A stretch of 64,000 nucleotides of DNA from an uncultured Alphaproteobacteria bacterium (GTDB lineage: Bacteria; Pseudomonadota; Alphaproteobacteria; Rhizobiales; Xanthobacteraceae). The position numbers were made by a program, and so were the translations under genes. The stretch covers positions 348,025-412,024 of the forward strand of contig CAVYPW010000003.1 of NCBI GenBank assembly GCA_963770515.1, written 5' to 3'. Of the stretch, positions 1 through 64,000 are shown piece by piece; position 1 is the stretch's first letter; each line of letters begins with the position of its first letter. The notes beneath the pieces were generated by a model. It was not told the origin of the DNA, did not search any database, and saw only the letters and a program-made list of their open reading frames with translations.

Positions 1-582
1 GAGCGGCTGAGCGCGTTCTCGGACGGTGTGTTCGCCGTTCTGATCACGGTGCTGGTACTGGAATTAAGGCCGCCCGAGCAGCCGACATTTGATGCGCTTT
101 CGGCGTTGTGGCCGACCGGGCTGAGCTATGCGGTGAGTTATCTGTTCATCGCGATCGTGTGGGCAAATCACCATTACCTCATGCGCTACGCAGCCGAGGC
201 GACGCCTCGGCTGCTGTGGTTCAATTTCGCGCATCTGTTTTCGATGTCGTTGCTTCCGCTCTCCACCGCCTGGATGGCCGTGAGCCGGCTATCGCCGCAA
301 CCGGTCGCCTTCTATGCGGCGACCTTCTTCCTGGTGAACCTGACCTACATCGCCCTGATCTGGGAGTTGATCGATCCGGCATCCACGTCCGCCACGAAGG
401 TGCGCGCGATCGTGCATGCGCGCTCGCTGGTCACGCTGTGCGTGTTCGCCGCCGCTGCGCTCGTCGCGCTGAAATACCCGGTCATCGGGCTCGCGATGTG
501 CATTGGCTGCCTCGTCTTCTATCTGAGGCCAGAACCGCCCTGGACGCAGGCCGCAGACGGCGCTGGCTCAGAAGATACGTAG
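1..582 (+). CDS. TMEM175 family (DUF1211) K+ channel-like membrane protein, 5' end outside the window
   Basis: The frame is open from base 1 and reads ERLSAFSDGVFAVLITVLVLEL, the TMEM175 RxxxFSD signature; W..HH motif and several TM helices follow. Confidence 0.9.
   Translation, partial: ERLSAFSDGVFAVLITVLVLELRPPEQPTFDALSALWPTGLSYAVSYLFIAIVWANHHYLMRYAAEATPRLLWFNFAHLFSMSLLPLSTAWMAVSRLSPQPVAFYAATFFLVNLTYIALIWELIDPASTSATKVRAIVHARSLVTLCVFAAAALVALKYPVIGLAMCIGCLVFYLRPEPPWTQAADGAGSEDT
469..582 (+). repeat. Direct repeat copy 1 (last 37 codons plus stop of the TMEM175 gene)
   Basis: Aligns without gaps to 1919..2032; 77/90 identical over the first 90 bp and 89/114 overall (hand count). Confidence 0.9.
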
Positions 583-617
583 CGCGTTCACGCGAGAGGG
601 CGAACGCAGCGTACGCG

Positions 618-1787
618 TCACTGGCTCGTCATTGCAGAGCCCCCATCCGGCGAAGCAACATCGCCCATATTCAGCTTACTGATGTCACCGCCGGCCCAAG
701 CAAGGGTTTTCGGGTCCATCACGCGGAACCACAGTGGCGGGATCGCCGCAAGCCCAAACATGCCGGTGTAACCGTTCGGCAGGCGCGGGATATCGTCAAA
801 ATCGCGCAACGACTGATAGGGGCGCATCGGGTTGGCGTGGTGGTCGGAATGACGTTGCAGGTGCAGGGTCATCAGGTTCGAGATGATATGGTTGGTGTTC
901 CAGGAGTGGCGCGGCTCGACCGGCTGGTAGCGGCCGTTCGGCAGCTTCTCGCGCAACAGCCCATAGTGCTCGACATAGTTGGCTTGAGTGAGCGCATACC
1001 AGCCGAGGAAATGATGGGCGACGATGATCGGTGCGATCTTCCAGCCGAACAGGGCAATCAGCCCGGCAGCGACCACGAACGTGAGCGCTAAGCCCTGCAG
1101 GATCTCGTTATTGACCGACCAAACGGGCTCGCCGCGCTTGGTCAGCCTTTCGGCCTCATTGCGCCAGCCACGCTTGAGCGCACCGGGTAATTCACGCGAT
1201 GCGAAAGCGTAGATCGATTCGCCAAAGCGGGCGCTCGCGGGGTCCTCGGGCGTCGCGACCCAGGTGTGATGACCGCGATTGTGCTCGATACGGAAGTGGG
1301 CGTAACCCACCGCATTGTTGGCGAGGATGCCGAAAAAGCTGTTGAGCCGATCGGGCTTATGGCCGAGTTCGTGCCCGACCAGCAGTGCGCCACCGTCTAT
1401 GGTGCCGACGCCGAGCAGCAACGCGATGTAGGACCACCACGGTAGATCCTGCGTGCCGCAGAAGGCAATCAAGGCAACGTAATTCACCCAAGGAAACACC
1501 ACGGTGATGCGCGCGAGCCGCAGATAGTAGGGATCGGCTTCCATGGCAGCGACCACTTCCGCTGGCGGATTGTGCGTGTCTTCGCCAATGATGGCATCGA
1601 GCAGCGGGATCAGGCCGAAAATGAAGAGGAATGGGATCAGCGTCACCGCCGGATTTTCCGTCCCGAGATAGAGCCAGTAGGACAGCAGAGGGACCAGCGG
1701 CGGAATGAACGAGAGCATCCACAAATAGCGTTTACCGTCCCGGTAGGTGATCGTTTCGCCAGCAGCCGTGGTGCCTGTGAAGATCAT
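618..1787 (-). CDS. alkB: Alkane 1-monooxygenase (integral-membrane di-iron hydroxylase)
   Basis: His boxes HELGH, EHNRGHH, NYVEHYG and LQRHSDHHA plus the PxLPxGY motif. Confidence 0.95.
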   Translation of the reverse strand: MIFTGTTAAGETITYRDGKRYLWMLSFIPPLVPLLSYWLYLGTENPAVTLIPFLFIFGLIPLLDAIIGEDTHNPPAEVVAAMEADPYYLRLARITVVFPWVNYVALIAFCGTQDLPWWSYIALLLGVGTIDGGALLVGHELGHKPDRLNSFFGILANNAVGYAHFRIEHNRGHHTWVATPEDPASARFGESIYAFASRELPGALKRGWRNEAERLTKRGEPVWSVNNEILQGLALTFVVAAGLIALFGWKIAPIIVAHHFLGWYALTQANYVEHYGLLREKLPNGRYQPVEPRHSWNTNHIISNLMTLHLQRHSDHHANPMRPYQSLRDFDDIPRLPNGYTGMFGLAAIPPLWFRVMDPKTLAWAGGDISKLNMGDVASPDGGSAMTSQ

Positions 1788-1918
1788 CGCGTTCCTCCAG
1801 CGTCTCCTTTCGAGGCGGCCTTTTTTTTAACTATAGCATGCCGTGAGCCTTTGGCACCGCCGGTTCACGGCCAAATTTGTCGCATTTGTCGGGATGTCGC
1901 GGCGGGCGCACAATCGCA

Positions 1919-2032
1919 CTGAGATGCCCGATCGCCGGGCTTACGATGTGCATTGGCTGCATCGTCTTCTATCTGAGACCCGAGCCGCCCTGGGCGCAGG
2001 CGGCAGACAGTATTGATGTGGAAGAGAGCTAG
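1919..2032 (+). pseudogene. Direct repeat copy 2: orphan 3' fragment of a TMEM175 gene
   Basis: Translates LRCPIAGLTMCIGCIVFYLRPEPPWAQAADSIDVEES* versus LKYPVIGLAMCIGCLVFYLRPEPPWTQAADGAGSEDT*; same length, same TAG stop, no upstream gene body. Confidence 0.85.
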
Positions 2033-2067
2033 CGCCTGCGCAATTCGCTCGCCTCCACCAACTTACG

Positions 2068-2169
2068 GTCATGCCCCGGCTAGACCGGGCATCCAGTACG
2101 CCGCGGATTTTCGTTTCTTGCCTTGAGGGTCGCTGGAGTACTGGATCAACCGCTTTGGCGGGTGATGAC
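2068..2169. repeat. REP-like palindromic element (GTCAT...ATGAC ends)
   Basis: Terminal GTCAT/ATGAC with internal ATCCAGTAC/GTACTGGAT inverted repeat; ends related to 11885..12012; lies just past the boxB stop. Confidence 0.7.
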
Positions 2170-2183
2170 CACCTACTCAGACC

Positions 2184-3635
2184 TCACGTCTCGATCTTCA
2201 CATACTCGAAATCGCCGGGCTTGTTGTCGATACCGATCTTCGGCGGCGAGATCCAGGAAGCGAATTCGCCCGCGTTCGTCACCGGCGTCATCAGCGAGGC
2301 GATGAAATCGCCGTCTTCGGTCGAGGGCAGCCACGCGCTCTTTTTTGCATTCCAGGTCGCATCCTCGATCAGCAGACCTTCGGGCGTAGCGTGGATGTTC
2401 TTGAATTCGCCGATCGCGCGGTGGAACGCGACGTTCGGCAGCGTCAGCTTGAAGTCGTAGCCGGCGGTCGAGATCACCTTGTTCCAGCGCAGCAGTCCCT
2501 TGACGCAATCCTGCGTGTAGTCGTCACGCAGCCGCATGTTGAGCGCGGTGAGCGCCGGCTCGTTGACGCGCGTGATCTTGCCGTCCACCAGCTTCAGCAC
2601 CGGATAGGTGTCGTCGCGCAGGCGGTGATCGTCCTTGATCTGGGTTTCGTGGTAACGGCCCTTGATGCCGGCATTGAAGGCATTCGCCGCATTGGTCGAA
2701 ACTTCCGATCCGAACAGATCCAGCGACAACGAGTAATGCAGGTGCAATTTCTTCTGGATGGTCGGCAGATCGATCACGCCGAGCGCGCGGACTTTTGCGA
2801 TCTCGGTGGGATCGGAGATGCCGGCCTCTCTCATCGCCTCGCAGGTGCGCTGCACGACGCGGGTGATGCCGGTTTCACCAACAAACATATGGTGCGCTTC
2901 TTCCGTCAGCATGAAGCGGCAGGTGCGCGACAATGGGTCGAAGCCGGATTGCGCCAGCGAGTGCAATTGCATCTTGCCGTCGCGATCGGTGAAATAGGTG
3001 AACATGAAGAACGACAGCCAGTCCGGGGTCGCTTCGTTGAAGGCGCCGAGCATGCGCGGTGAATCCGCATCGCCCGAGCGGCGGCGCAGCAACTCGTCGG
3101 CTTCCTCGCGGCCGTCGCGGCCGAAATATTTCTGCAACAGGTAGACCATCGCCCAGAGATGGCGGCCTTCCTCGACATTGACCTGGAACAGGTTGCGCAA
3201 GTCGTAGAGCGAGGGCGCGGTCTTGCCGAGGTGGCGCTGCTGTTCGACGGAAGCGGGCTCGGTGTCGCCCTGGATCACGATCAGCCGCCGCAACATCGCG
3301 CGGTATTCGCCCGGCACTTCCTGCCAGGCCGGCTCGCCATAATGCTCGCCGAACGGAATGACGCGATTTTCTTCTTGCGGAGCAAGAAGGATGCCCCAGC
3401 GATAGTCCGGCATCTTGACATAATCGAACTTGGCCCAGCCGCGCGGATCGACGGAGTAAGCCGTGCGCAGATAAACCAGCGACTGCTGGAAGCCTTCCGG
3501 TCCCATGTCGCCCCACCAGTCCATGTAGCCGGGGTGCCAGCCTTCCAGCGCCTTGAGCACCTGGCGATCTTCGCTCAGATTCACGTTGTTGGGAATCTTG
3601 GTCGAATAGTCGACGTTCATGATGTTGACGTTCAT
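2184..3635 (-). CDS. boxB: Benzoyl-CoA 2,3-epoxidase subunit BoxB (di-iron)
   Basis: IPNNVNL N-terminus, QGDTEPASVEQQ, EEGRHLW and EEAHH di-iron ligands. Start placed at ATG 3635 after an AGGAG RBS. Confidence 0.93.
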   Translation of the reverse strand: MNVNIMNVDYSTKIPNNVNLSEDRQVLKALEGWHPGYMDWWGDMGPEGFQQSLVYLRTAYSVDPRGWAKFDYVKMPDYRWGILLAPQEENRVIPFGEHYGEPAWQEVPGEYRAMLRRLIVIQGDTEPASVEQQRHLGKTAPSLYDLRNLFQVNVEEGRHLWAMVYLLQKYFGRDGREEADELLRRRSGDADSPRMLGAFNEATPDWLSFFMFTYFTDRDGKMQLHSLAQSGFDPLSRTCRFMLTEEAHHMFVGETGITRVVQRTCEAMREAGISDPTEIAKVRALGVIDLPTIQKKLHLHYSLSLDLFGSEVSTNAANAFNAGIKGRYHETQIKDDHRLRDDTYPVLKLVDGKITRVNEPALTALNMRLRDDYTQDCVKGLLRWNKVISTAGYDFKLTLPNVAFHRAIGEFKNIHATPEGLLIEDATWNAKKSAWLPSTEDGDFIASLMTPVTNAGEFASWISPPKIGIDNKPGDFEYVKIET

Positions 3636-3782
3636 GGCGTACTCCTTCGGCTTGTGCTCGTTTCCCGGACGCGGTGCGGCGCGAAGCGATGCACCGCAGA
3701 GCCGGGACCAAATCAGACGGTCCATGCGGGTCCCGGTTCAGCAGCGCGTCACAAACGTGCCGCGCAGCGCCCGGGACACAAA

Positions 3783-5471
3783 TTAAACCCTCGTCGTATC
3801 GAACTGCGCCTTTTGGCCGGTGCCGTAGCGGCGCAGCGCGCCCTCCTCGCCGACCGCATTGGGGCGCTGGAAGATCCAGTTCTGCCAGGCGGTGAGGCGG
3901 GAGAAAATCTTGGATTCCATGGTCTCGGGTCCGACGAAGCGCAGGTTTGCTTCCATGCCGGTGAGACCATCGGGCGAGAAGCTGGCGCGTTCCTCGAAGA
4001 ACACCCGCACCTCGTCGTCCCAGTCGATGTCGTCGAGCGCAAAGGTCACGAGCCCCAGCGCCTCGGCTTCCTCGGCATCGAGCGCCGCGCCGATGCGTTC
4101 GCGTGCGTGTTCGATATCGGAAGGTTGCGCCTGGAAGCGCAATTCAAGCCGCGTCAATCCGTGGCTCATCGGATAGGCGCCGAAATTCAGCGCCGAAAGC
4201 TCGATCGAAGGCGCGGCGCGGTTGTCGCCCTGGCGCGTGCCGATCAACATGTAGGAGCGGTCGGCGGCCAGCACGAGTTCGGCGAGCGTGCCGGCAAAGC
4301 ATGAGCCGGGCTCGACGAGGGCCACCAGCGTGCGCGAGGTGACGTCGATGCGCTTGAGCACCCGCTTCCAGTATTGCCTGATCTCGTTGACCAGCCAGTG
4401 CGCCTTGTTGGCTTCCAGAAAGCCGTCATAGGCGAGCACGTTGGCGGCTTCGCCATGCGACTTGAACACCAGCATGGCGATCTGAAGTTCGTTGATGCGC
4501 AGGTGAAGGATGGCATCGTCCAACTCGCGCGCGACCTGGAGTGGCCAGAAGTTCGCGCCCAGCGCGATCATGCCGTCGATGTCCGCGGGCGGCGGCGCCT
4601 CCGGCGCTGCAATTGAAATGGCGGCGATGCGCGCGGTGCGGTCGATGTCGACGCTGACGTAGGGATAGCGAATGGTGGTGTCGTCAATCGTGCGCGACAG
4701 TGGCGTCAGCGAAATGCCCTTGCCGTTGCCGTTACGCTTTGAAGCCGCGGCAAACTCTTTGGCGCGCTCGGCGACTTTGGCTTCGAGTTTGCTGTTCGGC
4801 ACGATCTCGTCGACCAGGCGCCACTGAACCGCGCGCTTGCCCTTGATGCCTTCCTCGATGGTGCAGAAATAATCGGCGTGGTCGCGACGCACCTTGCGCT
4901 TGTCGACGACGCGCGTCAGGCCGCCGGTGCCCGGCAGGACCGCAAGCAGCGGCACTTCGGGCAACGAAACTGCCGCAGAGCCATCATCGGCGAGGATGAT
5001 GTGATCGGTCGCGAGCGCCAATTCATAGCCGCCGCCGGCCGCGGTGCCGTTGACGACGGTGATGAAGCGCTGCCCGGAATTTTCCGAGGAGTCCTCAAAG
5101 CCGTTGCGCGTCTCGTTGGTGAACTTGCAGAAGTTGACCTTGTGGGCGTGGGTTGAGCCGGCCAGCATCCTGATATTGGCGCCGGCGCAAAACACCCGAT
5201 TCTTGCCCGAGCGCAGAATCACGACCTTCACATTGGGATGTTCGAAGCGCAGCCGCTGCACGGCGTCGGCGAGTTCGATATCGACGCCGAGATCGTAGGA
5301 ATTCAGCTTGAGCTGATAGCCTTCAAACAACCCGCCATTCTCATCGACATCCATGGTCAGCGTCGCGACCTCGCCGTCGACATCGAGCTTCCAATGGCGG
5401 TAGCGCGACGGATCAGTCTGGAAATCGATAAAACTCGCGCCCCTTGCGAGAATCCGCTCGTCACCGGCCAT
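3783..5471 (-). CDS. boxC: 2,3-epoxybenzoyl-CoA dihydrolase BoxC (double crotonase fold)
   Basis: YxHWKL, KLNSYDLGVDIELADA, GGGYELALA and C-terminal WQNWIFQRPNA; directly upstream of boxB. Confidence 0.93.
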   Translation of the reverse strand: MAGDERILARGASFIDFQTDPSRYRHWKLDVDGEVATLTMDVDENGGLFEGYQLKLNSYDLGVDIELADAVQRLRFEHPNVKVVILRSGKNRVFCAGANIRMLAGSTHAHKVNFCKFTNETRNGFEDSSENSGQRFITVVNGTAAGGGYELALATDHIILADDGSAAVSLPEVPLLAVLPGTGGLTRVVDKRKVRRDHADYFCTIEEGIKGKRAVQWRLVDEIVPNSKLEAKVAERAKEFAAASKRNGNGKGISLTPLSRTIDDTTIRYPYVSVDIDRTARIAAISIAAPEAPPPADIDGMIALGANFWPLQVARELDDAILHLRINELQIAMLVFKSHGEAANVLAYDGFLEANKAHWLVNEIRQYWKRVLKRIDVTSRTLVALVEPGSCFAGTLAELVLAADRSYMLIGTRQGDNRAAPSIELSALNFGAYPMSHGLTRLELRFQAQPSDIEHARERIGAALDAEEAEALGLVTFALDDIDWDDEVRVFFEERASFSPDGLTGMEANLRFVGPETMESKIFSRLTAWQNWIFQRPNAVGEEGALRRYGTGQKAQFDTTRV

Positions 5472-5509
5472 GGGCCATCCCTGAGTGCTGTTCTTCGTTA
5501 CCGGATATA

Positions 5510-5523
5510 TGCACAATAATGCA
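5510..5523. promoter_or_regulatory. Putative BoxR/BzdR-type operator TGCA-N6-TGCA upstream of boxC
   Basis: TGCA CAATAA TGCA lies about 40 bp upstream of the boxC ATG; another TGCA at 5563..5566. TGCA repeats are the recalled BzdR/BoxR operator unit. Confidence 0.6.
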
Positions 5524-5573
5524 TGTCGAGGGTCAAGTCTAGAGGCCAGAGATCACAAAATCTGCATTTTCCT

Positions 5574-6098
5574 TCATATTTTGCCGATCGATCCGATCGC
5601 AATCCAGTCAGTCTTCGACAAAGTAGCCTGGGCCAAACGGCCTTCCAGCAATGTTGCGAGGTGAGCTGTTGGAAAGCGCTCAGCGAAACCGTCCCCGCGA
5701 GCGGCCGACCGGCGTGACAGCAAATCCCTGATCGCCGCCAACGCCTCGCCCCACAGCCGCAAGGTCGGATGCGGCTTTCGCATCCGCAGTTTCAGATTGG
5801 CGCTGGCGATCTGGATGCAGGCGCGCAACAGGATGCGCTCGCGCCCGCCTTGCGGTGAAGCCGCCCAGACCGCTTCCAGCACTTCCTGCGCCTCCCAGAA
5901 GTAGCCGGCGTCGTTCAGTGCGATGCCGTAGCGAAGCGCGGGATGGCGCGCCGGCACGAAGCCAAAGAATTGCGAGGGCACCAGCGCCTTGGCCTGCCAC
6001 AACGCCCGGTGATCGGGTTCGGTATCTGCGGTTTCGCCGGGCACATAAGCCCAGCGCGGCAGCGGCAAATCAGCCGCGGTTGACGACGTCATACTCAT
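5574..6098 (-). CDS. DUF309 domain protein
   Basis: LNDAGYFWEAQEVLEAVW and IQIA motifs resemble DUF309. The start codon is uncertain (6110, 6098 or 6092). Confidence 0.8.
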   Translation of the reverse strand: MSMTSSTAADLPLPRWAYVPGETADTEPDHRALWQAKALVPSQFFGFVPARHPALRYGIALNDAGYFWEAQEVLEAVWAASPQGGRERILLRACIQIASANLKLRMRKPHPTLRLWGEALAAIRDLLSRRSAARGDGFAERFPTAHLATLLEGRLAQATLSKTDWIAIGSIGKI

Positions 6099-6113
6099 TG
6101 AACAACACACTTT

Positions 6114-6152
6114 TAAATTTACGCTTCTAAATTTGTGCGGTTAAATTTACGC
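6114..6152. repeat. Three AT-rich tandem repeats TAAATTT(AC/GT)GC with an exact 14-bp period
   Basis: taaatttacgc at 6114, taaatttgtgc at 6128, taaatttacgc at 6142. Confidence 0.8.
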
Positions 6153-6157
6153 GGGCA

Positions 6158-6181
6158 GTGGTTCTACTGATTCAGAACCAC
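6158..6181 (-). terminator. Hairpin downstream of the alpha/beta hydrolase gene (possible terminator)
   Basis: GTGGTTCT-N8-AGAACCAC perfect 8-bp stem just after the stop at 6189; no clear U-tract. Confidence 0.45.
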
Positions 6182-6188
6182 GGGGCCG

Positions 6189-6986
6189 CTACCCTTCATG
6201 CATAATCAAAATACGTTTGGCGAACTCCGAAATCGTTACGAGCGTCAGTTCAGGCACCTCGCGATGCGGTGAATGTCCCGCACCCGCTATCACCGTCACA
6301 TCGACGGGGCAATAACACTCCTCCTTCGCGATCTCGATCTGACGCATTGTCCCATATTGATCGTCCGCACCTTGCAGAATTGCGACAGGAACGCGAATGT
6401 AGGCGAGATATTCGCTGATGTCCCATCGACGAAAGTCGGGATCAAGCCAGGCGTCATTCCAGCCGTAGAAGGCGTTATCGACGTTGCGGTGCCAGCGCGC
6501 CAGCTTGGCCCGCAGGCCCGTCGTTTCATAGGTTTTTCTGATCCCGGCGATGGAGGCAACGGACACCTTCTCGACGATAAAATGCGGCGCGATCAGCACC
6601 ACGCCGCGCACGCGGTGATCGCTTGAGCCGCCGGCATAGATCGCCGCGATCGAAGCGCCGTCGGAGTGGCCGAGCAACACGCCGCGCTGAAAGTCGATGG
6701 CGTCGAGCAATGCCGGCAGCACGTCGAGCGCCTCGCGGCTCATATAATCGAGCGGTCGCGGCAGCGTGACCGGCGTCGAGGCGCCATAGCCGGCGCGCGA
6801 ATAGACGAAGACGCCCATGCCGGTGGCCGCTTGCAGCGATTGCGGAAAATCTCCCCACAGCGCGGCCGAGCCGAGCCCTTCATGCAGCATCACGATGGTC
6901 GGTGCAGCCGACGGCGCAGGGCCGATCATGCGGTATTCGAGATCGCTGCCGCCGATGTGGAGAAAGCCCTCAGGCGCCAATGTCAC
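6189..6986 (-). CDS. Alpha/beta hydrolase
   Basis: LHEGLGS oxyanion motif, GHSDG nucleophile elbow, DQYG acid and GHSPH His; the GTG start overlaps the ligase stop (GTGA). Confidence 0.88.
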   Translation of the reverse strand: MTLAPEGFLHIGGSDLEYRMIGPAPSAAPTIVMLHEGLGSAALWGDFPQSLQAATGMGVFVYSRAGYGASTPVTLPRPLDYMSREALDVLPALLDAIDFQRGVLLGHSDGASIAAIYAGGSSDHRVRGVVLIAPHFIVEKVSVASIAGIRKTYETTGLRAKLARWHRNVDNAFYGWNDAWLDPDFRRWDISEYLAYIRVPVAILQGADDQYGTMRQIEIAKEECYCPVDVTVIAGAGHSPHREVPELTLVTISEFAKRILIMHEG

Positions 6987-8530
6987 GTCGCATCGTCCCG
7001 CAGCTTGAACCGCTGGATCTTGCCGGTCGCGGTTTTCGGCAAGGCCTCGACGGTCTCGATCCAACGCGGATATTTCCAGACGCCGATCTTCTGCTTGACG
7101 TGCTCCTTCAACGCCTCGTCGAGGCCGTCTGTCTTGGCGCCGGCGCGCAGCACCACGAACGCCTTGGGCTTGAGCAAGCCTTCGCTATCTGCCTCGGGCA
7201 CCACCGCAGCCTCGAGCACTGCGGGATGAGTGATCAGCGCGCTCTCGACCTCGAACGGCGACACCCAGATGCCGGACACCTTGAACATGTCGTCGCTGCG
7301 GCCGCAGAACGTATAGCGCCCGTCGGCGTCGCGAATGTATTTGTCGCCGGTACGCGTCCAATGCCCCTCGAACGTACGCCGGCTTTTGCTGCGCTGATTC
7401 CAGTAGCCTTCGCCCGCCGACGGCGCATCCACCAGGAGTTCGCCGACTTCGCCATCGGACACGTCGCCGCCTGCCTCATTGACAAGCCGCACCTTGTAGC
7501 CGGGCACCGGGCGGCCGGACGAGCCGTATCGGATATCGCCGGGCGCGTTCGACAGGAAGATATGCAGCAACTCGGTCGAACCGACGCCGTCGAGAATGTC
7601 GACGCCAAAGCGCGCCTTCCAGGCATTGCCCACCGACTCCGGCAAGGCTTCGCCCGCCGACGTGCAGACCCGCAAGCGCTCCCCGCCGCCGTGTGTTTTA
7701 AGAGATTCATCGTTCAGCATCGCGGCGAACAGCGTCGGAACGCCGTAAAAGATGCTGGGATGATATTTATTCATCAGCGCAAATATCGCCGCCGGCGTCG
7801 GCCGTTCGGGATTGAGCACGGTGGTGGCGCCGACCGACATCGGGAAGGTCAGCGCGTTGCCGAGGCCATAGGCGAAAAACAATTTCGCCGCCGATAGACA
7901 CACATCGTCCTCGCGGATGCCGAGCACCTGCCTGGCATAGGTCTCTGCGGTCGCGGCGAGATTGGCGTGCAGGTGCCGCACCCCCTTGGGCATGCCGGTT
8001 GAGCCCGACGAATAAAGCCAGAAGGCGGGCTCGTCGGGATGCGTCGCCGCGATCGTGAACGTATCGCTTTCGCCTTTGAGCTCTTCGGATAGCAACTTGT
8101 GCCCGAATGAATTCTTGCCGGAGACCACGACGCAATCGAGATCGCCCATCCGCCCCACAACGTCTTTCACGACCGGATACAGCGCTTCGGAAATGAACAG
8201 CACCCGCGCGCGGCAATCGGCGAGCACATAGGCATATTGATCCGCAGTCAAAAGCGTATTGAGCGGCACCGGCACGATGCCGGCGCGCATCGCGCCGAGA
8301 AACACCGCCGGGAAATCCACCGTGTCGAGCATGATCATCGCCACCCGCTCTTCGCGGCGGACGCCGAGCCGGCGCAGGAAGTTGGCGACGCGGCAACTCT
8401 GCCGTTGCAAATCGCGATAGCTCAGTTCGGAAACAGTGTCGGTATAGGCCAGCTTGTCGGCCCGGCCCTCGACGATATTGCGGTCGAGCAGATAGGTCAC
8501 CGCATTGTACGCGCCTGATATCTCGCTCAT
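6983..8530 (-). CDS. Benzoate-CoA ligase family protein
   Basis: YSSGSTGMPKGV AMP-binding loop, AAKLFFAYGLGN, GVGSTE, TGDKY and KIQRFKLR; sits in a box cluster. Confidence 0.92.
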   Translation of the reverse strand: MSEISGAYNAVTYLLDRNIVEGRADKLAYTDTVSELSYRDLQRQSCRVANFLRRLGVRREERVAMIMLDTVDFPAVFLGAMRAGIVPVPLNTLLTADQYAYVLADCRARVLFISEALYPVVKDVVGRMGDLDCVVVSGKNSFGHKLLSEELKGESDTFTIAATHPDEPAFWLYSSGSTGMPKGVRHLHANLAATAETYARQVLGIREDDVCLSAAKLFFAYGLGNALTFPMSVGATTVLNPERPTPAAIFALMNKYHPSIFYGVPTLFAAMLNDESLKTHGGGERLRVCTSAGEALPESVGNAWKARFGVDILDGVGSTELLHIFLSNAPGDIRYGSSGRPVPGYKVRLVNEAGGDVSDGEVGELLVDAPSAGEGYWNQRSKSRRTFEGHWTRTGDKYIRDADGRYTFCGRSDDMFKVSGIWVSPFEVESALITHPAVLEAAVVPEADSEGLLKPKAFVVLRAGAKTDGLDEALKEHVKQKIGVWKYPRWIETVEALPKTATGKIQRFKLRDDAT

Positions 8531-8672
8531 GCTGTTTCCCTTGAAGTCCCCTCACCTCAGGCAACGAAGCGCACCATCGCCTGCCCGTGTTGTTTTTAAG
8601 CATTATAATTCATAGAAAGGCACCGCTTACGCTTGCTGTCAATCCTCTTCGGCATTATCCTTCCGGTATACG

Positions 8673-9581
8673 ATGAGCATGACCAGCGATCCCGAAACCA
8701 CCTTTCTCGAACAGCTTGGCCAGCGTGTGCGCACCATGCGTGCGCTGCGCGGCATGTCGCGCAAGGTGCTGGCCAGAGTCTCCGGCATTTCCGAGCGTTA
8801 CATCGCGCAGTTAGAGGCTGGCCGCGGCAACGTCTCGATCGTGCTGCTGCGGCGGGTGTCGAACGCGATGGGCGCGCATCTGGAGGATCTGATTCCGGCC
8901 GCCGAACCGTCACCGGACTGGGCCGTGATCCGCGATCTCCTGCGCAAGGCGTCGTCGGCGCAGATCACACAAGCCAAGGACATTCTCGCCGGTCAGAACG
9001 CGTCGACGCAGCGGCTGAAATCTTTCGCCGGCATCGCCCTGATCGGATTGCGCGGCGCCGGCAAATCGACGCTCGGCAAACTGCTCGCCCAAAAGATCGG
9101 CTGGAATTTCGTCGAACTCAACAAGGAGATCGAGGCGCAAAACGGGCTCTCGGTCGCCGAGATCATAGCGCTCTACGGCCAGGAAGGTTTTCGCCGCCTG
9201 GAGCAGGCGGCGCTGACCCAATTGCTGGCGCGAAAAGAGCTAACGGTGCTGGCGACCGGCGGCGGCATCGTCTCCGAACCCGTGACATTCGATCTCATCC
9301 TGTCGTCGTTCTATACGATCTGGCTGAAGGCCGAGCCGGAAGAGCACATGGCCCGCGTCCGCAAGCAAGGCGATCTGCGTCCGATGGCCGACGACCGCTC
9401 GGCGATGGCGGAGTTGCGCAATATTCTGGTGAGCCGTGAGCCGCTCTACGCCCGTGCCTCCGCGGTGGTCGATACCGCCGGTCTCAGCGTGGATGCCGCC
9501 GCAGCCAGGCTGACCGAGGCGGTCGCGCCTGTGCTGCAAATCGAGTCGAAGGCGTTCGGCTTGCGCAGCGCGGCGCGCTGA
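8673..9581 (+). CDS. boxR: BoxR/BzdR-type regulator (XRE HTH + shikimate-kinase-like benzoyl-CoA sensor)
   Basis: N-terminal HTH (SGISERYIAQLEAGRGNVS) fused to GLRGAGKST...ATGGG shikimate-kinase fold; divergent from the ligase. Confidence 0.9.
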   Translation: MSMTSDPETTFLEQLGQRVRTMRALRGMSRKVLARVSGISERYIAQLEAGRGNVSIVLLRRVSNAMGAHLEDLIPAAEPSPDWAVIRDLLRKASSAQITQAKDILAGQNASTQRLKSFAGIALIGLRGAGKSTLGKLLAQKIGWNFVELNKEIEAQNGLSVAEIIALYGQEGFRRLEQAALTQLLARKELTVLATGGGIVSEPVTFDLILSSFYTIWLKAEPEEHMARVRKQGDLRPMADDRSAMAELRNILVSREPLYARASAVVDTAGLSVDAAAARLTEAVAPVLQIESKAFGLRSAAR

Positions 9582-9600
9582 TTGCGCCGCGAGCCGGATC

Positions 9601-10386
9601 TCATAGCAGCGTCGCCGTTACCTTCTCCGCGCCGTCCCGCAACAGCGGCAAAAAGCGCTTGATCATCTCATCGGTCGAGATGCGGTCGACATGGGCGCCG
9701 ATATTGATCGCAGCGACAATTGTGCCGTCGTAGCGCTTCACGGGCACGGCAATCGAACGAAAATGCGGCTCGGCTTCGCGATCGACCAGAGAATAACCAC
9801 GGAGACGGTCGGCGATGATCGCAGCACACAGACGCTTCGGATCGGTCAGCGTTTGCGGCGTGAGTGCCTCGCGCTTCATCGTGCCCAGCTTCGTCTTCAA
9901 CTCGGCCTCGGTGAGCCGGCCGAGTAGCACGCGGCCGACCGCCGTGCAGAAACTCGGAAGACGGTAGCCGATATCGACACCGCCCGAGAACATTCGGGTC
10001 GGACTGCCGCGTGCAATAAACACCACATCGTCGCCGTCGAGCACCGCGAGCGAACTGATCTCCTGCGCGGCTGTCGCAATCTCATCCAGCACCGGTTGCA
10101 GCACCGCCACGATCTGGTTCGAGCGCAAGTAGCTACCTGCGAGCGTCAGCACATGCGGCGTCGGCGCAAACAGCTTGCCGTCGCTTGAGACGTAGCCGCC
10201 GTGCTGAAGCGTCAAGAGAATGCGCCGGGCGGTGGCGCGCGGCAGGCCGGCTAGGTTCGCGATTTCACTCAGCGTCATCGGCGCGGACCGCGTGCCGAAG
10301 GCCTGCAACAGCCTTAAACCCCGATCGAGGCTTTCGACAAAGTCGGTGGCGCGCGGCTCGCCGTCGGTTCGCTTGGGCTTGACCAT
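9601..10386 (-). CDS. IclR family regulator, PcaR/PobR-like
   Basis: DFVESLDRGL HTH start, RATARRILLTL, GYRLPSFCTAVGRVLL, RSIAVPV. Confidence 0.9.
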   Translation of the reverse strand: MVKPKRTDGEPRATDFVESLDRGLRLLQAFGTRSAPMTLSEIANLAGLPRATARRILLTLQHGGYVSSDGKLFAPTPHVLTLAGSYLRSNQIVAVLQPVLDEIATAAQEISSLAVLDGDDVVFIARGSPTRMFSGGVDIGYRLPSFCTAVGRVLLGRLTEAELKTKLGTMKREALTPQTLTDPKRLCAAIIADRLRGYSLVDREAEPHFRSIAVPVKRYDGTIVAAINIGAHVDRISTDEMIKRFLPLLRDGAEKVTATLL

Positions 10387-10413
10387 GAGGGCTTGCGAAG
10401 TTTATCGCTCGTG

Positions 10414-10450
10414 CTACGATAATTGAACAAAAGTTCAATAGACGAACAAA
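10414..10450. promoter_or_regulatory. Tandem PcaR/PobR-like operator boxes in the divergent IclR / Rieske promoter
   Basis: ctacgataattgaacaaa (10414..10431) and gttcaatagacgaacaaa (10433..10450) resemble the recalled GTTCGATAATCGCACAAA box; they overlap a perfect ATTGAAC-N4-GTTCAAT palindrome. Confidence 0.55.
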
Positions 10451-10503
10451 CTTAGATGCGACTGCCTTCCACCGCAAGCCTTTTTAGGATGAGGTAACGC
10501 GCC

Positions 10504-11860
10504 ATGATGAGCCAGGAACAGAACGATCTGATCACCCGCACCGGGCCGAAAGACCCGTGCGGCAAGCTGATGCGGATGTACTGGCAACCGGCGGCGCTGG
10601 TCGACGAACTCGAAGGGCCGCGGCCGGTGCGCCCGGTCAAATTGCTCGGCGAAGACCTCGTGCTGTTTCGCGACGAAGCAAGGGCGTTACGGCCTGATCG
10701 AACGCCACTGCGCGCATCGCGGCGCCGATCTCGCCTTCGGCCGGCTTGAACATGGCGGGTTGCGCTGCGCCTTCCACGGCTGGCTGTTCGATGCGTCCGG
10801 CCAATGTCTGGAAACGCCGGCTGAACCTGCGAATTCCAAACTCTGCCAGGGCATCAAGCAACGCGCTTACCCGGTCGTGGAGAAGGGCGGCATTCTCTGG
10901 GCTTATCTGGGCGAAGGCGAACCGCCAGCCTTTCCCGAGATCGACGCTTTCGTTGCCCCCGGCAGCCACACCTTCGCGTTCAAGGGCCATATCAACTGCA
11001 ACTGGCTGCAAGCGCTCGAAGTCGGCATCGATCCTTCGCATGCTTCGTTCCTGCATCGCTTCTTCGAGGACGAAGACACCTCCACAGCCTATGGCCGCCA
11101 GTTCCGTGGCGCTTCCGCCGGCACCGAACTGCCGATGACCAAGATCCTGCGCGAGTACGATCGTCCGATCATCAACGTCGAACAGACCGAATATGGCCTT
11201 CGGCTGATCGCGCTGCGCGAGATCGACCAGGAGCGCACGCATGTGCGCGTTACCAACCAGCTTTTCCCTCATACGTTTGTTATCCCGATGAGCACGGAGA
11301 TGACGATTACGCAGTGGCACGTGCCGGTCGATGACGAGAATTGCTACTGGTATGCGATCTTCACGTCATACTCCGCGCCGGTCGACAAGACAAAGATGCG
11401 CGAGCAGCGCCTCGAACTTTACGAACTGCCGGATTATAAATCCCGCAAGAACAAGTCGAACGACTATGGCTTCGATCCCCACGAACAGGAGACCATGACC
11501 TATACCGGCATGGGCAGCGACATCAACGTACACGACCAGTGGGCGGTGGAATCGATGGGCCCGATCCAGGATCGCACCCGCGAGCATCTCGGCACCGCCG
11601 ACAAGGCGATCGCGCAGTATCGCCGCCTGTTGCGTCAGGAGATCGAGAAGGCCACTAAAGGGCAGACCCCGTTCATGTTCCTCGATGCCGCCCACGCCAG
11701 AAGCATTCAGGGGCCGGCGACCATGGATGGCATCGGACCGACGCGGGGCTGGGAAACCTACTGGATGGAAGTCGACGTCAAGCGCCGCCGCGGCGCGCCG
11801 TGGGCGGCTCCGGTGCCGGAAGAAGCGGCGGACAAGCCGCCGCATCTGAGGGTGGTGTGA
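10504..11860 (+). pseudogene. Rieske non-heme iron oxygenase alpha subunit (phthalate 4,5-dioxygenase/VanA-like), +1 frameshift near 10680 (probably a sequence error)
   Basis: Removing one base at 10678..10681 joins MMSQEQNDLITRTG... to GRYGLIERHCAHRGADL...LRCAFHGW (Rieske CxH...CxxH); IDPSHASFLH mononuclear Fe site and INVHDQW follow. Confidence 0.88.
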
Positions 11861-11884
11861 GTGGCCACCACGGTTCGCCACATC

Positions 11885-12012
11885 GTCATTCCGGGATGGT
11901 GCGTAAGCACCAGACCCGGAATCCATTTCTCCCAGCATTTCAGCGGTGCCATGGATTCTCTGATGTGCAACCGCACATCAAAGTTCGCGACTTCGTCGCG
12001 CCCCGGAATGAC
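11885..12012. repeat. REP/MITE-like palindromic element (GTCATTCCGGG...CCCGGAATGAC)
   Basis: 11-bp terminal inverted repeat with internal hairpins, between the oxygenase and GS-like genes. Confidence 0.8.
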
Positions 12013-12027
12013 ACGTGGGGTTACGCA

Positions 12028-13465
12028 TTGAGCTTCGTTGAACGTCACGGTCTCTGGACGAGCGAGCAGAAAGAGGCGGCGAGCCGCCTTCGCCGCATCG
12101 TCGAGGAGCAAAAGCTCGAGACCATCCGCCTGTCGTTTCCCGATCAGCACGGCATCCTCCGGGGCAAGACGCTGGTTGCAAGCGAAGCACTCGCGTCGCT
12201 CGAAAGCGGCTGCACCATCACCACCACGATGTTCGCCAAGGACACCGCGCACCGCACGGTGTTTCCGGTGTTCACCTCCGGCGGCGGGTTCGGCATGCCG
12301 GAGATGGAAGGCGCGGCCGACGTGCTGATGGTGGCCGACCCCTCAAGCTTCCGCGTGCTGCCCTGGGCGCCCGTCGACCGGCTGGCTGCTGTGCGATGTA
12401 CATTTCGCCGACGGACGCGCGGTGCCGTTTGCGACAAGGCATCTGTTTCGCAAGGTGCTGGACCAGCTCGGCCAGCGCGGCCTCGATTTCGTCGCCGGCC
12501 TCGAAGTCGAGTTTCACATCTTCAAACTCGAAGACCCGAAGATGTCGCCCGAAGACGCGGGCCAGCCCGGACGGCCGCCGGAGGTGAGCCTGCTCTCGCA
12601 CGGCTACCAATACCTGACCGAGCAACGCTACGACCAGATGGCCCCGGTGCTCGATCTTATCCGGCGCGATGTTCTCGCGCTCGGCCTGCCACTGCGCTCG
12701 GTCGAAGTGGAATTCGGCCCCAGCCAGTGCGAATTCACCTTTGCGCCGCGACGAGGACTTGAGCCTGCCGACAACATGGTGCTGTTCCGGAGCGCCGTGA
12801 AACAGATCGCCCAACGTCATGGCTATCACGCCACTTTCATGTGCCGGCCGAAACTGCCGAATGTATTTGCTTCCGGCTGGCATTTGCATCAGTCGATCGT
12901 CTCGCGCGACAGCGGCGAAAACGCGTTCATGGCGAAAGACAGCGACGCGGCATTAAGCCCGCTCGGTCGTCATTATCTCGCAGGCCTCCTGCAGCACGCG
13001 CGCGCCTCGGCGGTGTTCGCGACGCCGACGATCAACGGCTACAAACGCTACCGCGCCTATTCGCTGGCGCCGGATCGCGCGATCTGGGGCCGCGACAACC
13101 GTGGCGTGATGGTGCGCATGCTCGGTGGCGCGAACGATCCGGCGACGCGGCTGGAAAATCGCATCGGTGAGCCCGCCGCCAATCCGTATCTCTACATGGC
13201 CTCGCAAATTCTGGCGGGCCTCGACGGTATCGATCGCGCGCTCGAGCCGCCCCCGCCGCCGACACGCCTTACGAGACGCAGGCGACCAGCGTTGCCGAAA
13301 ACGCTGCGCGAGGCGCTGGACGCGCTGAAAGCGGATAGCTTCTTCCGCGAAAAACTCGGCGCGGGCTTTGTCGATTATTATCACCACATCAAGAACGCGG
13401 AACTCGAACGCTTCCAGGCCGAGGTCTCGGACTGGGAGCAGCGCGAATATTTCGAGATGTTTTGA
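12028..13465 (+). pseudogene. Glutamine synthetase-like protein (gamma-glutamyl ligase type), +1 frameshift near 12371 (probably a sequence error)
   Basis: TTG start LSFVERHGLW; RLSFPDQHGILRGK; after the shift GLEVEF, EVEFGPSQCEF, FMCRP...SGWHLHQS, WGRDNR and RLENRIGEPAANPYL. Confidence 0.88.
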
Positions 13466-13495
13466 ATTGGCGCCGCTGCGCCAAACTCCATTTCC

Positions 13496-15287
13496 TCAAA
13501 ACACCAACTGCGTCCGCGCCCCAACCCAGTCGATAGCGGCGCCGCGATAGTTCGGGCCGCCGAAGAATTGCGGATTGTCGACGACGACATGTTCGTAATC
13601 GAGCATGAACTTCATGTTGAGGTTCGGATACCAGTTGAGGCCGACGCCGTAACTCGTCTCCTTGCCGCCGCCATAGGTGGTGGTGCCGCCGGTGAAAACA
13701 CCCGGCGCGGAATAGGCCGGTCCGAGCACCGCGGTCGTCAGGAACGGACTGTTGAGATTGATGACCGTAAAGCGCGTCGCCAGTTCAAGCGCACCCCAGC
13801 CGGGGGTCCCCCATACCAGCGGCGATTCCGGAATCACGCCGGTATAGGCGCCGCGCGTCGGATCGTAGTGCCTGACACCGCCGATGCTGTAGCTCGCCTG
13901 AAGATATCCGCCGTCGAAATTGAGCGTGGGGCCGCCAACGCCGCCTTGCAGATTGCCGGGCGTCGTCGGCACGCCGGCACGGGTATCGATGATGTAGTGA
14001 TAGTATTCGCCTTGCGCGAAGAAGTTCTTGTAGGAGCCCGCAACTTCGACGCCGAACACCTGGCCGCCGCTTGCCGGGATATTGCCGGTCGCCAGGAACG
14101 AGGTCGGATCGACGCGAAGCTCGGGCCGGTCGGACAGCGAAACCGCCTGGAGATTGGCCCCGATGCTGGGATCGAACAGATTGGCGTAGTTGAAGCCGAT
14201 GTGGAACGTCGCGTCCTTTTCCGCAATCACCTGATAGGCACCACGGGCCAGGAAGGCGAGTTGCGGCCCAGCGCCGGTCATTTGCGCGCTGGTGACGCAA
14301 GGCGTTCCAGCAGTGACTGCCACCGTGCCGGTGTTGCAGGAAGCGCCGGCGGTATGCAGCGCGCCGGCATTGGGCCCGGTCAGGTAGAGCGCCCAGCCAA
14401 TAGCGGTCATTGTTGGAACGCACGTCGATCGCCGACCGGAAATCGCCGCCGCCGAACGTGGTGGCGACGACTTGCGCGCTCGAACGCTCCAGGAACATCA
14501 GATCGTTCGAACTGGTGGCCTCTTCCAGTGTCCACGGCACATCCATGATGCCGAAGTCGAACGCGACCGGAAATTGCTGGCCGTGGCTGTAAAAGCCGTT
14601 GTAGGTGATGAACGCGTTCTCCACACCCGATAGAAAGGTGTTGCTGGTGGTCGGGCTGGTGCTGGAGTTGGCGCTCGCGAGCGCGTTGTTGATGTTGCTC
14701 GAGTCCGACGAATTGCCGAAATCGTAAACGAAAGCGTAGTGCCAGTCGCTCATGAAGGTGCCGATGACGCCGATACGGGCGCGGCGCAGATCGACGCCGT
14801 CCGAAAGGCCCTTGCGGTCAAGCGTCTCCGCGCCCGGATTGTAGTTGGTGTAACCGCCGGTATCGACCTGAAGACGTCCGAACAGTTCGACGGTATTGTC
14901 GCCGGTCGCATCCGAAAAGCCGAAATGATAGCCGCGGTCGTAGGTCATCAGCACCTTGGCCGGCACAGCCGGCGGCGGAAGACCCGGCGGCAAGATCGAA
15001 GACTTCGGTAGCTCCGCTGCGGGCGGCGGCACCGCCGCAGCCGTCGCGACCGGCTTCTGCTTGCGCAGCCGCTTGATCTCCGCCTGCAACGCCTTGATCT
15101 CGTTTTCGTGCCGTTCTTCCAATTGCTGGAGATGGGCCTCAAGCTTCTGAAGCGTGGCGCTATCGTCCGCTCGTGCGCTTCCGCTCACGAGCCAGATCAC
15201 ACCTGAAGCGATGAAAATGAACGAAGCCTGTTTAGCTGAAGTGCGCACGCGCCTGGTAGCGGTGTTACCGCGGATTTCCGAACTCAT
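13496..15287 (-). pseudogene. OprO/OprP-like outer-membrane porin with N-terminal coiled coil, +1 frameshift near 14387 (probably a sequence error)
   Basis: Signal peptide, coiled coil, GRLQVD, RRARIG, LMFLERS, LSDRPELRVD, GLNWYPN and terminal Phe; YWLGA joins YLTGP after removing one base. Confidence 0.8.
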
Positions 15288-15472
15288 AATGCCCCCGAAC
15301 CAGATCTGGAATCGGGCGTATCAAGATCAGCGAAAAATGCGCTGTCAAATCGGGGTTAAAGCCAGTTGAGATCGGCGATCAAGCGATAGCGGAATGCTTT
15401 ATCGACCGCGCGCGGAAGAAGTCTTTTCTCATGAAAAAATCTTGACGCCGCAGCGGCAATCAGGTGCGCGTC

Positions 15473-16207
15473 TCAAATGCCGAGATAGCGGTGTTGCAGA
15501 TCGGGCTCCGCGATCAATTGCGCAGAGGTACCGCTCCACACAGCGCGGCCGCGCTCGATGACGTAGTGACGGTCGGCGATGCGGGCGAGGTTCTCGACAT
15601 TCTTGTCGATCACCAGCACCGACTGACCGCGAGCTTTGAGCATCGACAGGCAGTTCCAGATTTCCTCGCGGATCAGCGGCGCCAGACCTTCGGTGGCCTC
15701 GTCGAGAATCAACAGCCGCGGGTTGGTCATCAGCGCGCGTCCGATCGCCAGCATCTGCTGCTCGCCGCCGGAAAGCTGATTGCCCATATTATTGCTGCGC
15801 TCGGCGAGCCGCGGAAACAGTGCGTGAATTTTCTCCAGCGTCCAGGGATCATCGGCGCCGAGACGGTTGGCGGACGCCGCGACCAGATTTTCGCGCACGT
15901 TAAGGTTCGGAAAAATCTGACGGCCTTCGGGAACGAGCCCGATCCCGAGTTGCGCGATGCGGAAGGCGGCGAGCCCCCGCACCTCCCGGCCGCCGAAGCG
16001 AACCGTGCCGGCGCGCGGCGGCGTCAGCCCCAGTATCGAGCGGACGGTCGTGGTCTTACCCATGCCGTTGCGGCCCATCAGAGCGACCATCTCGCCGCTG
16101 TGGATCGATAACGACAGGCCGAACAGCACCTGGCTGAGACCGTAACAAGTCTCCAGTCCCTCGACTTCGAGCAGCGGTCTCGTATCAGCCGACGTTCCCT
16201 TAGTCAT
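15473..16207 (-). CDS. Liv-type ABC transporter ATP-binding protein (LivF-like)
   Basis: GRNGMGKTT, LSGGEQQMLAIGRAL, LILDEATEGL. Confidence 0.92.
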   Translation of the reverse strand: MTKGTSADTRPLLEVEGLETCYGLSQVLFGLSLSIHSGEMVALMGRNGMGKTTTVRSILGLTPPRAGTVRFGGREVRGLAAFRIAQLGIGLVPEGRQIFPNLNVRENLVAASANRLGADDPWTLEKIHALFPRLAERSNNMGNQLSGGEQQMLAIGRALMTNPRLLILDEATEGLAPLIREEIWNCLSMLKARGQSVLVIDKNVENLARIADRHYVIERGRAVWSGTSAQLIAEPDLQHRYLGI

Positions 16208-16967
16208 GGGCGGTCACCACATGCTGATCGCCGAGATAGGCGCGCTTGACCTCTTCGTTGCTGCGGATCGCCGCCGGCACATCGGAAGCGATCACGCGTC
16301 CATAGACCAGCACGGTGATGCGATCGGCGAGCGCGAACACCGCGTTCATATCGTGTTCGACCAGGACGATCGTGACCTCCTGCCGAAGTTCGGCGAGCAG
16401 CTTCACCATGCGCGCCAATTCAGTTATCCCGAGGCCCGCCATCGGCTCATCCAGCAACAGCAATTGCGGTTTGGTCGCGAGCGCAACGGCCAACTCGAGC
16501 TCGCGCTGTTCGCCGTGGCTTAGCCTGGAAACCAAGACGTCGGCGCGGCCGAGAAGTCCGACCCGATCGAGCGCCGCATGCGCGGCTGCGCGTAGTGGCT
16601 TTTCTTCTCTCGCATTGCCGAAAAAGCGGAACGAATGACCGTCGCGCGCCTGTGCCGCCAGCGCAACGTTGTCGGCCGCGGTGAAATTCGGCAATAGCGA
16701 GGTAATCTGGAACGAGCGCGCCAGCCCAAGCCGGCTGCGCTTCCAGGCCGGCAGATGCGTGACGTCCTGGCCCGCGAAACGAATGGTGCCGGCGGAGGGA
16801 CGCAGCTGGCCGATCAACTGGCTGATCAGCGTGGTCTTGCCGGCGCCGTTCGGCCCGATGATCGCGTGCAATTCGCCGCGCGCGATATCGAGCGATAGAT
16901 TGTCGGTGGCGACGATGCCGCCGAAACGGCGCACCAGATTTTCGATGCGGAGCAACGGTTCAGTCAC
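16200..16967 (-). CDS. Liv-type ABC transporter ATP-binding protein (LivG-like)
   Basis: GPNGAGKTT, LSHGEQR, LLLDEPMAG, VEHDM, YLG C-terminus. Confidence 0.92.
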   Translation of the reverse strand: MTEPLLRIENLVRRFGGIVATDNLSLDIARGELHAIIGPNGAGKTTLISQLIGQLRPSAGTIRFAGQDVTHLPAWKRSRLGLARSFQITSLLPNFTAADNVALAAQARDGHSFRFFGNAREEKPLRAAAHAALDRVGLLGRADVLVSRLSHGEQRELELAVALATKPQLLLLDEPMAGLGITELARMVKLLAELRQEVTIVLVEHDMNAVFALADRITVLVYGRVIASDVPAAIRSNEEVKRAYLGDQHVVTAHD

Positions 16968-17908
16968 GGGAAAAACTCCCGATCAGCCCCAGAATGCCGC
17001 CACGGCCGAACAGCACGATCAGAAGCAAAAGCGGCCCCATGATCATCGCCCAATATTCGGTGACCTGCGAGAGAAACTCCTCAAGCACGAGATAGACGAT
17101 GGCGCCGACCACCGGGCCGAACAGCGATCCCATCCCGCCAAGGATGACCATGACCATGAGATCGCCCGAGCGGGTCCAGTACATCACGGCAGGACTGATG
17201 AAATCGGTGTTATTAGCCAATAGCGCACCTGCTAGGCCACACATCGTGCCCGCAATGACAAAGCAAACCAGCTGATATCTGGTTGCCGGAAAGCCAATCG
17301 CCTGCATGCGCTGCTCGTTCGCGCGCAAGCCCTGCACCACCAGACCAAAGCGCGAATTGATGATGCGCCAGACCAGAATGACGCCACCGAGCAGACAAAA
17401 CAGGCAGAGATAATAGAACTGAACCCGGTTCGACAGGTTGATCAGGCCGCCGAAGGTGCTGCGCTTATAGATCGTCAGCCCGTCGTCGCCGCCGTAGCGC
17501 GACAGGCCGGAGGCGACGTAGTAGGCCATCTGCGCAAAAGCGAGCGTGATCATGATAAAATAGACGCCACGCGTGCGCAGGGATAGCGCGCCGATCACCA
17601 GCGCGAACAGCGCCGAGGCGAATAGCGCGACCGGCCACTGGACAAAGCCGGAGCCGAAGCCTTCGGCGGCGAGAATGCCGACCGCATAGCCGCCGATGCC
17701 GAGATAGGCGGCATGGCCGAAACTCATCATTCCGCCATAGCCCATGATGAGGTTGAGGCTGACGGCGGCGAGCGCGAAGATCACGATGCGCGTAAACAAG
17801 GTCAGCACGAAGAACGTTGCCGGTTGCTTGCGAGAACAGCGGCAGCAACAAAAGACCAGCGACGACGATCGCCGCCACCGCGTTGCGGAGAGTGAACCAG
17901 GAAGTCAT
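16960..17908 (-). pseudogene. Liv-type ABC permease (LivM-like), +1 frameshift near 17812 (probably a sequence error)
   Basis: MTSWFTLRN...QATGNV joins FVLTLFTRIVIFALAAVSLNLIMGYGGMMSFGHAAY after removing one base. Confidence 0.85.
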
Positions 17909-18822
17909 CGACGGTTGGCCGGAAACAGTCCCTCAGGCCGTGCCACCAGCACGATCGCCATCAGGAGATAGATCAGCATCGAGGACAGCGCGGGCGCCGC
18001 GGTCGAAGCCGCCGAGGAACTGAGGATATGCCGCAGGAAATCGGGCAGGAAGGCGCGGCCGAGCGTGTCGATCATCCCGACCAGGATCGCCGCGACGAAC
18101 GCGCCGCGGATCGAGCCGATGCCGCCGATGACAATGATCACGAAGGCAAGGATCAGAATATTCTCGCCCATGCCAATCTGCACGGTGAGGATCGGCGCCT
18201 GCATCATCCCGGCAAGGCCGGCGAGCGCCGCGCCCAATCCGAACACCAGCGTATAGAGCAGCTTGATGTTGATGCCGAGCGCGCCGATCATTTCGCGGTT
18301 CGATGCACCGGCACGGATCAGCATGCCGATGCGGGTGCGCATCACCACGAGATAGAGCATCAAGGCCACCACCATCGCGACCGCGATGATGGCAAGCCGG
18401 TAGGCGGGATAGAACACGCCGGGCACGATCTGCACCGGCACGGTGAGCCAGGTGGGCAGCGGCAGCGCCAGACCGGCCGGCCCCCAGACCAGGCGGACCA
18501 AATCGTTGAAGAACAAAATCAGCCCAAAGGTTGCGAGCACGTGATCGAGATGATCTCGGCCGTAGAGATGTCGTAACGCGACCACCTCAAGCACAATGCC
18601 AAGCAGCAGCGTGGCGCCCAGCGCCAGCACAATGCCGAGAACGAAACTCCCGGTCCACGCCACGAAGGTCGCGGCGAAATAGGCGCCCATCATATAGAGT
18701 GAGCCGTGGGCGAGGTTGACGAGGTCCATGATGCCAAAGACAAGCGTCAGCCCTGCCGCCAGCAAGAACAGCAGCAGGCCGAATTGCAGTCCGTTCAGGA
18801 ATTGTTCGACGACAAGCAGCAT
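17905..18822 (-). CDS. Liv-type ABC permease (LivH-like)
   Basis: QFLNGL, GLTLVFGIM.LVNLAHG, IIVIGGIGS. Confidence 0.92.
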   Translation of the reverse strand: MLLVVEQFLNGLQFGLLLFLLAAGLTLVFGIMDLVNLAHGSLYMMGAYFAATFVAWTGSFVLGIVLALGATLLLGIVLEVVALRHLYGRDHLDHVLATFGLILFFNDLVRLVWGPAGLALPLPTWLTVPVQIVPGVFYPAYRLAIIAVAMVVALMLYLVVMRTRIGMLIRAGASNREMIGALGINIKLLYTLVFGLGAALAGLAGMMQAPILTVQIGMGENILILAFVIIVIGGIGSIRGAFVAAILVGMIDTLGRAFLPDFLRHILSSSAASTAAPALSSMLIYLLMAIVLVARPEGLFPANRR

Positions 18823-18940
18823 GAAGGTTTCGGTTCGCCTCGATCGGCCTTGTTACGACATTGCCGTGTCACGGCATGGCCATGACTGCAAGACACGTGC
18901 CGACAGGAAAATGCCAACCGGCTTGTCGAAACAACCGCCG

Positions 18941-20114
18941 TCACTTCATCGGGCATTTGTCGTGGAAGTTATCCTGGTTGTCCTTGACGATGGTGGCCAC
19001 GGTCTTGAGCGAGAGCGAGCCGTCGGCACCCTTCACCACGTCCTGCAAATAGAAATTCTGGATCGGAATGTGGTTGTTGCCGTATTTGAAGGCGCCGCGC
19101 AGCGACTTGAAATCGGCCTTCTCCATCGCCGCCTTCATCGCGTCCTTCTTGCTGGTATCGCCCTTGACCGCGACCACGGCGCTGTTGATCAACTGTGCCG
19201 CGTCATAGGCCTGCGCGCCGTAATAGGTCGGGCGGAGCGGCGCGTACTTCTTGCGGTAGTCTTCGACAAACTTCTTGTTCTGCTCGCCCGGCAGGTCGTT
19301 CACCCACTCCTGGGCGCCGGGAACGCCGATTGCGTTATCCTTTTGCAGCGGCAGCGACAATTCATCGATCGTGAACGCCGTATAGAGCGGCATCTGCTGC
19401 TTCATGCCGGCCTGCGCGTACTGATTGAGGAACTGCACGCCAGCGGCGCCCGGATAGAACACGAAGATCGATTCTGCTTTCGAATTGCGCGCTTTGGTGA
19501 GTTCAGCCGAGAAATCGAGCTGAACTCGGCCACACCGTGTATTCCTCACCCAACACTTCGCCCTTGAAGGTGCTCTTGACGCCGGCCAGCATGTCCTTGC
19601 CGGCAGCATAGTTTGGACCGATCAGGAACACCGACTTGACGCCCTTCTGGTTCATGTAAAGGCCCATCGCCGCCGGCGTCTGGTCGTTTTGCCAGGAGGT
19701 CGAGAACACGTAAGGCGAGCACAAGTCACCGGCGAGTTGCGAGGGTCCGGCATTGGCCGAGATCAGGAAGGTCTGCGAATCCACCGCGGTCTTGAGCGAG
19801 GCGAGCAGCACGTTCGACCAGATATAGCCGGCGATGAAGTCGACATGATCGGACTGCACCAGCTTCTCGGTCTTCTGCTTGCCGACATCCGGTTTCTGCT
19901 GGTCGTCCTCATAGATCACCTCGACCGGCTTGCCGCCCATCTTGCGACCGAGGTGATCGAGCGCGAGCTCGAACGAGTTGCGCATGTCGTTGCCGATCAC
20001 GGCCGTCGGCCCGCTGAACGTCGAGACAAAACCGATCTTGATCGTATCCGCCGCAGCCGCTGGCTGAGCCAGGGCCAGCACGGTGGCGCTCGCAAGCCAA
20101 AATGCCGTTCTCAT
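18941..20114 (-). pseudogene. Liv-type ABC substrate-binding protein (aromatic-acid binding subfamily likely), +1 frameshift near 19523 (probably a sequence error)
   Basis: Signal peptide, IKIGFVSTFSGP, YEDDQQKPDVG, NAGPSQLAG; EEYTVWPS joins QLDFSAEL after removing one T. Confidence 0.85.
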
Positions 20115-20463
20115 CGTCGTCTCCCTCCTCAATTCCTTGTTGGCTTATGCCGCCCACCAACCCCGGCGCCGTTTGCGGAGGCATCCCAGCCTCCGGACGG
20201 TTTTTTGTGCTCGAAATGGCTGGCCCGCAGCAAGCACGAACCGACGGCTCCCTCTTGAACCTTTGGACCATGCCTTAGCCCATGCACCATAGTTCGTGGC
20301 AACAGCGGATGGCAAGAATTATAGTGCCGGTTCGTGCCATCGCGGGTTTGCGCCGGGTCGACAACAATCGGCTTTCGCGATCGGCCGATCAGGAGAGCGG
20401 TCTTGAGCCCGGCGGCCGAACGCTTACACCAGCAGAGGGAGCCGTTCGAACCTTGAGGGCACC

Positions 20464-21747
20464 ATGACAGCTGCTTTGCCTGATCCGAAACCCGCCCATC
20501 GCGTGGTGATCGTCGGCGCCGGATTCGGCGGCCTTGAATGCGCGCTGCGGCTAAAGGGCGCGCCGGTTCAGATCACGCTGGTCGATCGCCGCAACCACCA
20601 TCTGTTTCAGCCGCTATTGTACCAGGTCGCGACCGCCTCGCTCGCTACTTCCGAGATCGCCTGGCCAATTCGCCATCTGATGAACGATCGACCGGAAGTC
20701 ACGACCTTGTTCGCCACCGTCAGCGGCGTCGACGCCGACAATAAACGCGTGCTGCTCGACGACGGCGATACGCTGCCCTACGACACGCTGGTGCTCGCGA
20801 CCGGCGCGCGCCATGCCTATTTCGGCCACGACGAATGGGAGCCGTTTGCGCCGGGTCTGAAAACGCTCGAAGACGCCACCACGTTGCGGCGGCGAATCCT
20901 GGTCGCCTTCGAGCGAGCCGAACGCGAACGCGATCCGGAAAAGCGCGCCGCGCTTCTGACCTTTGTCATCATCGGCGCCGGCCCGACCGGCGTCGAACTC
21001 GCCGGCACCATCGCCGAACTCGCGCAAGACACGTTGCCTCCCGATTTTCGCAACATCGATACCCATCAGGCGCGCGTGGTGCTGATCGAAGCCGGGCCAC
21101 GCGTGCTGGCGGGCTTTGCCGACGATCTCTCGGCCTATGCGCAGGCCTCGCTGGAAAGCATCGGCGTCGAAGTCGTATTGGGACAAGCCGTCACCGAATG
21201 CTCCGCCGACGGCGTCGTTTATGGCGGCAAGCATTTGCAGGCGCGGACATTGATCTGGGCCGCCGGCGTACGCGCCTCGCCCGCTGCCGAGTGGCTGCAT
21301 GCGGCGGCCGATCGCGCCGGCCGGTTACAGGTCAAGCCTGATCTGTCCGTTCCTGATCACCCCGATATTTTCGCGGTCGGCGACACCGTCACGATCGCCG
21401 ACAGGCAAGGAAATCCGGTGCCGGGCATCGCGCCCGCCGCCAAGCAACAGGGCCGCCATGTCGCCGCATCGATTCTGGCGCGGCTCTCGGGCAAGACGCC
21501 CGCGCCGTTTCGTTACAGCCATGCCGGCAGTCTGGCCCAGATCGGCAAGCGCAAGGCGGTGATCGATTTCGGCGCGATCAAGCTGCGCGGCACGATTGCC
21601 TGGTGGATCTGGGGCATCGCCCACATTTACTTCCTGATCGGCTTGCGCAACCGGCTTAGCGTTGCCATTAGCTGGCTCTGGATTCATGCCCGCGACCAGC
21701 GCGCCGCACGGCTGATAACGCAAGGTTCGAGCAAGGTAGCGCGTTGA
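20464..21747 (+). CDS. ndh: NAD(P)/FAD-dependent oxidoreductase, type II NADH dehydrogenase family
   Basis: GAGFGG, DRRNHHLFQPLLYQVAT, GAGPTGVELAG, WAAGV, AVGD, APAAKQQG. Confidence 0.88.
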   Translation: MTAALPDPKPAHRVVIVGAGFGGLECALRLKGAPVQITLVDRRNHHLFQPLLYQVATASLATSEIAWPIRHLMNDRPEVTTLFATVSGVDADNKRVLLDDGDTLPYDTLVLATGARHAYFGHDEWEPFAPGLKTLEDATTLRRRILVAFERAERERDPEKRAALLTFVIIGAGPTGVELAGTIAELAQDTLPPDFRNIDTHQARVVLIEAGPRVLAGFADDLSAYAQASLESIGVEVVLGQAVTECSADGVVYGGKHLQARTLIWAAGVRASPAAEWLHAAADRAGRLQVKPDLSVPDHPDIFAVGDTVTIADRQGNPVPGIAPAAKQQGRHVAASILARLSGKTPAPFRYSHAGSLAQIGKRKAVIDFGAIKLRGTIAWWIWGIAHIYFLIGLRNRLSVAISWLWIHARDQRAARLITQGSSKVAR

Positions 21748-21890
21748 AGAAAAGAACCCGCGGGTATTGCCCTTGAAACCGGCAAGAGGTCGTGCCAGAG
21801 CGAGGCGCAGGGCCCGCGTGAAATTCCCCCAAACAGTTGATAAGACTGGGTCATTCTGCCAAACAACCACCGCCCAGCCGACGTACACAA

Positions 21891-21906
21891 TGGCACACCG
21901 CTTGCT
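21891..21906 (+). promoter_or_regulatory. Sigma54 -24/-12 promoter for atzF
   Basis: TGGCAC-ACCGC-TTGCT matches the consensus with exact GG-N10-GC spacing, 115 bp upstream of the start. Confidence 0.75.
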
Positions 21907-22020
21907 TCGAAAAATGAAAAATTCCCGCACCTCCAGAGTACAATCGGATATGGCGCCCTCACCTCCCCGAACTCAATCGCCGCGCGCGCCGCGTGATATC
22001 CGCACGGATCGAGGTGGCGC

Positions 22021-23817
22021 GTGAGCGAGACCGTTGCCGCGATCGTCGCCGCGCATCGCGCCGGCCGCCAGTCCCCTGCGCAAACCGTGGCGCGCAGTTT
22101 TCAGCGCATCCGCGAGCACAACGATCCCGCTGTCTTCATCTCCTTGCGCGACGAGAAGGACGCGATTGCGGAAGCCGAAGCGCTTGCCGCCAACAAAGAG
22201 GCGAGCGAGCTGCCGCTCTACGGCATTCCGGTCGCGGTGAAGGATAATATCGATGTGGCGGGGTTGCCGACCACGGCCGCTTGTCCCGCCTATTCCTACA
22301 CGCCGACCCGCGATGCGATCGCGGTCGCGCGGCTGCGCCGGGCGGGCGCCATCATCATCGGCAAGACCAATCTCGACCAGTTCGCGACCGGCCTCGTCGG
22401 CGTGCGCTCGCCTTACGGCATTCCCACCAATCCGATGCGCGCCGATCTCATTCCAGGCGGATCGAGTTCGGGATCGGCCGTGGCCGTTTCGACCGGACTG
22501 GTGCCGCTCTCGCTCGGCACCGATACCGCAGGAAGCGGCCGCGTCCCGGCGATGTTCAACAATATCGTCGGATTGAAACCGAGCCTGGGCCTGATTCCAA
22601 CCGCGGGCGTCGTGCCGGCCTGCCGGACGCTCGATTGCGTCTCGGTGTTCTCGCTGACCGTCGACGACGCCGTGACCGCGCTTGAAGCCATGGCCGGCCC
22701 CGACAGGTCCGATCCGTTTTCACGCAACCGGACGCTATCGAGGATGAGCCCGTTTCCCACCGGCTTACGGCTCGGCGTGCCGCGCGACGGCCAGCTCATC
22801 TTCTTCGGCGACAAGAAGCAGGAAGCGGCCTATGCGGCCGCGCTGGAGAAGTGGCGCGCGTTGGGCGCCACGCTCGTCAGCTTCGATCTCGAGCCGCTCT
22901 ATGAAACCGCGCGGCTGCTCTATGAAGGCCCATGGGTGGCCGAACGTTATCTCGTGATCCGCAACATGCTGGCGTCGTCGCCCGACGCCATCCATCCCGT
23001 CACTCGCGAGATCACGATTGCGGGCAGCCGGCTCTCCGCAGCCGACACCTTCGCCGCGCTCTACCGGTTGCAGGCGCTGAGGCGCTCGGCCGAGCACGCC
23101 TTCGCCGATATCGACGCACTGGTACTGCCGACCGCGCCGACCGCCTATTCGACTGCGCAGGTGCTGGCCAACCCGATCGAACTCAACTCGCGGCTCGGGA
23201 CCTATACCAACTTCGTCAACCTGCTCGACCTCTGCGGTCTCGCTCTGCCGTCGGCGATCAGGTCCGACGAAATTCCGTTCGGCATCACGCTGCTCGCGCC
23301 GGCCGGCCAGGATGCGCTGATCGCGAGCATCGGCCGCGTCTTCCAGGCACAGACGAAACTGACGTTGGGCGCCAGGGGCGGGGCGATGCCGCCATTGGCC
23401 GATCTCAACCTGGTCTTGACCGGCGACGAAATCCCGATCGCCGTGGTCGGCGCGCATCTTTCCGGAATGGCGCTCAACAGCGAATTGAAGGCGCATGGCG
23501 CCCGCCTGCTGGAAGCGACATCGACCGCGCCCGACTATCGCCTCTATGCGCTTGCCACCGCGCCGCCAAAGCCCGGCATGCTGCGCGTCGAAGCGGGCGC
23601 CGGCACATCGATCGAGATCGAACTCTGGGCGCTGCCGGCTGTCGCCTTCGCCAATTTCGTCGCCGCGATTCCGCCACCGCTCTCGATCGGCACGGTGCGT
23701 CTGAAAGACGGCCGCGGCATCAAGGGCTTTATCGTGGAAGCCGCCGACATCGGCAGTGCAAAGGACATTTCAGCCTTTGGCGGCTGGCGTAGCTTTGTAG
23801 CGAAGGCGGCGACATAA
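22021..23817 (+). CDS. atzF: Allophanate hydrolase (amidase signature domain + C-terminal domain)
   Basis: KDNID, GKTNLDQFATGLVGVRSPYG, GGSSSGS, GTDTAGSGRVPA, LGTYTNFVNLLD and C-terminal VVGAHLSGMALN. Confidence 0.93.
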   Translation: MSETVAAIVAAHRAGRQSPAQTVARSFQRIREHNDPAVFISLRDEKDAIAEAEALAANKEASELPLYGIPVAVKDNIDVAGLPTTAACPAYSYTPTRDAIAVARLRRAGAIIIGKTNLDQFATGLVGVRSPYGIPTNPMRADLIPGGSSSGSAVAVSTGLVPLSLGTDTAGSGRVPAMFNNIVGLKPSLGLIPTAGVVPACRTLDCVSVFSLTVDDAVTALEAMAGPDRSDPFSRNRTLSRMSPFPTGLRLGVPRDGQLIFFGDKKQEAAYAAALEKWRALGATLVSFDLEPLYETARLLYEGPWVAERYLVIRNMLASSPDAIHPVTREITIAGSRLSAADTFAALYRLQALRRSAEHAFADIDALVLPTAPTAYSTAQVLANPIELNSRLGTYTNFVNLLDLCGLALPSAIRSDEIPFGITLLAPAGQDALIASIGRVFQAQTKLTLGARGGAMPPLADLNLVLTGDEIPIAVVGAHLSGMALNSELKAHGARLLEATSTAPDYRLYALATAPPKPGMLRVEAGAGTSIEIELWALPAVAFANFVAAIPPPLSIGTVRLKDGRGIKGFIVEAADIGSAKDISAFGGWRSFVAKAAT

Positions 23818-23922
23818 CCTCATGGTGAGGAGGCGCGCCAGCGCCATCTCGAACCATTGTTTCTCTCATCCTTCGAGACGCGCGCAACGAGCTACGTTCG
23901 CCGCACGCTCCTCAGGATGAGG
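23818..23922. repeat. REP element (CCTCATxxTGAGGAG family)
   Basis: cctcatggtgaggag...ctcctcaggatgagg; related copies at 44414 and 54514; lies between convergent stops. Confidence 0.8.
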
Positions 23923-23923
23923 G

Positions 23924-24658
23924 TCACACCGAAACCGCATAAAGCGCGTATTCGCCGTGCACCCGCTCGATATGCGCGCGCATCGCATTGGCCGCGCCAT
24001 TGCGATCGCCGCGCATGATGGCCACCACCACGCGATCATGCTCGGCATGCGACTGCGCCAGCCGACCGAGATTGCGGAACTGGGCACGGCGGAACGGTTG
24101 CACGCGCTTGCGTGTCGCCAGCGTGATCTCGGCGATATGACCGTTTTGCGAGCCGGTGTAGATCGAGCTGTGAAAGCGCTCGTTGACCTCATGAAAGCGA
24201 TCGGGATCGCCGGCGTGGCTCAGCACCCGCAGTTCCTCATGGATCGCTTCCAGCCGATAGCGCTCGGCCGGCATCATCCGCTCCGCCGCCAGCCCCGCGC
24301 ACAATGCTTCCAATTCCGCCATCGCCTCGAACATCCCGCTCAGGCGCTCGATCGAGGGCTGCGCTACCACCGCACCGCGATGGGCGCGCGCTTCCACGAG
24401 CCCTGAGACCGCGAGCTGCCGCAATGCCTCACGCACCGGCGTACGCGACACGTTGAAGCGCCGCGCGATGTCGGTTTCGTCCAGCGCCGATCCCGGCGCC
24501 AGCGCGCCGCGCACGATCTCGTCGGCCAGTTGCAGGCGCAACTCCTCGGCGCGGGTCAGCTTGTCGACGCCGCGGACGCCTGCGCCACGACGAACCGTCG
24601 TCTTGGCTTCCTGAATGGCGCCAAGCGATGCCAGGTCTGGGAGGTCGTCAAGGCTCAT
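23924..24658 (-). CDS. GntR family (FCD) transcriptional regulator
   Basis: wHTH VSRTPVREALRQL followed by an FCD domain (NERFH...EH.RVV.AI). Confidence 0.9.
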   Translation of the reverse strand: MSLDDLPDLASLGAIQEAKTTVRRGAGVRGVDKLTRAEELRLQLADEIVRGALAPGSALDETDIARRFNVSRTPVREALRQLAVSGLVEARAHRGAVVAQPSIERLSGMFEAMAELEALCAGLAAERMMPAERYRLEAIHEELRVLSHAGDPDRFHEVNERFHSSIYTGSQNGHIAEITLATRKRVQPFRRAQFRNLGRLAQSHAEHDRVVVAIMRGDRNGAANAMRAHIERVHGEYALYAVSV

Positions 24659-25053
24659 GCCTTTTGATCCCGCGGTTCGTCGATCACGCTGACATGCGCG
24701 GCGACGATTTTCCACCCCTCGGCAAACCGGACCCACGTCTGCATCTGCCGTCCGACCTTGCCCGGCGCGGAATCGCGATAAAACAGCGTCGAGGCCACCG
24801 CCGTGTCGCGGCCGTAGGTCGTGATCACTGTACGATCGGTCCGGCGTATCAGGCCGGCGGACGGGCGCGCTGCGCGAAACGCCATGATCTCTTGATAGCC
24901 ATAGAGATTTTCACCTCCGCCATAGCGCAGCGTGCGCGGATCGTCGCGGAACAATTCATCGAGCGCCGCGACGTCATTGGTCACCAGCGCCTTTTCGTAA
25001 CGCGCGAACTGCGCGGTCACCTCGGCAAGCACATCGGGAAGATCGACCTGCAT
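24655..25053 (-). CDS. atzH: AtzH/HpxZ-like protein (DUF3225)
   Basis: YEKALVTNDVAALDELF, ENLYG..EI.AFR, GRQMQTW, WKIVAAHVS. Confidence 0.88.
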   Translation of the reverse strand: MQVDLPDVLAEVTAQFARYEKALVTNDVAALDELFRDDPRTLRYGGGENLYGYQEIMAFRAARPSAGLIRRTDRTVITTYGRDTAVASTLFYRDSAPGKVGRQMQTWVRFAEGWKIVAAHVSVIDEPRDQKA

Positions 25054-25066
25054 TTTCAAATCCTGC

Positions 25067-26443
25067 TCAAATCGCTCTTGGCCGCGGCGCGGATACGACA
25101 CCCTGCCGTTCCAGCGCAGCCGCCACCCGCAGCGCGATGTCTTCGCGCCACGGCGCGGCAATGATCTGCACGCCGATCGGCATCGGCTCGAGCGGAACCG
25201 GAACCGCGACCACCGGCAAACCGATAAAGGAGATCGGCTGGGTGTGAATGCCGATATTGGCGCGCACCGGAAGTTCGACACCATCGAGCACGAAATTCAT
25301 CTGACCCAATTTCGGCGCGACGCAAGGCGTCGCCGGCGCCAGGATGACATCGACCGATTTGAACAGTTCGAGAACCTGTGAGCGATACCAGCGGCGGAAT
25401 TTTTGCGCGCGGTCGACCATCGGCGCCGGAATCATCGCTCCCGCGATCAGGCGGTCGCGCACGGCGGGATCGAAATCGTCAGGCCGCGTACGCAGCCGAT
25501 CCAGATGAAGCGAAGCGCCTTCACAAGTGGAGATGACGTAAGCCGCGGCACGGGCGCGCGCGGCTTCCGGAATTTCGACCGTGCGGCTGGCGCCCAGCGC
25601 CTTGGCAACGCGGCCGACCGCTTCGGTGGCTTCAGGGAAGACGTTGTTCTGGAAATAGCCGCCGGCTACCGCAATTCGCAAATCGCCGGTTCCTTGAGCG
25701 AGCGACGGCAAAGCCGGCTCGACCGGCCGCGTCGTGCAGGCGGCGTCGGCCACATCCGGCCCCTGCATCGCGTCATAAGCGAGCGCCAGGTCGCCGACCG
25801 AGCGCGCCAGCGGACCGACATGATCGAATGAGAACACGAACGGAAACGAGCGCGCACGGGAGAGCCGGCCGTAGGTCGGCTTCAGTCCGAAGATTCCACA
25901 AAACGACGACGGCACCCGGATCGAGCCGTTGGTGTCCGAGCCGAGCGCCAGCGGAACCAGCGCGCCGCCGACGGCGCCGCCCGAGCCGCCCGAGGAGCCG
26001 CCGGTCATCCGCGTCAGGTCATGCGGATTGCGCGAGGGACCATCGTGAATGTTTTCGCCGGTGAAATCGTAAGCGTATTCGCCCATATTGAGCGCACCGA
26101 CCAGCACGGCGCCGGCGGCTTCCAACCGTTCAACCAGCGTGGCATCGCGCGCGGCCGCGGGAAGATCGCGGTTGATCTTCGATCCGGCCCGGGTCGGCAG
26201 ACCCTTGACGTCGAACAGGTTCTTCACGGCAAACGGGACGCCGGCAAGCGCTCCGGGATGTTTACCGGCCGCGATGGCGGCATCGACGGCGCGTGCTTTT
26301 TCACGCGCTCGTTCGGCGGTGACGTCAGTAAAGGAGTTCAGAGCCGAATCGTGCCTGGCGATCCGCGCCAGTGCGGCTTCGATAGCGCTCAGCGCCGAAA
26401 ATTTCTTGTCCCTGACAGCCTGCGCGATGTCGAGCGCAGACAT
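25067..26443 (-). CDS. atzE: AtzE-family amidohydrolase (1-carboxybiuret hydrolase / HpxY-like)
   Basis: AVKNLFDV, LNMGEYAYDFTGEN, GGSSGGS, GSDTNGSIRVP, RDRLIAG, TQPISFIGLP. Start placed at ATG 26443 after GGAG. Confidence 0.88.
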   Translation of the reverse strand: MSALDIAQAVRDKKFSALSAIEAALARIARHDSALNSFTDVTAERAREKARAVDAAIAAGKHPGALAGVPFAVKNLFDVKGLPTRAGSKINRDLPAAARDATLVERLEAAGAVLVGALNMGEYAYDFTGENIHDGPSRNPHDLTRMTGGSSGGSGGAVGGALVPLALGSDTNGSIRVPSSFCGIFGLKPTYGRLSRARSFPFVFSFDHVGPLARSVGDLALAYDAMQGPDVADAACTTRPVEPALPSLAQGTGDLRIAVAGGYFQNNVFPEATEAVGRVAKALGASRTVEIPEAARARAAAYVISTCEGASLHLDRLRTRPDDFDPAVRDRLIAGAMIPAPMVDRAQKFRRWYRSQVLELFKSVDVILAPATPCVAPKLGQMNFVLDGVELPVRANIGIHTQPISFIGLPVVAVPVPLEPMPIGVQIIAAPWREDIALRVAAALERQGVVSAPRPRAI

Positions 26444-26468
26444 TCCGTCTCCGGCCCCTGTCACGGTA

Positions 26469-26651
26469 TCAAGCTGTGAAGACACTGGCGGGCTCGGCTG
26501 CGTCGGAGAATGCGAACTCGTCCACCAGCCGTGCCATCTTCATGGACACTTCGAGATTGGCCCGTACGGTGGGTTTCCAGGCTTCCTTGACCGGAAGCCT
26601 CAGGGCCTTGGCGGCCGCGTCGATGTAATCGTCCAGCGAATCTTCTGACAT
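26469..26651 (-). CDS. atzG: AtzG/HpxX-like small accessory subunit (DUF4089)
   Basis: 60 aa, LDDYIDAAAKALRLP...EPASVF, immediately upstream of the AtzE-like gene. Confidence 0.8.
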   Translation of the reverse strand: MSEDSLDDYIDAAAKALRLPVKEAWKPTVRANLEVSMKMARLVDEFAFSDAAEPASVFTA

Positions 26652-26677
26652 TTCAGCCTTTTTAGTTCAGCCCTCAA

Positions 26678-28408
26678 TCAGGCCACCGGTAGTGGCGGAT
26701 GGGGAATAGCCGTCAGCAGCTCCTTTGTATAGGCATTTTGCGGATCGCCCAAGACCTGGTCCGACGTCCCCTGCTCGACAATTTTCCCCGTCCGCATCAC
26801 GATGACACGGTCACACAACAGCCGCACCACGTTCAAATCGTGCGAGACGAACAAATAGCTCATGCCCAGCGACTGCTTGAGGTCCTGGAGCAAATTCAAC
26901 ACCACCGCCTGCACCGAAACATCGAGCGCCGCGGTCGGCTCGTCGAGGATGACGAGCTTCGGACTGAGCGCCATCGCGCGCGCAATGCCGACGCGGGCCT
27001 TCTGCCCGCCCGACAATTGATGTGGAAAGCGATCGAGCAGATTGACCGGCAGACCGACCAATGTCGCCAGTTCCTCGCAGCGCGCCCGCAGCGCATCGCG
27101 CCCGCTAACGTTACCCAGTCTCAGGATCGGATCGGCGATCGCGCGCACCGCCGTAAAGCGCGGGTTGAGGCTGTCGGTCGGATCCTGAAATACCATCTGG
27201 ATGCTCTTGCGCTGTGGCAATCGCGCAAAGGCATTCGGCAGGATGCCGCCGATCTCTTCGCCGTCGAACGAAATGCGGCCGGACGTCTGATCCAACAGCC
27301 GCATCACCATCATCGAGGTGGTGGACTTGCCGCAACCGGACTCGCCAACGAGGCCGACGCTTTCGCCATGGCCGACCGTAAAGCTGATTCCGTCGACCGC
27401 GCGAAAAATCTCAGGCTCGGCGGGCGGCTTGCGCGCGAACAATTTGGCGAGCATCGCCGGCGCGCCCTGGCGCGGATATTCCTTCACCAGCTTTTCGACC
27501 AGCAGAAGCGGTTTGGCCGGAGCATTCGCGCCCTCGGCCTTCCCGTTTGTCGTAGGCATGGGCGGTGCCGGCAGCAAGGCCGCCTCTTCCTCCGGCAACA
27601 GGTCGCGCAAGGAGACGCCGATCCGCGGCGTCGCGCGCATCAATTTGCGCGTATAGGGATGTTCGGGCTTCGCAAAAATATTGGCCGAGAGCGCGGTCTC
27701 GACCACGCGTCCCTTCTCCATCACAACGACACGATCGCAATAGGCCGCCGCGAGACCGAGATCATGCGTGATCAGGATGGTCGACATGCTGCGCGCTTTG
27801 GTGAGCTCGACGACGAGGTCCATCACCGCCTTCTGGGTCGTGACGTCGAGGCCGGTGGTGGGCTCGTCGGCGATCAGCAAGCGCGGACCGCAGGCCAGCG
27901 CCAGCGCGATCACCACCCGCTGGCACATGCCGCCCGAAAGCTCGAACGGATAGGCATGATAGCGCTCGCGGGGGCGCGCGATCTTGACCTGCTCCAGCGC
28001 TGCGATCGCCCGGTCGGTCACCTGCGAGCGATCGACCTGGACATGTTGCAGCAGCACATCCTCGATCTGATGGCCGATCTTGCGGATCGGATTGAGCGCC
28101 AGCCGCGGGCTCTGGAAGATCATCGACATTTCGCGGCCGCGCATGTCGCGCATCTGATCTTCGGTCGCAGCCCTGACATCGACGCCGGAGAATTGAACCG
28201 AGCCTTCCGCGATCTTGCCGGCGCGATCGAGAATCCGCATCACGGCATAGGACGTTACTGATTTGCCGGAACCGGACTCGCCGACGATGCCGAGCGTCTC
28301 GCCCTTGGCGACCGCGATATTGACATGCTGAACGGCCTTGACGATGCCGCGCCGGGTGGCGAATTCCACTGTGAGATCGTTGACATCGAGCAGCGGCAGC
28401 GCGGTCAT
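26678..28408 (-). CDS. Dpp/Opp-type ABC ATP-binding protein with two fused ATPase domains
   Basis: Two GESGSGKS/GESGCGKS Walker A motifs, two LSGG signatures, DEPT motifs. The ORF-track N-terminal extension is a translated repeat. Confidence 0.92.
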   Translation of the reverse strand: MTALPLLDVNDLTVEFATRRGIVKAVQHVNIAVAKGETLGIVGESGSGKSVTSYAVMRILDRAGKIAEGSVQFSGVDVRAATEDQMRDMRGREMSMIFQSPRLALNPIRKIGHQIEDVLLQHVQVDRSQVTDRAIAALEQVKIARPRERYHAYPFELSGGMCQRVVIALALACGPRLLIADEPTTGLDVTTQKAVMDLVVELTKARSMSTILITHDLGLAAAYCDRVVVMEKGRVVETALSANIFAKPEHPYTRKLMRATPRIGVSLRDLLPEEEAALLPAPPMPTTNGKAEGANAPAKPLLLVEKLVKEYPRQGAPAMLAKLFARKPPAEPEIFRAVDGISFTVGHGESVGLVGESGCGKSTTSMMVMRLLDQTSGRISFDGEEIGGILPNAFARLPQRKSIQMVFQDPTDSLNPRFTAVRAIADPILRLGNVSGRDALRARCEELATLVGLPVNLLDRFPHQLSGGQKARVGIARAMALSPKLVILDEPTAALDVSVQAVVLNLLQDLKQSLGMSYLFVSHDLNVVRLLCDRVIVMRTGKIVEQGTSDQVLGDPQNAYTKELLTAIPHPPLPVA

Positions 28409-28426
28409 GTCACACTCATTTTCTTG

Positions 28427-28497
28427 AGCATGATCTCCGCGCAAACGCCCGCATTTGTCGCGAGGGAAAACCGGCGCCCACTTTTCCGGATCATGCT
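28427..28497. repeat. Rhizobial RIME-like palindromic repeat (AGCATGATC...GATCATGCT)
   Basis: 9-bp terminal inverted repeat with a GGAAAA.../TTTTCC internal stem; fills the gap between permease and ATPase genes. Confidence 0.8.
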
Positions 28498-28499
28498 TC

Positions 28500-29402
28500 T
28501 CATGTCCTCCGCTGCGGATCGACCAGATCGCGCAAACCATCGCCGAGCAGGTTGAAGCAGAACACCGCGATCATCAGCGCCCCGCCGGGAAAGAAAGCCA
28601 CCCACCACTCGCCGGAAATGATGTTGGTGGCGCCCTCCGCCACCATGATTCCCCACTCCGGCGTCGGCGGCTTGACGCCGAGCCCGATGAACGACAGGCC
28701 GGCGGCATTGAGGATGGCGTAACCCATGGTCAGCGACACCTGCACCATCATAATCGGCATGATGTTGGGCAGAATATGCGTCAGCAAAATCCGCATGTCG
28801 CTGTTGCCGGAAAGCCGCGCGGCCTGCACGAAGCCGGCGTCGCGTCGCACATTGGCTTCGGCGCGGGCCACGCGGACGTAAAGCGGGAAATTGATGATCG
28901 CGGTCGCGATCACGATGTTGGTCACGGTATTGCCCAGCGCCGCGACGATGCCCATCGCCAGCACGAATAACGGAAACGCCATGATCGTATCGGAGATGCG
29001 CCCGATGATGCGGTCCGTCCATCCGCCGAAAAAGCCGGCGGCGATCCCGGCGATCCCGCCGATGGCGAGCACCAGGGCAACCGAGGCGACCGCGATCACG
29101 AAATCGAGACGGGTGGCGACGACGACGCGGCTGAAAATATCACGCCCGACCAGATCGGTGCCGAACCAGTGCCGCAGCGAGGGAGACTGCAACGTCGCCG
29201 AGGTGTCGCTGGCAAGCGGATCGTAGGGAACGACATAGGGACCGATCAAGGCGCACAGCGCGATCAGGATAAACAGGCCGAACGACAATCCGGTAACGGG
29301 ATTGTCGGCCACCACATAGATGGCATGGCGGAGTAGCGAGTTGGTCGGCGGTTTCGCCGGAAGGTTTGCGGCCGGCGCCGTCGTCAGGCTGGCTTCGGTC
29401 AT
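28500..29402 (-). CDS. Dpp-type ABC permease (DppC-like)
   Basis: HWFGTDLVGRDIFSR, EAA-like loop HILPN, LSFIGLG..PP.PEWG. Confidence 0.92.
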   Translation of the reverse strand: MTEASLTTAPAANLPAKPPTNSLLRHAIYVVADNPVTGLSFGLFILIALCALIGPYVVPYDPLASDTSATLQSPSLRHWFGTDLVGRDIFSRVVVATRLDFVIAVASVALVLAIGGIAGIAAGFFGGWTDRIIGRISDTIMAFPLFVLAMGIVAALGNTVTNIVIATAIINFPLYVRVARAEANVRRDAGFVQAARLSGNSDMRILLTHILPNIMPIMMVQVSLTMGYAILNAAGLSFIGLGVKPPTPEWGIMVAEGATNIISGEWWVAFFPGGALMIAVFCFNLLGDGLRDLVDPQRRT

Positions 29403-30406
29403 GCATCGACCCTCACGCGCGGATCGATCACGCCATAGAGCATGTCGATGATCAGGTTAAGCGCGACGTAGAGCACCGCCATGGTCAGCACGAAGCCCTG
29501 CACCGGCGCGAAATCCGATTGCAACAGCGCCTCGACCGCGTAAGAGCCGATGCCGGGCCACGCAAAGACCTTCTCCACCAGCACATTGGCGCCGAGCAAA
29601 AACGAGAACACCATGCCGAGCGTGGTCACGACCGGCAGCATCGCGTTGCGGAACGCGTAGGTCAGGATCACCTTGCGGCTGTTGAGGCCGCTGGCGCGCG
29701 CGGTCCGGATGAATTCCGACGCCAGCACCGCCAGCATCGAGGCGCGGGTCATGCGCGTGATCGGCGCCAGCGAAAACACCGCCAGCGTCACCGCCGGCAG
29801 GATCAATTGGCTGAACGCGGCGCGAAAGGTTTCGAAATTTCCGGTGATCAGGCTGTCGATCAGGAAGAAGCCGGTAATGTCAGGCGGACTGGTGGCAAAC
29901 GCATCAAGCCGGCCGAGCGGCGCGGGCGACCAGCCCAGGCGGAAGTAGAACACATAGACCAATAGCAGCCCGGTAAAGAACACCGGCAGCGAGACGCCCG
30001 CGGTCGCGATCACCCGGCATAGATGATCGATCCAGGAGCCCTGCTTGACCGCGGCAAAGATGCCGAGCGGCACCGCGATCGCGATCGCCAGGAACAATCC
30101 GAACAGCGTGAGTTCAGCGGACGCCGGCAGCCGGCTCGAGATTTCAGCGGCGACCGGGCGGCCCGTCGACAGCGAATTACCGAAATTGCCGTGGGCTAGA
30201 TCGTTGACATAGCGCAGGAACTGATCCGGCAGCGACCGGTCGAGCCCGAGCGATTTTCGAATCTCCGCGATCGACTCCGGCGTTGCCGCGGGGCCTGCGA
30301 AATACACCGCCGGATCGCCCGGCAAGACGCGCGTCAGCAGAAACGTCACGATGATCACGCCGATCAGGGTCGGTATGACGGTTGCGAGCCGCTTGAGGAT
30401 CACCAT
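29399..30406 (-). CDS. Dpp-type ABC permease (DppB-like)
   Basis: LPGDPA, GNFGNS, RMTRASM, VEKVFAWPGIG, DPRVR. Confidence 0.92.
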   Translation of the reverse strand: MVILKRLATVIPTLIGVIIVTFLLTRVLPGDPAVYFAGPAATPESIAEIRKSLGLDRSLPDQFLRYVNDLAHGNFGNSLSTGRPVAAEISSRLPASAELTLFGLFLAIAIAVPLGIFAAVKQGSWIDHLCRVIATAGVSLPVFFTGLLLVYVFYFRLGWSPAPLGRLDAFATSPPDITGFFLIDSLITGNFETFRAAFSQLILPAVTLAVFSLAPITRMTRASMLAVLASEFIRTARASGLNSRKVILTYAFRNAMLPVVTTLGMVFSFLLGANVLVEKVFAWPGIGSYAVEALLQSDFAPVQGFVLTMAVLYVALNLIIDMLYGVIDPRVRVDA

Positions 30407-30483
30407 GATGTTCGAACTCCAGAATGGTCCGCGCCCGCGTCCTTGCGTCGTTTAGCGGCTAACGGCTGCGCCGCGATTGGCCT

Positions 30484-32103
30484 TTAACCCTTGACGATCG
30501 AGCGGTAATCGAGCTGACGGTGGAACCAGTAGGTGTAGCCGGAAATGTTCTTCTGCGTGGCGACGTTGAGGAACGGCTGGAACAGCGGAATCCGCGGCGC
30601 CTCGTCAAAAGCCTTGGTGATGAAGCCCTCGACGTCCTTGGCGTATTTGTCCTTGTCGCCGATCGCAGCCGCCGCTCGCGCGCCGTCGATCAGCGCGTCC
30701 ATGTCCGGATTGACATAACTCGAGGTGTTGAAGATCGCGTTCTGGCCGGAATAGCACCAGAAGAAGAAGTATTCGGGATAGTCGAGCCAGCCGGAGAAGA
30801 AGTTGATCATCAGCGGCATGCTTTTCTTCGCCATCTCGCTGCGCCAATTGGCGCCCGGCACCTTGTTGATCGAAGTCTTGATGCCGATCTGGCCAAGGCT
30901 CTCCTGCACCAATACCGAGATCGGCTCGCAGATATCGCCGGCGCCGAGGTCATAGGAGATCGTGGTGTCGATGCCGGAAACGCCGCTCTCGGCCATCAGC
31001 GCCTTGGCCTTCGCCATGTCGTTGGCGTAGCCGGTCTTGGCCGGCCAGGCGATATCGGTGACCTTGTTGGAGGGACCGCCAAACAAGGGATTGGCGAGGC
31101 CGAACATCGCCGCGTCCATGATCTTCTGATAGGGCAGCGCATAGGCCACCGCCTGACGAACCTTCGGATTGTCGAACGGCGGATTCTTCACGTTCAGCTC
31201 GACCGAGTACATGCCGTTGCCGATCGGATTGGAGATGACGACGAGCTTGCTCTCCTTTTTCATCTCGAAGGTATCTTTACTCGAGAGATCAAAGGAGATG
31301 TCGGCGTCGCCGCGCTCCATCAAGGCGCGGCGATTACCCTGTGAGGGAACGGTGCGCCAGATCACCCTCTTGAGCTGAGGCAGCTTGCCGCCGACCCAAT
31401 CCTCGTGGCGCTCGTAGACGACTTCAACACCCGGCTTCCAGCTCGTCACTTTATAGGCGCCGCTGCCGGCGGTGTTGCTCTTGGTATAGTCCAGAGCCCA
31501 CGGGTCTTTTTCCGTGGCTTTCTTCTTCAACAGTTCGGAGTTGTAGACGCTCGGCACGATCACCGCGAGATCGGGAAGCGTGAGGCGATCCTTCCTGGCG
31601 AAATCGACGCGAATGGTGCTGTCGTCGACAAGGACAAACTGATCCTTGTTGGAAAGCGAGCCGGCCTTCATCTGCACCGTCGGAAAGCCGCCGACCGTGA
31701 CCGACCGATCGAGCGACCATTTGACGTCCCTGGCCGTGACCGGCGTGCCGTCGTGGAATTTGGCGTTCTTCTTCAATTTGAACGTCACCGACATGTCGCC
31801 GACGTTCATATCCTCGGCCAACTCCAGCTTGAACTTGTCGCGATCGTAAGACAGCGAGCCGTCGGGAAGCGTTTTCGTTTCATGGCTGATGAGCCGGTCG
31901 TAGCAATTCCACGACGTCTCGTAGCCCGGCCGGTTGGTGCCGACGCCATGAATATCGAGATTGTTGGGACCGCCTTCGGTGACCACCAGCAATGTTTCCG
32001 ACCGCGCATCGGCTTTCGCCGGCGACCAGATCGCGGGCGCCTGCACGGTCGCAGCCCCGACCGCAAGGCCGGAAACGGATTTGAGAAAATCGCGGCGCTT
32101 CAT
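30484..32103 (-). CDS. Dpp-type (family 5) ABC substrate-binding protein, Tat-exported
   Basis: MKRRDFLKS twin-arginine signal, FKLKKNAKFHDGTPVTARDVKWS, VRQAVAYA. Confidence 0.92.
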   Translation of the reverse strand: MKRRDFLKSVSGLAVGAATVQAPAIWSPAKADARSETLLVVTEGGPNNLDIHGVGTNRPGYETSWNCYDRLISHETKTLPDGSLSYDRDKFKLELAEDMNVGDMSVTFKLKKNAKFHDGTPVTARDVKWSLDRSVTVGGFPTVQMKAGSLSNKDQFVLVDDSTIRVDFARKDRLTLPDLAVIVPSVYNSELLKKKATEKDPWALDYTKSNTAGSGAYKVTSWKPGVEVVYERHEDWVGGKLPQLKRVIWRTVPSQGNRRALMERGDADISFDLSSKDTFEMKKESKLVVISNPIGNGMYSVELNVKNPPFDNPKVRQAVAYALPYQKIMDAAMFGLANPLFGGPSNKVTDIAWPAKTGYANDMAKAKALMAESGVSGIDTTISYDLGAGDICEPISVLVQESLGQIGIKTSINKVPGANWRSEMAKKSMPLMINFFSGWLDYPEYFFFWCYSGQNAIFNTSSYVNPDMDALIDGARAAAAIGDKDKYAKDVEGFITKAFDEAPRIPLFQPFLNVATQKNISGYTYWFHRQLDYRSIVKG

Positions 32104-32146
32104 CGGATACTCCAGCACACAAAGGGATCGGTTCTGGAACCAGCTT

Positions 32147-32162
32147 CGCAAGGTTCGTGCCA
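32147..32162 (-). promoter_or_regulatory. Sigma54 -24/-12 promoter for the dpp-atzGEH-gntR operon
   Basis: Minus strand TGGCAC-GAACC-TTGCG with exact GG-N10-GC spacing, 44 bp upstream of the SBP start. Confidence 0.75.
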
Positions 32163-32166
32163 AGGC

Positions 32167-32192
32167 TTAACCATTGGTTAACCGGCGGTTAA
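32167..32192. promoter_or_regulatory. TTAA-N7-TTAA-N7-TTAA: two overlapping CtrA-consensus sites
   Basis: TTAA ccattgg TTAA ccggcgg TTAA; the CtrA consensus is TTAA-N7-TTAA(C). Confidence 0.6.
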
Positions 32193-32401
32193 ATCCCTGA
32201 TTTGGCTTGTCGATCGTGGGCCGGCTGCGACCGCGGCGGTGGCGCGGCCGCAAAAATTCATTGCATACAGAGAAATAAACTTGCTGAATTAATAGGCAGG
32301 GATTTCTGACCCTTTATGGCCTCCCAGAGCCGGCCGTCGCACCACGCAACCAGCGGCGGATAGCGCGGATTTGTGCTCTAAAAATCAGGCGTGAGAATGC
32401 G

Positions 32402-33442
32402 TTGAACCTTTTTTCCCGGCCATCGACATTATTACGGGGGGACAAACTGCCCGTGTACACCCGCGCCGGCCTTTCGCGGACCGTCATCATGTTCGCTGCA
32501 TTGCTTTTGACGGCCGTCACGACGAGCGCGCCTGCGCGTGAGTTTCGCGCCGCAGACACCCAGAGCGAGGACTATCCGACCGTCCAGGCGCTGCGGTTCA
32601 TGGGCCGGCTGATCGAGGAGAAAACGGGCGGCCGGCTGCAGATCCGCGTATTCCATTCGCGCCAGCTCGGCGAAGAAAAGGAAACCATCGAGCAGACCCG
32701 CGCCGGCGCCATCGATCTCAACCGCACCAACGTGGCGCTGATCGGGACCTTCGTGCCGGCCATGAACGTGCTGGCGATGCCGTTTCTGTTCCGCTCCATC
32801 GAGCATTTGCAGAACGTGCTGGATGGCCCGATCGGCGACGAAATCCTGGGCAGCTTCGAGCCGTATGGCTTCGTTGGCCTCGCCTTCTACGATTCCGGCG
32901 CACGATCGATCTACAACAGCGTCAGGCCGATCCGCTCGCTCGCCGACATGAAGGGTTTGAGGCTTCGCGTGCAGCAATCGGAACTGATGTCCGACATGAT
33001 CAAGGCACTCGGCGCCGAGCCGATCGAATTGCCCTACGGGCAAGTCCGTACCGGCCTTGCCACCAAGCTGATCGATGGTGCGGAAAACAACTGGCCGTCC
33101 TTTGTCACCACCGACCATTACAAATATGCCGGCTTCTATACGCTCACCGAGCATACGATGAGCCCCGAGGTGCTGGTGATGTCGCACAAGGCCTGGACGA
33201 GTCTGTCGGCGGAAGATCAGGCGATCTTTCACGACGCCGCCCGGCAGTCGAGCCGCTTCATGCGCGGGCGCTGGAAGGACCTCGAGGAGCAATCGCGCCG
33301 GCAGGCGCGATCAGCCGGCGTGACGATCGTGAGCGACTTCGACCGCAAGCCGTTCGAAGCGGCGATGGATGGCCTTTACGCCAAGGCCAGGCGCGATCCG
33401 GCCGCAGCTGCGCTGATCGAACGAATTCGCAAGGTCAACTGA
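32402..33442 (+). CDS. TRAP transporter substrate-binding protein (DctP family), with no dctQM nearby
   Basis: Signal peptide, QLGEEKETIEQ, LRLRVQ (conserved Arg), DGAENN, LTEHTMSPEVL. Confidence 0.92.
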   Translation: MNLFSRPSTLLRGDKLPVYTRAGLSRTVIMFAALLLTAVTTSAPAREFRAADTQSEDYPTVQALRFMGRLIEEKTGGRLQIRVFHSRQLGEEKETIEQTRAGAIDLNRTNVALIGTFVPAMNVLAMPFLFRSIEHLQNVLDGPIGDEILGSFEPYGFVGLAFYDSGARSIYNSVRPIRSLADMKGLRLRVQQSELMSDMIKALGAEPIELPYGQVRTGLATKLIDGAENNWPSFVTTDHYKYAGFYTLTEHTMSPEVLVMSHKAWTSLSAEDQAIFHDAARQSSRFMRGRWKDLEEQSRRQARSAGVTIVSDFDRKPFEAAMDGLYAKARRDPAAAALIERIRKVN

Positions 33443-33443
33443 A

Positions 33444-35531
33444 TTGCAGCAGGAAGCGCACCAGCACGCGACCATGGAAGCGCCCGCGACTTTCGCCGGG
33501 CGCGGCCATTCGCGGCTGGTCGCGCTGGTGCGCGCGGTGCCGATCCGCTGGCGTATCCTATCGATCGCGGCGCTGAATTCGGCCGTCGTCGTGGTGCTGG
33601 TCGCGCTGATCTGGAACGGCGTCCAGGTTCTGGGGTCGGCCTGGGACGATGTGCGACAGGCGCGAGAATCCGACAACATCCTGGCGCGGCTCGAGAGCGA
33701 AACCGGCCATCTGCAAAACCTGATCCATCGCTATATCAACCAGCCGAGCCCGGAAATGTTCGCCGAGATCTCGCATGTGCGCGAGACGATGCTGGGCACC
33801 CTGACGACGCGGGCCTCGACCGATCCGATGCTTTCCGGCTCGGTCGAGCGGCTCGAGCGTGTCACCGAGCGCTTCCTCAACGGCTTCAGCCAATTGAGCG
33901 CGGTCCAGGCCACGATCACGAAGACCTATGAGGATGAGGTCCTCACGCCGGCCCGCGACATGGCCGGGCTTTATTCGATCATCGAGGGCGCCACCGGCCA
34001 CCGCGATGCGCTGATCTGGCCCTCGCTCGGCAAATCCCGCGAGGCCTTCACGACCATGCTGGTGGCCGCCAACTCCTATTATCTCTCGCTGGCGACAGCT
34101 TCCGCCGAAGAAGCGAGCCGCAACATCGAGACCATCCAGCAGACCATCCCCGTAATGATCGACCTCGCCGACAACGATCTGCAACGGATGGCATTGCAAC
34201 GGCTGAACGCGCGAAGCAAGGCGCTCGGCGAAGGCCTTGCGAAACTGTCGGCGCAGCTGACCAACCGCACCGAGCTTTTGCGCGACGCGATCGACGCGAG
34301 CCAGGCCGAGGCTTCCGGCGCCATCGATGAATTGTCGGTCAAGATGCGCCGGCGGGAGCAGAGAGCGCAGGAGACCTTCGACCAGACACTTGCCGACATT
34401 TCCCGAAAAGTGCTTTCGATCGCCGTGATCTTCCTAGGGATCATCATCACCGCCGGGGTTTTGATCGCGCTGTCGATCCGCCTGCCGTTGCAGCAGATCA
34501 TGACTTCGATGCACGCGATCACCTCAGGCGACTACAATCGCAAAGTTCAGGGCACCGGCGCCAACGACGAGGTCGGCGAGATGGCGCGCGCGGTGGAAGT
34601 GTTCCGCGAAAACGCCATCGCCAAGCGGAAGACCGAAGACGAATTACGCGCCTCCAAGGAAAAGGCGGAGAACGCGCTGCACGAGCTCAATGCGGCGCAG
34701 CAGAACCTGATCGACGCCGAACGTCTGGCGGCGCTCGGCGGCCTGGTCGCGGGCGTGGCCCATGAAGTGAACAACCCGATCGGCATCAGCCTGACGGTTG
34801 CCTCGAGTTTCGCACGCCGCACCGAGGCGTTCGAGGACGAACTGAGGAGCAGCAACGGATTACGACGCTCGCAGCTCGACGAATTCGTCAGGACCTCGCG
34901 CGACGCCGCCCAGCAACTGGTGGGCAATCTGCACCGCGCCGGCGAACTCATTCAGTCCTTCAAGCAGGTCGCGGTCGACCGCTCGCATGCCGAGCGGCGG
35001 ACCTTCAATCTGAATGAGGCGACCGACCAGATCATCGCGAGCCTGCGGCCCGCGCTGAAGAAGGCGTCGATCGCGCTGTCGGTCGAAGTGCCTGAAAACC
35101 TCGTCATCGACGGCTATCCCGGCTCTTACGGCCAAATTCTGACCAACCTGTTCCTGAACGCCGCGACCCATGCCTTTCCCGACGGGCGCTCGGGGACCAT
35201 TACGATCTCGGCCAAGCCGCGCGGCAGCGACGATGTCGAGATCACATTTGCCGACGACGGCGCCGGCATGACGCCCGACGTGCAGCGCCAGGCGTTCGAC
35301 CCCTTCTTCACCACGCGCCGCAACGAAGGCGGCACCGGACTTGGCCTGCACATCGTTTATAATCTCGTGACCCAGCAGCTGGGCGGCCGGATGATGCTCG
35401 ATTCAAGGCCGGGACAAGGCACCACGTTTCGCATTATCATGCCCAAAGCCGCCAAGGGCGGTCAGCCAACCGAAAACCAGGATCGCGACAGGACTTCTGC
35501 ATGGCCGAACAGGACGATGTCCTCCACCTGA
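33444..35531 (+). CDS. Membrane sensor histidine kinase (periplasmic helical domain, HAMP, HisKA, HATPase)
   Basis: Two TM segments around a ~290-aa helical periplasmic region, DEVGEMARA HAMP, GVAHEVNNP H-box, DDGAGM, GGTGLGL. The start may be 33474. Confidence 0.9.
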   Translation: MQQEAHQHATMEAPATFAGRGHSRLVALVRAVPIRWRILSIAALNSAVVVVLVALIWNGVQVLGSAWDDVRQARESDNILARLESETGHLQNLIHRYINQPSPEMFAEISHVRETMLGTLTTRASTDPMLSGSVERLERVTERFLNGFSQLSAVQATITKTYEDEVLTPARDMAGLYSIIEGATGHRDALIWPSLGKSREAFTTMLVAANSYYLSLATASAEEASRNIETIQQTIPVMIDLADNDLQRMALQRLNARSKALGEGLAKLSAQLTNRTELLRDAIDASQAEASGAIDELSVKMRRREQRAQETFDQTLADISRKVLSIAVIFLGIIITAGVLIALSIRLPLQQIMTSMHAITSGDYNRKVQGTGANDEVGEMARAVEVFRENAIAKRKTEDELRASKEKAENALHELNAAQQNLIDAERLAALGGLVAGVAHEVNNPIGISLTVASSFARRTEAFEDELRSSNGLRRSQLDEFVRTSRDAAQQLVGNLHRAGELIQSFKQVAVDRSHAERRTFNLNEATDQIIASLRPALKKASIALSVEVPENLVIDGYPGSYGQILTNLFLNAATHAFPDGRSGTITISAKPRGSDDVEITFADDGAGMTPDVQRQAFDPFFTTRRNEGGTGLGLHIVYNLVTQQLGGRMMLDSRPGQGTTFRIIMPKAAKGGQPTENQDRDRTSAWPNRTMSST

Positions 35532-37243
35532 TCGACGATTCCGGTGCCGACCCGGAAATCTCCGGCGCGCGCAAATGGAAGATCGCGGTCATCGACGACG
35601 ATCAGGCGGTGCATGAGGGCACCCGCTTTGCGCTGAGCGATTACAGCCTCAACGGACAGGGCCTCGAAATCCTGTCGGCCTATTCCGGCAGCGAGGGGCG
35701 GACGCTGATGCGCGCGCATCCGGACATCGCCGCGGTGCTGCTCGACGTCATTATGGAGACCGACGCCGCCGGTCTAGATCTCGTCGAATATATCCGCAAC
35801 GAGCTTCGTAACGAGACGGTCCGCATCATCCTGCGCACCGGGCAGCCCGGACAGGCGCCCGAGCGCCGCGTGATCGTCCAGTACGACATCAACGACTACA
35901 AGGCGAAGACGGAACTCACCGCCGACAAGCTGTTTACCTCGCTCACCGCGGCGTTGCGCAGCTATCAGCAGCTCGAACGCATGGTCCAGACCCGGCGCGG
36001 ACTGGAAATCATCATCGACGCCGCCTCGACGCTTTACGATTTCAAATCGATGCAGCGCCTGGCCGAGGGCGTACTGACGCAGATCGCCTCACTCCTCAAC
36101 GTCGATTGCGCCGGCATCCTGGTGCTGCGCGACGGCGGCGCGACCAACGACGATTTTTCGGTGTTGGCGGGCTCCGGCTGCTACAGCCGTTTCATTGGCA
36201 CTACAAGTGCCAAGTCGCTCGATGCCGATTTGCGCACGATGGTCGAAGCCGCCTTTCGGCGCCGCAAGCACGAATTCGTCGATCAGCGCACCGTGCTCTA
36301 CATCCGCACCGGCAGCGGGCGCGAGGTCGTGGTGCTGCTGCAAGCCGAGCGGCAACTGTCGGAGACTGACCGTTCGCTGGTCGAGATCTTCGGCAGCCGG
36401 CTTTCGATCGCCTTCGACAACGTCATCCTCTACCAGCAGCTCCAGCAGGCCAATACCCAGCTCGAGGACCGCGTCACCCAACGCACCCGCGCGTTGATGC
36501 AAGCCAATCGCCGGCTCTCGGCGCAATGGCTGCGGCTGCAACGCGCCAACGGCTTCAAGAACGAGATTCTCGGCACCGTCGCCCACGACCTGAAGAATCC
36601 GCTGAGCGTGATTCTCGGCCGCACCGAAATGCTGACCGAACTGATCGCCGCCGGCTCCTCCCGCGACAACGTCACCTCGCAGATCGAGCATATCCGCGAC
36701 GCCACCAAGCATCTGACCTCGATGGTCGATCACCTGATCTCGGATGCGATGGCGGATGCGTTCGACATCACCATCCGCCGCGAACCGGTCGATATCGCAG
36801 CCCTGGTCGGCGAAGTGGCCGATGCCAATCAACCGCTCGCCGTCAACAAACAGCAATCGATTACCGTTGCCGCCTCCCCCAACCTCACCATCACCTGCGA
36901 TGCGGACCGAATCCGCGAGGCCATCGACAATCTCATCAGCAATGCCATCAAATACAGCCCGATCGGCGGCAAGATTTCGGTGCAGGTCGGTCAGGATTTA
37001 AAAATGACCGCTATCCGCGTCGTCGACGAAGGCGCCGGGCTCTCGCCGGAGGACCTAGGCCGGCTATTCGGGCGTTTCCAGCGGTTGTCCGCCAAGCCCA
37101 CAGCCGGCGAGAGCTCGACCGGACTGGGATTATCGATCGTCAAACGCATTATTGACATGCATGGCGGCGAGGTTACGGCCAACAGCGCCGGGCCTGGACA
37201 AGGCTCGACATTCACCATCACATTGCCGGCAGCAGACGTGTAA
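35501..37243 (+). CDS. Cytoplasmic hybrid: receiver + DUF3369-like domain + histidine kinase
   Basis: VIDDD...LLDVIME receiver, RIILRTGQPGQAPE and INDYKAKTELT typical of DUF3369 proteins, VAHDLKNP H-box, STGLGL; no TM segment. Confidence 0.85.
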   Translation: MAEQDDVLHLIDDSGADPEISGARKWKIAVIDDDQAVHEGTRFALSDYSLNGQGLEILSAYSGSEGRTLMRAHPDIAAVLLDVIMETDAAGLDLVEYIRNELRNETVRIILRTGQPGQAPERRVIVQYDINDYKAKTELTADKLFTSLTAALRSYQQLERMVQTRRGLEIIIDAASTLYDFKSMQRLAEGVLTQIASLLNVDCAGILVLRDGGATNDDFSVLAGSGCYSRFIGTTSAKSLDADLRTMVEAAFRRRKHEFVDQRTVLYIRTGSGREVVVLLQAERQLSETDRSLVEIFGSRLSIAFDNVILYQQLQQANTQLEDRVTQRTRALMQANRRLSAQWLRLQRANGFKNEILGTVAHDLKNPLSVILGRTEMLTELIAAGSSRDNVTSQIEHIRDATKHLTSMVDHLISDAMADAFDITIRREPVDIAALVGEVADANQPLAVNKQQSITVAASPNLTITCDADRIREAIDNLISNAIKYSPIGGKISVQVGQDLKMTAIRVVDEGAGLSPEDLGRLFGRFQRLSAKPTAGESSTGLGLSIVKRIIDMHGGEVTANSAGPGQGSTFTITLPAADV

Positions 37244-37247
37244 TCCC

Positions 37248-37988
37248 ATGAGTCAAAGTCAGCACATCATCATCGTCGACGACGAGGCACCGGCCCGCGA
37301 AATGGTCGGCGATTATCTCAAGATGCACGGTTTTACCGTGACGCTTTGCGACGGCGGCAAGAGCCTGCGCGGGGTGATCGAAAACAACGTGCCCGATCTG
37401 GTGGTGCTCGACCTGAACATGCCGGAAGAAGACGGGCTTTCGATCATTCGCGACTTGAAAAGCCGTACCAACGTACCTGTGATCATGTTGACGGCCACCG
37501 CGAGCCCGATCGATCGTGTGGTCGGGCTCGAGCTTGGCGCCGACGACTACGTGGCAAAACCCTGCGAACTGCGCGAACTGATGGCGCGGATCCGCTCGGT
37601 GTTGCGGCGTAGCACGCCGGCCCGGGCGCAGGCCGCCGGTGACGCCAACGGAGCGAAGGCGGACAAGGATTCGCTGGTTCGGTTCGGCACCAAGTGGCTC
37701 GATCTTCAGGCGCAGGCGCTACGCGACGATGAAGGCAACGAACATCCGTTGACGGCCTCCGAATTCGGGCTGCTCAAGGTCTTTGCCGCCAACCCGAAAC
37801 GCGTACTGTCGCGCGAGCGGCTTCTGGAACTCGCCAACGCCCGCGACAGCGAAGCTTTCGATCGCGCCGTTGACCTTCGCATCATGCGCATTCGCCGCAA
37901 GATCGAGATCGATCCCACCAAACCCGCCGTGATCAGGACAATTCGTGGCGGCGGATATCTGTTCTCGCCCGCTGGTGACAAGACCTGA
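37248..37988 (+). CDS. OmpR-family response regulator
   Basis: IVDDE, VLDLNMP, GADDYVAKP, DRAVDLRIMRIRRKIE, IRTIRGGGY. Confidence 0.93.
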   Translation: MSQSQHIIIVDDEAPAREMVGDYLKMHGFTVTLCDGGKSLRGVIENNVPDLVVLDLNMPEEDGLSIIRDLKSRTNVPVIMLTATASPIDRVVGLELGADDYVAKPCELRELMARIRSVLRRSTPARAQAAGDANGAKADKDSLVRFGTKWLDLQAQALRDDEGNEHPLTASEFGLLKVFAANPKRVLSRERLLELANARDSEAFDRAVDLRIMRIRRKIEIDPTKPAVIRTIRGGGYLFSPAGDKT

Positions 37989-38302
37989 AGCGGCCCCACT
38001 CGATCTTCCGGCTCCCTGTGCGGCAACGGAACAACAGCCTTCTTCAAAGTGTCGCAAGCCGAGTGCCCGTTCTGGATTTCAGCGCGCCGATGCAGTAGTC
38101 ATGCAGAGATGATCGGGACCCTTCGAGGTCCGCGCAAGCGTCCAGCCGGCGAGCGGCTTTTCTCCGCAACCTGCCAGGCGCATTCGCGCCAAGATCATAT
38201 TTAAACAACAACGCGGAACGCGATGGCGATCCGGCCTCGAGCCATCGTGCTTTTGGCTTTTCGGCATGGTCCGGCGCCGTGCCGCCTCTTTGAGGGTGAC
38301 CG

Positions 38303-38911
38303 ATGCTCTCTCTCGTTCGCGCGATGTCTCGATTGGCGACTGCGCTTTTATTCACGGTCCCGATGCTGGCCGGCGCATCACCGGCTTCCGCCACGCAGGG
38401 TCTTGCCACTCACAAGAAGGTCTACCTGCTGCGCGGTCTGACCAACGTTCTGTCGCCGGGGCTCGACCAGCTCAACGAGGATCTTCAGCGTCGAAACATC
38501 GACGTCACGATCGCCAATCATGCATTTTCGGACTCGCTGGCGCTCGATGCCATCGATGGCTGCAAGAGCGGGCGGATCGGCTCCATCGTGCTGGTCGGCC
38601 ATTCGCTTGGCGCTAGCGCAGCCGTCAGCATGGCCGAACAATTGCAAAGGGCCGGCCTTCACGTCGCGTTGATCGTGACGATCGACCCCGTCGTCAAAGT
38701 CGTCGTCCCGAATAACGTCCGCACCTTGAGGAATTTCTATCTCTCCAGCGGTGTCGGAACCGCAGTAGAGCCCAGCGGACACTTCCACGGAACGCTGCAA
38801 AACGTCGATATGGGAAAAACCGAGTACGGACACGTCTCCCTGACAACGGCGCCGGCGATCCAGAACCAGGCGATGCGGGATATCCTCGCCGCCAATTCGA
38901 GCTGCCGCTGA
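38303..38911 (+). CDS. Small secreted alpha/beta hydrolase-fold protein
   Basis: Signal peptide, LLRGL oxyanion-like motif, GHSLG nucleophile elbow, IDP and C-terminal GHV. Confidence 0.7.
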   Translation: MLSLVRAMSRLATALLFTVPMLAGASPASATQGLATHKKVYLLRGLTNVLSPGLDQLNEDLQRRNIDVTIANHAFSDSLALDAIDGCKSGRIGSIVLVGHSLGASAAVSMAEQLQRAGLHVALIVTIDPVVKVVVPNNVRTLRNFYLSSGVGTAVEPSGHFHGTLQNVDMGKTEYGHVSLTTAPAIQNQAMRDILAANSSCR

Positions 38912-39043
38912 TATTTGGCCCCCTTAAAGGGTCCGTCACCGGCCGCCGTCACCATCAAGGTCTTCGTTCCCTTGGTGAGGCCCTTGCCCCCGTCACAACC
39001 AGCTAAAATTTTATCCCGTTAGATTTGCTGGCATTTTCCTGCC

Positions 39044-39078
39044 AATTGTTTCGTCGCGGCGTCCCCGACGAAACAATT
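39044..39078. promoter_or_regulatory. Perfect 13-bp inverted repeat upstream of the ECF sigma gene
   Basis: AATTGTTTCGTCG-N9-CGACGAAACAATT; further GAAAC boxes at 39090 and 39123. Confidence 0.6.
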
Positions 39079-39187
39079 CTCCCGGCCATGAAACCATTTT
39101 CCCCTTTTCTCGCAGACGTCCCGAAACCTTGGCTGACTACCAAAGAGGGTAACGAAGGCCGCCACAGGGCGACACTGGGAGACTGTC

Positions 39188-39799
39188 ATGCAGAACGTCG
39201 TAGCCATCAATGCCGCAGCTTGCCAAGGCATCATTGCCGCTCAGGCGACGTCCGACGAAGCGCTGCTTGAGAGCATTGCCGAGGGCGGCCGCCACGCGAT
39301 GCATATTCTCTATTCGCGCCACCATGTGCGGGTTTACCGGTTTATCCTGCGGATGGTGCGCGACGCCACGACGGCCGAGGATTTGACCAGTCAGGTTTTC
39401 CTCGACGTGTGGCGTACGGCAAGCCAATTCCAGGGGCGTTCTCAGGTCTCCACCTGGCTTCTGTCGATTGCCCGCTTCAAGGCCCTGACGGCTTTGCGGC
39501 AGCGGCGGCACGAGGACATCGATCAGGAGGAGATCCTGGAGATCGCCGACGGCGCGGAGACGCCGGAAGCCTGTCTCGACCGCAGTTCAACGAGCGCGAT
39601 CCTGCGCGCCTGCGTCGCCCAACTGTCGCCGGCGCATCGAGAAATCATCAACCTCGTCTATTACCATGAGAAGTCGGTGGAGGAGGCCGGTCTTATCATC
39701 GGCATTCCCCAGAGCACGGTGAAGACCCGGATGTTCTATGCGCGCAAACAGCTCGCCGACCTGCTCAAGGTCGCCGGAATCGAGGGCCTGGCCGCCTGA
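39188..39799 (+). CDS. ECF sigma-70 family factor (possibly EcfQ/ECF33-like)
   Basis: SDEALL, AEDLTSQVFLDVW, STWLLSIAR (region 2), LSPAHREII, GIPQSTVKTRMFYAR (region 4.2). Confidence 0.9.
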   Translation: MQNVVAINAAACQGIIAAQATSDEALLESIAEGGRHAMHILYSRHHVRVYRFILRMVRDATTAEDLTSQVFLDVWRTASQFQGRSQVSTWLLSIARFKALTALRQRRHEDIDQEEILEIADGAETPEACLDRSSTSAILRACVAQLSPAHREIINLVYYHEKSVEEAGLIIGIPQSTVKTRMFYARKQLADLLKVAGIEGLAA

Positions 39800-39868
39800 A
39801 CCGATAGTACCCTCGTAACATTCGACATGATAGAATTCACACCACTGTAGTGGCGATGGATTCTTGTC

Positions 39869-41279
39869 ATGTTCGAAAGCTGGGATGCCGTGGGCTTGGC
39901 CCGGGCGCAGTTCGCATTCACGATGTCGTTTCACATCGTGTTCCCGGCTTTCTCGATCGGATTGGCCAGCTACCTCGCTGTTCTCGAAGCGCTGTGGTTG
40001 TGGACCGGGCGCGAAGTCTTCCTCAACCTGTTCAATTACTGGCTGAAGATTTTCGCCGTTGCCTTCGGCATGGGCGTGGTGTCGGGCATCGTGATGTCCT
40101 ACCAGTTCGGCACCAACTGGTCGGTCTTCTCCGACAAGACCGGCCCGGTGATCGGCCCGCTGATGGCCTATGAGGTGCTGACCGCCTTCTTCCTCGAAGC
40201 CGGATTCCTTGGCGTCATGCTGTTCGGCCTCGAACGGGTGGGCCATCGCCTGCACTTTCTCGCGACCCTGATGGTGGCGATCGGGACTTTGATCTCGGCC
40301 TTCTGGATCCTCTCCGCCAATTCCTGGATGCAAACGCCGGCCGGCTACGCCGTCAACGCCGATGGACAGTTCGTCCCCGCCGACTGGCTAAAGCTGATTT
40401 TCAACCCGTCGTTTCCCTATCGCCTCGTGCATATGGTGCTCGCAGCCTATCTCACCACCGCGCTGGTCGTCAGCGCCGTCGGCGCCTTTCATCTCTGGCG
40501 CGATTCCCATCAGGCGGGCGCCCGCGTGATGTTTTCGATGGCGATGTGGATGGCGACGCTGGTCGGACCGATCCAGATTCTCGCCGGCGATCAGCATGGC
40601 CTCAATACGCTGGAGCATCAGCCGGCCAAGGTGATGGCGATGGAAGGCCATTACCAAAGCCACAAGGACGGCGCGCCGCTGATCCTGTTCGGACTACCCG
40701 ATCAACAAGCCGGCACGGTGCGCTATCCGATCGAAATCCCCAAGCTGAGCTCGCTGATCCTCAAACATGCGCTCGATGCGCCGCTCAACGGCCTCGACAC
40801 CGTTCCGCGGCAGGATTGGCCGCCGGTTCCGATCACGTTCTGGTCGTTCCGGATCATGGTCGGGCTGGGATTTCTGATCTTCGGCCTCGGCCTGCTGAGC
40901 CTTTGGGAACGCTGGCGCGGAAAGCTCTATGAGTTCGCGCCTGCTGCATGGATTTGCAGTCGCCATGGGACCGGCGGGCTTCGTGGCCGTGCTCGCCGGC
41001 TGGATCACCACCGAGACCGGGCGCCAGCCGTTCACGGTCTATGGGCTGCTGCGAACGGCGGATGCAGCCTCGCCATTGGCTGCGCCCGCGGTTTCCTCCT
41101 CGCTGATCGCCTTCGTGGTAGTCTATTTCGCCGTGTTCGCCGCCGGCGTGATCTATATCCTGCGCCTGATGGGCCATCCGCCGCTTCACGGCGAACAAGG
41201 CCCGCCAGGCGATATCCCGGCGCGCGCCGCAGGCATCACGCCCGCCGTTGCCGCGGTGGCGAAGGGAGAGGCCCCATGA
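39869..41279 (+). pseudogene. cydA: Cytochrome bd ubiquinol oxidase subunit I (short Q-loop, CioA-type), +1 frameshift near 40934 (probably a sequence error)
   Basis: FHIVF, GIVMSYQF, EAGFLG, HQPAKVMAMEG; KLYE joins SRLLHGFAV...GWITTETGRQPF after removing one T; stops at 41279 overlapping the cydB ATG. Confidence 0.9.
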
Positions 41280-42289
41280 GCGTGTCTTTCGATGTGGCAA
41301 CGATCTGGGCGTTCATCATCGCGTTTGCGGTCTTCGTCTATGTAGTGATGGACGGCTTTGACCTCGGGCTTGGCATTCTGTTTCCGCTTTTTCCTGAAAA
41401 ATCAGATCGCGACGTCATCATGAACAGCGTCGCGCCGGTATGGGACGGCAACGAGACCTGGCTCGTGCTGGGCGGCGGCGGCCTGATGGCCGCCTTTCCG
41501 CTCGCTTATGCGGTTTTGATGCCGGCCCTCTATACGCCCGTGATTGCGATGTTGATCGGTCTCGTCTTTCGCGGAGTCGCTTTCGAATTTCGCTGGCGCA
41601 CGACACGGGTCGAGCGAAACCGCTGGGATCTCGCCTTCGCCGGCGGATCGTCGTTGGCGGCGCTGGCGCAAGGGGTCGCGCTCGGCGCCATCCTGCAAGG
41701 CATTCACGTCGAGGGACGACACTATGCCGGCGGGTGGTGGGACTGGCTGACGCCGTTCACCGTTCTGACCGGCATTTCGCTGGTCGCCGGCTACGCGCTG
41801 CTCGGCGCCACCTGGCTGGTGATGAAGACCGAGGGCGGCCTCCGCGACAAGGCCTATCGCCTGAGCTGGTTATTGCTGGTCGCCATGCTGGGCGCGATCG
41901 GGGCGGTCAGCATCGCCACGCCATTTCTTCATGTGCAATATGCGCAGCGCTGGTTCACCTGGCCGAACCTGATCCTGACCGCGCCGGTGCCGATCGCGGT
42001 CGCCGCCGTCACCATCATGCTGCTGCGCAGCCTCGCCGCAAGGCAGGATTATCGGCCGTTTTTCCTGTCGCTTGCTTTATTTGCGCTGTCCTATGCCGGC
42101 CTCGGCATCAGCATGTATCCGTATATCGTGCCGCAAAGCATCACCATCTGGCAGGCGGCGTCGCCGGAGCGCAGCCAGATCTTCATGCTGTTTGGCGTCG
42201 CGGTGCTGGTGCCGCTGATCCTTGGCTACACCGCCTGGGCCTATTGGGTCTTCCGCGGCAAGGTCAAACCCGAAAGCGGCTATCATTGA
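41276..42289 (+). CDS. cydB: Cytochrome bd ubiquinol oxidase subunit II
   Basis: YVVMDGFDLGLG, PVWDGNETWLV, FRGVAFEFR; ATGA overlap with cydA. Confidence 0.93.
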   Translation: MSVSFDVATIWAFIIAFAVFVYVVMDGFDLGLGILFPLFPEKSDRDVIMNSVAPVWDGNETWLVLGGGGLMAAFPLAYAVLMPALYTPVIAMLIGLVFRGVAFEFRWRTTRVERNRWDLAFAGGSSLAALAQGVALGAILQGIHVEGRHYAGGWWDWLTPFTVLTGISLVAGYALLGATWLVMKTEGGLRDKAYRLSWLLLVAMLGAIGAVSIATPFLHVQYAQRWFTWPNLILTAPVPIAVAAVTIMLLRSLAARQDYRPFFLSLALFALSYAGLGISMYPYIVPQSITIWQAASPERSQIFMLFGVAVLVPLILGYTAWAYWVFRGKVKPESGYH

Positions 42290-42417
42290 TGACTGCCAAA
42301 CCCCAGGCACGGCCACTCGCCCAACGTCTGGCATGGTTTGCCATGCTCTGGCTCGGTGGCGTCGGCACGGTGGCGTCCGTGTCGCTGATCATAAGGCTCT
42401 GGATCGCACCGCATTGA
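42289..42417 (+). CDS. DUF2474-like small membrane protein (probable bd oxidase accessory), 42 aa
   Basis: MTAKPQARPLAQRLAWFAMLWLGGVGTVASVSLIIRLWIAPH; TGATG coupling to cydB. Below the ORF-track length cutoff. Confidence 0.75.
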   Translation: MTAKPQARPLAQRLAWFAMLWLGGVGTVASVSLIIRLWIAPH

Positions 42418-42454
42418 AAAGCTTTTGAAAACCGCCGCACCGCCTGTAAAAGGG

Positions 42455-42621
42455 CTAGTATCGCCGATCTGAAGTCCCTGCACTGCAAAGGGCGAGTTCT
42501 TCCCAGGTACTTCAGATCGAAAGCGATACTAGAAACATAAATTTGCTAGTGCCCTTTGCTTTCCGAAATTCGCGTAAGAGGTTGCCGCGATGTCTCACGA
42601 ATTTCGGAAAGAGGGCACTAG
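42455..42621. repeat. Inverted pair of CTAG-ended hairpin elements (42455..42532 and 42546..42621)
   Basis: Each has a 10-bp outer stem, a 3-nt bulge, an inner stem and a loop; same architecture as 59943..60104. Confidence 0.8.
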
Positions 42622-42719
42622 GGATCAGAGCCACGGCTTGCCATCATCCGGCCCCTGAGATTTGATGGGAACGGCCTTGGCAAACGCCGCCGAATGGCCA
42701 AGCGACGGGAGAAGCCAGA

Positions 42720-43313
42720 ATGACAAAATTGCGTCACCTGATCTGCATGACAATGGCGGCGGCAGGCCTGATGCTTTCGGGCTCGCACGGTTTTGCGCAA
42801 CAGCGCGACCAGGGCGACCAACCCGGCCTGATCGCCGACGACAGCTACGAGCTCGATCCGGAGTGGCAAAAGCAGATGGTGTATTTCCGCACCACCGAGC
42901 CACCGGGCACCATCATCATTTCGACCGCCGAACGGCATCTCTATCTGGTCCAGCCCGGCGGCCGTGCGCTTCGTTATGGAATCGGCGTCGGCCGCGATGG
43001 ATTCCAGTGGCAAGGGCTGTTGAGTATTGCCCGCAAGGCCGAGTGGCCGGACTGGGTGCCGCCGCCGGAAATGATCGAGCGCCAACCCTATCTGCCGCGT
43101 TTCATGGCCGGCGGACCCGGCAATCCGCTTGGCGCCCGCGCGATGTATCTCGGCACCACCGTCTATCGCATTCACGGCACCAACCGGCCGGATACGATCG
43201 GCACCAAGGTTTCCTCCGGTTGTTTCCGCCTGGTCAATTCCGACGTCGCCGATCTCTATGACCGCGTGCCGGTGGGCACCAAGGTCGTGGTGCGGCAGAA
43301 GCCGGAACTGTAA
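42720..43313 (+). CDS. L,D-transpeptidase (ErfK/YbiS/YcfS/YnhG family)
   Basis: GTIIIST.ERHLY, GGPGNPLGARAMYL, RIHGT and SSGCFRL catalytic HxxxC motif. Confidence 0.93.
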   Translation: MTKLRHLICMTMAAAGLMLSGSHGFAQQRDQGDQPGLIADDSYELDPEWQKQMVYFRTTEPPGTIIISTAERHLYLVQPGGRALRYGIGVGRDGFQWQGLLSIARKAEWPDWVPPPEMIERQPYLPRFMAGGPGNPLGARAMYLGTTVYRIHGTNRPDTIGTKVSSGCFRLVNSDVADLYDRVPVGTKVVVRQKPEL

Positions 43314-43367
43314 CCGCGGTCTATTTTTAAACCATTTCAACTTCCCGACCGGGGCGAGGGACAGATC

Positions 43368-44405
43368 ATGCGGACATTCCGAGGCGGCCTGCTGATTGGG
43401 CTGGCGGTCGCAGTTGCGGTCGCGGCCGTTGCCGCCGCCTACGAGTTCTACGACACGCGCACGCTGAAGCGGACGGTTCGTCGCGGAGAGGTCTTGTGCG
43501 GCGTCAACAGGGGTCTGCCCGGCTTCTCGATTCCTGACGACAAAGGCAACTGGACCGGCTTCGACGTCGACTTCTGTCGCGCGGTCGCTGCCGCCATCTT
43601 CGACGATCCGACCAAGGCGAAGTTCATCCCGCTCGACGCCAATGAGCGCTTTCGCGAACTGCAAAATCGCAAGGTGGATATTCTGTCGCGCAACTCGACC
43701 TGGAGCATGTCGCGCGAGACCTCCTACGACCTCTATTTCCCGGCTGTCGCCTATTACGACGGCCAGGGCTTCATGCTGCCCCGCGCGCGCAACATCGATT
43801 CGGCGCTCGACCTCAACGGCAGCAAGGTTTGCGTGCAGGACGGCACCACGACGGTGCTGAACCTTGCCGACTACTTCCGCGCCAACAACATGAAATATGA
43901 GGAGAAAAAGTTCGGCAAACTGGAAGATGTCGTCAAGGCCTATGAATCCGGCCAGTGCGATACGCTGACCGCCGACGTGTCCCAGCTTTATGCGCTGCGG
44001 CTCAATCTCGCCAAACCGGTCGACCATACCATCCTGCCCGACGTGATCTCCAAGGAGCCGCTGGCACCCGTGGTGCGAGAGCGAGACGACGACTGGATGC
44101 TGATCGTGAAGTGGACGCTTTACGCGATGATCAATGCCGAGGAGCTCGGCGTAACCTCCAAGAATATCGACGAAGCGCTCAAGTCCAAGAAGCCCGACGT
44201 GATGCGGCTGGTCGGCACCGAGGGCAACTACGGAGAGGAACTTGGGCTGACCAAGGACTGGGCGGTCCGCGTCATACGGCATGTCGGCAATTACGGCGAG
44301 GTCTATGAACGAAATGTCGGCTCGGAATCCAAGCTGAAGATTCCGCGCGGCCTCAACCAGCTCTGGAGCGCCGGCGGCATTCAATACGCGCCGCCGATCA
44401 GGTAG
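43368..44405 (+). CDS. AapJ/BztA-like amino-acid ABC substrate-binding protein (no adjacent permeases)
   Basis: LCGVN.GLPGFS, GFDVDFCRAVAAA, YYDGQGF, ISKEPL, VGNYGE.YERN, GLNQLW..GGIQYAPPIR. Confidence 0.9.
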   Translation: MRTFRGGLLIGLAVAVAVAAVAAAYEFYDTRTLKRTVRRGEVLCGVNRGLPGFSIPDDKGNWTGFDVDFCRAVAAAIFDDPTKAKFIPLDANERFRELQNRKVDILSRNSTWSMSRETSYDLYFPAVAYYDGQGFMLPRARNIDSALDLNGSKVCVQDGTTTVLNLADYFRANNMKYEEKKFGKLEDVVKAYESGQCDTLTADVSQLYALRLNLAKPVDHTILPDVISKEPLAPVVRERDDDWMLIVKWTLYAMINAEELGVTSKNIDEALKSKKPDVMRLVGTEGNYGEELGLTKDWAVRVIRHVGNYGEVYERNVGSESKLKIPRGLNQLWSAGGIQYAPPIR

Positions 44406-44413
44406 ACGCCATT

Positions 44414-44592
44414 CCTCATCCTGAGGAGCGCGCGCATCCGAACAGGCCGAGCGGCAGCGAGGCCGTTGTGTATGGTGCAAAATGAAGCGCGCGCCTCGAA
44501 GGATGAGGCGATCAATCTAGCCTCGTGGTTCTCCCGGCGATACGAATGTATCGTCCGGAAACGCCGCCCAAACGCGGCTCCTCACCATGAGG
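44414..44592. repeat. REP element (CCTCATxxTGAGGAG family)
   Basis: cctcatcctgaggag...ctcctcaccatgagg; related to 23818 and 54514. Confidence 0.8.
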
Positions 44593-44627
44593 AGTAGCGC
44601 TAACAAAAAAACAAAGAGGAAACGAAG

Positions 44628-45173
44628 ATGCGGCTGAAATTGCTCTCGCCCGAGGAAATGAGCGCAGACCAAAAAGCGACTTATGACGAAGCGATCGCCG
44701 GCAAGCGCGGCAGGCCACCGGCGCCGATGATGGCCTGGCTCAACAGTCCGGAGATGGCGCGTCACGCCACACGGCTGGGCGAGGTGCTGCGTTTCAACAC
44801 GATGTTTCCAGCCAAATTGTCCGAGATCGCGATCCTCGTCACCGCGCGGCACTGGACCTCGCATTACGAGTGGTTCGCCCACAAGCGCCTCGCGCTTCAG
44901 GGCGGTATGGACCCCAGGATCGCCGACGACATTCGCGATCGCCGCACGCCCACATTCGACGATCCCCAGGCGAAGATGATCTACGATGTCGCGAAATCGC
45001 TGCACGAAGGCCACGGACTGTCCCAGTCGCTTTATGACGAGGCCGTCGCGGTGCTCTCCGAGCGCGGGGTCGTCGAGGTCATCGGCCTCTGTGGCTACTA
45101 CACCATGGTCTCCATGACGCTGAACACCTTCGAGTTTGGCCTGCCCGATGGGCAGGTGTCAGAACTTGCATGA
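44628..45173 (+). CDS. Carboxymuconolactone decarboxylase family protein
   Basis: EIAILVTARHW...YEWFAH and GYYTMVSMTLN typical of this CMD subgroup; no CxxC. Confidence 0.82.
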   Translation: MRLKLLSPEEMSADQKATYDEAIAGKRGRPPAPMMAWLNSPEMARHATRLGEVLRFNTMFPAKLSEIAILVTARHWTSHYEWFAHKRLALQGGMDPRIADDIRDRRTPTFDDPQAKMIYDVAKSLHEGHGLSQSLYDEAVAVLSERGVVEVIGLCGYYTMVSMTLNTFEFGLPDGQVSELA

Positions 45174-45218
45174 GCTTTGGCCGCGCCTAGATGCTAGTTA
45201 TTGCGCAGAGGAGCAGTC

Positions 45219-45713
45219 ATGCCACCAAATCCGCCCATCATCGCCGGCACCCGGATCGGCCACGTTCATCTCAAGGTCGCCGATCTCGAGCGCGCGCTGG
45301 GCTTTTACTGTGGCGTTCTCGGCTTCGAGCTGATGCAACGCTATGGCACCGATGCCGCCTTCATCTCGGCGGGCGGCTATCACCATCACATCGGGCTGAA
45401 CACCTGGGAAAGCAAAGGCGGCCATCCGCCTGCGCCGGGAACGACCGGGCTCTTTCATACCGCGATCCTCTATCCAACCCGGGCGGCGCTGGCGGATGCG
45501 TTACATCGCGTCACCAGCGCCGGCATTCCGCTCGACGGCGCCAGCGACCACGGCGTGAGCCAGGCGCTTTATCTGCGTGACCCGGACGAAAACGGCGTCG
45601 AGCTTTATTGGGACCGGCCACAGGCCGAATGGCCGCGTACGGCTGACGGGACGCTGGCGATGTTCACGCGGCGGCTCGACGTCGAGGATCTGATGCGGCA
45701 ACGCGTGGCGTAA
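45219..45713 (+). CDS. VOC/glyoxalase family protein (CatE N-terminal-like)
   Basis: IGHVHLKV, GGYHHHIGLNTW, GLFHTAILYP, DHGVSQALYLRDPDENGVELY. Confidence 0.88.
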   Translation: MPPNPPIIAGTRIGHVHLKVADLERALGFYCGVLGFELMQRYGTDAAFISAGGYHHHIGLNTWESKGGHPPAPGTTGLFHTAILYPTRAALADALHRVTSAGIPLDGASDHGVSQALYLRDPDENGVELYWDRPQAEWPRTADGTLAMFTRRLDVEDLMRQRVA

Positions 45714-45752
45714 CCTTGGCTCATGTAGCCTTGCCCCGCCAGCTTTGGCCTG

Positions 45753-46972
45753 TCACGCCAACTTTCCGCGGATCATGACCAGAGCGGCCGCGGCCAATTC
45801 CAGCGCAATGCAACCGTAAAACGGCAGCGTATAGGATCCCGAGAGGTCGCGTAGCGCGCCGATTACGCCCGGGCCGAGGGCATAGGTCACCTGGGTGATC
45901 GCGGTGAGCAGGCTGATCAGCACGCCGAACGAGCGCGCCTCGAACTCGCGCTGGACAATCAGCGACGGCAGCGTGATCAGGTTGCCCACCGAAAACCCAA
46001 AGACGGCGCAGGCCGCGATCAGCGCCATATCGTTATTGAAATTGATAATGACCACGAGCGCCAGCGCCTGGCTCACAAAGGAAAGCGCCGAGGCGAGCCG
46101 CTGATTCAGTTGGTCGATCACGGTCGAGAACAGCACTCGACCAACCACCGCCATCGCCGTCAGCATCGCGATTGCCACGGTTGCGCTGCTGCGCCCGATC
46201 ACGGGATCAAGGAACGCGATCAGGTGAACGATGAAACCAACCTGCGCGAACAGCACCAGCGCGAATGCGATGGATACCGACAGGAAACCGACATCGCGCA
46301 AAGCGCGAGCACGGATTTCCGACGACGATGACGCATCGTCGACCGCGGCAGGCCCGGTACTCGCACGCGATGGCGGCGGCCCGACGAACAGCAACACCAC
46401 GGGCATCACCAAGACAATCATGACGGCGGCCGCCATCATCATCGCATGCGGAAAACCAAACCGGCCGATCGCGATCACCAGCAGCGGAACGCCGGCAATG
46501 CCGCCGAAGCTCGCACCGTTCAGAGCGAGGCTGATCGCCATGCCGCGCTTTCGATCGAACCAGAGGCCAAGCGTATTGCTGATCATCGCCAGACTGGTGC
46601 CCGCCAGCCGACGGCGAGTACAGCATTGGCGAGATAAAGCTGCCAGGGTTGGCTGACCTGACCCATGAGGATTACCGCGACCGCCATCGCGCTTGTGCCC
46701 GCCAGGAGGCAATTGCGCGGACCGAATCTTTTGACGGTTTCCGCGACAAAGACGACGAGCAACGCCCCGAACAAATAGAAGGAAGTCGTCGCGGCCGAAA
46801 TCAGCGACGCCGGCCAGCCATGCTGCCGGTGCAGTTCGGCCAGATAAACGCTCTGGCCATAAAAGCCGAACGCCCAGCCGAAAGTCGCGACCACAAAGCA
46901 CACCGCAACGATCCGCCACCCGTCATAGCGGATGGAGCTTTCGTCGATCGAATATGAAGCTGCTGCGTTCAA
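45753..46972 (-). pseudogene. MFS transporter (OFA-like), -1 frameshift near 46604 (probably a sequence error)
   Basis: TTG start after GGGAG; GWRIV..CF; LAVGW joins AGTSLAMISNTLGLWFDRKRGMA after restoring one G. Confidence 0.8.
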
Positions 46973-47102
46973 ACAATGATCTCCCGATCTCACGGGAAAC
47001 CAGATAGGCCGGGGCTCGCGCCGGGCCAAGCCACTTATTTCGATCTGGATCGAAGTGTCAGCAGTTGGCATCAGCCTGTGATTTTGGGCGGAAGTTGCGA
47101 GC

Positions 47103-48317
47103 CTAAGGCAGCGCCGCTCGTCGCTTCATCAACGAAACGAGCAACAGCACCGTGATGCCCAAAAGCACAGGCGGAAAAACCACCCAATTGACCGCGGTCC
47201 AGCCGTAATTCGCCAGCAACTGGCCGGAAGAGAACGACCCCACCGCCATCATGCCGAACACCAGAAAATCGTTGAAGGCCTGTACTTTATTGCGCTCTTC
47301 GGGCCGGTGCGTTTCCAGCACCAGCGCGGAGGCGCCGACAAAGCCGAAATTCCAGCCGAGGCCGAGCACGATCAGTGTCGACCAGAAATGCATCGCCGTC
47401 ATGCCGGAGAGGCCGATGATGGCGCCACACGCCTCCAGTAAAAGCCCTGCTGCCACAACCCTGGGCGCGCCAAACCGAGCGATCAATGCCCCGGTGAAGA
47501 AGCTCGGCCCATACATCGCCACGATGTGCCACTGAATGCCGAAATTGGAATCGCTCAGGCTCAGGCCACACATTTTCATCGCCAGCGGCGCCGACGTCAT
47601 TACCAGATTCATCGTCGGATAGGCGATGACGCCGCAAAGCGCCGCCGCGATGAAGCGCGGCTGCCGCACGATCTCGAACAGCGGACGGCCGCGATGCAGA
47701 TCGGCCGGCGCAGGTTTTGGCGCATCGACGCCGGCCAGAATAGCCATCGCCACCAGCGCCACCGCGGCCTGCACGATGAAGCTGAATGCGAATAGATAGG
47801 GCGACCAGACATCCATCGTCCATTGCACGAGCTGCGGGCCGAGGACGCCCGCGAACACGCCGCCTGCCATCACCCACGACACGGCCCTGGGGCGAAACGC
47901 CGCGCTGGCCCCGTCGGCGGCCGCGAAGCGATAGGACTGCGACACAGATCCATACAGCCCGCCGAGAAACGTTGCGCAGCAAAACAACACGAACGAGCCG
48001 CGCAGGATCGCCAACGCACCCAGCAGGCCTGTAAAGGTGCCACACGCCGTGCCGGCGATGAAAGCGACGCGGCGGCCATAGGCGCGCGAAATCAGCCCGG
48101 TCGGCAAGGTCCCCGCGGCGAGGCCCGCGACATACATCGAGATCGGCACAGTCGCGAGCGAGACATCAGGTCCGAGAGACGCGCCGACGATCGAACCGGT
48201 CGCAAAAATCACGGCCGAGTTCGCCCCCGTCAACGCCTGTGCAGCCGCCAACCGCGTGACATTGGCGCGGACGCGAACGTCATCCGTGCCGGCCGCGGCC
48301 GCGGTCATATCGATCAT
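47103..48317 (-). CDS. MFS transporter
   Basis: About 12 hydrophobic segments; YGRRVAF, SYRFAAAD, MTSAPLAM, QWHIVAMYGPSF, GWNFGFVGA. Confidence 0.88.
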   Translation of the reverse strand: MIDMTAAAAGTDDVRVRANVTRLAAAQALTGANSAVIFATGSIVGASLGPDVSLATVPISMYVAGLAAGTLPTGLISRAYGRRVAFIAGTACGTFTGLLGALAILRGSFVLFCCATFLGGLYGSVSQSYRFAAADGASAAFRPRAVSWVMAGGVFAGVLGPQLVQWTMDVWSPYLFAFSFIVQAAVALVAMAILAGVDAPKPAPADLHRGRPLFEIVRQPRFIAAALCGVIAYPTMNLVMTSAPLAMKMCGLSLSDSNFGIQWHIVAMYGPSFFTGALIARFGAPRVVAAGLLLEACGAIIGLSGMTAMHFWSTLIVLGLGWNFGFVGASALVLETHRPEERNKVQAFNDFLVFGMMAVGSFSSGQLLANYGWTAVNWVVFPPVLLGITVLLLVSLMKRRAALP

Positions 48318-48432
48318 TGGCTGTTTCCACCCCGAAAACGGCAAGGCGCCGCTGCAACATTGATAATTCGACGTACTATGCGTCACCGCGCCGATCAACC
48401 GGTGGAAACGAGCGCGCGCTATGCACGGCCGT

Positions 48433-49107
48433 TCAGGCTCGACGGAGTACCAGCGTGAGATTATTGGCCGGCATGTCGACGATCTCGATCAGCGAAAGGC
48501 CGGCCTGGCCTGCGAGTTTTTCCACCGCCTCAATATCGCGTACGCCCCATTCGGAATTGCCTTGCCGCAGGCTCGCATCAAAAGCGGCATTGCTTTCCGC
48601 CGTGTGCTGGCCGCCGCGCGCGAAGGGACCGTAAAGGAAAAGCATTCCACCTCCGCGCAAGGCACGCCCTGCGCCGGCAACCAGTCCCTCGGCGACGTGC
48701 CATGGTGCGATGTGAATGACATTGGCGCAGAACACCGCGAGCAACTGGCCGGGGCCACCCTCGGCCCTCATCGCATCACCCCAGGCCGGATCGGCCAGAT
48801 CAATCCGCTGTGGCGGACGGATATTCGCAAGCTGTGAATGCCGCCGCCACGCCTCGATGCTGGTGAGGTGATTTTCGTTGAGATCGCTCGGCCACCAGGT
48901 GATGTCGGGAAATTGGCGGGCGAATTCGATAACGTGCTGACCGGTGCCGCTGCCGGCCTCAACGGCGTCGCCGGATTTGCCGGTCAAGTACCGCTCCAGA
49001 ACGCCGCGGATCGCCTGATGGTTACGGTGAAAGGCTGGGGCGTCGAGGCGCCCGTCGGGCTCGAGGCGGCCACCATCTTTGCCAAATTCAACGACATACT
49101 CAGCCAC
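48433..49107 (-). CDS. DUF938 family class I SAM-dependent methyltransferase-like protein
   Basis: RNHQAI, EAGSGTGQH, WWPSD, NVIHIAPW, YGPF, SNAAFDASL, MPANN. GTG start after GGGAGG. Confidence 0.88.
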   Translation of the reverse strand: MAEYVVEFGKDGGRLEPDGRLDAPAFHRNHQAIRGVLERYLTGKSGDAVEAGSGTGQHVIEFARQFPDITWWPSDLNENHLTSIEAWRRHSQLANIRPPQRIDLADPAWGDAMRAEGGPGQLLAVFCANVIHIAPWHVAEGLVAGAGRALRGGGMLFLYGPFARGGQHTAESNAAFDASLRQGNSEWGVRDIEAVEKLAGQAGLSLIEIVDMPANNLTLVLRRA

Positions 49108-49203
49108 GATAGCCTCCCGGAACGGCGCCACCCGCGTTGTCAGGCGATAGCCTTTATGCTTTGAACGATTATATTCGGGCTAATCGCCCACAGGAACTCT
49201 ATC

Positions 49204-49560
49204 TTGATCGACCGTCGCTCATCCGGACTCCTTATGATGGCGCTCATGACCGCCATCACCTGGCCATGTTGTGCGGCACACGCCCAATCGAAGGCCAGCG
49301 AAGGCCAAAAACTCGCTTTCGACCGGGCGAAAGGCAACTGTTTGAGCTGCCACGACATCAAAGGTGGTGAGTTGCCGGGCACTATCGGGCCGGCGCTTAA
49401 AGACATCAAACGCAAATATCCTGACCGTAACGATCTTGTTGCGATCCTCACCGACGAGACACGCCGAAATCCACTAACGGCGATGCCGCCGTTCGGCCGG
49501 AATCGTATTTTGACCGAACAGGAAATCGACGCGATCGTCGATTTCCTGCAAACGCTATGA
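49204..49560 (+). CDS. soxX: Sulfur-oxidation c-type cytochrome SoxX
   Basis: Signal peptide, KGNCLSCH heme motif, GTIGPAL, MPPFG. Confidence 0.9.
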   Translation: MIDRRSSGLLMMALMTAITWPCCAAHAQSKASEGQKLAFDRAKGNCLSCHDIKGGELPGTIGPALKDIKRKYPDRNDLVAILTDETRRNPLTAMPPFGRNRILTEQEIDAIVDFLQTL

Positions 49561-49597
49561 GACGGAGCAGGCGGCAAGACCTCATGGGAGATACGCG

Positions 49598-50092
49598 ATG
49601 ACAACCTCGAAGGAACGCTTCCCGGTGACGCGACGCCTCGTGCTGCGCGGCGCCGGATCGGTCGCGCTCGCCGGCCTCGGCGTCGTCTCGTTCCCCGCCG
49701 CGCCCACCCATGCCGCCGCCAATGACAAATACCCGGAAGAAGCCTTCAGGCAAAAGGACGGCAAGGAGGCGATCAAGCTGCTCTACGGACGCACAGCCGA
49801 GCCCTCCGACAAGATCAAGCTCGATGCGCCCGAGATTGCAGAGAATGGTGCGGTGGTTCCGATCTCGGTCTCGACCAGCCTTGCCGACGTCACCACGATC
49901 GCGTTCGTGGTGCCGGAAAATCCGAATGTGCTCGCCGCCTATTACAAGATTCCGCAGGGCACGATGCCCAATGTCGCCAACCGTCTGAAAATGGCCAAGA
50001 CCAGCAACGTCATCGTAATCGTGGAATCCGGCGGCAAACTTTTCAGCGCGACCAAGGAAGTCAAAGTCACCGTCGGCGGCTGCGGAGGTTGA
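49598..50092 (+). CDS. soxY: Sulfur carrier SoxY
   Basis: Twin-arginine signal, PEIAENGAVVP, C-terminal VTVGGCGG swinging arm. Confidence 0.96.
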   Translation: MTTSKERFPVTRRLVLRGAGSVALAGLGVVSFPAAPTHAAANDKYPEEAFRQKDGKEAIKLLYGRTAEPSDKIKLDAPEIAENGAVVPISVSTSLADVTTIAFVVPENPNVLAAYYKIPQGTMPNVANRLKMAKTSNVIVIVESGGKLFSATKEVKVTVGGCGG

Positions 50093-50094
50093 AC

Positions 50095-50406
50095 ATGGCA
50101 TCGAGTATCCGCGTGCGTGCGATCGCCAATGGCGAGACGACCGAGGTGCAGACGCTGATCCAGCATCCGATGGATTCCGGCTTCATCAAGGATGACAAGG
50201 GTGCATTCATCCCGGCGCATTTCATCAAGGAACTGACGTTCGAACATAACGGACAGCCGGTGTTCATCGCCGATTGGGGAACCGCGGTCTCGAAGGACCC
50301 CTATGTCAAGTTCGCCTTCAAAGGCGGCGTCAAGGGCGACGATCTGAAGGTGAGCTGGATCGACAACAAGGGCGGGACCGACACTGCCACATTCAAGATA
50401 CAGTAG
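50095..50406 (+). CDS. soxZ: Sulfur carrier partner SoxZ
   Basis: HPMDSG, IPAHFI, VSKDPY..F; no signal peptide. Confidence 0.93.
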   Translation: MASSIRVRAIANGETTEVQTLIQHPMDSGFIKDDKGAFIPAHFIKELTFEHNGQPVFIADWGTAVSKDPYVKFAFKGGVKGDDLKVSWIDNKGGTDTATFKIQ

Positions 50407-50415
50407 GGGCTTGTC

Positions 50416-51294
50416 TTGGCGGCGCGTGTGGACCGAGCCGGGAGACGGTTAAGCGTGAGATTTCTTTTGGTTTCCCTCGCTGCCCTGCTACTCGCGATCG
50501 CGGAAGCTGTCGCCGCCGACGGCGTGGACCCGGCCGCTGAGGCGGGAGCCTTCCGCGGTTACTTCATCCACAAATTCCCGAACGTGAAGCTCGACGATTT
50601 CGCCAACGGCCCGTACGCGCTGAACAAAGACATGCGCCGGCAATGGGAGGAGAAAGAACAGTTTCCGCCTTACGAATTTTCGCTTGAGGCCGGCAAGGAA
50701 CTGTTCGCCAAGCCTTTCACGAACGGCAAACATTATGCGGATTGTTTTCTCGATCAAGGCATCGGCGTCCGGCAGAACTATCCGCGATTTGACGACAAGA
50801 CCGGCCAAATCATCACGCTCGAACTGGCGCTGAACCAGTGCCGCGAGGCCAATGGCGAAAAAGCCCTCTCCTACACCGGCGACGAGATGGCCGCATTGAC
50901 CGCCTATATGGCCTTCACCTCTCGTGGCAAACCATTCGACATCAAGATTCCCGACGACCCCCGCGCGCATGAGGCTTACGAAAACGGCAAGCGCTATTTC
51001 TACACGCGGCGGGGGCAATTGAATTTTTCCTGCGCGACCTGCCATGTGCAAAATCCCGGCGAGCGGCTGCGCGCCGAGGTACTCGCGCCGGCGCTCGGGA
51101 TTCTCAACGCGATGCCGATCTACCGCTCGGAATGGGGCGGCATGGGCACCACCAGCCGACGCTTCATCACCTGCAACAGCCAGGTGCGCGGCGTGCCGCT
51201 CGAACCGCAAGCCGAAGAATATCGCGACCTCGAATATTTTCTGTCCTATGTCAGCAACGGTTTGCCGATTTCCGGACCGGGGTCGCGGCCATGA
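50416..51294 (+). CDS. soxA: Monoheme SoxA (sulfur-oxidation c-type cytochrome)
   Basis: Only one CxxCH (FSCATCH), RRGQLNFSC, active-site RRF..C and LEYFL motifs. The start may be 50454. Confidence 0.92.
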   Translation: MAARVDRAGRRLSVRFLLVSLAALLLAIAEAVAADGVDPAAEAGAFRGYFIHKFPNVKLDDFANGPYALNKDMRRQWEEKEQFPPYEFSLEAGKELFAKPFTNGKHYADCFLDQGIGVRQNYPRFDDKTGQIITLELALNQCREANGEKALSYTGDEMAALTAYMAFTSRGKPFDIKIPDDPRAHEAYENGKRYFYTRRGQLNFSCATCHVQNPGERLRAEVLAPALGILNAMPIYRSEWGGMGTTSRRFITCNSQVRGVPLEPQAEEYRDLEYFLSYVSNGLPISGPGSRP

Positions 51295-51617
51295 GGGTCC
51301 TATCGAAAGCTCCGCTACAGATGATTTGTTGGCTCGCGTTTGTCTCGTGGATCAGTACCGCAGCATTTGCCGCAAGCTCCGAGGCTGACTTCAGATCGGC
51401 CTACGCGCAGGCAGACGCCACCGAACAGGAAGCCGGCCGCCTGCGCAACCAGTGGCTCGCGACTGAAACAGCTCTCACCGAAGCGAGAGGCGCCGCCGAC
51501 AAGAATGACTTCGACCGGGCAACCGGATTTGCCAAGGAAGCCGAAGCGCTGGCCAAGGCCTCGATTTTCCAGGCAACAAGCGAAAAAGAGGCCTGGAAGA
51601 ACCTCGAAATTCACTGA
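51291..51617 (+). CDS. soxK: SoxK (SoxAX-binding protein)-like, 108 aa
   Basis: Signal peptide then Ala-rich helices with W..T...L..A...A motif; position between soxA and soxB; ATGA overlap with soxA. Confidence 0.7.
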   Translation: MRVLSKAPLQMICWLAFVSWISTAAFAASSEADFRSAYAQADATEQEAGRLRNQWLATETALTEARGAADKNDFDRATGFAKEAEALAKASIFQATSEKEAWKNLEIH

Positions 51618-51650
51618 CACACCCTGAAAGAGAATCGCACAGCGCCGACC

Positions 51651-53393
51651 ATGACCCTCAACCGCCGGAATATTCTCAAACTAGCGGGCGTCACCGCGCT
51701 CTCCGGCAGTCTGCCGCGACGAGGGCACGGTGCAGAGGGTGGCGTTTACGATCTCGAACGCTTCGGTAACGCCCGCATCCTGCACATCACCGATACGCAT
51801 GCACAGCTTTTGCCCGGATATTTTCGAGAACCCAGCGCCAATCTCGGCCTGGGCGCGATGGCCGGGCAGCCGCCGCATCTCGTCGGCCGCGCCTTTCTCG
51901 ACCACTTCGGCATCAAGCCGGAGAGCGCCGATGCTTACGCTTTCACCTCGCTTGATTTCGAAAAATCCGCCGCGCGCTTCGGCAAACTCGGCGGCTTTGC
52001 GCATCTGAAAACCCTGATCGACCGATTGCGCAATGAGGCAGGACTGCAGCGCTCTCTGCTGCTTGACGGCGGCGACGCCTGGCAAGGCACGGGGCTGGCC
52101 AACACCTTGCGCGGCGCCGACATGATCGAAGCCGCCAACCTGCTCGGCGTCGAAGCGATGACCGGGCACTGGGAATTCACCTATGGCGAGGAGACGCTGC
52201 GCAGCAACCTTGAACGCTTCAAGGGAGAGTTTCTTGCGCAAAATGTTTTCCTGACCGACGAGGCTGCGTTTAGCGGTGCCAAAGCTTTCGACCCGGCCTC
52301 GGGGCGCGTGTTCAAACCGGCCACCATGAAGGAGGTTGGCGGCTACCGTATCGCGGTGATCGGGCAGGCGTTTCCTTACGTTCCAATCGCGCATCCGAAG
52401 CGGCTGACGCCGGACTGGACCTTCGGCATTCGCGAACAGGAATTGCAAACACTGATCGACAGTCTTCGTTCGGCCGAGAAAGCCGACGCGGTGCTGCTGC
52501 TGTCGCATAACGGCATGGACGTTGACCTCAAATTGGCGAGCCGCGTGCGTGGCCTCGATGTTATTCTTGGCGGTCACACCCACGATGCGATTCCGCAAGC
52601 CATCGCGGTTGCCAATGCCGGCGGCACCACGCTCGTCACCAACGCCGGGTCGAACGGCAAATTCCTTGGCGTGCTCGATCTCGATCTCGACAAAGGCCGC
52701 GTGCGGGACGTGCGATACCGTCTGTTTCCGGTGTTTTCGGAGCTATTGAAAGCGGATGCGGCAATGGCAGCGCTGATCGACAAAGTTCGCGAGCCGTATG
52801 CGGCCTCATGGAGCGGCAAGATCGCCACCACCGACCGCTTGCTCTATCGCCGCGGCAATTTCACGGGCACCGTGGATCAGTTGATCTGCGCCGCGCTACG
52901 CCGAGAGTTCGATGCCGAAATCGCGCTGTCGCCGGGCTTTCGCTGGGGCGCAAGCTTTCTGCCGAACCAGCCTTTGACGATGGAAGACGTCCTGAGTGAG
53001 ACCGCCATCACCTACCCGGAAACCTATGTCTCGAGGCTGACCGGCACCGAGATCAAGAACACGCTCGAAGACATCTGTGACAATCTCTTCAATCCCGATC
53101 CCTACTACCAGCAGGGCGGCGACATGGTCCGGATCGCCGGGCTCAGCTATAGCTGTACGCCTTCGGAAAAAATCGGGCGACGAATTTCCGACCTGAAACT
53201 CGACAGGGGCCGTGCGATCGAGCCTGGCAAGCGCTACACCGTCGCCGGCTGGGCCGCCGTCAACGCCCAGCAAGGAATACCGGTGTGGGACCTTCTTGCC
53301 AAACATCTCGGAAGTGGCAAGCCGCTCAGCCCTTCGTCCAACAATGTTGCGTTGCGGGGCGTTGCCGGCAATCCCGGCATCCTGGAGCCGTGA
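51651..53393 (+). CDS. soxB: Thiosulfohydrolase SoxB
   Basis: Tat signal NRRNILK; HITDTHAQL, DGGDAWQG, GHWEF, LSHNG and GGHTHD di-Mn ligands; LYRRGNF. Confidence 0.95.
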   Translation: MTLNRRNILKLAGVTALSGSLPRRGHGAEGGVYDLERFGNARILHITDTHAQLLPGYFREPSANLGLGAMAGQPPHLVGRAFLDHFGIKPESADAYAFTSLDFEKSAARFGKLGGFAHLKTLIDRLRNEAGLQRSLLLDGGDAWQGTGLANTLRGADMIEAANLLGVEAMTGHWEFTYGEETLRSNLERFKGEFLAQNVFLTDEAAFSGAKAFDPASGRVFKPATMKEVGGYRIAVIGQAFPYVPIAHPKRLTPDWTFGIREQELQTLIDSLRSAEKADAVLLLSHNGMDVDLKLASRVRGLDVILGGHTHDAIPQAIAVANAGGTTLVTNAGSNGKFLGVLDLDLDKGRVRDVRYRLFPVFSELLKADAAMAALIDKVREPYAASWSGKIATTDRLLYRRGNFTGTVDQLICAALRREFDAEIALSPGFRWGASFLPNQPLTMEDVLSETAITYPETYVSRLTGTEIKNTLEDICDNLFNPDPYYQQGGDMVRIAGLSYSCTPSEKIGRRISDLKLDRGRAIEPGKRYTVAGWAAVNAQQGIPVWDLLAKHLGSGKPLSPSSNNVALRGVAGNPGILEP

Positions 53394-53459
53394 TAAAGCG
53401 GCTTCTCGCTGCGCCATTTTCTTCGGCATGATACGATCAGGGAATCGGTTCACGGATTT

Positions 53460-54506
53460 ATGGCCATGATCTTTCGTCAGCTGTTCGACAGCGTCTCCGG
53501 CACCTACAGCTATCTCCTGGCGAGCCGTGCGGGCGGCGAAGCGATGATCCTCGATCCCGTGCTCGAGAGGGTCGATCGCTATTGCCAGCTACTGCGCGAG
53601 CTCGACCTCAAGCTCGTCAAGGCCGTGGATACGCACTTGCACGCCGACCATGTGACGGGGCTCGGCGAGTTGCGCGACCGCACCCACTGCGTCACCATCA
53701 TGGGCGAGCAGACCAAGGCCGACGTCGTGGCGATGCGGGTCGCCGACGGCGACAAGGTGACGATCGAGGGCATTACGCTCGATGTGATGTACACGCCCGG
53801 CCACACCGACGATTCCTACAGTTATCTGATGGGAGACCGGGTTTTCACCGGCGATACGCTTCTGATCCGCGGCACCGGCCGCACCGATTTCCAGAACGGC
53901 AGCGCGCGGGCGCAATACGACTCGATCTTCAACCGGCTATTGAAGCTGCCGGAAGAAACCATGGTGTTTCCCGCCCATGATTATAAAGGCGATACCGTTT
54001 CCACCATTGGCGAGGAGAAACGCTACAATCCGCGGCTACAGGTGCGCTCGATCGATGAATACGTCGAGCTCATGAACAATCTGAAGCTGCCCAATCCCAA
54101 AATGATGGATGTCGCGGTGCCGGCCAACATGCATGTCGGGCTGCATCAGGATGAGCTGGCTAAACAGGGGCAGGCATTCACCGCGCGCGAGGCGATCGAA
54201 GGTCTCGGCCGTCCCGATATTCTTCTGGTCGACTTGCGCGAGGTAGCCGAGCGCGCCAAGCACGGCACCCTGCCCGGCGCGCTGCACGCGCCGTATCCTT
54301 CGATCGGCGACAGTCTCGAGCCCGGAGGGATGCTGCGCGAAGTCGCGACCGCGACCGGGCGGCGCATCGTGTTCTTCTGCGCCTATGGTGAGCGTTCGGC
54401 GATGGCAGTCGCCGCCGCGAAAGAAGCGGGGCTGACCAATTCGGCGCACATCGCCGGCGGCATCGACGCCTGGAAAAAGGCCGGCGGGCCGGTGTTGACG
54501 GGCTGA
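53460..54506 (+). CDS. Persulfide dioxygenase (ETHE1-like MBL) fused to a rhodanese domain
   Basis: IFRQLFD..SGTYSYL, THLHADH, PGHT, GRTDFQ, HDYKG, then rhodanese FFCAYGERS. Confidence 0.9.
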   Translation: MAMIFRQLFDSVSGTYSYLLASRAGGEAMILDPVLERVDRYCQLLRELDLKLVKAVDTHLHADHVTGLGELRDRTHCVTIMGEQTKADVVAMRVADGDKVTIEGITLDVMYTPGHTDDSYSYLMGDRVFTGDTLLIRGTGRTDFQNGSARAQYDSIFNRLLKLPEETMVFPAHDYKGDTVSTIGEEKRYNPRLQVRSIDEYVELMNNLKLPNPKMMDVAVPANMHVGLHQDELAKQGQAFTAREAIEGLGRPDILLVDLREVAERAKHGTLPGALHAPYPSIGDSLEPGGMLREVATATGRRIVFFCAYGERSAMAVAAAKEAGLTNSAHIAGGIDAWKKAGGPVLTG

Positions 54507-54513
54507 TGGCCTT

Positions 54514-54607
54514 CCTCGTCCTGAGGAGCGCGACCTCGCGCGTCTCGGAGGACGATATCCTGCGGCCCTTCGAGACGCGGTCTTCACGACCGCTCCTCAG
54601 GGTGAGG
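54514..54607. repeat. REP element (CCTCxTxxTGAGGAG family)
   Basis: cctcgtcctgaggag...ctcctcagggtgagg, between convergent stops. Confidence 0.8.
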
Positions 54608-54615
54608 CACCGGTC

Positions 54616-55473
54616 CTATTGTTCGACCCGCTGCAACTCGCTGACCAGCCGATCCAGCGCATCGGCGATCATCACGCCGCCGCACACCGTCAGCCGATCC
54701 GGAATCACGATGCGCCGCGACGGCGGATAAAGTTCCTCCAGCGCGGGATGCAGCAGGAACGCATGGCCGTCGTCTTCGGCCCGGTCGCCTGCATCCGAGA
54801 CGACGATGAAATCAGGTTTCAACTTCACGATCGTCTCCAGCGAGGCATAGCCGCCGAAGGCAATGCCAAGGTCGCCGGCCGCGTTGAAAAGTCCGGTCTC
54901 GGTCAGCAGAGAACTCAGCAGGCTATCGCTGCCGGACACCCAGCCGCGCGGCGACAGCGGCAATACCTTGTAGCGATGCTGCGACACTACTTTTCGCGCG
55001 CGCGCGATCGCGTCGTCGAGCCGCGCGATCTCGGCGCTCGCACGGTCGGGATGACCGACGAGATCGCCCATCTCGCGAATCTGCGCCTTGACCTCGTCGA
55101 GGTTGCGCGGCACGGCGAATTCAGCGATATGAAGTCCCTTTTCCTTCAACAGTTCCCGCGTCGACCGTTTGTCGAACAGGCCCGCCACGACAATATCGGG
55201 CCGGATCACCAAGATGTCCTCGGCGCTCCCCGATAGCTTCGGATAGCGTCGCGCGTCACCAGCAGCAAAGGATTGCCAAACGTCGCGCGAGTATCGGCTG
55301 AGCCCAAGGATCTGCTCGGGATCGGCCAGCGGAACAAGCAACTGATCGGTGCAGAGATTCATTGATACGATTCGTGGACCGGCCGCCGTTCCTGGCGCAG
55401 GCCGAAGGCCGACGAACGTCGCAAGCGCCGCGACGATGGCCGACCGGGATAGTGATCCAAGACGACGGCTCAT
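54616..55473 (-). CDS. btuF: Cobalamin/iron ABC substrate-binding protein (BtuF-like)
   Basis: Signal peptide, RIVSMNLCTDQLL, type III helical-backbone fold; in operon with permease and ATPase next to a B12 riboswitch locus. Confidence 0.8.
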   Translation of the reverse strand: MSRRLGSLSRSAIVAALATFVGLRPAPGTAAGPRIVSMNLCTDQLLVPLADPEQILGLSRYSRDVWQSFAAGDARRYPKLSGSAEDILVIRPDIVVAGLFDKRSTRELLKEKGLHIAEFAVPRNLDEVKAQIREMGDLVGHPDRASAEIARLDDAIARARKVVSQHRYKVLPLSPRGWVSGSDSLLSSLLTETGLFNAAGDLGIAFGGYASLETIVKLKPDFIVVSDAGDRAEDDGHAFLLHPALEELYPPSRRIVIPDRLTVCGGVMIADALDRLVSELQRVEQ

Positions 55474-55480
55474 CGAACCC

Positions 55481-56257
55481 TCAAATTTCGGCCCATGGCA
55501 CGATGACGGCCTCTCGCTGAAATTCCGCTCGATACGCGCTGATCCGGAACACATCCCGCATGACCTGCTCCGACAATGCTTCCATCGGTGCGCCTTGCGA
55601 GGCCAGCCGGCCGTCAGTCATCACCAGAATTGTATCTGCAAATCGAGCGGCAAGCCCGAGATCATGCGTCACCACAATCACAAGCGCGCCCTTGTCGGTC
55701 GCAAGCCGCAGGGTTTTCATCACATCGATCTGATGACGCGGGTCAAGCGAGGCCGTCGGCTCGTCCGCCAGGATCACCGGCGCTTCCACCGCGAGCACGC
55801 GCGCCAACGCCACCCGGCTCCGCTCACCGCCGGATAGTTCCGTGACGCGACGCGCACTGAAATCGACAACATCGGCCAACTGCATCGCACGCAGCACCGC
55901 CCCGGCGTCTCTGGGCGTCAGCCGCGCGGGATCGGTGGCGCCGTGCGGATAGCGGCCTAGCGCAACGATATCCCACGCCGGCAGCGGCCAGTGCACGACA
56001 TGTCCCTGCGGCAGATAGGCAAAACGGCGCGCGCGCTCGCGCAATGTCAGCGATGACAGAGCTTCACCTCCGACATTGATGGCCCCGTCCGATGGAACCA
56101 GCCCCGCCAAAGCACGCAACAGCGTCGTCTTGCCCGCCCCGTTCGGCCCCACTAACGCGATCAGTCGTCCCGTAGACAGGGCGAGCGAAATATCACTCAG
56201 GACGGTCCGGCCGGACAACTTTACGTGCACCGCTTGAGCTGTGAGAAAGGCGGTCAT
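55481..56257 (-). CDS. btuD: Cobalamin/iron ABC ATP-binding protein (BtuD-like)
   Basis: GPNGAGKTT, LSGGERSRVALAR, DEPTASLD.RHQ, THDL. Confidence 0.85.
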   Translation of the reverse strand: MTAFLTAQAVHVKLSGRTVLSDISLALSTGRLIALVGPNGAGKTTLLRALAGLVPSDGAINVGGEALSSLTLRERARRFAYLPQGHVVHWPLPAWDIVALGRYPHGATDPARLTPRDAGAVLRAMQLADVVDFSARRVTELSGGERSRVALARVLAVEAPVILADEPTASLDPRHQIDVMKTLRLATDKGALVIVVTHDLGLAARFADTILVMTDGRLASQGAPMEALSEQVMRDVFRISAYRAEFQREAVIVPWAEI

Positions 56258-57297
56258 GTGACGCCCGCGCCCAGCGCGCGACGCTCGCGCAGGATGAGGT
56301 AGAGAAAGAACGGCACGCCGATGATCGAGGTCAGGACTCCGACCCTGATGTCGCTGGTCGACGGAATTATGCGCACAGCGATGTCTGCGGCAAGCAGCAA
56401 CACGCTTCCCGCAAGGGCGCTGGGAATCAAAAGCCGCGCAGGATCATAGCCAATCAGCGGCCGCACGAGATGTGGCGCGACCAGGCCGATGAAGCCAATG
56501 GTGCCGGACACCGCGACCGCACCGCCGACGCCAAGCGCGACGCCTAGAATCGCCAGAAGGCGCAGCCGGGCGATGTCGACGCCGAGGCTTTGCGCCGTCT
56601 CCTCTCCCAAACTGAGTGCGCGGAAGGCATTGCGCTGGCTCAACAGCATCGCAGCGCCCGCGATAATGAAGGGCAGCGCCAGGATGACGTGGCGAAAACT
56701 GCGATCCTCCAGCGAACCGAGCAGCCAGAACGTGATTTCGAGCACCATGAACGGATTGTTCGAAAGGTTCATCACGAGCGCCGTCGCCGCACCCGCAAGA
56801 CTCGATATCGCCAGCCCCGCGAGAATCAGGATCAAAAGGCCGGCGTTGCGACCCGCAATCGCAAGCAGCGCGAAAACCGACGCAAACGCCATCGCAATGG
56901 CTGCGACAGGCAATACGTAGGACCTCACATCGGCGAAACCGAAGGCGATGATCAATACCGCACCAAATGCGGCAGATTGCGGGGCGCCGAACAGCGACGG
57001 CGCAGCGAGCGGGTTTCGTAACAATCCCTGCAGCGCCGCACCGGAAAGGCCGAGCATCGCACCGATCGCGACGCCGAGAATGGCGCGCGGCAGCCTTATC
57101 TCGCGGACGATCACCTGGGCAACATCGGTGCCACCGCCGAACAAGGCATCGACCACGGCCCATGGCGAAAGCCGCACCGCCCCGATACCGAGCGAGGTGA
57201 GAGACAGCCCGATGACCAGAACGAACAGCACCACCGTCACACCGCTGCGCCAGCGCGCCTCGCCGTCGATCCCCGCCGTCTCGTTTGCAACACTCAT
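56254..57297 (-). CDS. btuC: Cobalamin/iron ABC permease (BtuC/FecCD family)
   Basis: EIRLPR, LQGLLRNPLA, LGEETAQSLG, IGFIGLVAPH, GVPFF. Start placed at ATG 57297. Confidence 0.85.
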   Translation of the reverse strand: MSVANETAGIDGEARWRSGVTVVLFVLVIGLSLTSLGIGAVRLSPWAVVDALFGGGTDVAQVIVREIRLPRAILGVAIGAMLGLSGAALQGLLRNPLAAPSLFGAPQSAAFGAVLIIAFGFADVRSYVLPVAAIAMAFASVFALLAIAGRNAGLLILILAGLAISSLAGAATALVMNLSNNPFMVLEITFWLLGSLEDRSFRHVILALPFIIAGAAMLLSQRNAFRALSLGEETAQSLGVDIARLRLLAILGVALGVGGAVAVSGTIGFIGLVAPHLVRPLIGYDPARLLIPSALAGSVLLLAADIAVRIIPSTSDIRVGVLTSIIGVPFFLYLILRERRALGAGVT

Positions 57298-57489
57298 CGC
57301 GCGTCTGTCACGTCCCAAAGGGCGTAATGTTTTCGCCGCCCAAGACCTATCGCTCAAACCATGGCCTATGCTCTTACAGCGAATAGAGGCGGGTACAAGC
57401 GGCCGTGTCGAGCCGGAGACAGCGAGAGAACAAAATGCGTACCGCCATGGCCGACCGGGCGCCTGGCATTGACTCTTTCGCCGGCACTC

Positions 57490-57674
57490 TCCTAGATGGC
57501 CCGGACGGTTCCTCTCACGAGGATCAAGAGGGAATGCGGTGCGGAGAGAATTCTCCAATGCCGCGGCTGCCCCCGCAACTGTAAGCGATGAATCTTCCGT
57601 CACATGCCACTGGGAATCTCGGTCCCGGGAAGGCGACGAAAGGTAACGACCCGCGAGCCAGGAGACCTGCCGTC
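57490..57674 (+). ncRNA. Cobalamin (AdoCbl) riboswitch
   Basis: Conserved blocks GGTTCC, AAGAGGGAAtgcGGTG, GCtGCCCCCGCAACTGTAAGCG, GCCACTGGG, GGGAAGGC and B12-box GAGCCAGGAGACCTGCC, upstream of a TonB receptor. Confidence 0.95.
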
Positions 57675-57798
57675 ATACGTGGTCACACGCGAGGATGCCG
57701 GTCGGGGAGTACAGGCATTAGCTTCACTGGGCTGGGGGACAGCAGGGTGAGACTTCGTTCGCTGTGACGTGCCACTGACGTCATACCGAGGTCGATCC

Positions 57799-59883
57799 AT
57801 GCGTTCCATCGTCAAAGCTAGCGTGCGGCGCCGTCTATGGCTTGCGTCGACCGTAGTGATCCCGCTTTCCCCTTTCGCGATTCCGGCCGCGCACGCCCAG
57901 CAATCGGCTTCGCCCGATCTGCTGCCGCCAGTCGAGGTCAGCCCATCCAAGAAGCCGGAAACCACGCAACCACCGGCCGCGCAGAAGCCGAAGTCGCGGC
58001 AGGCCGCAGCCAAGCCGACGCAGCAAAAGCCAGCAGAAAAGCCGGTGACGCCGCAGCAAGGCATTCCGAACACGGCCCCCACCGTCGTCAGCCCGACGGG
58101 AATCGTGACGCCGACCAACCAGGTCGCGAATTCGGTCACGGCCATCACCGCCCAAGATATCGCAACCCAGCAATACCGCACCCTGCCTGACGTCCTGAAC
58201 ACGGTGCCCGGACTGAATGTCGTTCAGAGCGGAGGGCCCGGCGGGCAGACTTCCGTTTTCTTGCGCGGCACCAATTCCAACCACGCCAAGATCCTGATCG
58301 ACGGCATCGACGTTGGTGATCCCACGACACCGAACGGCGCAATCGACCTTGCGCATCTCCTCGTCGGCGACGCGGCCCAAGTCGAAGTATTGCGCGGTCC
58401 GCAAAGCGGTCTTTACGGCTCCGATGCCATCGGCGGCGTCATTTCGATCATCACGCAAAAGGGTGAAGGGCCCGCGCGCTGGACGGCATCGAACGAGGCC
58501 GGCTCATTTGGCACCTTCAACCAAAGCCTCGGCGTCAGCGGCTCGCAGGACAACTACAACTACGCGCTCAATATCGCTCACTTCCAGGCCACGGACGTTC
58601 CCGTAACGCCGTTGCAGTTGCTTCCGCCCGGTCAACAGGCGATCGGAAACAACTACGACAACATGACCTATTCGTTTAAGGGCGGCATCGACGTCAGCGA
58701 TTCCTGGACGTTGAACACCGTACTCCGCTACACCGAAGCAACCCTGCTCTCGACAGGCGACAGCACGGGCACCTGCTGCGACACACAACAAACCAGGGAT
58801 ACCCATCATGAATTCTTCGGACGCGAGGAAGCGGTCTGGTCGCTGCTAGACGGTCGTATCAAGAACTATTTCGGCGCCAACGTCTCCAATTACTGGGAAT
58901 CGACACAAGGTCCGTTCGATCCGGTTTCGAACATCACAACCGGCGACCGGATTAAATTTGACTGGCACAGCGTAACCGAGGTCGCGAGCGGACAAAATCT
59001 GGTGGTCGGGCTGGAGCGCGAAAACTCCCGGCTGGACATGACAGGATTCTCGGCACAGACCGGCAACCAGGCGGGGTTCGTCGAGTGGCAGTCGAATTTC
59101 GCCAAGCGGTTCTTCCTGACCGCCAACATTCGCGAAGACGACAACGACAGTTTCGGCGATCACATGACGTATCGGGTCGCGCCGGCCGTGATCGTTCCCT
59201 TCACCGACACCACGATCAAGGCAAGCTACGGAACAGGTTTCAAGGCACCGACCCTCAGTCAGCTATTCCAGAGCTTTCCCGAGTTTAATTTTTTCGCCAA
59301 CCCAAATTTGAAGCCCGAGCAAAGCAGGGGTGCGGACATCGGCTTCGAACAGCCTCTGTTTAACGACCGTATCCGGTTCGGCTCGACTTACTTCAAAAAC
59401 AACATCACGGACCTGATCAATTCCAGCGCCGATGGCACCACGCTTATCAATGTCGACCAAGCGATCACCGAAGGCACCGAAAACTTCATCACTGCCAACA
59501 TTATCGACCGCCTTAAACTGCGGGCGGATTATACCGTGACCCGCGCGGTCGATGCCAGCACCGGGCTACAGCTGGTACGCCGGCCGAAGGAAAAGCTCAG
59601 CGTCACGACGATCTGGAATCCGATTGATCAGCTCACTCTGTCAGCGACTGTGCTTCGCGTCAGCGACTGGACCGATAACGATCGCGACTTTACGACCACC
59701 CTCGTGGCGCCGGGATACACGACCGTGAATCTTCGAGCGGATTATGCGATCAACGATCAGCTCAAGGTGTTTGGCCGGATCGATAATGCGACCAACGTTC
59801 ACTACCAGATCCCGACCGGATTCCTCGCCCCCGGCCTGGGCGTGTTCGGCGGCATCCGCTTTGCGAGCTACGGCGTAAAGTAG
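57799..59883 (+). CDS. btuB: TonB-dependent receptor, cobalamin (BtuB-like)
   Basis: Signal peptide, plug motifs PGLNVVQSGG, LRG...ILIDG and VEVLRGPQSGLYGSDAIGGVI, beta-barrel; downstream of a B12 riboswitch. Confidence 0.9.
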   Translation: MRSIVKASVRRRLWLASTVVIPLSPFAIPAAHAQQSASPDLLPPVEVSPSKKPETTQPPAAQKPKSRQAAAKPTQQKPAEKPVTPQQGIPNTAPTVVSPTGIVTPTNQVANSVTAITAQDIATQQYRTLPDVLNTVPGLNVVQSGGPGGQTSVFLRGTNSNHAKILIDGIDVGDPTTPNGAIDLAHLLVGDAAQVEVLRGPQSGLYGSDAIGGVISIITQKGEGPARWTASNEAGSFGTFNQSLGVSGSQDNYNYALNIAHFQATDVPVTPLQLLPPGQQAIGNNYDNMTYSFKGGIDVSDSWTLNTVLRYTEATLLSTGDSTGTCCDTQQTRDTHHEFFGREEAVWSLLDGRIKNYFGANVSNYWESTQGPFDPVSNITTGDRIKFDWHSVTEVASGQNLVVGLERENSRLDMTGFSAQTGNQAGFVEWQSNFAKRFFLTANIREDDNDSFGDHMTYRVAPAVIVPFTDTTIKASYGTGFKAPTLSQLFQSFPEFNFFANPNLKPEQSRGADIGFEQPLFNDRIRFGSTYFKNNITDLINSSADGTTLINVDQAITEGTENFITANIIDRLKLRADYTVTRAVDASTGLQLVRRPKEKLSVTTIWNPIDQLTLSATVLRVSDWTDNDRDFTTTLVAPGYTTVNLRADYAINDQLKVFGRIDNATNVHYQIPTGFLAPGLGVFGGIRFASYGVK

Positions 59884-59942
59884 GCGGCAATCGCGGCGCG
59901 ATAGCGCAATTGCACCTCAAGAATCGGGCGGAGAGGGTCACA

Positions 59943-60104
59943 CCAGAGCTCCGATTCCGAAGTTCGCAAGTAATCGCAGCAACCTCTGATGCGAACTTCG
60001 GAATCAAAGGAGCTCTGGAAAATATAGGTTTTGAGTAGCGGCTTTGAATTTGAAGTTCCTATGACGCACTTGCGCGAAGCTGATAGGAACTTCAAATTCG
60101 CCGC
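59943..60104. repeat. Inverted pair of hairpin elements (59943..60018 and 60038..60104)
   Basis: 16-17 bp perfect inner stems with a GAAGTTC/GAACTTC core and 3-nt bulges; the loop of the first matches that of 42546..42621 in reverse complement. Confidence 0.8.
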
Positions 60105-61027
60105 ACTAGGCACCGAAATGCGTCTGCCGGCCCTTTCCACTCAAACAAGTCGGGATGGAGGAGGTGAGCCAGCAGCTCGGTCCCCTCGACGACACGTGGC
60201 CCTGGACGCGCGAAATAAGAGTTCGCGTCCACCGCGTAAACACGTCCGTCGCGCACGGCCGGCAGATCATCCCAACCGTGGTAAGCCGTCAGCTGGCGCG
60301 CCTGCTCGGCCGCCTTCTCCAGACCGAAGCCGCAAGGCATAACGATCAATACCTCCGGCTTCCATTGGAGAACGTCATTCCACGGTATGCGAACGGAATC
60401 GGTCCCCTCACGGCCGAGCTCATCGAAACCGCCCGCGATGCGAACCATTTCGGGAACCCAGTGACCACAGCAATAGACCGGGTCCATCCATTCCATGCAA
60501 AACACTCTGGGCTGAGAAATCAGAGTGCGCGTGGCAACCTCGATCCTTCCAAGCCGGGCCCGCCCTTCTGCGATCAACGTTTCCGCCACGCGCGCGCGAC
60601 CCGTCGCCTCGCCGAGTTCGCGCAAATTGTCGAATATCTGTTCGATGGATTTCGGCGTGAGCCACAATATCTGGGGCTTGGTGGGGAGTGCCTGCAAGAG
60701 CTGAGAGATTTCGTTTCCCGAGGGGGCGCAGACCTGGCAGAGGTCCTGAGTAAGAATAAGATCGGGCGCGATATTCTGCATCAGCGTCTCGTCCACCCGA
60801 TACAGGCTTAGACCGTCGCGCAATCTTTGCGTGACGGCGGAGTCTATTTCCGACTGACTCATGCTTTCGATTGGAAGAACGTTGCGGACGACGATCGGCT
60901 TGCCCAGGATCTGCGGGGGATAATCGCATTCGTGCGTAACGCCCAACAATTGGTCGGATAAACCGAGGGCGCACGCCATCTCGGTCGCCGAGGGCAAAAA
61001 CGAGACGATCCGCCGAGTTTCGAACAT
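60092..61027 (-). CDS. BtuF-fold cobalamin-binding-like protein lacking a signal peptide
   Basis: MFETRRIVSFLPSATE, GVTHECDYP, DLILTQDLCQVCA, GHWVPEM, MPCGF, RPGPR; no hydrophobic N-terminus. Confidence 0.82.
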   Translation of the reverse strand: MFETRRIVSFLPSATEMACALGLSDQLLGVTHECDYPPQILGKPIVVRNVLPIESMSQSEIDSAVTQRLRDGLSLYRVDETLMQNIAPDLILTQDLCQVCAPSGNEISQLLQALPTKPQILWLTPKSIEQIFDNLRELGEATGRARVAETLIAEGRARLGRIEVATRTLISQPRVFCMEWMDPVYCCGHWVPEMVRIAGGFDELGREGTDSVRIPWNDVLQWKPEVLIVMPCGFGLEKAAEQARQLTAYHGWDDLPAVRDGRVYAVDANSYFARPGPRVVEGTELLAHLLHPDLFEWKGPADAFRCLVRRI

Positions 61028-61213
61028 CTTCAACCTGCCGCAGGCAAACGGGTCATTGATATCAGCACAATCTTGCGCGGTACGGACACATCTATCTCCC
61101 ACCGTTTCATCCGATGGGCAACAAGCGATAGGCCGTCTTGGGGGCTGCCATGCAGCCATATTCATGGACAAGTAACCGGAAGGGCCGATATTTTCGCGCG
61201 CAAAAGCGAGGAA

Positions 61214-62455
61214 ATGCCCGAAATGGCCGACATTCTGGCCGCACCGCAACAGACTGAATCACCGCAGGCCGCCAAGGATGAACAGCTCCGCACGCTGGGC
61301 GCGATATCCGTCGCGCACTGGGTGAGCCATTTCCATATTTTCGTGCTGCCGATGCTGTTTCCCTTCCTGAAGCAAGAGCTCAATGTCGGCTATGTCGAGC
61401 TCGGTCTTGCGCTGACGGTTTTTGCCGTGAGTTCCGGCCTGACCCAGGCCCCAATCGGCTATGCTGCGGATCATCTCGGCGCGCGAAAAATTCTTTTGAT
61501 GGGACTTTGCCTCGGCGGCGCCGCGCTGATCATGCTCGGCTTATATCTGAGCTATCTCTCACTGCTTGTCAGCGCCGCGCTGTTGGGATTGGCCAACAGC
61601 GTCTATCACCCGGCCAATTATGCGATCCTCTCGGCTCATATGAACGAGGCGCGGATGGGCCGCGCGTTTTCAATTCACACCTTTGCCGGATTTCTCGGCG
61701 GCGCGGTGGCGCCTGCGATCGTGGCAGGCCTGGTGGCCACCGTCGGTGGCCACGGCGCGCTGATCGTGGCGGGCGCAGCCGGCCCGCTGGTGGCGCTTAT
61801 TCTTCTCGGCGTCGGAATTCCGGATGCCGGCGCCACGAATCGAAAAACAGACAGCGCCAACGCACCCAGGCAAAACGTCATCACGCCGGCGCTCATCGTA
61901 TTGACGATTTTCTTCCTGCTGCTCAACCTGTCCAACGCCGGAATCAGTAATTTCGGCGTGGTGGCGATGATGAGCGGCTATGGCGCGACCTTCTCCGCCG
62001 CCAACCTCGCTTTGTCAGCCTATCTCGGCGCAAGTGCGGGCGGCGTTCTGGCGGGCGGATTTCTCGCCGACCTGACCGAGCGGCACGGTCAGGTCGCAGC
62101 CGCCTGCTTTGCGGCGAATGCCGTGATCCTGCTGATCGTGGCGGCCATCACTCTGCCGCCGTTGCTGCTGACAGCCGCGATGGCGCTGGCCGGATTCCTC
62201 AGCGGCGTGATTGCCCCCTCGCGCGACATGATGGTCCGCAATGCTGCGCCAGCGGGCGCTGCCGGCCGGGCGTTCGGCATCGTCTCCACCGGCTTCAATG
62301 TCGGCGGCATCATCAGCCCGCTGCTGTTCGGCTGGATCATGGACAAGAACCTGCCGCACTGGGTATTTGGCGTCTCCGTCGTGTTCATGGTGCTCACCGT
62401 CCTCCTCGCACTGGCGACCGAACGAAATCCGCATACGGCCAGATCTGCGGCCTAA
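61214..62455 (+). CDS. MFS transporter
   Basis: AHWVSHF, ADHLGARK, SVYHP, GRAFSIH, about 12 TM segments. Confidence 0.88.
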   Translation: MPEMADILAAPQQTESPQAAKDEQLRTLGAISVAHWVSHFHIFVLPMLFPFLKQELNVGYVELGLALTVFAVSSGLTQAPIGYAADHLGARKILLMGLCLGGAALIMLGLYLSYLSLLVSAALLGLANSVYHPANYAILSAHMNEARMGRAFSIHTFAGFLGGAVAPAIVAGLVATVGGHGALIVAGAAGPLVALILLGVGIPDAGATNRKTDSANAPRQNVITPALIVLTIFFLLLNLSNAGISNFGVVAMMSGYGATFSAANLALSAYLGASAGGVLAGGFLADLTERHGQVAAACFAANAVILLIVAAITLPPLLLTAAMALAGFLSGVIAPSRDMMVRNAAPAGAAGRAFGIVSTGFNVGGIISPLLFGWIMDKNLPHWVFGVSVVFMVLTVLLALATERNPHTARSAA

Positions 62456-62591
62456 CTGCGCTGAACCTCGGTTTCCTTTCGAAAACCCACCATCACGATC
62501 GTGTCGCGGTTGATTCGGGGCCGTGATCTCCGGCTGTGGTATTGCTATGCTGGATCGCCATTGAGGGAGCATCGAGGGTGCATCGCTTCGC

Positions 62592-63266
62592 ATGACGGCT
62601 GATAAAGAGATCGTGCTGAGCGTTCGCAATCTGACCAAGGCCTATTCGGCCGCCGGCGAGCGGCTCACGGTCCTCCGCGGGGTCAATCTGGAGATTGCCG
62701 CCGGCGAACGGGTCGCGCTGACCGGGGAATCCGGCAGCGGCAAGAGCACGCTGTTGCATCTGATCGCAGGCCTTGATCGCGCCGATGGCGGCGAGATCAA
62801 TGTTGCCGGAGCACCGATCTCGCAGCTCAGCGAAGCGAACCTCGCGGCGTTGCGGCGCAACCGCCTGGGTCTCGTCTTTCAGCAATTCAACCTGATCCCG
62901 AGCTTAAGCGTCCGGGACAATCTGGCCTTCCAGTCCCGCATTGCCGGACGCCACGACCCCGCCTGGCACAACGAGCTTGCGGAACGGCTGGGATTGGCCG
63001 GCTTCCTCGACCGCTATCCCGAGCAGCTGTCCGGCGGCCAGCAGCAGCGGGTCGCGATCGGCCGTGCGCTGGCGGTCAAGCCTTTGCTCCTGCTTGCGGA
63101 CGAGCCGACCGGCAATCTCGATGAAGCCACCGCCGACGATGTGCTGGCGCTTACCCGCGACCTTGTCGCGCAAACCGGCTGCGGTCTCCTCATGGTGACC
63201 CATTCGATCCGGCTCGCCGCGACGCTGGATCGCCATATCCACCTCAGCGCGGGGTTGATCGCGTGA
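62592..63266 (+). CDS. ABC ATP-binding protein (LolD/MacB-like)
   Basis: GESGSGKST, FQQFNL, LSGGQQQRVAIGRAL, DEPTGNLD. Confidence 0.92.
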   Translation: MTADKEIVLSVRNLTKAYSAAGERLTVLRGVNLEIAAGERVALTGESGSGKSTLLHLIAGLDRADGGEINVAGAPISQLSEANLAALRRNRLGLVFQQFNLIPSLSVRDNLAFQSRIAGRHDPAWHNELAERLGLAGFLDRYPEQLSGGQQQRVAIGRALAVKPLLLLADEPTGNLDEATADDVLALTRDLVAQTGCGLLMVTHSIRLAATLDRHIHLSAGLIA

Positions 63267-64000
63267 GGCGGCCATTGTGGATTCTCGCCGTACTGCTCAG
63301 TCACTGGCGGCGGCATCCAATGCAGTTCGCAACCCTCTTGATCGGCCTCGCCTCGGCAATCGCGCTATGGAGCGGGGTGCAGGCGTTGAACCTGCAGGCA
63401 CGGACCAGCTACGATCGCGCCGCCGCCGCGTTCGGCGGGGTCCGCACCGCCACGCTCGTCGCCCGCAACGGCGCGCCCTTCTCGCAGCAGCTTTTTGTCG
63501 AGCTCCGCCGCGCCGGCTGGCCCGTATCGCCGGTCCTCGAGGGCCGTATCCAGGCCGGCGGCAGGACGTTCCGCCTGCTCGGCATCGAACCGGTGACCCT
63601 TCCCGCAGACGTCGGCGATACGCCGGCCATCGGCGGAGACTTGCAGGCCTTCGTCATGCCGCCGGGAGAGACGAGGGCAGCGCCCGAGACGCTGACCGAA
63701 CTCGGCTTGAACGAAGGCGCCTCGCCGCAAACCAGTAACGATGCAGCCTTGCCGCCGCTTCGCGTGGCGGCACAACTCGCGCCGGGCGTGATGGTGGTCG
63801 ATATCGGCATCGCTCAGCAGCTGTTGAAAATGCCCGATCAGGTGTCGCGCCTCCTGGTCGGCAAGGTGAAAGGCCCGCGCGCGCCGCTCGAATCGATCGC
63901 AGGCGATCGGCTGCGCCTGGTCGAGCCCGATGCCGAGAGCGATCTGGAGCGTCTCACCGATAGTTTCCACCTGAACCTCACGGCATTCGGCCTGCTTTCG
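63263..64000 (+). CDS. ABC exporter permease (FtsX/MacB-like), truncated by the window end
   Basis: GTGA overlap; VRRPLWILAVLLSHWRRHPMQFATLLIGL...; reading frame open to base 64000 (LTDSFHLNLTAFGLLS). Confidence 0.85.
   Translation, partial: MRRPLWILAVLLSHWRRHPMQFATLLIGLASAIALWSGVQALNLQARTSYDRAAAAFGGVRTATLVARNGAPFSQQLFVELRRAGWPVSPVLEGRIQAGGRTFRLLGIEPVTLPADVGDTPAIGGDLQAFVMPPGETRAAPETLTELGLNEGASPQTSNDAALPPLRVAAQLAPGVMVVDIGIAQQLLKMPDQVSRLLVGKVKGPRAPLESIAGDRLRLVEPDAESDLERLTDSFHLNLTAFGLLS

Follow-up and report, generated by a model that had tools for sequence, protein, structure and literature searches.

The locus shows the widespread benzoate-degradation (box) operon in the form usual for Bradyrhizobium, in which the motif histidine of the DUF309 protein has changed in the lineages that delete boxA. 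It is probably a working cluster for aerobic benzoyl-CoA (box) catabolism of the alphaproteobacterial type, a judgement that covers our best explanation as a whole; in its evolutionary and anatomical part we have high confidence. Within the window, by which we mean the whole 64,000-nucleotide stretch of DNA that was analysed, ORF calls and family scans gave the order boxR <> bclA, alpha/beta hydrolase, DUF309, boxC, boxB, in agreement with the initial annotation. The boxR gene (8673-9581, plus strand) is divergent from the operon and encodes a BoxR/BzdR-type repressor with an HTH_3 and a shikimate-kinase-like domain (NF006015, 434 bits; Pfam HTH_3 and SKI). The remaining genes lie on the minus strand: bclA for benzoate-CoA ligase (6983-8530; TIGR02262, 889 bits), an alpha/beta hydrolase gene with a GHSDG nucleophile elbow (6189-6986 within an ORF of 6189-7064; Pfam Abhydrolase_1/6), the box-linked DUF309 gene (5574-6098 within an ORF of 5574-6110; PF03745, 56.1 bits against a gathering score of 27), boxC (3783-5516; TIGR03222 equivalog, 984 bits against a cut-off of 712) and boxB, encoding the di-iron benzoyl-CoA 2,3-epoxidase oxygenase (2184-3725; TIGR03225 equivalog, 920 bits against a cut-off of 499). 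The true start of boxB is probably near 3635, and that of DUF309 is probably the ATG at 6098, giving a protein of 174 aa, the same length as its homologues.

Textbooks present the box pathway as the "hybrid" route of aerobic benzoate degradation; its biochemistry was worked out in a few Betaproteobacteria that possess both BoxA and BoxD. The canonical cluster of Azoarcus/Aromatoleum evansii and Paraburkholderia xenovorans LB400 comprises boxR, boxCBA and a divergent boxD-bclA-lactonase arm (BoxD structures 2VRO/2Y53). Our locus has in common with it equivalog-level BoxB, BoxC, benzoate-CoA ligase and BoxR, together with a bclA-adjacent hydrolase that is 41-48% identical to its beta-type counterparts in L170 and L172. 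Unlike the canonical divergent boxD-bclA arm, however, the bclA-hyd-DUF309-boxCB genes are co-linear here, and unlike the beta-type loci, 8 of which were examined and found to hold no DUF309, this locus carries that gene. Furthermore, the genome differs from the canonical system in having neither BoxA nor BoxD. This absence had been noted from the cluster itself, and it extends to the whole genome, which is 99.97% complete. BoxA has no orthologue in the genome, its best match scoring 79 bits where the cut-off is 459. The proteins matched below threshold were a CysJ-like reductase and a P450-reductase fusion, and the search for a BoxA-like reductase at other places in the genome came up with generic FNR-domain proteins only. 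There was likewise no BoxD orthologue, since the two reference BoxD proteins used as queries (checked against PDB 2VRO/2Y53) matched only generic aldehyde dehydrogenases at 24-30% identity, and neither PaaN nor PaaZ had a genome match above the cut-off. No candidate BoxB reductase or aldehyde dehydrogenase could be picked out in the genome. We propose that BoxB would receive its electrons from a non-orthologous reductase and that the ring-cleavage aldehyde would be oxidised by a generic aldehyde dehydrogenase.

The bclA-to-boxB order and orientation and the DUF309 subfamily (33-54% identity) are common to an alpha/gammaproteobacterial operon, bclA-hyd-DUF309-boxC-boxB-boxA(-thioesterase)-boxR, which is found in Tardiphaga, Chelatococcus, Microvirga, Sulfitobacter and the Roseobacter group, Hyphomicrobiaceae and Granulosicoccus. 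Those operons keep boxA and have a DUF309 with His75, whereas in the present locus boxA is cleanly deleted and residue 75 is Gln. The order boxR <> bclA-hydrolase-DUF309 / boxC-boxB-boxA is ancestral, and the Bradyrhizobium form is derived. The Bradyrhizobium deletion took boxA cleanly out of the interval between boxB and a conserved SDR gene: the DNA that follows boxA in L175 is found directly after boxB in L006-L008 at 76-85% identity, and no boxA remnant was detected beside boxB by tblastn (E of at least 0.25). Comparison of L175 with L006-L008, L174 and this locus places the site of boxA in boxA-carrying relatives at 1788-2183, beyond which alkB and TMEM175 have been inserted here.

In a sample of 151 genomes of the family, a boxB match was present in 100 and a boxA match in 43, while 57 genomes had boxB without boxA. 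Among 81 Bradyrhizobium genomes, boxB was found in 78, boxA in 3 and DUF309 in 35, the last count taking in the unpublished genome G560. This means that BoxA is missing in more than half of the sampled boxB-carrying family genomes and in 75 of the 78 boxB-carrying Bradyrhizobium. Most of the BoxA-less boxB genomes also lack BoxD, yet BoxB and BoxC are under strong selection; the electron donor of BoxB and the aldehyde-oxidising step therefore become questions for a group that is large and matters to agriculture. The absence of two textbook enzymes, BoxA and BoxD, from the whole genome, along with the loss of DUF309 in about half of Bradyrhizobium, could be read as signs of a relic cluster in decay, with the H-to-Q substitution belonging to that process. 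We regard this as very improbable, since boxB is present in 53 of 53 high-quality Bradyrhizobium genomes as well as in 78 of all 81, and none of the six genes is disrupted, their dN/dS being 0.07-0.35. In addition, with 57 of the 100 boxB-carrying family genomes lacking boxA, the boxA-less state must be stable and widespread. Within Bradyrhizobium, dN/dS was 0.07-0.15 for BoxB and BoxC, indicating strong purifying selection, and 0.15-0.35 for DUF309, which is also purifying and equal in range to the boxA-carrying lineages. A general relaxation of the Bradyrhizobium DUF309 was ruled out by this match. The BoxB residues that differ systematically between boxA-carrying and boxA-less clusters amount to only 2-3 sites, E255H and V287I (HSP numbering).

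The initial annotation had described DUF309 and the hydrolase as standing in the cluster instead of boxA and boxD. The neighbourhood survey agrees that both genes are conserved with box genes, but the great majority of clusters contain boxA alongside them, and some contain boxD, and therefore they are not substitutes; they are conserved accessory genes and not replacements of BoxA and BoxD. Of 80 genomic loci selected for the DUF309 most like this one, all 80 lay at box genes or on contigs ending beside DUF309, and boxC was just downstream of DUF309 in 71. Where there was enough flanking DNA, boxA was present in 56 of 56 of these loci, with boxD too in 2. Replacement of BoxA by DUF309 was rejected on the co-occurrence of the two in these 56 assessable loci and in 8 boxB-selected loci, and replacement of BoxD by the hydrolase on the presence of BoxD alongside the hydrolase in L047, L060, L064, L088, L155, L159, L162 and L170. 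These neighbourhoods show a box-linked DUF309 subfamily that, as judged from gene context, is found almost only in box operons. The box linkage of the H-to-Q proteins holds, but it is not peculiar to the Gln form since the whole His-type subfamily is box-linked. In the literature searched, no paper tying DUF309 to box genes was found, and the "DUF309" text matches that were checked concerned other DUF numbers. Defining this subfamily gives the domain a testable context and reveals a three-residue site conserved along with BoxA.

The genome holds a single DUF309 gene. The AlphaFold model of its product (pLDDT 92) matched the DUF309/PF03745 (COG1547) structures rrnAC1037 (2IJQ; VIA-align Z 12.0, rmsd 3.0 over 116 residues) and TTHA0068 (2CWY; Z 8.4, rmsd 2.8 over 93 residues), with which it has the Pfam domain and the helical fold in common. 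Unlike these two, the box-linked proteins carry an additional conserved segment at the N terminus (P18, P24, G25). In the fold search these two DUF309 structures alone stood out above a background of generic helical or TPR-like matches, and no functional relative came up. The initial annotation had pointed to WEAQEVLE in place of the usual His motif and to a specialised subfamily. Both points stand: the motif is read directly from the translation, Gln75 replacing the His of E-x-H-E-x-x-E, which is found in at least 90% of aligned diverse subfamily members (n=49), and the change is lineage-specific. The Bradyrhizobium proteins keep 21 of 24 conserved positions, with His75 changed to Gln and Glu76 and Asn103 loosened; in this clade residue 75 is 93% Gln, Glu76 is 30% Gln and Asn103 is replaced in 28%. 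The strong conservation of Gln75 itself suggests that the residue may have acquired a new function rather than reflecting simple decay.

The histidine is retained in every boxA-carrying cluster examined, Bradyrhizobium included. His75 was 100% conserved in the 80 outside loci, although the retrieval pattern itself contained His so that non-His forms were invisible to it. Picked by boxB and not by the motif, 6 boxA-carrying family loci also had His, and within Bradyrhizobium it was found in 2 boxA-carrying genomes against Gln in 18 boxA-less genomes. In L174, a metagenomic Bradyrhizobium contig, His75 is present without boxA. A paired test of His against BoxA on the tree gave 2-3 concordant and 0 discordant pairs with a median p of 0.5, there being very few independent events. 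DUF309 has been lost in the sister boxA-less genera. We propose that DUF309 would be a small helical accessory protein whose His/Glu/Asn site may serve a BoxA-dependent step, for example the coupling or control of electron supply through BoxA, perhaps with the hydrolase taking part; with the loss of boxA the site would have changed and the DUF309 gene would have become dispensable. A BoxA-linked mechanism of this kind is a tentative possibility. It is unlikely that DUF309 is, more specifically, an effector of the benzoyl-CoA epoxidase system in which His75/Glu76/Asn103 works with BoxA, for instance in coupling or gating the delivery of electrons and perhaps jointly with the hydrolase, and the Gln75 form of Bradyrhizobium has been re-tooled for a non-BoxA reductase serving BoxB in the many box clusters that lack boxA. 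Since DUF309 is missing from many boxA-carrying clusters (27 of 35 in the boxB-selected sample) and was not found in the beta-type clusters examined, BoxA does not need it.

Small assembly or effector proteins occur in other di-iron oxygenase systems. This, together with the resemblance of the conserved W-E-x-H-E-x-x-E to a metal-binding site and the constant position of the DUF309 gene directly upstream of boxC-boxB, would fit a role as a metallochaperone or assembly factor for loading the di-iron centre of BoxB, as had been suggested from the sequence of this locus. Such a role is quite improbable: BoxB is kept under strong purifying selection while the DUF309 His, and partly the Glu, have been replaced, and DUF309 is missing from 43 of the 78 boxB-carrying Bradyrhizobium genomes and from most box clusters, which therefore argues against iron loading. 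By general analogy, DUF309 may be likened to the small non-catalytic proteins encoded with di-iron acyl-CoA epoxidases, as in PaaABC(D)E and the accessory proteins of multicomponent di-iron monooxygenases, although this likeness comes from general knowledge and no relationship in sequence or fold was found.

DUF309 could instead be a partner or subunit of the hydrolase (a lid, an activator or a lactonase/esterase specificity factor), the BoxA link being coincidental. The hydrolase stop abuts or overlaps the DUF309 start in 72-74 loci, the median gap to the first aligned residue being 9 nt and a 4-nt overlap being possible in 13 loci, unlike the distance of about 100 nt between DUF309 and boxC; fused hydrolase-DUF309 ORFs are found (P0193/L195, P0271, P0273), and in P0268 the pair stands alone without boxC. 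This tight packing points to the hydrolase as the partner of DUF309, against a BoxA-linked mechanism. However, about 9-11 loci with the full 10 kb upstream have DUF309-boxC-boxB-boxA without a nearby hydrolase (e.g. L090, L103, L107, L126, L102, L134, L109), and most box hydrolases occur without DUF309. The fusions are singletons, as rare as DUF309-BoxC fusions (P0274, P0275), and may be assembly or gene-calling errors, and the association of His75 with BoxA would be left unexplained. We therefore consider a hydrolase partnership rather doubtful. Taken together, the sequence comparisons suggest that DUF309 may have an accessory function that is either BoxA-linked or hydrolase-linked.

The hydrolase gene begins with a GTG at 6986 that shares the sequence GTGA with the TGA stop of the ligase gene, and the two genes are translationally coupled. 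The hydrolase is related to PDB 9L75 (E 4e-36), with which its GHSDG, GADDQYG and GAGHSPH motifs align, and it is predicted to have the alpha/beta-hydrolase fold with a Ser-Asp-His triad, assigned by inspection. Although the hydrolase had been listed as of unassigned function, its family already has a proposed role as the putative "3-hydroxyadipyl-CoA lactone lactonase" of betaproteobacterial BoxR regulons (PMC6449761), with which the lactonase suggested for this locus agrees. By homology, it is an orthologue of this putative box-cluster lactonase (COG0596/COG2267). The gene lies beside boxC or bclA, with or without boxA, in both alpha and beta clusters, and is ligase-adjacent in alpha loci and in the beta loci L170 and L172.

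Promoter and terminator scans performed no better than on shuffled sequence. The boxR-bclA region (8531-8672) has two copies of GCATTAT and no TGCA. The hydrolase-DUF309 spacer (6099-6188, 43% GC) contains a hairpin, GTGGTTCT-N8-AGAACCAC, and two copies of GCGTAAATTTAA; in the majority of the other loci the hydrolase and DUF309 genes directly adjoin or overlap. BoxR/BzdR bind TGCA repeats (PMC6449761). The DUF309-boxC spacer (5472-5573, 46% GC) holds three copies of TGCA, two of them arranged as TGCA-N6-TGCA (5510-5523) and the other at 5563, and we take it as a candidate operator for BoxR and a candidate promoter of boxCB. A spacer of about 100 nt at this place is conserved across 86 loci.

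The cluster at 2184-9581 comprises six genes, exactly in the content and order given by the initial annotation. The genes for the benzoyl-CoA epoxidase BoxB (boxB, 2184-3725), boxC (3783-5516) and the benzoate-CoA ligase (bclA, 6983-8530) lie on the reverse strand and boxR (8673-9581) on the forward strand, and all four score far over the curated NCBIfam cut-offs. Also on the reverse strand, between the ligase gene and boxC, are an alpha/beta hydrolase gene, most likely starting at the GTG at 6986, which shares a GTGA overlap with the ligase stop codon, and then the DUF309 gene, most likely starting at the ATG at 6098 and encoding 174 aa, as in its homologues. The DUF309 translation contains WEAQEVLE, and this is the single DUF309 gene in the genome. 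As the following comparisons indicate, the locus is a box operon of the kind ordinary for Bradyrhizobium.

Among 1.84 billion representative proteins, 812 relatives of the window DUF309 were retrieved, with W-E-[A/S/C]-H-E-x-[L/W]-E present in nearly all that were full-length. A scan of one genome per species, using an alignment of 49 members and a pattern that contained His and hence left out non-His forms by design, provided the best 80 loci, from Tardiphaga, Chelatococcus, Microvirga, Anderseniella, the Sulfitobacter/Roseobacter group, Hyphomicrobiaceae and the gammaproteobacterium Granulosicoccus. These loci showed linkage to box genes: boxC was immediately 3' of DUF309 in 71 of these 80 loci, boxB was found in 68, the hydrolase gene upstream of DUF309 in 62 and the reductase gene boxA in 61, including 56/56 of those with enough flanking DNA. 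The usual order was bclA-hyd-DUF309-boxC-boxB-boxA(-boxR). Most of the best 80 loci without box genes end beside DUF309, and neither boxC nor boxB was found in the longer loci L104, L113, L132 and L136. The gene for the aldehyde dehydrogenase BoxD lies directly upstream of DUF309 in L088 and L107, and holds the slot between the hydrolase gene and boxC in the alphaproteobacterial clusters L155, L159 and L162. Since DUF309 co-occurs with boxA and boxD, it is a conserved accessory gene in the box operons of alpha- and gammaproteobacteria, and we rejected it as a replacement for BoxA or BoxD. The initial proposal that DUF309 and the hydrolase stand instead of boxA and boxD was therefore wrong, as both are found together with boxA and, at some loci, with boxD. 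A fold search with the DUF309 structure model (pLDDT 92) gave no functional clue, as only the two structural-genomics entries for DUF309 stood out from generic helical matches, and a literature search found, by title, nothing linking DUF309 with box genes. The box-specific subfamily, previously undescribed, carries a BoxA-correlated site (see below). In one metagenomic box cluster (L195, 301-3590), the ligase gene is preceded by a PnbB-like cupin gene, and there is a single 413-aa hydrolase-DUF309 fused ORF, which is either a real fusion or a frameshift.

The hydrolase had been described as of unassigned function. By tblastn over 60 family loci picked by boxB, 80 loci picked by DUF309 and 20 phylum-level loci picked by boxB, it adjoins bclA or boxC in the majority of clusters, with boxA present or absent and boxD present or absent; its place in box clusters is thus known and its function putatively assigned. 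It also occurs in two betaproteobacterial-type clusters (41-48% identity). The lactonase activity guessed at in the initial annotation agrees with the putative assignment of its orthologue in the literature as a 3-hydroxyadipyl-CoA lactone lactonase (PMC6449761). The nucleophile elbow is GHSDG, and the uncharacterised structure 9L75 is approximately 40% identical.

The absence of BoxA and BoxD noted at the locus extends to the whole genome, which is 99.97% complete. The top match to the BoxA model in the genome reached 79 bits, the cut-off being 459, and the matching proteins were a CysJ-like FAD/NAD reductase and a P450-reductase fusion. Two BoxD reference proteins taken from the fetched loci, and checked against 2VRO and 2Y53, “aldehyde dehydrogenase (box pathway)”, hit only generic aldehyde dehydrogenases genome-wide (24-30% identity), and the PaaN/PaaZ model had no match in the genome over its cut-off. 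The reductase and the aldehyde dehydrogenase on which the pathway runs would both be non-orthologous. In a family sample of 151 genomes, boxB was matched in 100 and boxA in 43, with 57 having boxB without boxA; BoxD-type proteins (51-59% identity, open frames of 524-607 aa) were found in 15 genomes and PaaZ-type fusions in 38, neither type being found in the window's genus within this sample. Among 81 genomes sampled from the genus, 78 had boxB (including 53/53 high-quality genomes), three had boxA and 35 had DUF309, the last count including one unpublished genome (G560), which was used for no other result. Lacking boxA and boxD is therefore the normal state of the cluster in Bradyrhizobium and no oddity of one strain. 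Three boxA-less clusters of one genus contain an FNR-like gene that differs from boxA and shares 29-32% identity with the reductase domain of BoxA, located approximately 2.5 kb beyond boxB in two (L034, 13317-13970; L035, 6049-6810) and approximately 8 kb beyond it in the third (L036, 19023-19877); it may be an alternative reductase. In Bradyrhizobium, a short-chain dehydrogenase (SDR) gene on the opposite strand borders the cluster at its 3' end, beside boxB or boxA (L006-L008, L174, L175), and is a candidate that could encode the missing 3-hydroxyadipyl-CoA dehydrogenase or an aldehyde-acting enzyme. Two Bradyrhizobium genomes had duplications. In one (G569), two DUF309 and boxB copies with identical search scores are inverted and ~90 kb apart (C16, 681144-685099 and 775100-779055). 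The other (G579) has two boxB genes, one with an adjoining boxA and one without (C24, 12114-14786; C1, 186397-187818), and DUF309 was not found in this genome.

The junction at which boxA was lost can be recognised. The DNA following boxA in the Bradyrhizobium locus L175 resembles that directly following boxB in three boxA-less Bradyrhizobium (L006-L008, 76-85% identity) and also that following alkB and TMEM175 in a metagenomic Bradyrhizobium contig (L174). When compared with L175, the junctions of L006-L008, L174 and the window contained no boxA remnant, the 1.4 kb holding boxA being absent. Both the window (1-2183) and L174 (14059-15871) have alkB (FA_desaturase family) and TMEM175 between boxB and the flanking SDR gene; the two genes were inserted at the old boxA junction in the window's sub-lineage after boxA was lost. 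In L175, five of the six proteins (BoxR, the ligase, the hydrolase, DUF309 and BoxC) cluster with their counterparts from other Bradyrhizobium, whereas BoxB shares 92% identity with the Tardiphaga protein but no more than 79-82% with that of boxA-less Bradyrhizobium. BoxB thus groups by boxA presence and the other five genes by genus (L175 and L176 versus the window, L006-L008 and L075), which suggests either a joint exchange of boxB and boxA or a divergence of BoxB following the loss of boxA. Consistent differences between the two BoxB types were limited to 2-3 positions.

The window DUF309 has Gln at position 75, where the family usually has His. We set 120 clusters of the Bradyrhizobium clade against the 80 loci, which had been retrieved through the His-containing pattern. 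While 21/24 strongly conserved positions were kept in the clade, position 75 was 93% Gln (with rare H, R, K and G) versus 100% His in the pattern-selected loci, position 76 was 70% Glu and 30% Gln versus 100% Glu, and position 103 was 72% Asn versus 100% Asn. DUF309 dN/dS in Bradyrhizobium was 0.15-0.35, indicating purifying selection, and since this is similar to the 0.14-0.32 of boxA-carrying lineages, the change is site-specific and no general decay; the values for BoxB and BoxC were 0.07-0.15. The specialised subfamily suggested earlier holds, as a site-specific Gln form under purifying selection. Within the genus, both genomes with boxA and DUF309 (L175, L176) have His and 18 boxA-less genomes have Gln; His is also found in six boxA-carrying family loci picked by boxB. 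On the BoxB tree, the boxA-less relatives fall into a single clade, so that independent events are few, and a paired test of His against boxA on the tree had too little power (2-3 concordant pairs, no discordant ones, median p 0.5). The metagenomic contig L174, which lacks boxA, has His, and one isolated hydrolase-DUF309 pair has Asn75.

Beyond the gene identities, conservation, boxA deletion, selection values and site-specific change, all of them shown, DUF309 would be an accessory protein. Because His follows BoxA and DUF309 has been repeatedly lost where boxA is absent, we tentatively propose that the site may be BoxA-linked. We rate about equally, and still as rather doubtful, that DUF309 is a partner of the hydrolase, to which the tight packing of the two genes, the rare fusions between them and the isolated pair would point. 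The BoxB di-iron assembly role put forward in the initial annotation is improbable, since BoxB has been kept unchanged where the putative metal site was replaced or DUF309 was lost.

Over 72-74 loci, the end of the hydrolase gene abuts or overlaps the beginning of DUF309, and approximately 100 nt (quartiles 83 and 115) lie between DUF309 and boxC. The operon probably comprises two units, bclA-hyd-DUF309 and boxCB(A). In the window, the DUF309-boxC spacer contains a TGCA-N6-TGCA palindrome (5510-5523) and a third TGCA at 5563. GCATTAT occurs in the boxC spacer and twice in the boxR-bclA intergenic region (8531-8672), where no TGCA was found. Repeats of the TGCA type are BoxR/BzdR binding sites (PMC6449761), and the TGCA and GCATTAT sites are candidate BoxR operators. 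The hydrolase-DUF309 spacer of the window (6099-6188) is AT-rich, with a perfect 8-bp hairpin (GTGGTTCT...AGAACCAC) and two copies of GCGTAAATTTAA; it is absent at most other loci and has a similar length in L174 and L175.

Follow-up and report, generated by a model that had tools for sequence, protein, structure and literature searches.

Within the window, i.e., the whole stretch of 64,000 nucleotides that was analysed, which comes from a Bradyrhizobium-like soil bacterium, lies a minus-strand operon of eight genes encoding a substrate-binding protein (SBP), two permeases, an ATPase, AtzG, AtzE, AtzH and a GntR-type regulator, and convergent to it the plus-strand gene atzF. Genes were called by comparing profile scores with curated cut-offs (Pfam and TIGRFAM/NCBIfam models with their bit scores). 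All the genes named in the original prediction, i.e., AtzE, AtzG, AtzH, AtzF and the importer, were found, with scores far above these cut-offs. The SBP (30484..32103, minus strand) belongs to family 5 (SBP_bac_5; PF00496, 247 bits) and carries a Tat leader with the twin-arginine sequence MKRRDFLK (RRDFLK), as had been claimed for it. It is followed on the same strand by ABC permeases of the DppB/NikB type (29399..30406; PF00528 and BPD_transp_1_N) and the DppC/NikC type (28500..29402; PF00528 and OppC_N), and by a fused two-domain ABC ATPase of the DppD/DppF type (26678..28540; two ABC_tran domains and oligo_HPY), the true start of which is probably about 45 codons further in. An atzG-like gene (26469..26651, minus strand; PF13318, 55 bits against 24) encodes a GatC-type small subunit of 60 aa and overlaps the start of atzE (25067..26485, minus strand), an amidase gene for the large subunit of 1-carboxybiuret hydrolase (NF006631, 748 bits against 461; TIGR02715, 741 bits against a cut-off of 426). 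The atzH/hpxZ-type gene (24655..25053, minus strand; PF11533, 195 bits; NF033625, 200 bits against 135) encodes a protein of 132 aa with the NTF2 fold and is present in one copy only in the genome. The operon is closed by a gene for a GntR/FCD-family transcription regulator (23924..24658, minus strand; PF00392, 59 bits; PF07729, 93 bits), the ATG of which overlaps the atzH stop and which was missing from the gene list first drawn up.

The allophanate hydrolase gene atzF (22021..23817, plus strand; TIGR02713, 804.5 bits against a cut-off of 511) encodes an amidase domain and an AH_C domain (PF21986, 162 bits). It had been read in series with the other genes, but it is in fact convergent to them. 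This arrangement, with the operon from SBP to gntR and convergent atzF, was seen in 59 of the 80 orthologous loci of a synteny survey, and the position of the regulator gene is syntenic in most of them. The atzF gene is the sole match in the genome above the allophanate hydrolase cut-off, and no urea carboxylase above cut-off was found in the genome. Hence, a urea amidolyase role for atzF was rejected, and allophanate must come from a ureide route.

AtzE scores 490 bits against AtzE of Pseudomonas sp. ADP (PDB 6C62), and the Ser-cisSer-Lys motifs KNLFD, GGSSGGS and GSDTNGSIR are conserved in the alignment. For AtzH, the structure matches were PDB 2RCD (164 bits) and AtzH 6BJT (147 bits); the alignment to 6BJT keeps Tyr22, Arg46 and Arg73 as well as the motifs RYEKAL and TLRYG, where Tyr22 and Arg46 are the catalytic residues (PMC6219798). 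AtzH may thus be assigned as a decarboxylating amidohydrolase that would convert 1,3-dicarboxyurea to allophanate. The protein is slightly nearer to the enterobacterial HpxZ-type 2RCD than to AtzH of strain ADP, and its NCBIfam name is HpxZ (above the HpxZ equivalog cut-off). AtzH scores just as well as HpxZ; the two names are inseparable by sequence alone, which likewise does not fix the substrate of AtzE and AtzH. The putative action of AtzEG on 1-carboxybiuret, and not on oxalurate or biuret, is supported by the context, i.e., the linked genes for TrtA, AtzD and AtzF.

The three proteins could instead work as HpxX/Y/Z on purine-derived oxalurate to give oxamate, with the AtzF-like amidase standing in for HpxW. 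The HpxZ name (200 bits), the closest match to the Pectobacterium protein 2RCD and the enterobacterial ggt-atzGEH cluster, which is the commonest published context, all point in this direction. The locus resembles the HpxWXYZ system for oxalurate and oxamate of Klebsiella and other Enterobacteriaceae in its homologous G/E/H trio and in the label of its NTF2 protein. It differs in that an HpxW (GGT-family) partner is absent and allantoate genes are not found nearby, its conserved partners being allophanate hydrolase and TrtA. No GGT-family gene lies near the cluster, and the four GGT paralogues elsewhere in the genome match generic GGT models only and look like ordinary GGTs. What is conserved beside the cluster is a complete allophanate hydrolase including the AH_C domain, the enzymes joined to the cluster (TrtA and AtzD) are both makers of carboxybiuret, and no allantoate or ureidoglycine genes were seen in the annotated parts of the window. 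An oxalurate pathway is, on this evidence, highly improbable.

No gene for AtzD, BiuH or a GGT-family (HpxW-like) protein is present in the window, as originally noted; a search of the genome did find entry enzymes elsewhere, namely two AtzD, one BiuH and one triuret hydrolase, TrtA. The only TrtA of the genome is encoded on a different contig (G000:C4:492601-493323). Its best PDB match is 6XIX with 281 bits, compared with 223-229 bits for BiuH structures. According to published residue criteria (PMC7948467), the six specificity residues F35, N41, A134, E160, Y187 and I205 are all conserved in the alignment to 6XIX, together with the catalytic residues D24, K129 and C162 and with Q202. In the BiuH paralogue, the TrtA-specific positions are occupied by Y, Y, S, D, T and V, which is the BiuH consensus. 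The trtA stop is overlapped by a gene for a permease of 550 aa. BiuH lies inside a Bmp-type ABC operon of its own with a sigma-54 site upstream, which makes biuret an unlikely substrate of the ABC system in the window. The two AtzD paralogues, both on other contigs, score 532 and 480 bits against an NCBIfam equivalog cut-off of 360. One, on contig C4, is adjoined by its own MFS transporter gene, and neither a sigma-54 site nor the shared motif was found upstream of it; the other, on contig C6, sits within a different operon, a molybdenum-hydroxylase/monooxygenase cluster. Membership of atzD in the same regulon was rejected on these grounds; the two AtzD can feed the same intermediate, with no sign of shared control.

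The promoter of atzF, read from the sequence (21882..21905, plus strand), consists of the half-palindrome CGTACACAAT and an abutting sigma-54 -24/-12 element, TGGCAC-N5-TTGC (21891..21905). In relatives, the palindrome reads ATTGT-AC-ACAAT, and the promoter is kept upstream of atzF in most orthologous loci. The SBP operon has the sigma-54 promoter TGGCAC-GAACC-TTGC (32148..32162, minus strand), 59 nt upstream of the SBP ATG; it is conserved in 75 of the 80 loci, at -50 to -73 in 74 of them and at -113 in one more. The assignment as predicted promoters follows from GG-N10-GC, the TGGCAC-N5-TTGC consensus, the fixed distance and conservation in orthologues. The segment first singled out for description begins at 21891 and ends at 32162, which are the -24 elements of the two sigma-54 promoters. 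Genome-wide, 34 exact TGGCAC-N5-TTGC sites were counted against about 15 expected, the atzF site among them, and exact copies also precede trtA, the SBP gene and the Bmp-BiuH operon. The trtA promoter has the same design as that of atzF, ATTGT-AC-ACAAT abutting TGGCAC-N5-TTGC, and TGTACACAATGGCAC is common to the two. A conserved motif akin to this palindrome, TGTATGCAATG (32259..32269, minus strand), is a candidate regulator site; the 8-mer GTATGCAA occurs in 63 of 81 upstream regions, and the strict form TGTAYRCAATG is found in the whole genome only at this motif and in the trtA promoter. NtrC-type sites (GCAC-N7-11-GTGC) upstream of the SBP promoter were found neither in the window nor in 19 of 20 orthologous loci sampled. 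Sigma-54 and an enhancer-binding protein, probably NtrC, would turn the genes on under nitrogen limitation. The GntR/FCD protein of the operon probably binds ATTGT-N2-ACAAT where this adjoins the -24 element in the promoters of atzF and trtA, and probably also the related motif found ahead of the SBP promoter; we infer this pairing of operator and regulator.

Of 201 genomes sampled from the family, 138 have AtzH, 73 have TrtA and 56 have AtzD, and at the genus level TrtA was found almost only where AtzH occurs. All seven genomes of the window's own genus have both AtzH and TrtA, and three have AtzD. Among the 73 TrtA-positive genomes, 24, belonging to 10 genera, have trtA no more than 18 kb from atzH. 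Six loci (L126-L128 and L130-L132) have the order trtA-(550-aa permease gene)-atzF convergent with the operon from SBP to gntR, and three others (L139-L141) have the ABC genes and trtA around a common divergent control region. In the cultured strain Terrarubrum flagellatum, every part, including trtA, is found in one operon on plasmid NZ_CP091852.1. The variant loci L040, L046, L142 and L143 have extra genes that are all unrelated (PPTase, TauE, PAPS reductase, sarcosine oxidase and PurU).

The presence of TrtA in the genome, the common promoter design and the linkage in sister genera and in Terrarubrum mean that a known compound, triuret, processed via carboxybiuret, accounts for most of the system. 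The original prediction of a nitrogen-scavenging system for uptake and breakdown is supported. A natural ureide not yet assigned as its substrate is not supported, given TrtA, the promoter design and the linkage; the idea survives for two genera (g6 and g28). These genera keep the ABC-atzE-atzH-gntR genes and convergent atzF, and lack AtzD as well as any homologue of TrtA or BiuH at E<=1e-30, so that the module can persist without any known feeder.

Their gene content suggests a ureide without a known entry enzyme. The ABC system would import a stable ureide or acyl-urea, which AtzEG deamidates directly, without TrtA or AtzD, before AtzH and AtzF act; TrtA would in that case provide another way into the same module. 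The wider distribution of AtzH as compared with TrtA and AtzD is in keeping with this, as are the adjacent permease of TrtA and four loci (L133-L136) that run trtA-550-aa permease gene-atzGEH-atzF without an ABC system; the role of such clusters was also left open in an earlier survey (Esquirol et al. 2018). Against it stand the occurrence of TrtA throughout the window's own genus, with the atzF promoter design, the single operon of Terrarubrum and the divergent control region shared by ABC genes and trtA. No stable natural compound is known to us from which the AtzEG and AtzH steps would yield allophanate. Direct entry of this kind is considered unlikely, and equally doubtful is its broader form, in which the family-5 ABC system carries a natural ureide or acyl-urea for mineralization by AtzEG, AtzH and AtzF, and triuret and cyanurate are later feeders of an older pathway.

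A further alternative is that the locus serves chiefly as the lower part of the cyanuric acid pathway, on the pattern of the atzDGEHF operon of Pseudomonas sp. ADP; the two unlinked AtzD, both ring-opening hydrolases, would supply it, and the ABC system would import cyanurate. Both AtzD are above the equivalog cut-off, in three sampled genomes (L125, L137 and L138) AtzD lies within 6 kb of atzH, and it is established that AtzD makes the substrate of AtzEG (PMC6219798, PMC7948467). AtzD is nevertheless missing from four of the seven genomes of the genus and is rarer in the family than AtzH, it was found within 10 kb in none of the 80 orthologous loci, and the gene contexts of both copies described above also count against it. 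A pathway devoted mainly to cyanuric acid is quite improbable.

We consider with moderate confidence that the region forms the core module of a nitrogen-regulated regulon scattered over the genome, through which triuret and possibly cyanuric acid are mineralized via 1-carboxybiuret. As the "missing" entry enzyme, TrtA is the likeliest candidate; its gene stands elsewhere in the genome under a promoter built in the same way, and the best reading is that the module takes carboxybiuret to ammonia, with TrtA as the main feeder and AtzD as a possible one. Triuret would be taken into the cell by the ABC system and/or the TrtA-linked permease, and TrtA would convert it to 1-carboxybiuret and NH3. AtzE-AtzG would deamidate carboxybiuret to 1,3-dicarboxyurea ahead of its decay to biuret, AtzH would convert this product to allophanate, and the allophanate step of AtzF would free the last two ammonia molecules. 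Since TrtA has an adjacent permease of its own, the ABC system need not carry triuret. The nearest solved structures of the SBP are distant (AgaA 6HLX and GsiB/YliB at about 1e-31 to 1e-34; with unnamed peptide/ABC SBPs included, about 1e-29 to 1e-34), too distant to name a ligand; triuret, cyanurate or another ureide are the candidates.

As compared with strain ADP, the same four enzymes are present and the order atzG-atzE-atzH is kept, whereas the locus has no atzD, atzF is a separate convergent unit, and the operon also encodes an ABC importer and a GntR regulator. The genes lie on the chromosome and are near-core in the family (138 of the 201 genomes), unlike the plasmid-borne ADP operon, and control is by predicted sigma-54 promoters, whereas in strain ADP the LysR regulator AtzR is used. 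In 2018, Esquirol et al. reported clusters of the type 'Allophanate hydrolase - ABC transporter - atzG-atzE-atzH' and showed that clusters of atzG-atzE-atzH are widespread among Proteobacteria and predate atrazine use, their purpose being left open (PLoS One 13:e0206949, Fig 6C/S3). These clusters have the same gene types and raise the same question of the native substrate; they are mostly from Betaproteobacteria, with allophanate hydrolase upstream on the same strand, and their description includes neither TrtA, the 550-aa permease, the GntR regulator nor the promoters. It was later found that triuret is degraded by TrtA-TrtB-BiuH-AtzF in Herbaspirillum sp. BH-1 (Tassoulas et al., J Biol Chem 2021, PMC7948467). 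That pathway and the one proposed have in common the TrtA specificity residues, carboxybiuret as an intermediate and AtzF at the end, but here AtzEG and AtzH would replace TrtB decarboxylation and BiuH on the way to allophanate. The importer is of the peptide-type family 5 and not of the Bmp/Nup type as in BH-1; a Bmp-type importer sits with BiuH in the separate operon.

The enzymes are all known, and no paper was found that describes the combination of TrtA, the importer and AtzG/E/H/AtzF; literature on TrtA together with AtzEG, or on triuret in Bradyrhizobium, yielded nothing beyond PMC7948467, PMC6219798 and PMC12625717. The linkage offers a concrete answer, for one large soil family, to the purpose of atzG-atzE-atzH clusters, on which four lines converge: the neighbourhood in 10 genera, the single operon of a cultured strain, the common promoter and palindrome, and co-occurrence. 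The clusters would rescue carboxybiuret, which triuret hydrolase and in some cases cyanuric acid hydrolase produce, such that all the nitrogen of triuret is recovered. Triuret is a product of urate oxidation and an impurity of urea fertilizer. The importance is moderate, since every enzyme was already known, and the parts to which attention is drawn are the SBP, the putative GntR operator abutting a sigma-54 promoter and the 550-aa permease family, which matches no Pfam or NCBIfam model and is annotated as "regulator".

1-Carboxybiuret is made by both triuret hydrolase (TrtA) and cyanuric acid hydrolase (AtzD), and it is converted to ammonia and CO2 by AtzEG, AtzH and the allophanate hydrolase AtzF, without loss to biuret (PMC6219798; PMC7948467). 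This established enzyme chemistry agrees with the anatomy of the cluster in the window, and the genome has no source of allophanate other than this route; for these reasons, the module is best read, from its sequence, as the core part of a nitrogen-regulated triuret regulon that takes carboxybiuret to ammonia; cyanurate may be a second feeder. A paper of 2018 described clusters that combine allophanate hydrolase, ABC transporter and atzGEH genes but did not settle what they do (PMC6219798). The published triuret pathway (2020-21) proceeds via TrtB and biuret hydrolase (BiuH) (PMC7948467), whereas a route via AtzEG and AtzH is proposed here. The individual enzymes and the type of cluster are already known; for the combination of TrtA with AtzEG/AtzH, no paper joining them was found in the open-access literature.

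The gene layout, obtained from the ORF listing and profile scans of the window, consists of a single minus-strand operon and a convergent gene. The operon encodes a family-5 solute-binding protein (SBP; 30484..32103), which starts at the ATG of MKRRDFLK... and carries a twin-arginine leader, two Dpp-type permeases (29399..30406 and 28500..29402), a fused double ATPase (26678..28540), an AtzG-like protein of 60 aa (26469..26651), an AtzE-family amidase (25067..26485), an AtzH/HpxZ protein (24655..25053) and a GntR/FCD regulator (23924..24658), in this order. The genes are closely packed. Overlaps of 4 nt were found at the permB/permC junction of the permease genes and at atzH/gntR; the atzG/atzE and permC/ATPase overlaps are longer than 4 nt if the longest ORFs represent the real starts, and the remaining junctions have gaps of 13-77 nt. 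The gene set of the original prediction was recovered, but atzF had been taken to stand in series with the other genes, while it lies on the plus strand (22021..23817), and the gntR gene had been overlooked.

The assembly that contains the window (on its contig C3) has a size of 6.28 Mb and is 99.97% complete, its nearest public relatives being Bradyrhizobium and uncultured alphaproteobacterial soil MAGs. The window holds the only AtzH of this genome and the only allophanate hydrolase over the cut-off, and no urea carboxylase was found in the genome search. In line with the original prediction, the window has neither AtzD nor BiuH, but two AtzD, one BiuH and one TrtA are present elsewhere in the genome. 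Both AtzD proteins score over the NCBIfam equivalog cut-off. One of the genes adjoins an MFS transporter gene and the other is part of a cluster of molybdenum-hydroxylase, FAD-monooxygenase and NitT-type ABC genes. This second paralogue belongs to one plus-strand gene run on contig C6 (G000:C6:553400-558500; L005:6971-11982), which also encodes an HpxO-like FAD monooxygenase and the large subunit of a CODH/xanthine-dehydrogenase-like molybdenum hydroxylase, whose gene seems to be divided between two ORFs, with a NitT/TauT-type ABC system alongside; this cluster may serve an oxidative, barbiturate- or pyrimidine-like N-heterocycle pathway rather than cyanurate breakdown. BiuH (384 bits against a cut-off of 370) is encoded within a Bmp/Nup-type ABC operon with its own sigma-54 promoter.

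A BiuH-like protein on contig C4 is predicted to be TrtA by published criteria. Its best PDB matches are 6XIX, 6XJE and 6XJ4 (281 bits), which represent Herbaspirillum TrtA (PMC7948467), as against 223-229 bits for BiuH structures. The two enzymes are told apart by six residues, F35, N41, A134, E160, Y187 and I205 (PMC7948467); the C4 protein has the TrtA state at all six, and the BiuH of the genome has Y, Y, S, D, T and V at these positions. The stop codon of trtA is overlapped by the gene for a polytopic membrane protein of 550 aa (minus strand, G000:C4:490949-492601; L112:7950-9602), which adjoins trtA in many genera. This protein gave no match in Pfam or NCBIfam; among its Atlas neighbours, some carry the label 'AGZA/xanthine-uracil permease' and others that of 'regulator', which is wrong but is also the annotation of its RefSeq relatives. 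It probably acts as a permease, distantly NCS2/AzgA-like, for triuret or a similar compound.

Exact TGGCAC-N5-TTGC sigma-54 promoters precede the SBP operon (32162..32148, minus strand) and atzF (21891..21905, plus strand), and the interval of the original prediction ended at these two promoters (21891 and 32162). There are 34 such sites genome-wide, against about 15 expected by chance. The SBP promoter lies about 60 nt 5' of the start codon and is kept in 75 of 80 orthologous loci. The conserved form of the atzF promoter is TGTACACAATGGCAC-N5-TTGC, and the trtA promoter of the source genome has the same design, TTGTACACAATGGCAC-N5-TTGC, which was also found in most relatives within the genus and in every case where trtA is the first gene of a trtA-atzF operon. 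An ATTGT-AC-ACAAT inverted repeat, of the GT-N-AC type, abuts the -24 element. Inverted repeats of this type are commonly bound by GntR-family proteins, and a protein bound beside the -24 element would keep the polymerase out. About 90 nt 5' of the SBP promoter is a related motif, TGTATGCAATG; its core 8-mer is present in 63 of 81 upstream regions, and the strict form TGTAYRCAATG occurs genome-wide only at this site and at trtA. The GntR protein of the operon is a candidate for binding here, and NtrC would be the activator of the sigma-54 promoters. Neither such a promoter nor the motif was found upstream of the atzD gene on C4.

Eighty orthologous loci were retrieved using the SBP as the query; atzF is convergent after the SBP..gntR operon in 59 of them, and atzD was found within 10 kb in none. 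Sequence does not separate AtzH from HpxZ, but an oxalurate (HpxXYZ-type) role of the cluster is unlikely, as its conserved partner is a complete allophanate hydrolase and, in line with the original prediction on HpxW, no GGT-family gene was found near it. Of 201 evenly sampled genomes of the family, 138 have AtzH over the cut-off, 73 have TrtA orthologues (at least 67% identity) and 56 have AtzD; the corresponding numbers for the genus of the window are 7/7, 7/7 and 3/7. Genus by genus, TrtA is almost confined to where AtzH occurs.

Comparison of coordinates placed trtA at most 18 kb from atzH in 24 genomes of 10 genera, and 20 of these regions were fetched and mapped. In the recurrent layout (loci L126-L128 and L130-L132), trtA-(perm550)-atzF, perm550 being the gene for the 550-aa protein, is convergent with SBP-perm-perm-ATPase-atzG-atzE-atzH-gntR. 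In L139-L141, perm550-trtA is divergent from the SBP operon, L133-L136 have trtA-perm550, atzGEH and atzF without the ABC system, and in L125, L137 and L138 atzD is close by. Genomes whose ABC loci lack adjoining atzGEH still have AtzH and TrtA elsewhere. From these layouts and the promoter design at both places, it was concluded that the window represents the common layout with trtA-perm550 relocated. Bradyrhizobium isolates with such a split layout include strain dw_411 and B. erythrophlei GAS478. The cultured Terrarubrum flagellatum 7MK25 has all parts co-directional in one plasmid operon (NZ_CP091852.1, 344961-358066; L156), in the order SBP, second SBP (the two being tandem paralogues), two permeases, ATPase, trtA, 'regulator', atzF, DUF4089 (atzG), atzE and hpxZ, with gntR upstream and divergent. 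Its TrtA is 66% identical and retains the TrtA residues, and the 'regulator' is the 550-aa permease (76% identical); this strain is an experimental model ready to use.

Two facts speak against the ABC system being a simple triuret importer: TrtA has a probable permease of its own, and two genera, g6 and g28, keep the ABC module without TrtA, BiuH or AtzD. In these genera (L142, L143 and L144, from genomes G005, G165 and G016, respectively), SBP-perm-perm-ATPase-atzE-atzH-gntR and convergent atzF are retained; no TrtA/BiuH homologue was found in the genomes at E<=1e-30, AtzD was absent, and canonical sigma-54 promoters were not seen at the three loci. Either AtzEG takes triuret or another ureide directly in these genera or another entry enzyme exists. 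The atzF ORF of L143 has only 452 aa and looks like the amidase domain alone.

Two other genes of the window appear split. The Peripla_BP_6 SBP gene of a Urt/Liv-type ABC system (19503..20132 and 18941..19609) and a phosphate-selective porin O/P gene (13785..15287 and 13496..14410) each consist of overlapping ORFs on the minus strand. In a glutamine-synthetase-like ORF (12422..13465, plus), the match to the GS profiles is confined to their C-terminal part, and an ORF that overlaps it, 11800..12762, gave no family match, so that this gene (11800..13465) may also be split. These are frameshifts that reflect either assembly indels of a long-read MAG or real pseudogenes. A plus-strand gene set (32402..37988) is divergent from the SBP operon, and this synteny is kept in most of the Bradyrhizobium-like loci. 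In it, the gene for a DctP-type TRAP solute-binding protein stands immediately before those for two sensor histidine kinases and an OmpR-type response regulator; the set could be a binding-protein-dependent two-component sensor. Further along, an ECF sigma factor gene (39188..39799) lies upstream of one 806-aa ORF (39869..42289, plus). The product matches subunit I of cytochrome bd over residues 5-315 only and subunit II over residues 478-801, and it looks like a CydA-CydB fusion whose CydA part is shortened.

Follow-up and report, generated by a model that had tools for sequence, protein, structure and literature searches.

An orphan DctP-family binding protein encoded with two kinases in Bradyrhizobium: a putative accessory input to a TorS/HBM-fold sensor

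The 64,000-nucleotide stretch of DNA analysed here (the window) contains a Bradyrhizobium operon of four co-directional, tightly packed genes on the forward strand that encode a DctP-family solute-binding protein (SBP), a membrane sensor histidine kinase (HK1), a cytoplasmic kinase (HK2) and an OmpR-type response regulator (RR). On balance, we lean towards a sensory operon in which the SBP would provide an accessory input to HK1, and the signal would pass from HK1 to HK2 and on to RR. Known SBP-assisted kinases employ ABC-type, TorT-type or TTT binding proteins, and the table of SBP-assisted sensors in a 2021 review includes no DctP/TRAP-family partner (PMC8050422); a search of the later literature found no partnership between a DctP/TRAP-family SBP and a kinase.

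Operon organization, start sites and expression

Pfam searches and analysis of the open reading frames (ORFs) located the four genes and their domains where the first-pass annotation had put them, and most of its spacings hold. The HK1 and HK2 genes overlap by 31 bp, a feature that is also conserved in relatives, and 4 nt separate the HK2 stop from the RR start. The single nucleotide reported between the SBP stop and HK1 applies to the ORF that opens at TTG 33444; from ATG 33474 the gap is 31 nt, and this ATG is the more likely start because alignments to all relatives open at residues 1-9 of the corresponding protein.

The SBP start is moved from TTG 32402 to GTG 32453, which is almost certainly the genuine initiation codon, because 16 genomes conserve it as CCnGTG behind a GGGG ribosome-binding site. 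The TTG 32402 position is the first base of a genus-conserved, promoter-like motif, TTGAACCTTTT, which opens a putative promoter or 5' leader element (32402..32452) and is followed, after about 13 nt, by GAC and then by the ribosome-binding site. In an alignment of 16 Bradyrhizobium loci, TTGAACCTTTT, GAC, GGG and CCnGTG are kept in SBP-bearing and SBP-less loci alike, there is no conservation upstream of the element, and the SBP deletions described below spare the leader region. A consensus sigma-70 scan did not call the 32402..32452 element, and the promoter and terminator scan was uninformative. Two candidate elements were rejected: TTGAACCTTTT as a regulon motif, which occurs just twice in the genome with no regulon evident, and a TTAA-N7-TTAA-N7-TTAA array (32167-32192), which was excluded from the system because it is confined to the window and the nearest relative, where an ABC-transporter operon abuts. 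Expression in soil is bounded by the operon: metatranscriptome contigs from soil and roots span 32451-37931, and both flanks are silent.

A DctP-family binding protein without membrane subunits

The SBP (32453..33442, within the ORF 32402-33442) begins with a predicted signal peptide (32453-32536; cleavage after APA) and belongs to the DctP family (TRAP-type), with the curated cut-off exceeded across the whole domain: it matches PF03480 at E 1e-82 and 278 bits (cut-off 23.4) and TIGR00787 at 207 bits (cut-off 175), and NF037995 is above its cut-off too. The protein aligns with 4N8Y end to end and gapless (E 2e-98), with 4MHF and 4X8R as further matches; its closest solved relatives hold galacturonate or glucuronate (PMC11668362). 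The carboxylate-binding arginine noted in the first-pass annotation is present, accompanied by the second arginine and the asparagine of hexuronate binders: in ORF numbering, R168, R189 and N229/N230 line up with residues conserved in 4N8Y and 4MHF, an Arg/Arg/Asn triad is characteristic of hexuronate-binding TRAP SBPs (PMC7660916), and this triad is invariant across nine sensor-linked SBPs. Because the nearest structures bind galacturonate or glucuronate and the triad is conserved, the ligand is most likely a hexuronate-like sugar acid.

Profile searches of the genome produced 14 matches for DctP and 10 for DctM. The contig that carries the operon has no DctM match, and the operon SBP is the only DctP match that lacks a DctM match on the same contig; each of the remaining ones lies within about 11 kb of a DctM match. 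The SBP is thus an orphan, as initially proposed, and has no adjacent DctQ/DctM membrane subunits. The accompanying suggestion to check whether dctQM accompanies its relatives was followed up in 32 related loci (21 from Bradyrhizobium and 11 distant ones), in which no DctQ or DctM was found by a search whose positive control worked.

The periplasmic sensor domain of HK1

HK1 (33474..35531; ORF from TTG 33444) is, as first described, a membrane kinase with a large helical periplasmic domain. A transmembrane segment (TM1, 33549-33620) precedes an all-helical domain of about 262 aa (33621-34406), which is followed by TM2 (34407-34478), HAMP, a DHp domain with His440 in the motif AHEVNNP (34761) and the HATPase_c (CA) domain, HAMP and HATPase_c being matched by Pfam. 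The DHp/CA core resembles kinases of the AtoS, ZraS, VirA and EspC types (NCBIfam). No cognate regulator of the same class as HK1 is encoded beside it.

Neither Pfam, including HBM (PF16591), at E up to 1 in the HK1 sensor and 19 aligned homologues, nor a profile search of the domain against PDB sequences yielded a match. The AF2 model of the periplasmic domain (pLDDT 87.6, six helices) is closest to McpS-LBD (Z 19.4, rmsd 2.4 A, 229 residues) and also resembles the TorS sensor, including the chains from the TorT complex (Z 14.7-14.9, 223-229 residues), and Foldseek agrees. In this model, the HK1 sensor consists of two stacked four-helix bundles, that is, the TorS/HBM fold, the arrangement that characterizes TorT/TorS-type sensors. 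A 1:1 complex prediction of the SBP with this domain reached 0.16, the mark being 0.32, and speaks neither for nor against contact between the two proteins, which would be expected by analogy with TorT and TorS.

Recurrent pairing with the sensor domain

In 6 of 10 distant loci, a DctP gene adjoins a homologue of the sensor domain (P0146, P0171, P0193, P0194, P0199 and P0221, with 23-40% sensor identity), and in two of these six the DctP and sensor genes overlap by 4 bp. The outputs behind the paired domain include a plain histidine kinase, hybrid kinases with REC or REC-HPt (the latter only in P0193) and a HAMP-SpoIIE phosphatase. Hence the pairing of DctP with this sensor domain is conserved far outside Bradyrhizobium and across output types. 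In a tree of SBPs, 9 of the 11 sensor-linked proteins form one clade (support 82/90, to be read as moderate), next to dctPQM-linked paralogues; the SBP linked to P0146 falls outside this clade on a long branch. Among 400 sampled Pseudomonadota genomes, with five candidates scored per genome, matches to the sensor profile were confined to Bradyrhizobium and a single sister genus.

These patterns bear on the idea that the SBP chiefly supplies ligand for transport by a TRAP membrane unit encoded at another locus; its place in the operon would then reflect regulation by the two-component system, or a double job of the kind done by BctC and ChvE. The likeliest partner would be a DctQM fusion (G000:C6:777893-779128); the SBP that belongs to this fusion shares 44% identity with that of the operon. 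The nearest relatives of the SBP are indeed dctPQM-linked, its identity to ordinary transport SBPs is 44-55%, its ligand triad is intact, sensors that employ dual-use SBPs are known (PMC8050422) and, in the metatranscriptome contigs, the SBP has the highest depth, although contig depth is a poor measure of expression. However, none of the 19 SBP-carrying loci has DctQM within about 5-8 kb, the pairing tracks the sensor domain over unrelated outputs, including loci without a nearby regulator, and the SBP and sensor genes are translationally coupled in two distant lineages, so that we find a primarily transport-related role unlikely.

Loss of the binding protein

The SBP gene is missing from 11 of 26 loci of the Bradyrhizobium family through in-situ deletions with differing breakpoints, which represent at least 3-5 independent losses. 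The SBP-less loci retain HK1, HK2 and RR in place, and the dN/dS ratio (omega) of the sensor domain is about 0.18, equal in SBP-plus, SBP-minus and mixed pairs. Because the gene is deleted in these 11 loci while the kinases and the sensor remain under the same purifying selection, the SBP is not the sole or obligatory receptor; because it is absent from 4 of the 10 distant loci as well, the sensor is expected to work without it. The original proposal that a TRAP SBP serves as the receptor therefore survives in part: the orphan state, the recurrent pairing and the TorS/HBM fold speak for it, and the deletions speak against an obligatory role. The SBP looks like an optional co-sensor.

The same deletions are compatible with a simpler account, in which HK1 senses its ligand directly through the HBM-type domain and the Bradyrhizobium SBP is a dispensable neighbour that does not affect signalling and is in the course of being lost. 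Direct binding of organic acids is known from McpS, McpK and PA2652; the best fold match of the HK1 sensor is such a direct-binding HBM domain, and the sensor-domain omega of 0.18 shows no relaxation after repeated independent loss. Where present, however, the SBP evolves under purifying selection (omega 0.19), and it stays next to the sensor domain in several lineages in which sensor identity is down to 23-40%. A bystander SBP is accordingly, in our estimate, improbable.

Four HK1 positions (L190, K197, D240 and S269) are invariant in 11 aligned HK1s from SBP-bearing loci and variable in 4-5 SBP-less genomes; this is a weak lead because the cytoplasmic part has three such sites too.

A wider interpretation, possible in our view and offered tentatively, is that the DctP clade co-evolved with a Pfam-less family of HBM-fold sensors, the two forming a portable, bipartite periplasmic sensor with a dual input that is coupled to plain or hybrid kinases or to PP2C phosphatases and that, in Bradyrhizobium, drives a kinase-on-kinase cascade by way of a REC-GAF-like kinase. 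The HK1 domain would take its own ligand in addition to the SBP-bound sugar acid, and the SBP could therefore be shed repeatedly with the pathway kept.

Signal order from HK1 to RR

HK2 (35501..37243) is a cytoplasmic kinase with the Pfam architecture REC-DUF3369-HisKA-HATPase_c (D82 in the receiver, H362 in HisKA), in which DUF3369 is GAF-like; it is the only DUF3369 protein of the genome, and we know of no characterized kinase with the REC-DUF3369 arrangement. Its HisKA and HATPase_c domains are complete, with N, G1 and G2 boxes, and the best NCBIfam matches of this core are of the PhoR, PnpS, CztS, WalK and CreC types. RR (37248..37988, ATG start) is an OmpR/PhoB-family regulator with REC (E 1e-27) and winged-helix Trans_reg_C (E 3e-20) domains, in which the DD/D/T/K residues were located and the acceptor Asp is at 37410; its omega is 0.09, and TorR is its second-best NCBIfam match.

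The label of phosphorelay attached to the system in the first-pass annotation has to be dropped: none of the four operon proteins contains an HPt-type domain, a Spo0B-like step is absent as well and HK2 has a full ATP-binding kinase core, so that this is not a His-Asp-His-Asp scheme. The proposed order is phosphotransfer from HK1 to the HK2 receiver, followed by phosphotransfer from HK2 to RR, as deduced entirely from class correspondence and gene neighbourhood. Adjacency of HK1 and HK2, or of HK1, HK2 and RR, recurs in P0144, P0173 and P0146, and another family combines a soluble HK1-like core (45% identity) with a REC-DUF3369 kinase and an OmpR-type regulator in a different gene order.

It is established that several kinases can converge on a single regulator, and the HK1, HK2 and RR genes always occur together in the related loci, as they would if HK1 and HK2 were parallel inputs to RR and the HK2 receiver acted as a phosphate sink or in self-regulation; this seems a doubtful account given that the HK1 core is of the AtoS/ZraS/VirA/EspC type, whereas that of HK2 is of the PhoR/WalK/CreC type, the usual partners of OmpR-family regulators, and that in P0146 HK2 and RR form a separate, 4-bp-coupled unit apart from DctP and HK1.

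Proposed mechanism and implications

In the sensory-operon model, the secreted SBP would bind a hexuronate-like sugar acid and, liganded or free, dock, in the manner of TorT on TorS, on the helical-bimodular periplasmic domain of HK1. Docking would switch HK1 between kinase and phosphatase states via TM2 and HAMP, and HK1 would phosphorylate Asp82 in the receiver at the N-terminus of HK2. Together with the GAF-like DUF3369, this receiver would then gate the ATP-dependent autokinase activity of HK2 at His362, and HK2, with its PhoR/EnvZ-class core, would phosphorylate the OmpR-type RR. The SBP would be an accessory, dispensable input, and the HK1 sensor would function without it, probably because it binds ligand itself, like McpS, or because it adopts a default signalling state. 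Such an accessory role would account for repeated deletion of the SBP with the promoter, HK1, HK2 and RR kept.

If the DctP-HBM pair is real, the principle of SBP-assisted sensing reaches a third large SBP-transporter family, some of the orphan TRAP SBPs in genomes acquire a function and a new family of sensor domains is defined. The Bradyrhizobium strains that carry the SBP and those that lack it constitute a natural deletion series, which bears on whether an SBP adds a second input to a sensor already functional by itself. Should the ligand be a uronic acid of plant cell walls, one might speculate on a role of the system in plant perception by soil and root bradyrhizobia.

Comparison with known systems

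Several known systems share individual features with the operon. The HBM domains, of which McpS (PDB 2YFA/2YFB) is the top fold match of the HK1 sensor model, are direct sensors of carboxylic acids, and for one of them, CtpL, activation by an SBP, PstS, has been reported (PMC8050422); McpS and CtpL, however, are chemoreceptors, whereas HK1 is a kinase, and the Pfam HBM profile misses it. In the BctC-BctE/BctD system of Bordetella, an SBP of a secondary-transporter family likewise feeds a sensor kinase (PMC5812351, PMC8050422), but BctC is a TctC-family protein that also serves its own adjacent BctBA, unlike the operon SBP, a DctP-family protein without adjacent membrane subunits. HK2 has its REC and GAF-like DUF3369 input in common with RpfY-type REC-DUF3369-HD-GYP regulators (VCA0210, DVU0722), the output of which is HD-GYP rather than HisKA-HATPase_c; the REC-DUF3369-kinase architecture is mentioned for two proteins of Azospirillum lipoferum (bioRxiv 10.1101/2021.11.05.467447).

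The closest parallel is the TorT-TorS-TorR system for TMAO (PDB 3O1H/3O1I/3O1J, 3I9Y), in which a transporter-less binding protein is likewise encoded beside the kinase and the regulator is of the OmpR type. The TorS sensor and the HK1 sensor model both comprise two stacked four-helix bundles, a fold for which a complex with an SBP has been solved, although the two domains have no sequence similarity. TorT belongs to Peripla_BP_1 (PMC8050422), whereas the operon SBP is of the DctP/TRAP family-7 type; TorS is a hybrid kinase that carries its own REC and HPt domains, whereas HK1 is of the plain type and a separate REC-GAF-like kinase comes after it; and, unlike in the TorT system, the Bradyrhizobium SBP is often lost. 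With these differences, the operon is, by analogy, a variant of TorT/TorS-type sensing.

Organization and expression of the four-gene locus

The window, which is assigned to Bradyrhizobium, contains four genes, all on the + strand between 32.4 and 38.0 kb, with the domain contents proposed in the first-pass annotation. The first gene encodes a DctP-family solute-binding protein (SBP; PF03480, E 1e-82); the second, a membrane kinase (HK1) with two TM helices flanking a periplasmic stretch of ~262 residues, a HAMP domain, a DHp helix that carries His440 (AHEVNNP), and a CA domain; the third, a cytoplasmic kinase (HK2) with REC (Asp82), DUF3369, HisKA (His362) and HATPase_c domains; and the fourth, an OmpR-type regulator (RR). 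The ATG of HK2 sits within the 3' end of HK1 (31 bp overlap), and the RR gene starts 4 nt past the HK2 stop.

Alignment of 16 related loci showed that only ~60 nt upstream of the SBP gene are conserved, reading, 5' to 3', TTGAACCTTTT, ~13 nt, GAC, a GGGG ribosome-binding site and CCnGTG. Because this conserved stretch places TTG 32402, which opens the longest SBP ORF, within a putative promoter motif, the SBP gene almost certainly starts at GTG 32453, a start that yields a 28-residue signal peptide ending in APA. The HK1 alignment to all relatives begins at ATG 33474, and the start codon was corrected accordingly. Metatranscriptome contigs from 4 soil and root sets (93-99% identity) span 32451-37931, with contig depth falling to zero in the neighbouring ABC-transporter gene and downstream of the locus; this coverage agrees with one expressed unit, although contigs cannot prove a single transcript.

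A TTAA-N7-TTAA-N7-TTAA array at 32167-32192 is present only in the window and its nearest relative (L013), in both of which the SBP gene borders a peptide-type ABC operon. Since the 19 other congeners lack the array upstream of the operon, it was rejected as part of the kinase system and assigned to the promoter region of the ABC operon. On the other side of the locus, a gene for an ECF-type sigma factor (39188-39799, +) directly precedes a single 806-aa ORF (39869-42289, +) that combines subunits I (residues 10-366) and II (residues 477-795) of cytochrome bd. The tblastn matches to this ORF in several congeners break near residue 355-359, the pieces being mutually out of frame; either the two subunits are fused here, or the other copies carry frameshifts or consist of two separate genes.

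An orphan DctP protein with a predicted sugar acid ligand

In the genome of the window, DctP matches number 14 and DctM matches 10. The window's contig carries no DctM match, and the SBP is the sole DctP match without a DctM match on its own contig, the others having one within ~11 kb. A tblastn search with a working positive control detected neither DctQ nor DctM in 21 Bradyrhizobium and 11 distant loci. The closest paralogues, 44% identical in the same genome and 50% in congeners, are parts of complete dctPQM systems. In the SBP tree, 9 of the 11 proteins encoded beside an HK1-type sensor form one group (support 82/90) that adjoins the dctPQM-linked 50% paralogue; the SBP linked to P0146, a distant homologue of the HK1 sensor domain, falls elsewhere on a long branch.

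The mature SBP aligns without gaps to PDB 4N8Y (E 2e-98), followed by 4MHF/4MIJ, 4OVR and 4X8R. Galacturonate is bound in 4N8Y and glucuronate in 4X8R (PMC11668362), and Bpro_3107 (4MHF) is a glucuronate/galacturonate binder (PMC7660916). Residues R168, R189 and N229/230 of the SBP correspond to the two Arg and the Asn that hold hexuronates in the 4MHF-type group, and are invariant across 9 sensor-linked relatives. Because the closest structures bind uronates and the Arg/Arg/Asn set is present, our best guess for the ligand, at ~50% identity to the solved relatives, is a hexuronate-like sugar acid.

The HK1 sensor domain and its recurrent pairing with DctP

Neither a Pfam search of 20 homologues (E up to 1) nor a search of PDB sequences gave a match to the sensor domain. 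A confident AlphaFold model (20-sequence alignment, pLDDT 87.6) consists of six helices. The best structural match of this predicted fold is McpS (2YFA/2YFB), whose helical-bimodular (HBM) ligand-binding domain aligns over 229 residues with Z 19.4 and rmsd 2.4 A; the TorS sensor domain, solo and from TorT complexes (Z 14.7-14.9), and McpZ (Z 14.8) also score above the helical-bundle background of ~13 stated by the comparison tool. This fold is documented to sense in two ways: McpS binds organic acids directly and TorS receives its signal via TorT; PstS is also reported as the signal source for CtpL (PMC8050422, PMC8534201).

The domain is rare: a search of 1.84 billion representative proteins gave 199 clusters (E up to 1e-3), and among 400 sampled Pseudomonadota genomes, with 5 candidates scored in each, only Bradyrhizobium and one sister genus had it. 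Gene context was examined for 11 homologues with sensor domains 23-40% identical. A DctP gene directly adjoins the sensor gene in six (P0146, P0171, P0193, P0194, P0199 and P0221), with a 4-bp overlap in two of these pairs; no DctP gene lies beside the sensor in P0144 (Methyloraptor), P0181 (Azospirillum halopraeferens), P0283 and P0212, and one context is undecidable because the contig is too short. Chance does not explain this pairing, given that DctP genes make up only ~0.2% of the genes in the window's genome. The independent pairing events are fewer than six because some of the lineages are related, as indicated by the common flanking genes of P0171 and P0199; the number of independent lineages is approximate, and the metagenomic loci have no firm taxonomy. 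The outputs behind the sensor range from a plain kinase through hybrid kinases with REC or REC-HPt to a HAMP-SpoIIE phosphatase (P0221); because they differ among the six pairs, the DctP gene tracks the sensor domain rather than the kinase or regulator.

At L051:1-7037, from an unrelated metagenomic lineage, a DctP gene is followed 10 bp later by a gene that joins an HBM-like sensor to HAMP-SpoIIE (a PP2C phosphatase), with cydA and cydB 2 kb upstream. The Bradyrhizobium operon also has a cyd gene 2-3 kb away, which may be a coincidence. In Methyloraptor flagellatus, the HK1-HK2-RR homologues are preceded by a gene for a 333-aa protein (L033:4797-5798) with a signal-peptide-like hydrophobic N-terminus. 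This protein matches no Pfam family, is 14% identical to the SBP and may be a different accessory protein.

Repeated loss of the SBP under unchanged selection on the sensor

HK1, HK2 and RR are present in constant order in all 20 congeners, with frameshift-like breaks in 3 draft genomes. In these loci (L014, L015 and L025, from drafts G020, G012 and G022 that are 80-87% complete), HK1 or RR appears split over several frames, through either assembly errors or real decay. An intact SBP is carried by 12 of the 20 congeners and by 2 of 5 additional genomes (absent from 3), which makes 15 of 26 genomes with the window included. The SBP-less genomes retain remnants of ~100-300 bp directly upstream of HK1, and pairwise DNA alignment with SBP-bearing sisters revealed clean internal deletions with differing breakpoints, all of which keep the promoter-like region. 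No SBP orthologue was found elsewhere in the 8 SBP-less congeners searched; their best DctP matches are 25-50% paralogues, of which the closer (40-50%) ones also occur in SBP-bearing genomes. Mapped on the HK1+HK2 tree, SBP presence requires 5 changes, 3 of them forced by well-supported branches.

SBP-plus pairs and SBP-minus pairs alike have a median omega of 0.18 for the periplasmic domain, against 0.19 in mixed pairs, and omega between two SBP-less sisters is also 0.18: loss of the SBP leaves selection on this domain unchanged. The SBP, where present, is itself constrained (omega 0.19). It is thus functional where retained, but the HK1 sensor has an SBP-independent role. The original proposal that the SBP is the receptor is upheld in part: the recurrent DctP/sensor pairing and the TorS-like fold speak for it, and the dispensability of a protein intact in 15/26 genomes speaks against a sole or obligatory role.

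Four periplasmic HK1 residues, L190, K197, D240 and S269 (~34011-34250), are invariant in 11 aligned SBP-bearing sequences but differ in 4-5 genomes that lack the SBP, where S, E, G or N replaces D240; the first three are predicted, by helix order in the model, to lie near the membrane-distal tip. As a signature of SBP loss, these sites were rejected as not significant, with 3 such sites also found in the cytoplasmic part of HK1.

A proposed kinase-controls-kinase cassette

HK1, HK2 and RR have the full set of catalytic and acceptor residues. The HK1 core is akin to AtoS, ZraS, VirA-like and EspC kinases, and that of HK2 to PhoR, PnpS, CztS, WalK and CreC. Kinases of the latter type usually partner with OmpR-family regulators, and such a match between kinase class and regulator class is well established. 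HK1-type and HK2-type genes occur together in P0144, P0173 and P0146; in P0146, a 4-bp coupling joins HK2 and RR into a unit of their own, with DctP and HK1 transcribed apart. Another alphaproteobacterial family (L087:5466-12000) groups, in a different order, a REC-DUF3369-HisKA-HATPase kinase, a soluble kinase and an OmpR regulator. The soluble kinase (341 aa) is 45% identical to the cytoplasmic half of HK1, the cluster also holds a DUF6272 protein and a HAMP-SpoIIE protein, and it is a sensor-less version of the trio. The recurrence of the trio or its pairs in P0144, P0173, P0146 and L087 supports the view that HK1-HK2-RR is a conserved three-protein signalling cassette with putatively exchangeable sensors.

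The most economical order of phosphotransfer would be from HK1 to the REC domain of HK2 and then from HK2 to RR. The label of phosphorelay initially given to this system is not retained: because no HPt domain is present in the window system and HK2 has a full ATP-binding core, the predicted arrangement is one in which a kinase controls a kinase, not a His-Asp-His-Asp phosphorelay. DUF3369 has been described as GAF-like, its kinase-linked form being uncharacterised (bioRxiv 10.1101/2021.11.05.467447).

Comparison with known systems

In a 2021 review of receptors stimulated by SBPs (PMC8050422), no kinase is listed with a DctP-family partner, and further literature searches found no DctP-family SBP partnered with a kinase. 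The closest known system is TorT/TorS/TorR. Like the window system, it has the sensor fold modelled for HK1, an SBP without a transporter that is encoded beside the kinase, and a regulator of the OmpR type; it differs in the SBP family, in that TorS is a hybrid kinase, and in sequence. The strongest new points are the pairing of DctP with an HBM-fold sensor across differing outputs and the naturally occurring series of SBP deletions.

Follow-up and report, generated by a model that had tools for sequence, protein, structure and literature searches.

A genus-conserved soxXYZAKB cluster adjoining a persulfide dioxygenase-rhodanese gene in Bradyrhizobium

Sox clusters of the soxXYZAKB type are known from green sulfur bacteria and some Beta- and Gammaproteobacteria. 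Like the locus described here, they combine a monoheme SoxA and SoxX with a SoxK-like gene between soxA and soxB, their SoxY ends in GGCGG, and the cluster is devoid of soxCD. In Bradyrhizobium diazoefficiens USDA110, the second soxY locus, soxY2 (Masuda et al. 2010, as cited in PMC5748708), is the putative counterpart of the present locus. To oxidize thiosulfate, B. diazoefficiens requires only one of its soxY genes, namely soxY1 of the Paracoccus-like locus I (PMC5748708). A persulfide dioxygenase (PDO) fused to a rhodanese has been described as BpPRF, in which the rhodanese domain transfers sulfur from thiosulfate to glutathione (GSH) for the PDO domain; this protein was tied to sulfur assimilation and not to a sox cluster (PMC9163753). 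Further, SQR and PDO supply Sox with thiosulfate, and sulfane sulfur from Sox lacking SoxCD is removed by PDO (PMC9959259).

Here, a window of 64,000 nucleotides (C3:348025-412024) was analyzed, which stems from the 99.97% complete genome of a Bradyrhizobium. Profile searches and translations revealed seven tightly packed genes on the + strand at 49204-54506 of the window, in the order soxX-soxY-soxZ-soxA-soxK-like-soxB-PRF, where PRF denotes the PDO-rhodanese fusion. These genes and two neighboring features are as follows (window coordinates).

39869..42289, + strand: cytochrome bd oxidase ORF, a single 806-aa frame with both a CydA and a CydB domain (PF01654, PF02322)
48433..49131, − strand: DUF938 methyltransferase-like gene forming a conserved border on the upstream side (PF06080, 216 bits)
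49204..49560, + strand: soxX, monoheme c-type cytochrome (TIGR04485, 87.5 bits, cut-off 61; Pfam Cytochrom_C; single haem motif CLSCH at residue 46)
49598..50092, + strand: soxY, sulfur carrier (TIGR04488, 154.7 bits, cut-off 125; Tat-type signal; C-terminal GGCGG)
50089..50406, + strand: soxZ, SoxY partner (TIGR04490, 126.9 bits, cut-off 76)
50416..51294, + strand: soxA, monoheme form (TIGR04484, 228.8 bits; alignment to 1h31 and 2c1d)
51291..51617, + strand: soxK-like (SAXB), small periplasmic protein of 108 aa (NF052674, E 4.5e-9, 36.7 bits, cut-off 95)
51651..53393, + strand: soxB, thiosulfohydrolase with Tat signal (TIGR04486, 812 bits, cut-off 550)
53460..54506, + strand: PRF, type I (ETHE1-like) persulfide dioxygenase with C-terminal rhodanese (Pfam Lactamase_B and Rhodanese; PDB relatives)

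The intergenic distances from soxX through PRF are, in order, 37, −4, 9, −4, 33 and 66 bp. SoxX, SoxY, SoxZ and SoxB exceed every curated cut-off of their equivalog families (TIGR04485, TIGR04488, TIGR04490 and TIGR04486), and soxX may in fact begin at one of the ATGs approximately 30 nt downstream of the called start. The bd oxidase, placed about 7 kb away by an earlier note on this DNA, was found where expected: its ORF ends 6.9 kb upstream of soxX. In relatives, the oxidase is encoded by two genes or contains an in-frame stop. We regard it as genomic context of the sox locus, its membership in the system being only putative.

The gene order with monoheme SoxA and SoxK, also claimed in the earlier note, was borne out by the profiles, by the alignment to 1h31 and by a corrected soxK-like frame. 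A motif scan of SoxA detected CATCH at residue 206 as the sole CxxCH. The first haem site of the diheme SoxA 1h31, CADCH, aligns to YADCF; the second site, CATCH, is retained, and so is the axial Cys ligand, Cys 253 (FITCNS). The longest ORF in the gap between soxA and soxB (51340-51627) was rejected as soxK, being an off-frame Pro/Arg-rich artefact. The true frame, 51291-51617, encodes a signal peptide and overlaps the soxA stop in an ATGA. SAXB stands for SoxAX-binding protein, also named SoxK. The match to the SAXB profile NF052674 covers positions 28-108 of 111, and its 36.7 bits fall below the curated cut-off of 95. More than 3000 homologues of the SoxK-like protein exist, every one named “hypothetical”. 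When modeled in complex with SoxA and SoxX, it reached an ipSAE of 0.92 (best of three controls, 0.13), with runs sharing at least 98% of contacts and a partner pLDDT of at least 94. Among solved complexes, 58 of 80 attain the mark of this test, as do 2 of 110 mismatched pairs. A solved structure of SoxAX with SoxK is not known to us, but SoxAX structures do exist, and resemblance to these may account for some of the high score. In the model, the SoxK-like protein bridges SoxA and SoxX.

The last, co-oriented gene had been read as a PDO-rhodanese fusion, and its best solved relatives agree with this: Myxococcus PDO 4ysb (9e-80), BpPRF 5ve3 (3.5e-63) and human ETHE1 4chl (8e-61), joined by a rhodanese domain (PF00581) at residues 241-341. 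The best matches are PDOs and not glyoxalase II; the true GloB of the genome is a separate gene. The PDO domain contains HLHADH (59-64), TPGHTDD (112-118), FTGDTLL (129-135), RGTGRTDF (137-144) and PAHDY (171-175), and the type I PDO signature is complete, i.e., HxHxDH, further His and Asp for a mononuclear iron, and a substrate loop of the ETHE1 type (RGxGRTDF). The active-site loop of the rhodanese, CAYGERS (307-313), aligns with that of BpPRF. In relatives, PRF begins at the second ATG (53466, MIFRQLF). No signal peptide was found in PRF, which therefore is predicted to be cytoplasmic, whereas Sox is periplasmic. No transporter gene is linked to the locus; a single YeeE/YedE gene sits on another contig. 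As the gap to soxB is short (66 bp) and contains only a weak terminator-like hairpin, co-transcription of soxB and PRF is possible.

The cluster had been thought unusual for its host, which is not the case. Of 60 Bradyrhizobium genomes sampled, 57 share its SoxB type, PRF is single-copy in 58 of the 60, and soxCD lies directly upstream of the same soxXYZAKB (with PRF) in 17 of 80 related loci. A B. diazoefficiens strain has the same soxXYZAKB-PRF arrangement, this SoxB type being its only one. Over the 80 loci, median identity amounts to 88.7% for PRF, 73% for SoxB and 63% for SoxK. In almost every Bradyrhizobium sampled, soxB and PRF remain neighbors, including cases with one to three extra periplasmic genes in between; descent alone need not explain this, and selection for co-expression could be involved. 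Thus, the sox cluster with PRF is an ordinary genus-conserved Bradyrhizobium locus. Periplasmic DsrE-like proteins are encoded between soxB and PRF in many relatives.

PRF is also found without Sox. At 10 loci, the DUF938 gene directly abuts PRF and sox is missing; two loci contain sox remnants. In other alphaproteobacterial families, 19 full-length PRF orthologues with 55-69% identity were detected, their neighbors are unrelated, and none of these 19 genomes has SoxB. Together with the predicted cytoplasmic location, this speaks against the earlier view of PRF as a Sox-dedicated enzyme. With modest confidence, we favor a Bradyrhizobium thiosulfate-oxidation module (SoxX and a monoheme SoxA, putatively joined by the SoxK-like protein, with SoxYZ and SoxB) which adjoins a core cytoplasmic PRF of independent function. 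On this explanation, PRF would be no Sox accessory but a core gene with a function of its own.

Judged by family membership, SoxXAK would join thiosulfate to the SoxY cysteine in the periplasm, and SoxB would then free sulfate, leaving SoxY-Cys-S-S-. In the cytoplasm, the biochemistry of BpPRF and ETHE1 suggests that PRF would convert glutathione persulfide to sulfite, while its rhodanese domain may shuttle sulfane sulfur among thiosulfate, GSH and sulfite. Most of this sulfane probably originates from a type I SQR whose gene lies on contig C8 (3sz0, 4e-142). An FccB-like protein (5n1t, 4e-127), SorA (699 bits, cut-off 600) and the glutathione synthetase GshB are encoded in the genome as well; with SQR, this gene set is that of the published SQR-PDO-Sox network. 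Sulfite and thiosulfate so formed would be completed by SorA and Sox, so that the sox cluster and PRF would be nodes of one such network and not a dedicated SoxCD bypass. For the SoxY-bound sulfane, the most direct candidate is a divergent SoxCD-like pair on contig C5; as a fallback, it may leak to the thiol pool and then be oxidized by PRF.

Alternatively, the locus might encode a truncated Sox system with PRF as its dedicated terminal enzyme, in which SoxY sulfane would become cytoplasmic glutathione persulfide and then sulfite, allowing complete oxidation without SoxCD. We consider this unlikely, even though several observations fit. As the earlier note stated, soxCD, dsrA and sHdr-type genes are absent from the window (all genome-wide matches lie outside it), and dsrA (no TIGR02064 match) and sHdr are also missing from the entire genome, its only CCG-domain proteins being GlcF and one unrelated Fe-S protein. 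A genome search found PRF as the only ETHE1-type PDO; it lies just past soxB in a genus-conserved adjacency, and GshB is encoded as well. Several relatives having cluster and PRF (G036, G103, G120) yielded no SoxC-family match at E <= 1e-60, and for these, oxidation by PDO would be the first possibility to consider. Moreover, the same chemistry operates in a soxCD deletion of Cupriavidus pinatubonensis JMP134, where sulfane from Sox is turned by PDO and glutathione into sulfite and then thiosulfate, which enters Sox again (PMC9959259). This is the very route that had been proposed for the present DNA, and it is already published. However, the genome has the SoxCD-family pair on C5, soxCD occurs together with the same cluster and PRF in the 17 loci mentioned, PRF and Sox are in different compartments with no linked transporter gene, and PRF is retained after sox loss as well as in the 19 Sox-less genomes.

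Likewise tentative, and of low probability, is the proposal that the soxXYZAKB-PRF pairing naturally carries thiosulfate through to sulfate independently of SoxCD and Dsr in those lineages with no SoxC-family match at this threshold (such as G036, G103 and G120). This strain might join them if the divergent C5 pair were a mere sulfite dehydrogenase. Such a route, if true, requires sulfane transfer from periplasmic SoxY to the cytoplasmic PDO-rhodanese, in which the DsrE-like proteins of relatives might aid.

The C5 pair consists of a SoxC-family gene (G000:C5:52156-53394; TIGR04555, 509.8 bits, cut-off 420) and, downstream of it, a gene for a monoheme cytochrome resembling SoxD (2xts_B, 8e-31). 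Going by homology, the genome does not conform to a truncated Sox system in the sense of having no SoxC or SoxD homologue anywhere. The earlier note had named a soxCD elsewhere that complements the cluster as evidence against its route: the presence of such a pair is confirmed, and its complementing role, as that of a divergent paralogue, is only putative. Since the pair exists, the SoxCD-independent route is not required here. One might assume that it completes a Paracoccus-style Sox cycle, as in organisms whose sox genes are dispersed among separate loci, with PRF unrelated to thiosulfate respiration; this appears quite improbable to us. The SoxC lies above the equivalog cut-off, has a Tat-type signal (RRALL) and finds its best solved relative in Paracoccus SoxC (2xts_A, 2e-83, vs. 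1.6e-34 for SorA 2ca3). However, it scores 283.9 bits against 2xts_A compared with 452.8 bits for a cluster-adjacent Bradyrhizobium SoxC, is only about 45% identical to cluster-linked SoxC of relatives, and is surrounded by housekeeping genes (radA, purF, xth, alr and dnaB). Other Bradyrhizobium genomes encode members of its low score class (about 500-514 bits) alongside canonical SoxC (610-670 bits), which hints at a separate role, and the only SoxC-family match of G121, the closest relative searched, belongs to another class (576 bits). The C5 SoxC is a divergent paralogue, and its substrate may be sulfite instead of sulfane sulfur, making it a sulfite dehydrogenase.

Very unlikely, finally, is a minor role of the cluster in thiosulfate respiration with another use, e.g., scavenging or detoxifying low thiosulfate or polysulfide as the dispensable soxY2 would suggest: the sole essentiality of soxY1 of locus I in B. 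diazoefficiens (PMC5748708) and the lack of soxR, soxS, soxT, soxV and soxW near the cluster in a neighborhood domain search are consistent with it, but all cluster genes are intact and conserved in 57 of 60 genomes of the genus, the genome has no other SoxB, and soxY2 is only a putative orthologue of this soxY.

In comparison with green sulfur-type Sox, the host here is an aerobic alphaproteobacterium without Dsr, soxJ and soxW are missing, the SoxK-like protein stays under the NCBIfam SAXB cut-off, and 17 of 80 relatives have soxCD preceding the cluster. Unlike B. diazoefficiens USDA110, this genome is without the Paracoccus-like locus I (soxTRSVWXYZABCD); consequently, the SoxB at 51651..53393 is its only one, and a genome-wide profile search found this single copy. 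PRF shares domain order, metal ligands and the rhodanese Cys loop with BpPRF of Burkholderia (Paraburkholderia) phytofirmans (PDB 5ve3-5ve5; alignment over residues 3-342), yet its PDO domain is closer to Myxococcus PDO 4ysb (9e-80 vs. 3.5e-63), and BpPRF-like proteins form a separate group with 38-44% identity in a survey of the alphaproteobacterial class. The Cupriavidus case rests on an engineered deletion in an otherwise complete Sox system with unlinked PDO genes (PMC9959259), whereas the arrangement here is natural and adjacent, with a SoxCD-family pair still present elsewhere in the genome.

The DNA between 49204 and 54506 of the window carries seven co-oriented genes with intergenic gaps of 37, -4, 9, -4, 33 and 66 bp. 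Using curated models, six of them were found above the respective cut-offs, as SoxX, SoxY, SoxZ, SoxA, SoxB and an MBL-fold protein with a rhodanese domain. SoxY ends with GGCGG, and the translations of SoxY, SoxB and SoxA carry export signals. Alignment to the diheme SoxA 1h31 showed that SoxA of the window is monoheme: the haem-1 site CADCH reads YADCF here, and the haem-2 site CATCH is kept together with the cysteine ligand. In the soxA-soxB gap, the longest ORF (51340-51627) is out of frame and an artefact, its translation being Pro/Arg-rich nonsense; the gap contains instead, in another frame:

51291-51617, + strand, soxK-like gene (SAXB), conserved, start in an ATGA overlap with the soxA stop, 108-aa secreted protein

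This protein matches the NCBIfam model SAXB (SoxAX-binding protein, i.e., SoxK) over nearly the full profile with an E-value of 4.5e-9, albeit at 36.7 bits and, hence, below the curated cut-off of 95 bits. Members of the soxK-like family are missed by this cut-off, and every one of more than 3000 public homologs (P0010-P0129 among them) is annotated as "hypothetical protein." In a complex model, the SoxK-like protein spans both SoxA and SoxX with a score of 0.92, vs. 0.13 for the best of three controls; of 80 solved complexes, 58 come up to this mark, as do 2 of 110 mismatched pairs. At least 98% of the contacts agree between runs and the partner pLDDT is at least 94. The model supports a predicted binding of the SoxK-like protein to SoxA and SoxX. 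The earlier observation is confirmed, and family models and haem-site alignment corroborate the cluster type proposed in the earlier note (monoheme SoxA plus SoxK), with the SoxK-like match below its cut-off.

The last of the seven genes, PRF (53460-54506, + strand), was correctly recognized before as a fusion of persulfide dioxygenase (PDO) and rhodanese. The PDO part is of type I (ETHE1-like); among solved structures, PRF is closest to Myxococcus PDO (4ysb, 9e-80), followed by Burkholderia BpPRF (3.5e-63) and human ETHE1 (8e-61). Its sequence contains the iron ligands as well as two loops, RGTGRTDF of the ETHE1 type and CAYGERS of the rhodanese. Since no signal peptide follows from its N-terminus (MAMIFRQLF), PRF is predicted to be cytoplasmic. 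The genome has no other ETHE1-type PDO, the MBL protein that scores next being a glyoxalase II, and a candidate second PDO at C1:904314 (contig C1) was rejected as GloB. A 74-aa ORF that overlaps the stop of PRF (54506-54730) is rich in Ser and Arg, matches no family and was treated as non-coding. A scan for promoters and terminators returned no promoter-like sites and terminator-like sites at shuffle level, and is uninformative on co-transcription. Between the convergent ends of PRF and a periplasmic binding-protein gene, an 11-nt inverted repeat was observed at 54521-54602 (CCTGAGGAGCG ... CGCTCCTCAGG, loop of about 60 nt).

No other sulfur-related genes were found near the sox-PRF locus, and soxR, soxS, soxT, soxV and soxW are absent from its surroundings. 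Genes on the upstream side of the sox cluster code for an ECF sigma factor, a cytochrome bd oxidase, an L,D-transpeptidase, a solute-binding protein, a glyoxalase-fold protein and two MFS transporters, besides a DUF938 gene; on the downstream side of PRF are genes of an iron/B12-type ABC importer and of a TonB-dependent receptor. The first 32 kb of the window (1-32 kb) were covered by genome-wide searches alone; a Pyr_redox_2 ORF at 20464-21747 is not an SQR according to NCBIfam. The ECF sigma factor gene (39188-39799) is located directly 5' of the oxidase (39869-42289, + strand), in which the CydA and CydB domains share a single 806-aa ORF. In relatives, the two domains are encoded by separate genes, or the junction contains an in-frame stop (one TGA in genome G064 at 82% identity, one TAG in G432). 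The single ORF is due either to a real stop-loss fusion or to an error of sequencing.

The genome (G000; 6.28 Mb, 99.97% complete) has a single SoxB. The absence of Dsr and sHdr, which the earlier note had stated for the window, holds genome-wide for DsrA and sHdr-type CCG proteins, but the assumed absence of SoxCD does not, as a SoxCD-family pair is encoded on contig C5. Sulfur genes elsewhere in the genome are (contigs C, extracted loci L):

G000:C5:52156-53950 (L006:9977-11924), orphan pair, SoxC-family gene followed by a SoxD-like monoheme cytochrome gene
G000:C8:153914-155535 (L111:7915-9535), type I SQR (3sz0, 4e-142)
G000:C4:484939-488450 (L109:8940-12449), second sulfur locus: FccB-like flavoprotein, SoxY paralog, SoxZ, 281-aa ORF
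G000:C3:48110-49411 (L102:511-1812), SorA-family sulfite dehydrogenase (699 bits, cut-off 600)

The SoxC-family gene on C5 reaches 509.8 bits (TIGR04555, cut-off 420) and has a Tat motif. Its best solved relative is Paracoccus SoxC (2e-83, vs. 1.6e-34 for SorA), and that of the SoxD-like protein is SoxD (8e-31). Compared to Paracoccus SoxC, a cluster-linked Bradyrhizobium SoxC scores 452.8 bits and the C5 protein 283.9. SoxC was assigned by PDB scores and by TIGR04555 score classes, which in Bradyrhizobium are 610-670, 550-578, about 500-514 (the C5 gene) and about 480 bits; classes often coexist in one genome, with up to seven copies in the family member G014. Judged by sequence, the C5 genes are a divergent SoxC/SoxD-like pair. 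The flanking genes are housekeeping genes, radA/purF on one side and xth/alr/dnaB on the other. The earlier interpretation is supported in part. Since this pair is encoded elsewhere in the genome, the SoxCD-independent route of complete thiosulfate oxidation via PRF proposed earlier is not needed, and the concept is not new (PMC9959259).

The C8 SQR is followed by an 87-aa membrane ORF resembling a DUF2892/YgaP-type protein, without an adjacent PDO. At the C4 locus, the FccB-like flavoprotein is Tat-exported (5n1t, 4e-127) and the SoxY paralog ends with AACTEEVI ("AACIE arm" type). The SorA-family gene is on the contig of the window, about 300 kb upstream. The genome further encodes glutathione synthetase and one YeeE/YedE-family transporter, the latter on a contig other than that of the window.

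Gene arrangements were compared at 80 loci that encode a close relative of PRF and derive from Bradyrhizobium, Nitrobacter and metagenome-assembled genomes related to them.

Table. Gene arrangement at these 80 loci
soxXYZAKB then PRF: 43/80
soxCD directly 5' of the same soxXYZAKB cluster: 17/80
DUF938 abutting PRF, without sox: 10/80
sox remnants: 2/80
different upstream gene: 1/80
too short to judge: 7/80

With a median identity of 88.7%, PRF is far better conserved in these loci than SoxB (73%) and SoxK (63%). In one locus (L026), soxY, soxZ and soxB are next to PRF and soxX, soxA and soxK are missing; in another (L046), a SoxZ fragment is all that adjoins PRF. Both partial clusters point to a deletion of sox with PRF retained. 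Many Bradyrhizobium and Nitrobacter relatives have one to three extra genes for secreted (periplasmic) proteins between soxB and PRF (L027:6178-7943, L028:6226-7939, L048:6348-7912, L042:7143-7712), which are absent here; by eye, from translations only, these are two DsrE/DsrF-like paralogs of about 150 aa and one GlcG/DUF336-like protein.

Among 60 Bradyrhizobium genomes (one unpublished, G076, on which no conclusion rests), the SoxB type of the window cluster occurs in 57 and a single-copy PRF in 58; about 10 additionally have a second, Paracoccus-like SoxB adjoining a canonical soxC. Outside the family, full-length PRF orthologs (55-69% identity) were detected in 19 of 300 alphaproteobacterial genomes surveyed, in neighborhoods differing from each other, and none of the 19 has SoxB. 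Based on these distributions, PRF is a core cytoplasmic enzyme occurring independently of Sox. Between DUF938 and PRF, the sox genes have been variably inserted or deleted, and at the same site soxCD is added in some loci and not in others; the juxtaposition of soxB and PRF is, therefore, probably largely inherited within one lineage. Their adjacency may still be functionally convenient, as thiosulfate and sulfane sulfur are acted on by Sox and PRF alike. For the removal of SoxY-bound sulfane, this strain has two candidates, the divergent SoxCD-like pair and PRF.

In the dominant soil genus Bradyrhizobium, nearly all sampled species have the Sox module beside PDO-rhodanese; the fate of SoxY-bound sulfane, therefore, bears on thiosulfate and sulfide turnover in soil. 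As PRF is core and Sox-independent and soxCD varies at the locus, natural variants (soxCD-linked, soxCD-orphan, or without a soxC-family match at E <= 1e-60) form a ready panel for asking when a PDO replaces SoxCD.

A second sox locus of B. diazoefficiens ("locus II") was reportedly described as green-sulfur-like by Masuda et al. in 2010. Equating the window locus with soxY2 by elimination failed, as B. diazoefficiens strain G120 has SoxB only of the window-cluster type and no SoxC (match at E <= 1e-60). For thiosulfate oxidation in this species, only soxY1 of the Paracoccus-like locus is essential (PMC5748708). SQR and PDO are known to yield sulfite and thiosulfate, with Sox completing the oxidation; in a soxCD deletion strain of Cupriavidus, sulfane sulfur from the truncated Sox system is oxidized by PDO with glutathione, and 21 of 62 species with incomplete Sox have PDO and lack Dsr (PMC9959259). 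In BpPRF, the PDO domain is supplied by the rhodanese domain, which transfers sulfur from thiosulfate to glutathione (PMC9163753). All components as well as the proposed cooperation of Sox and PDO are already described, and the window is a further instance rather than a new mechanism.
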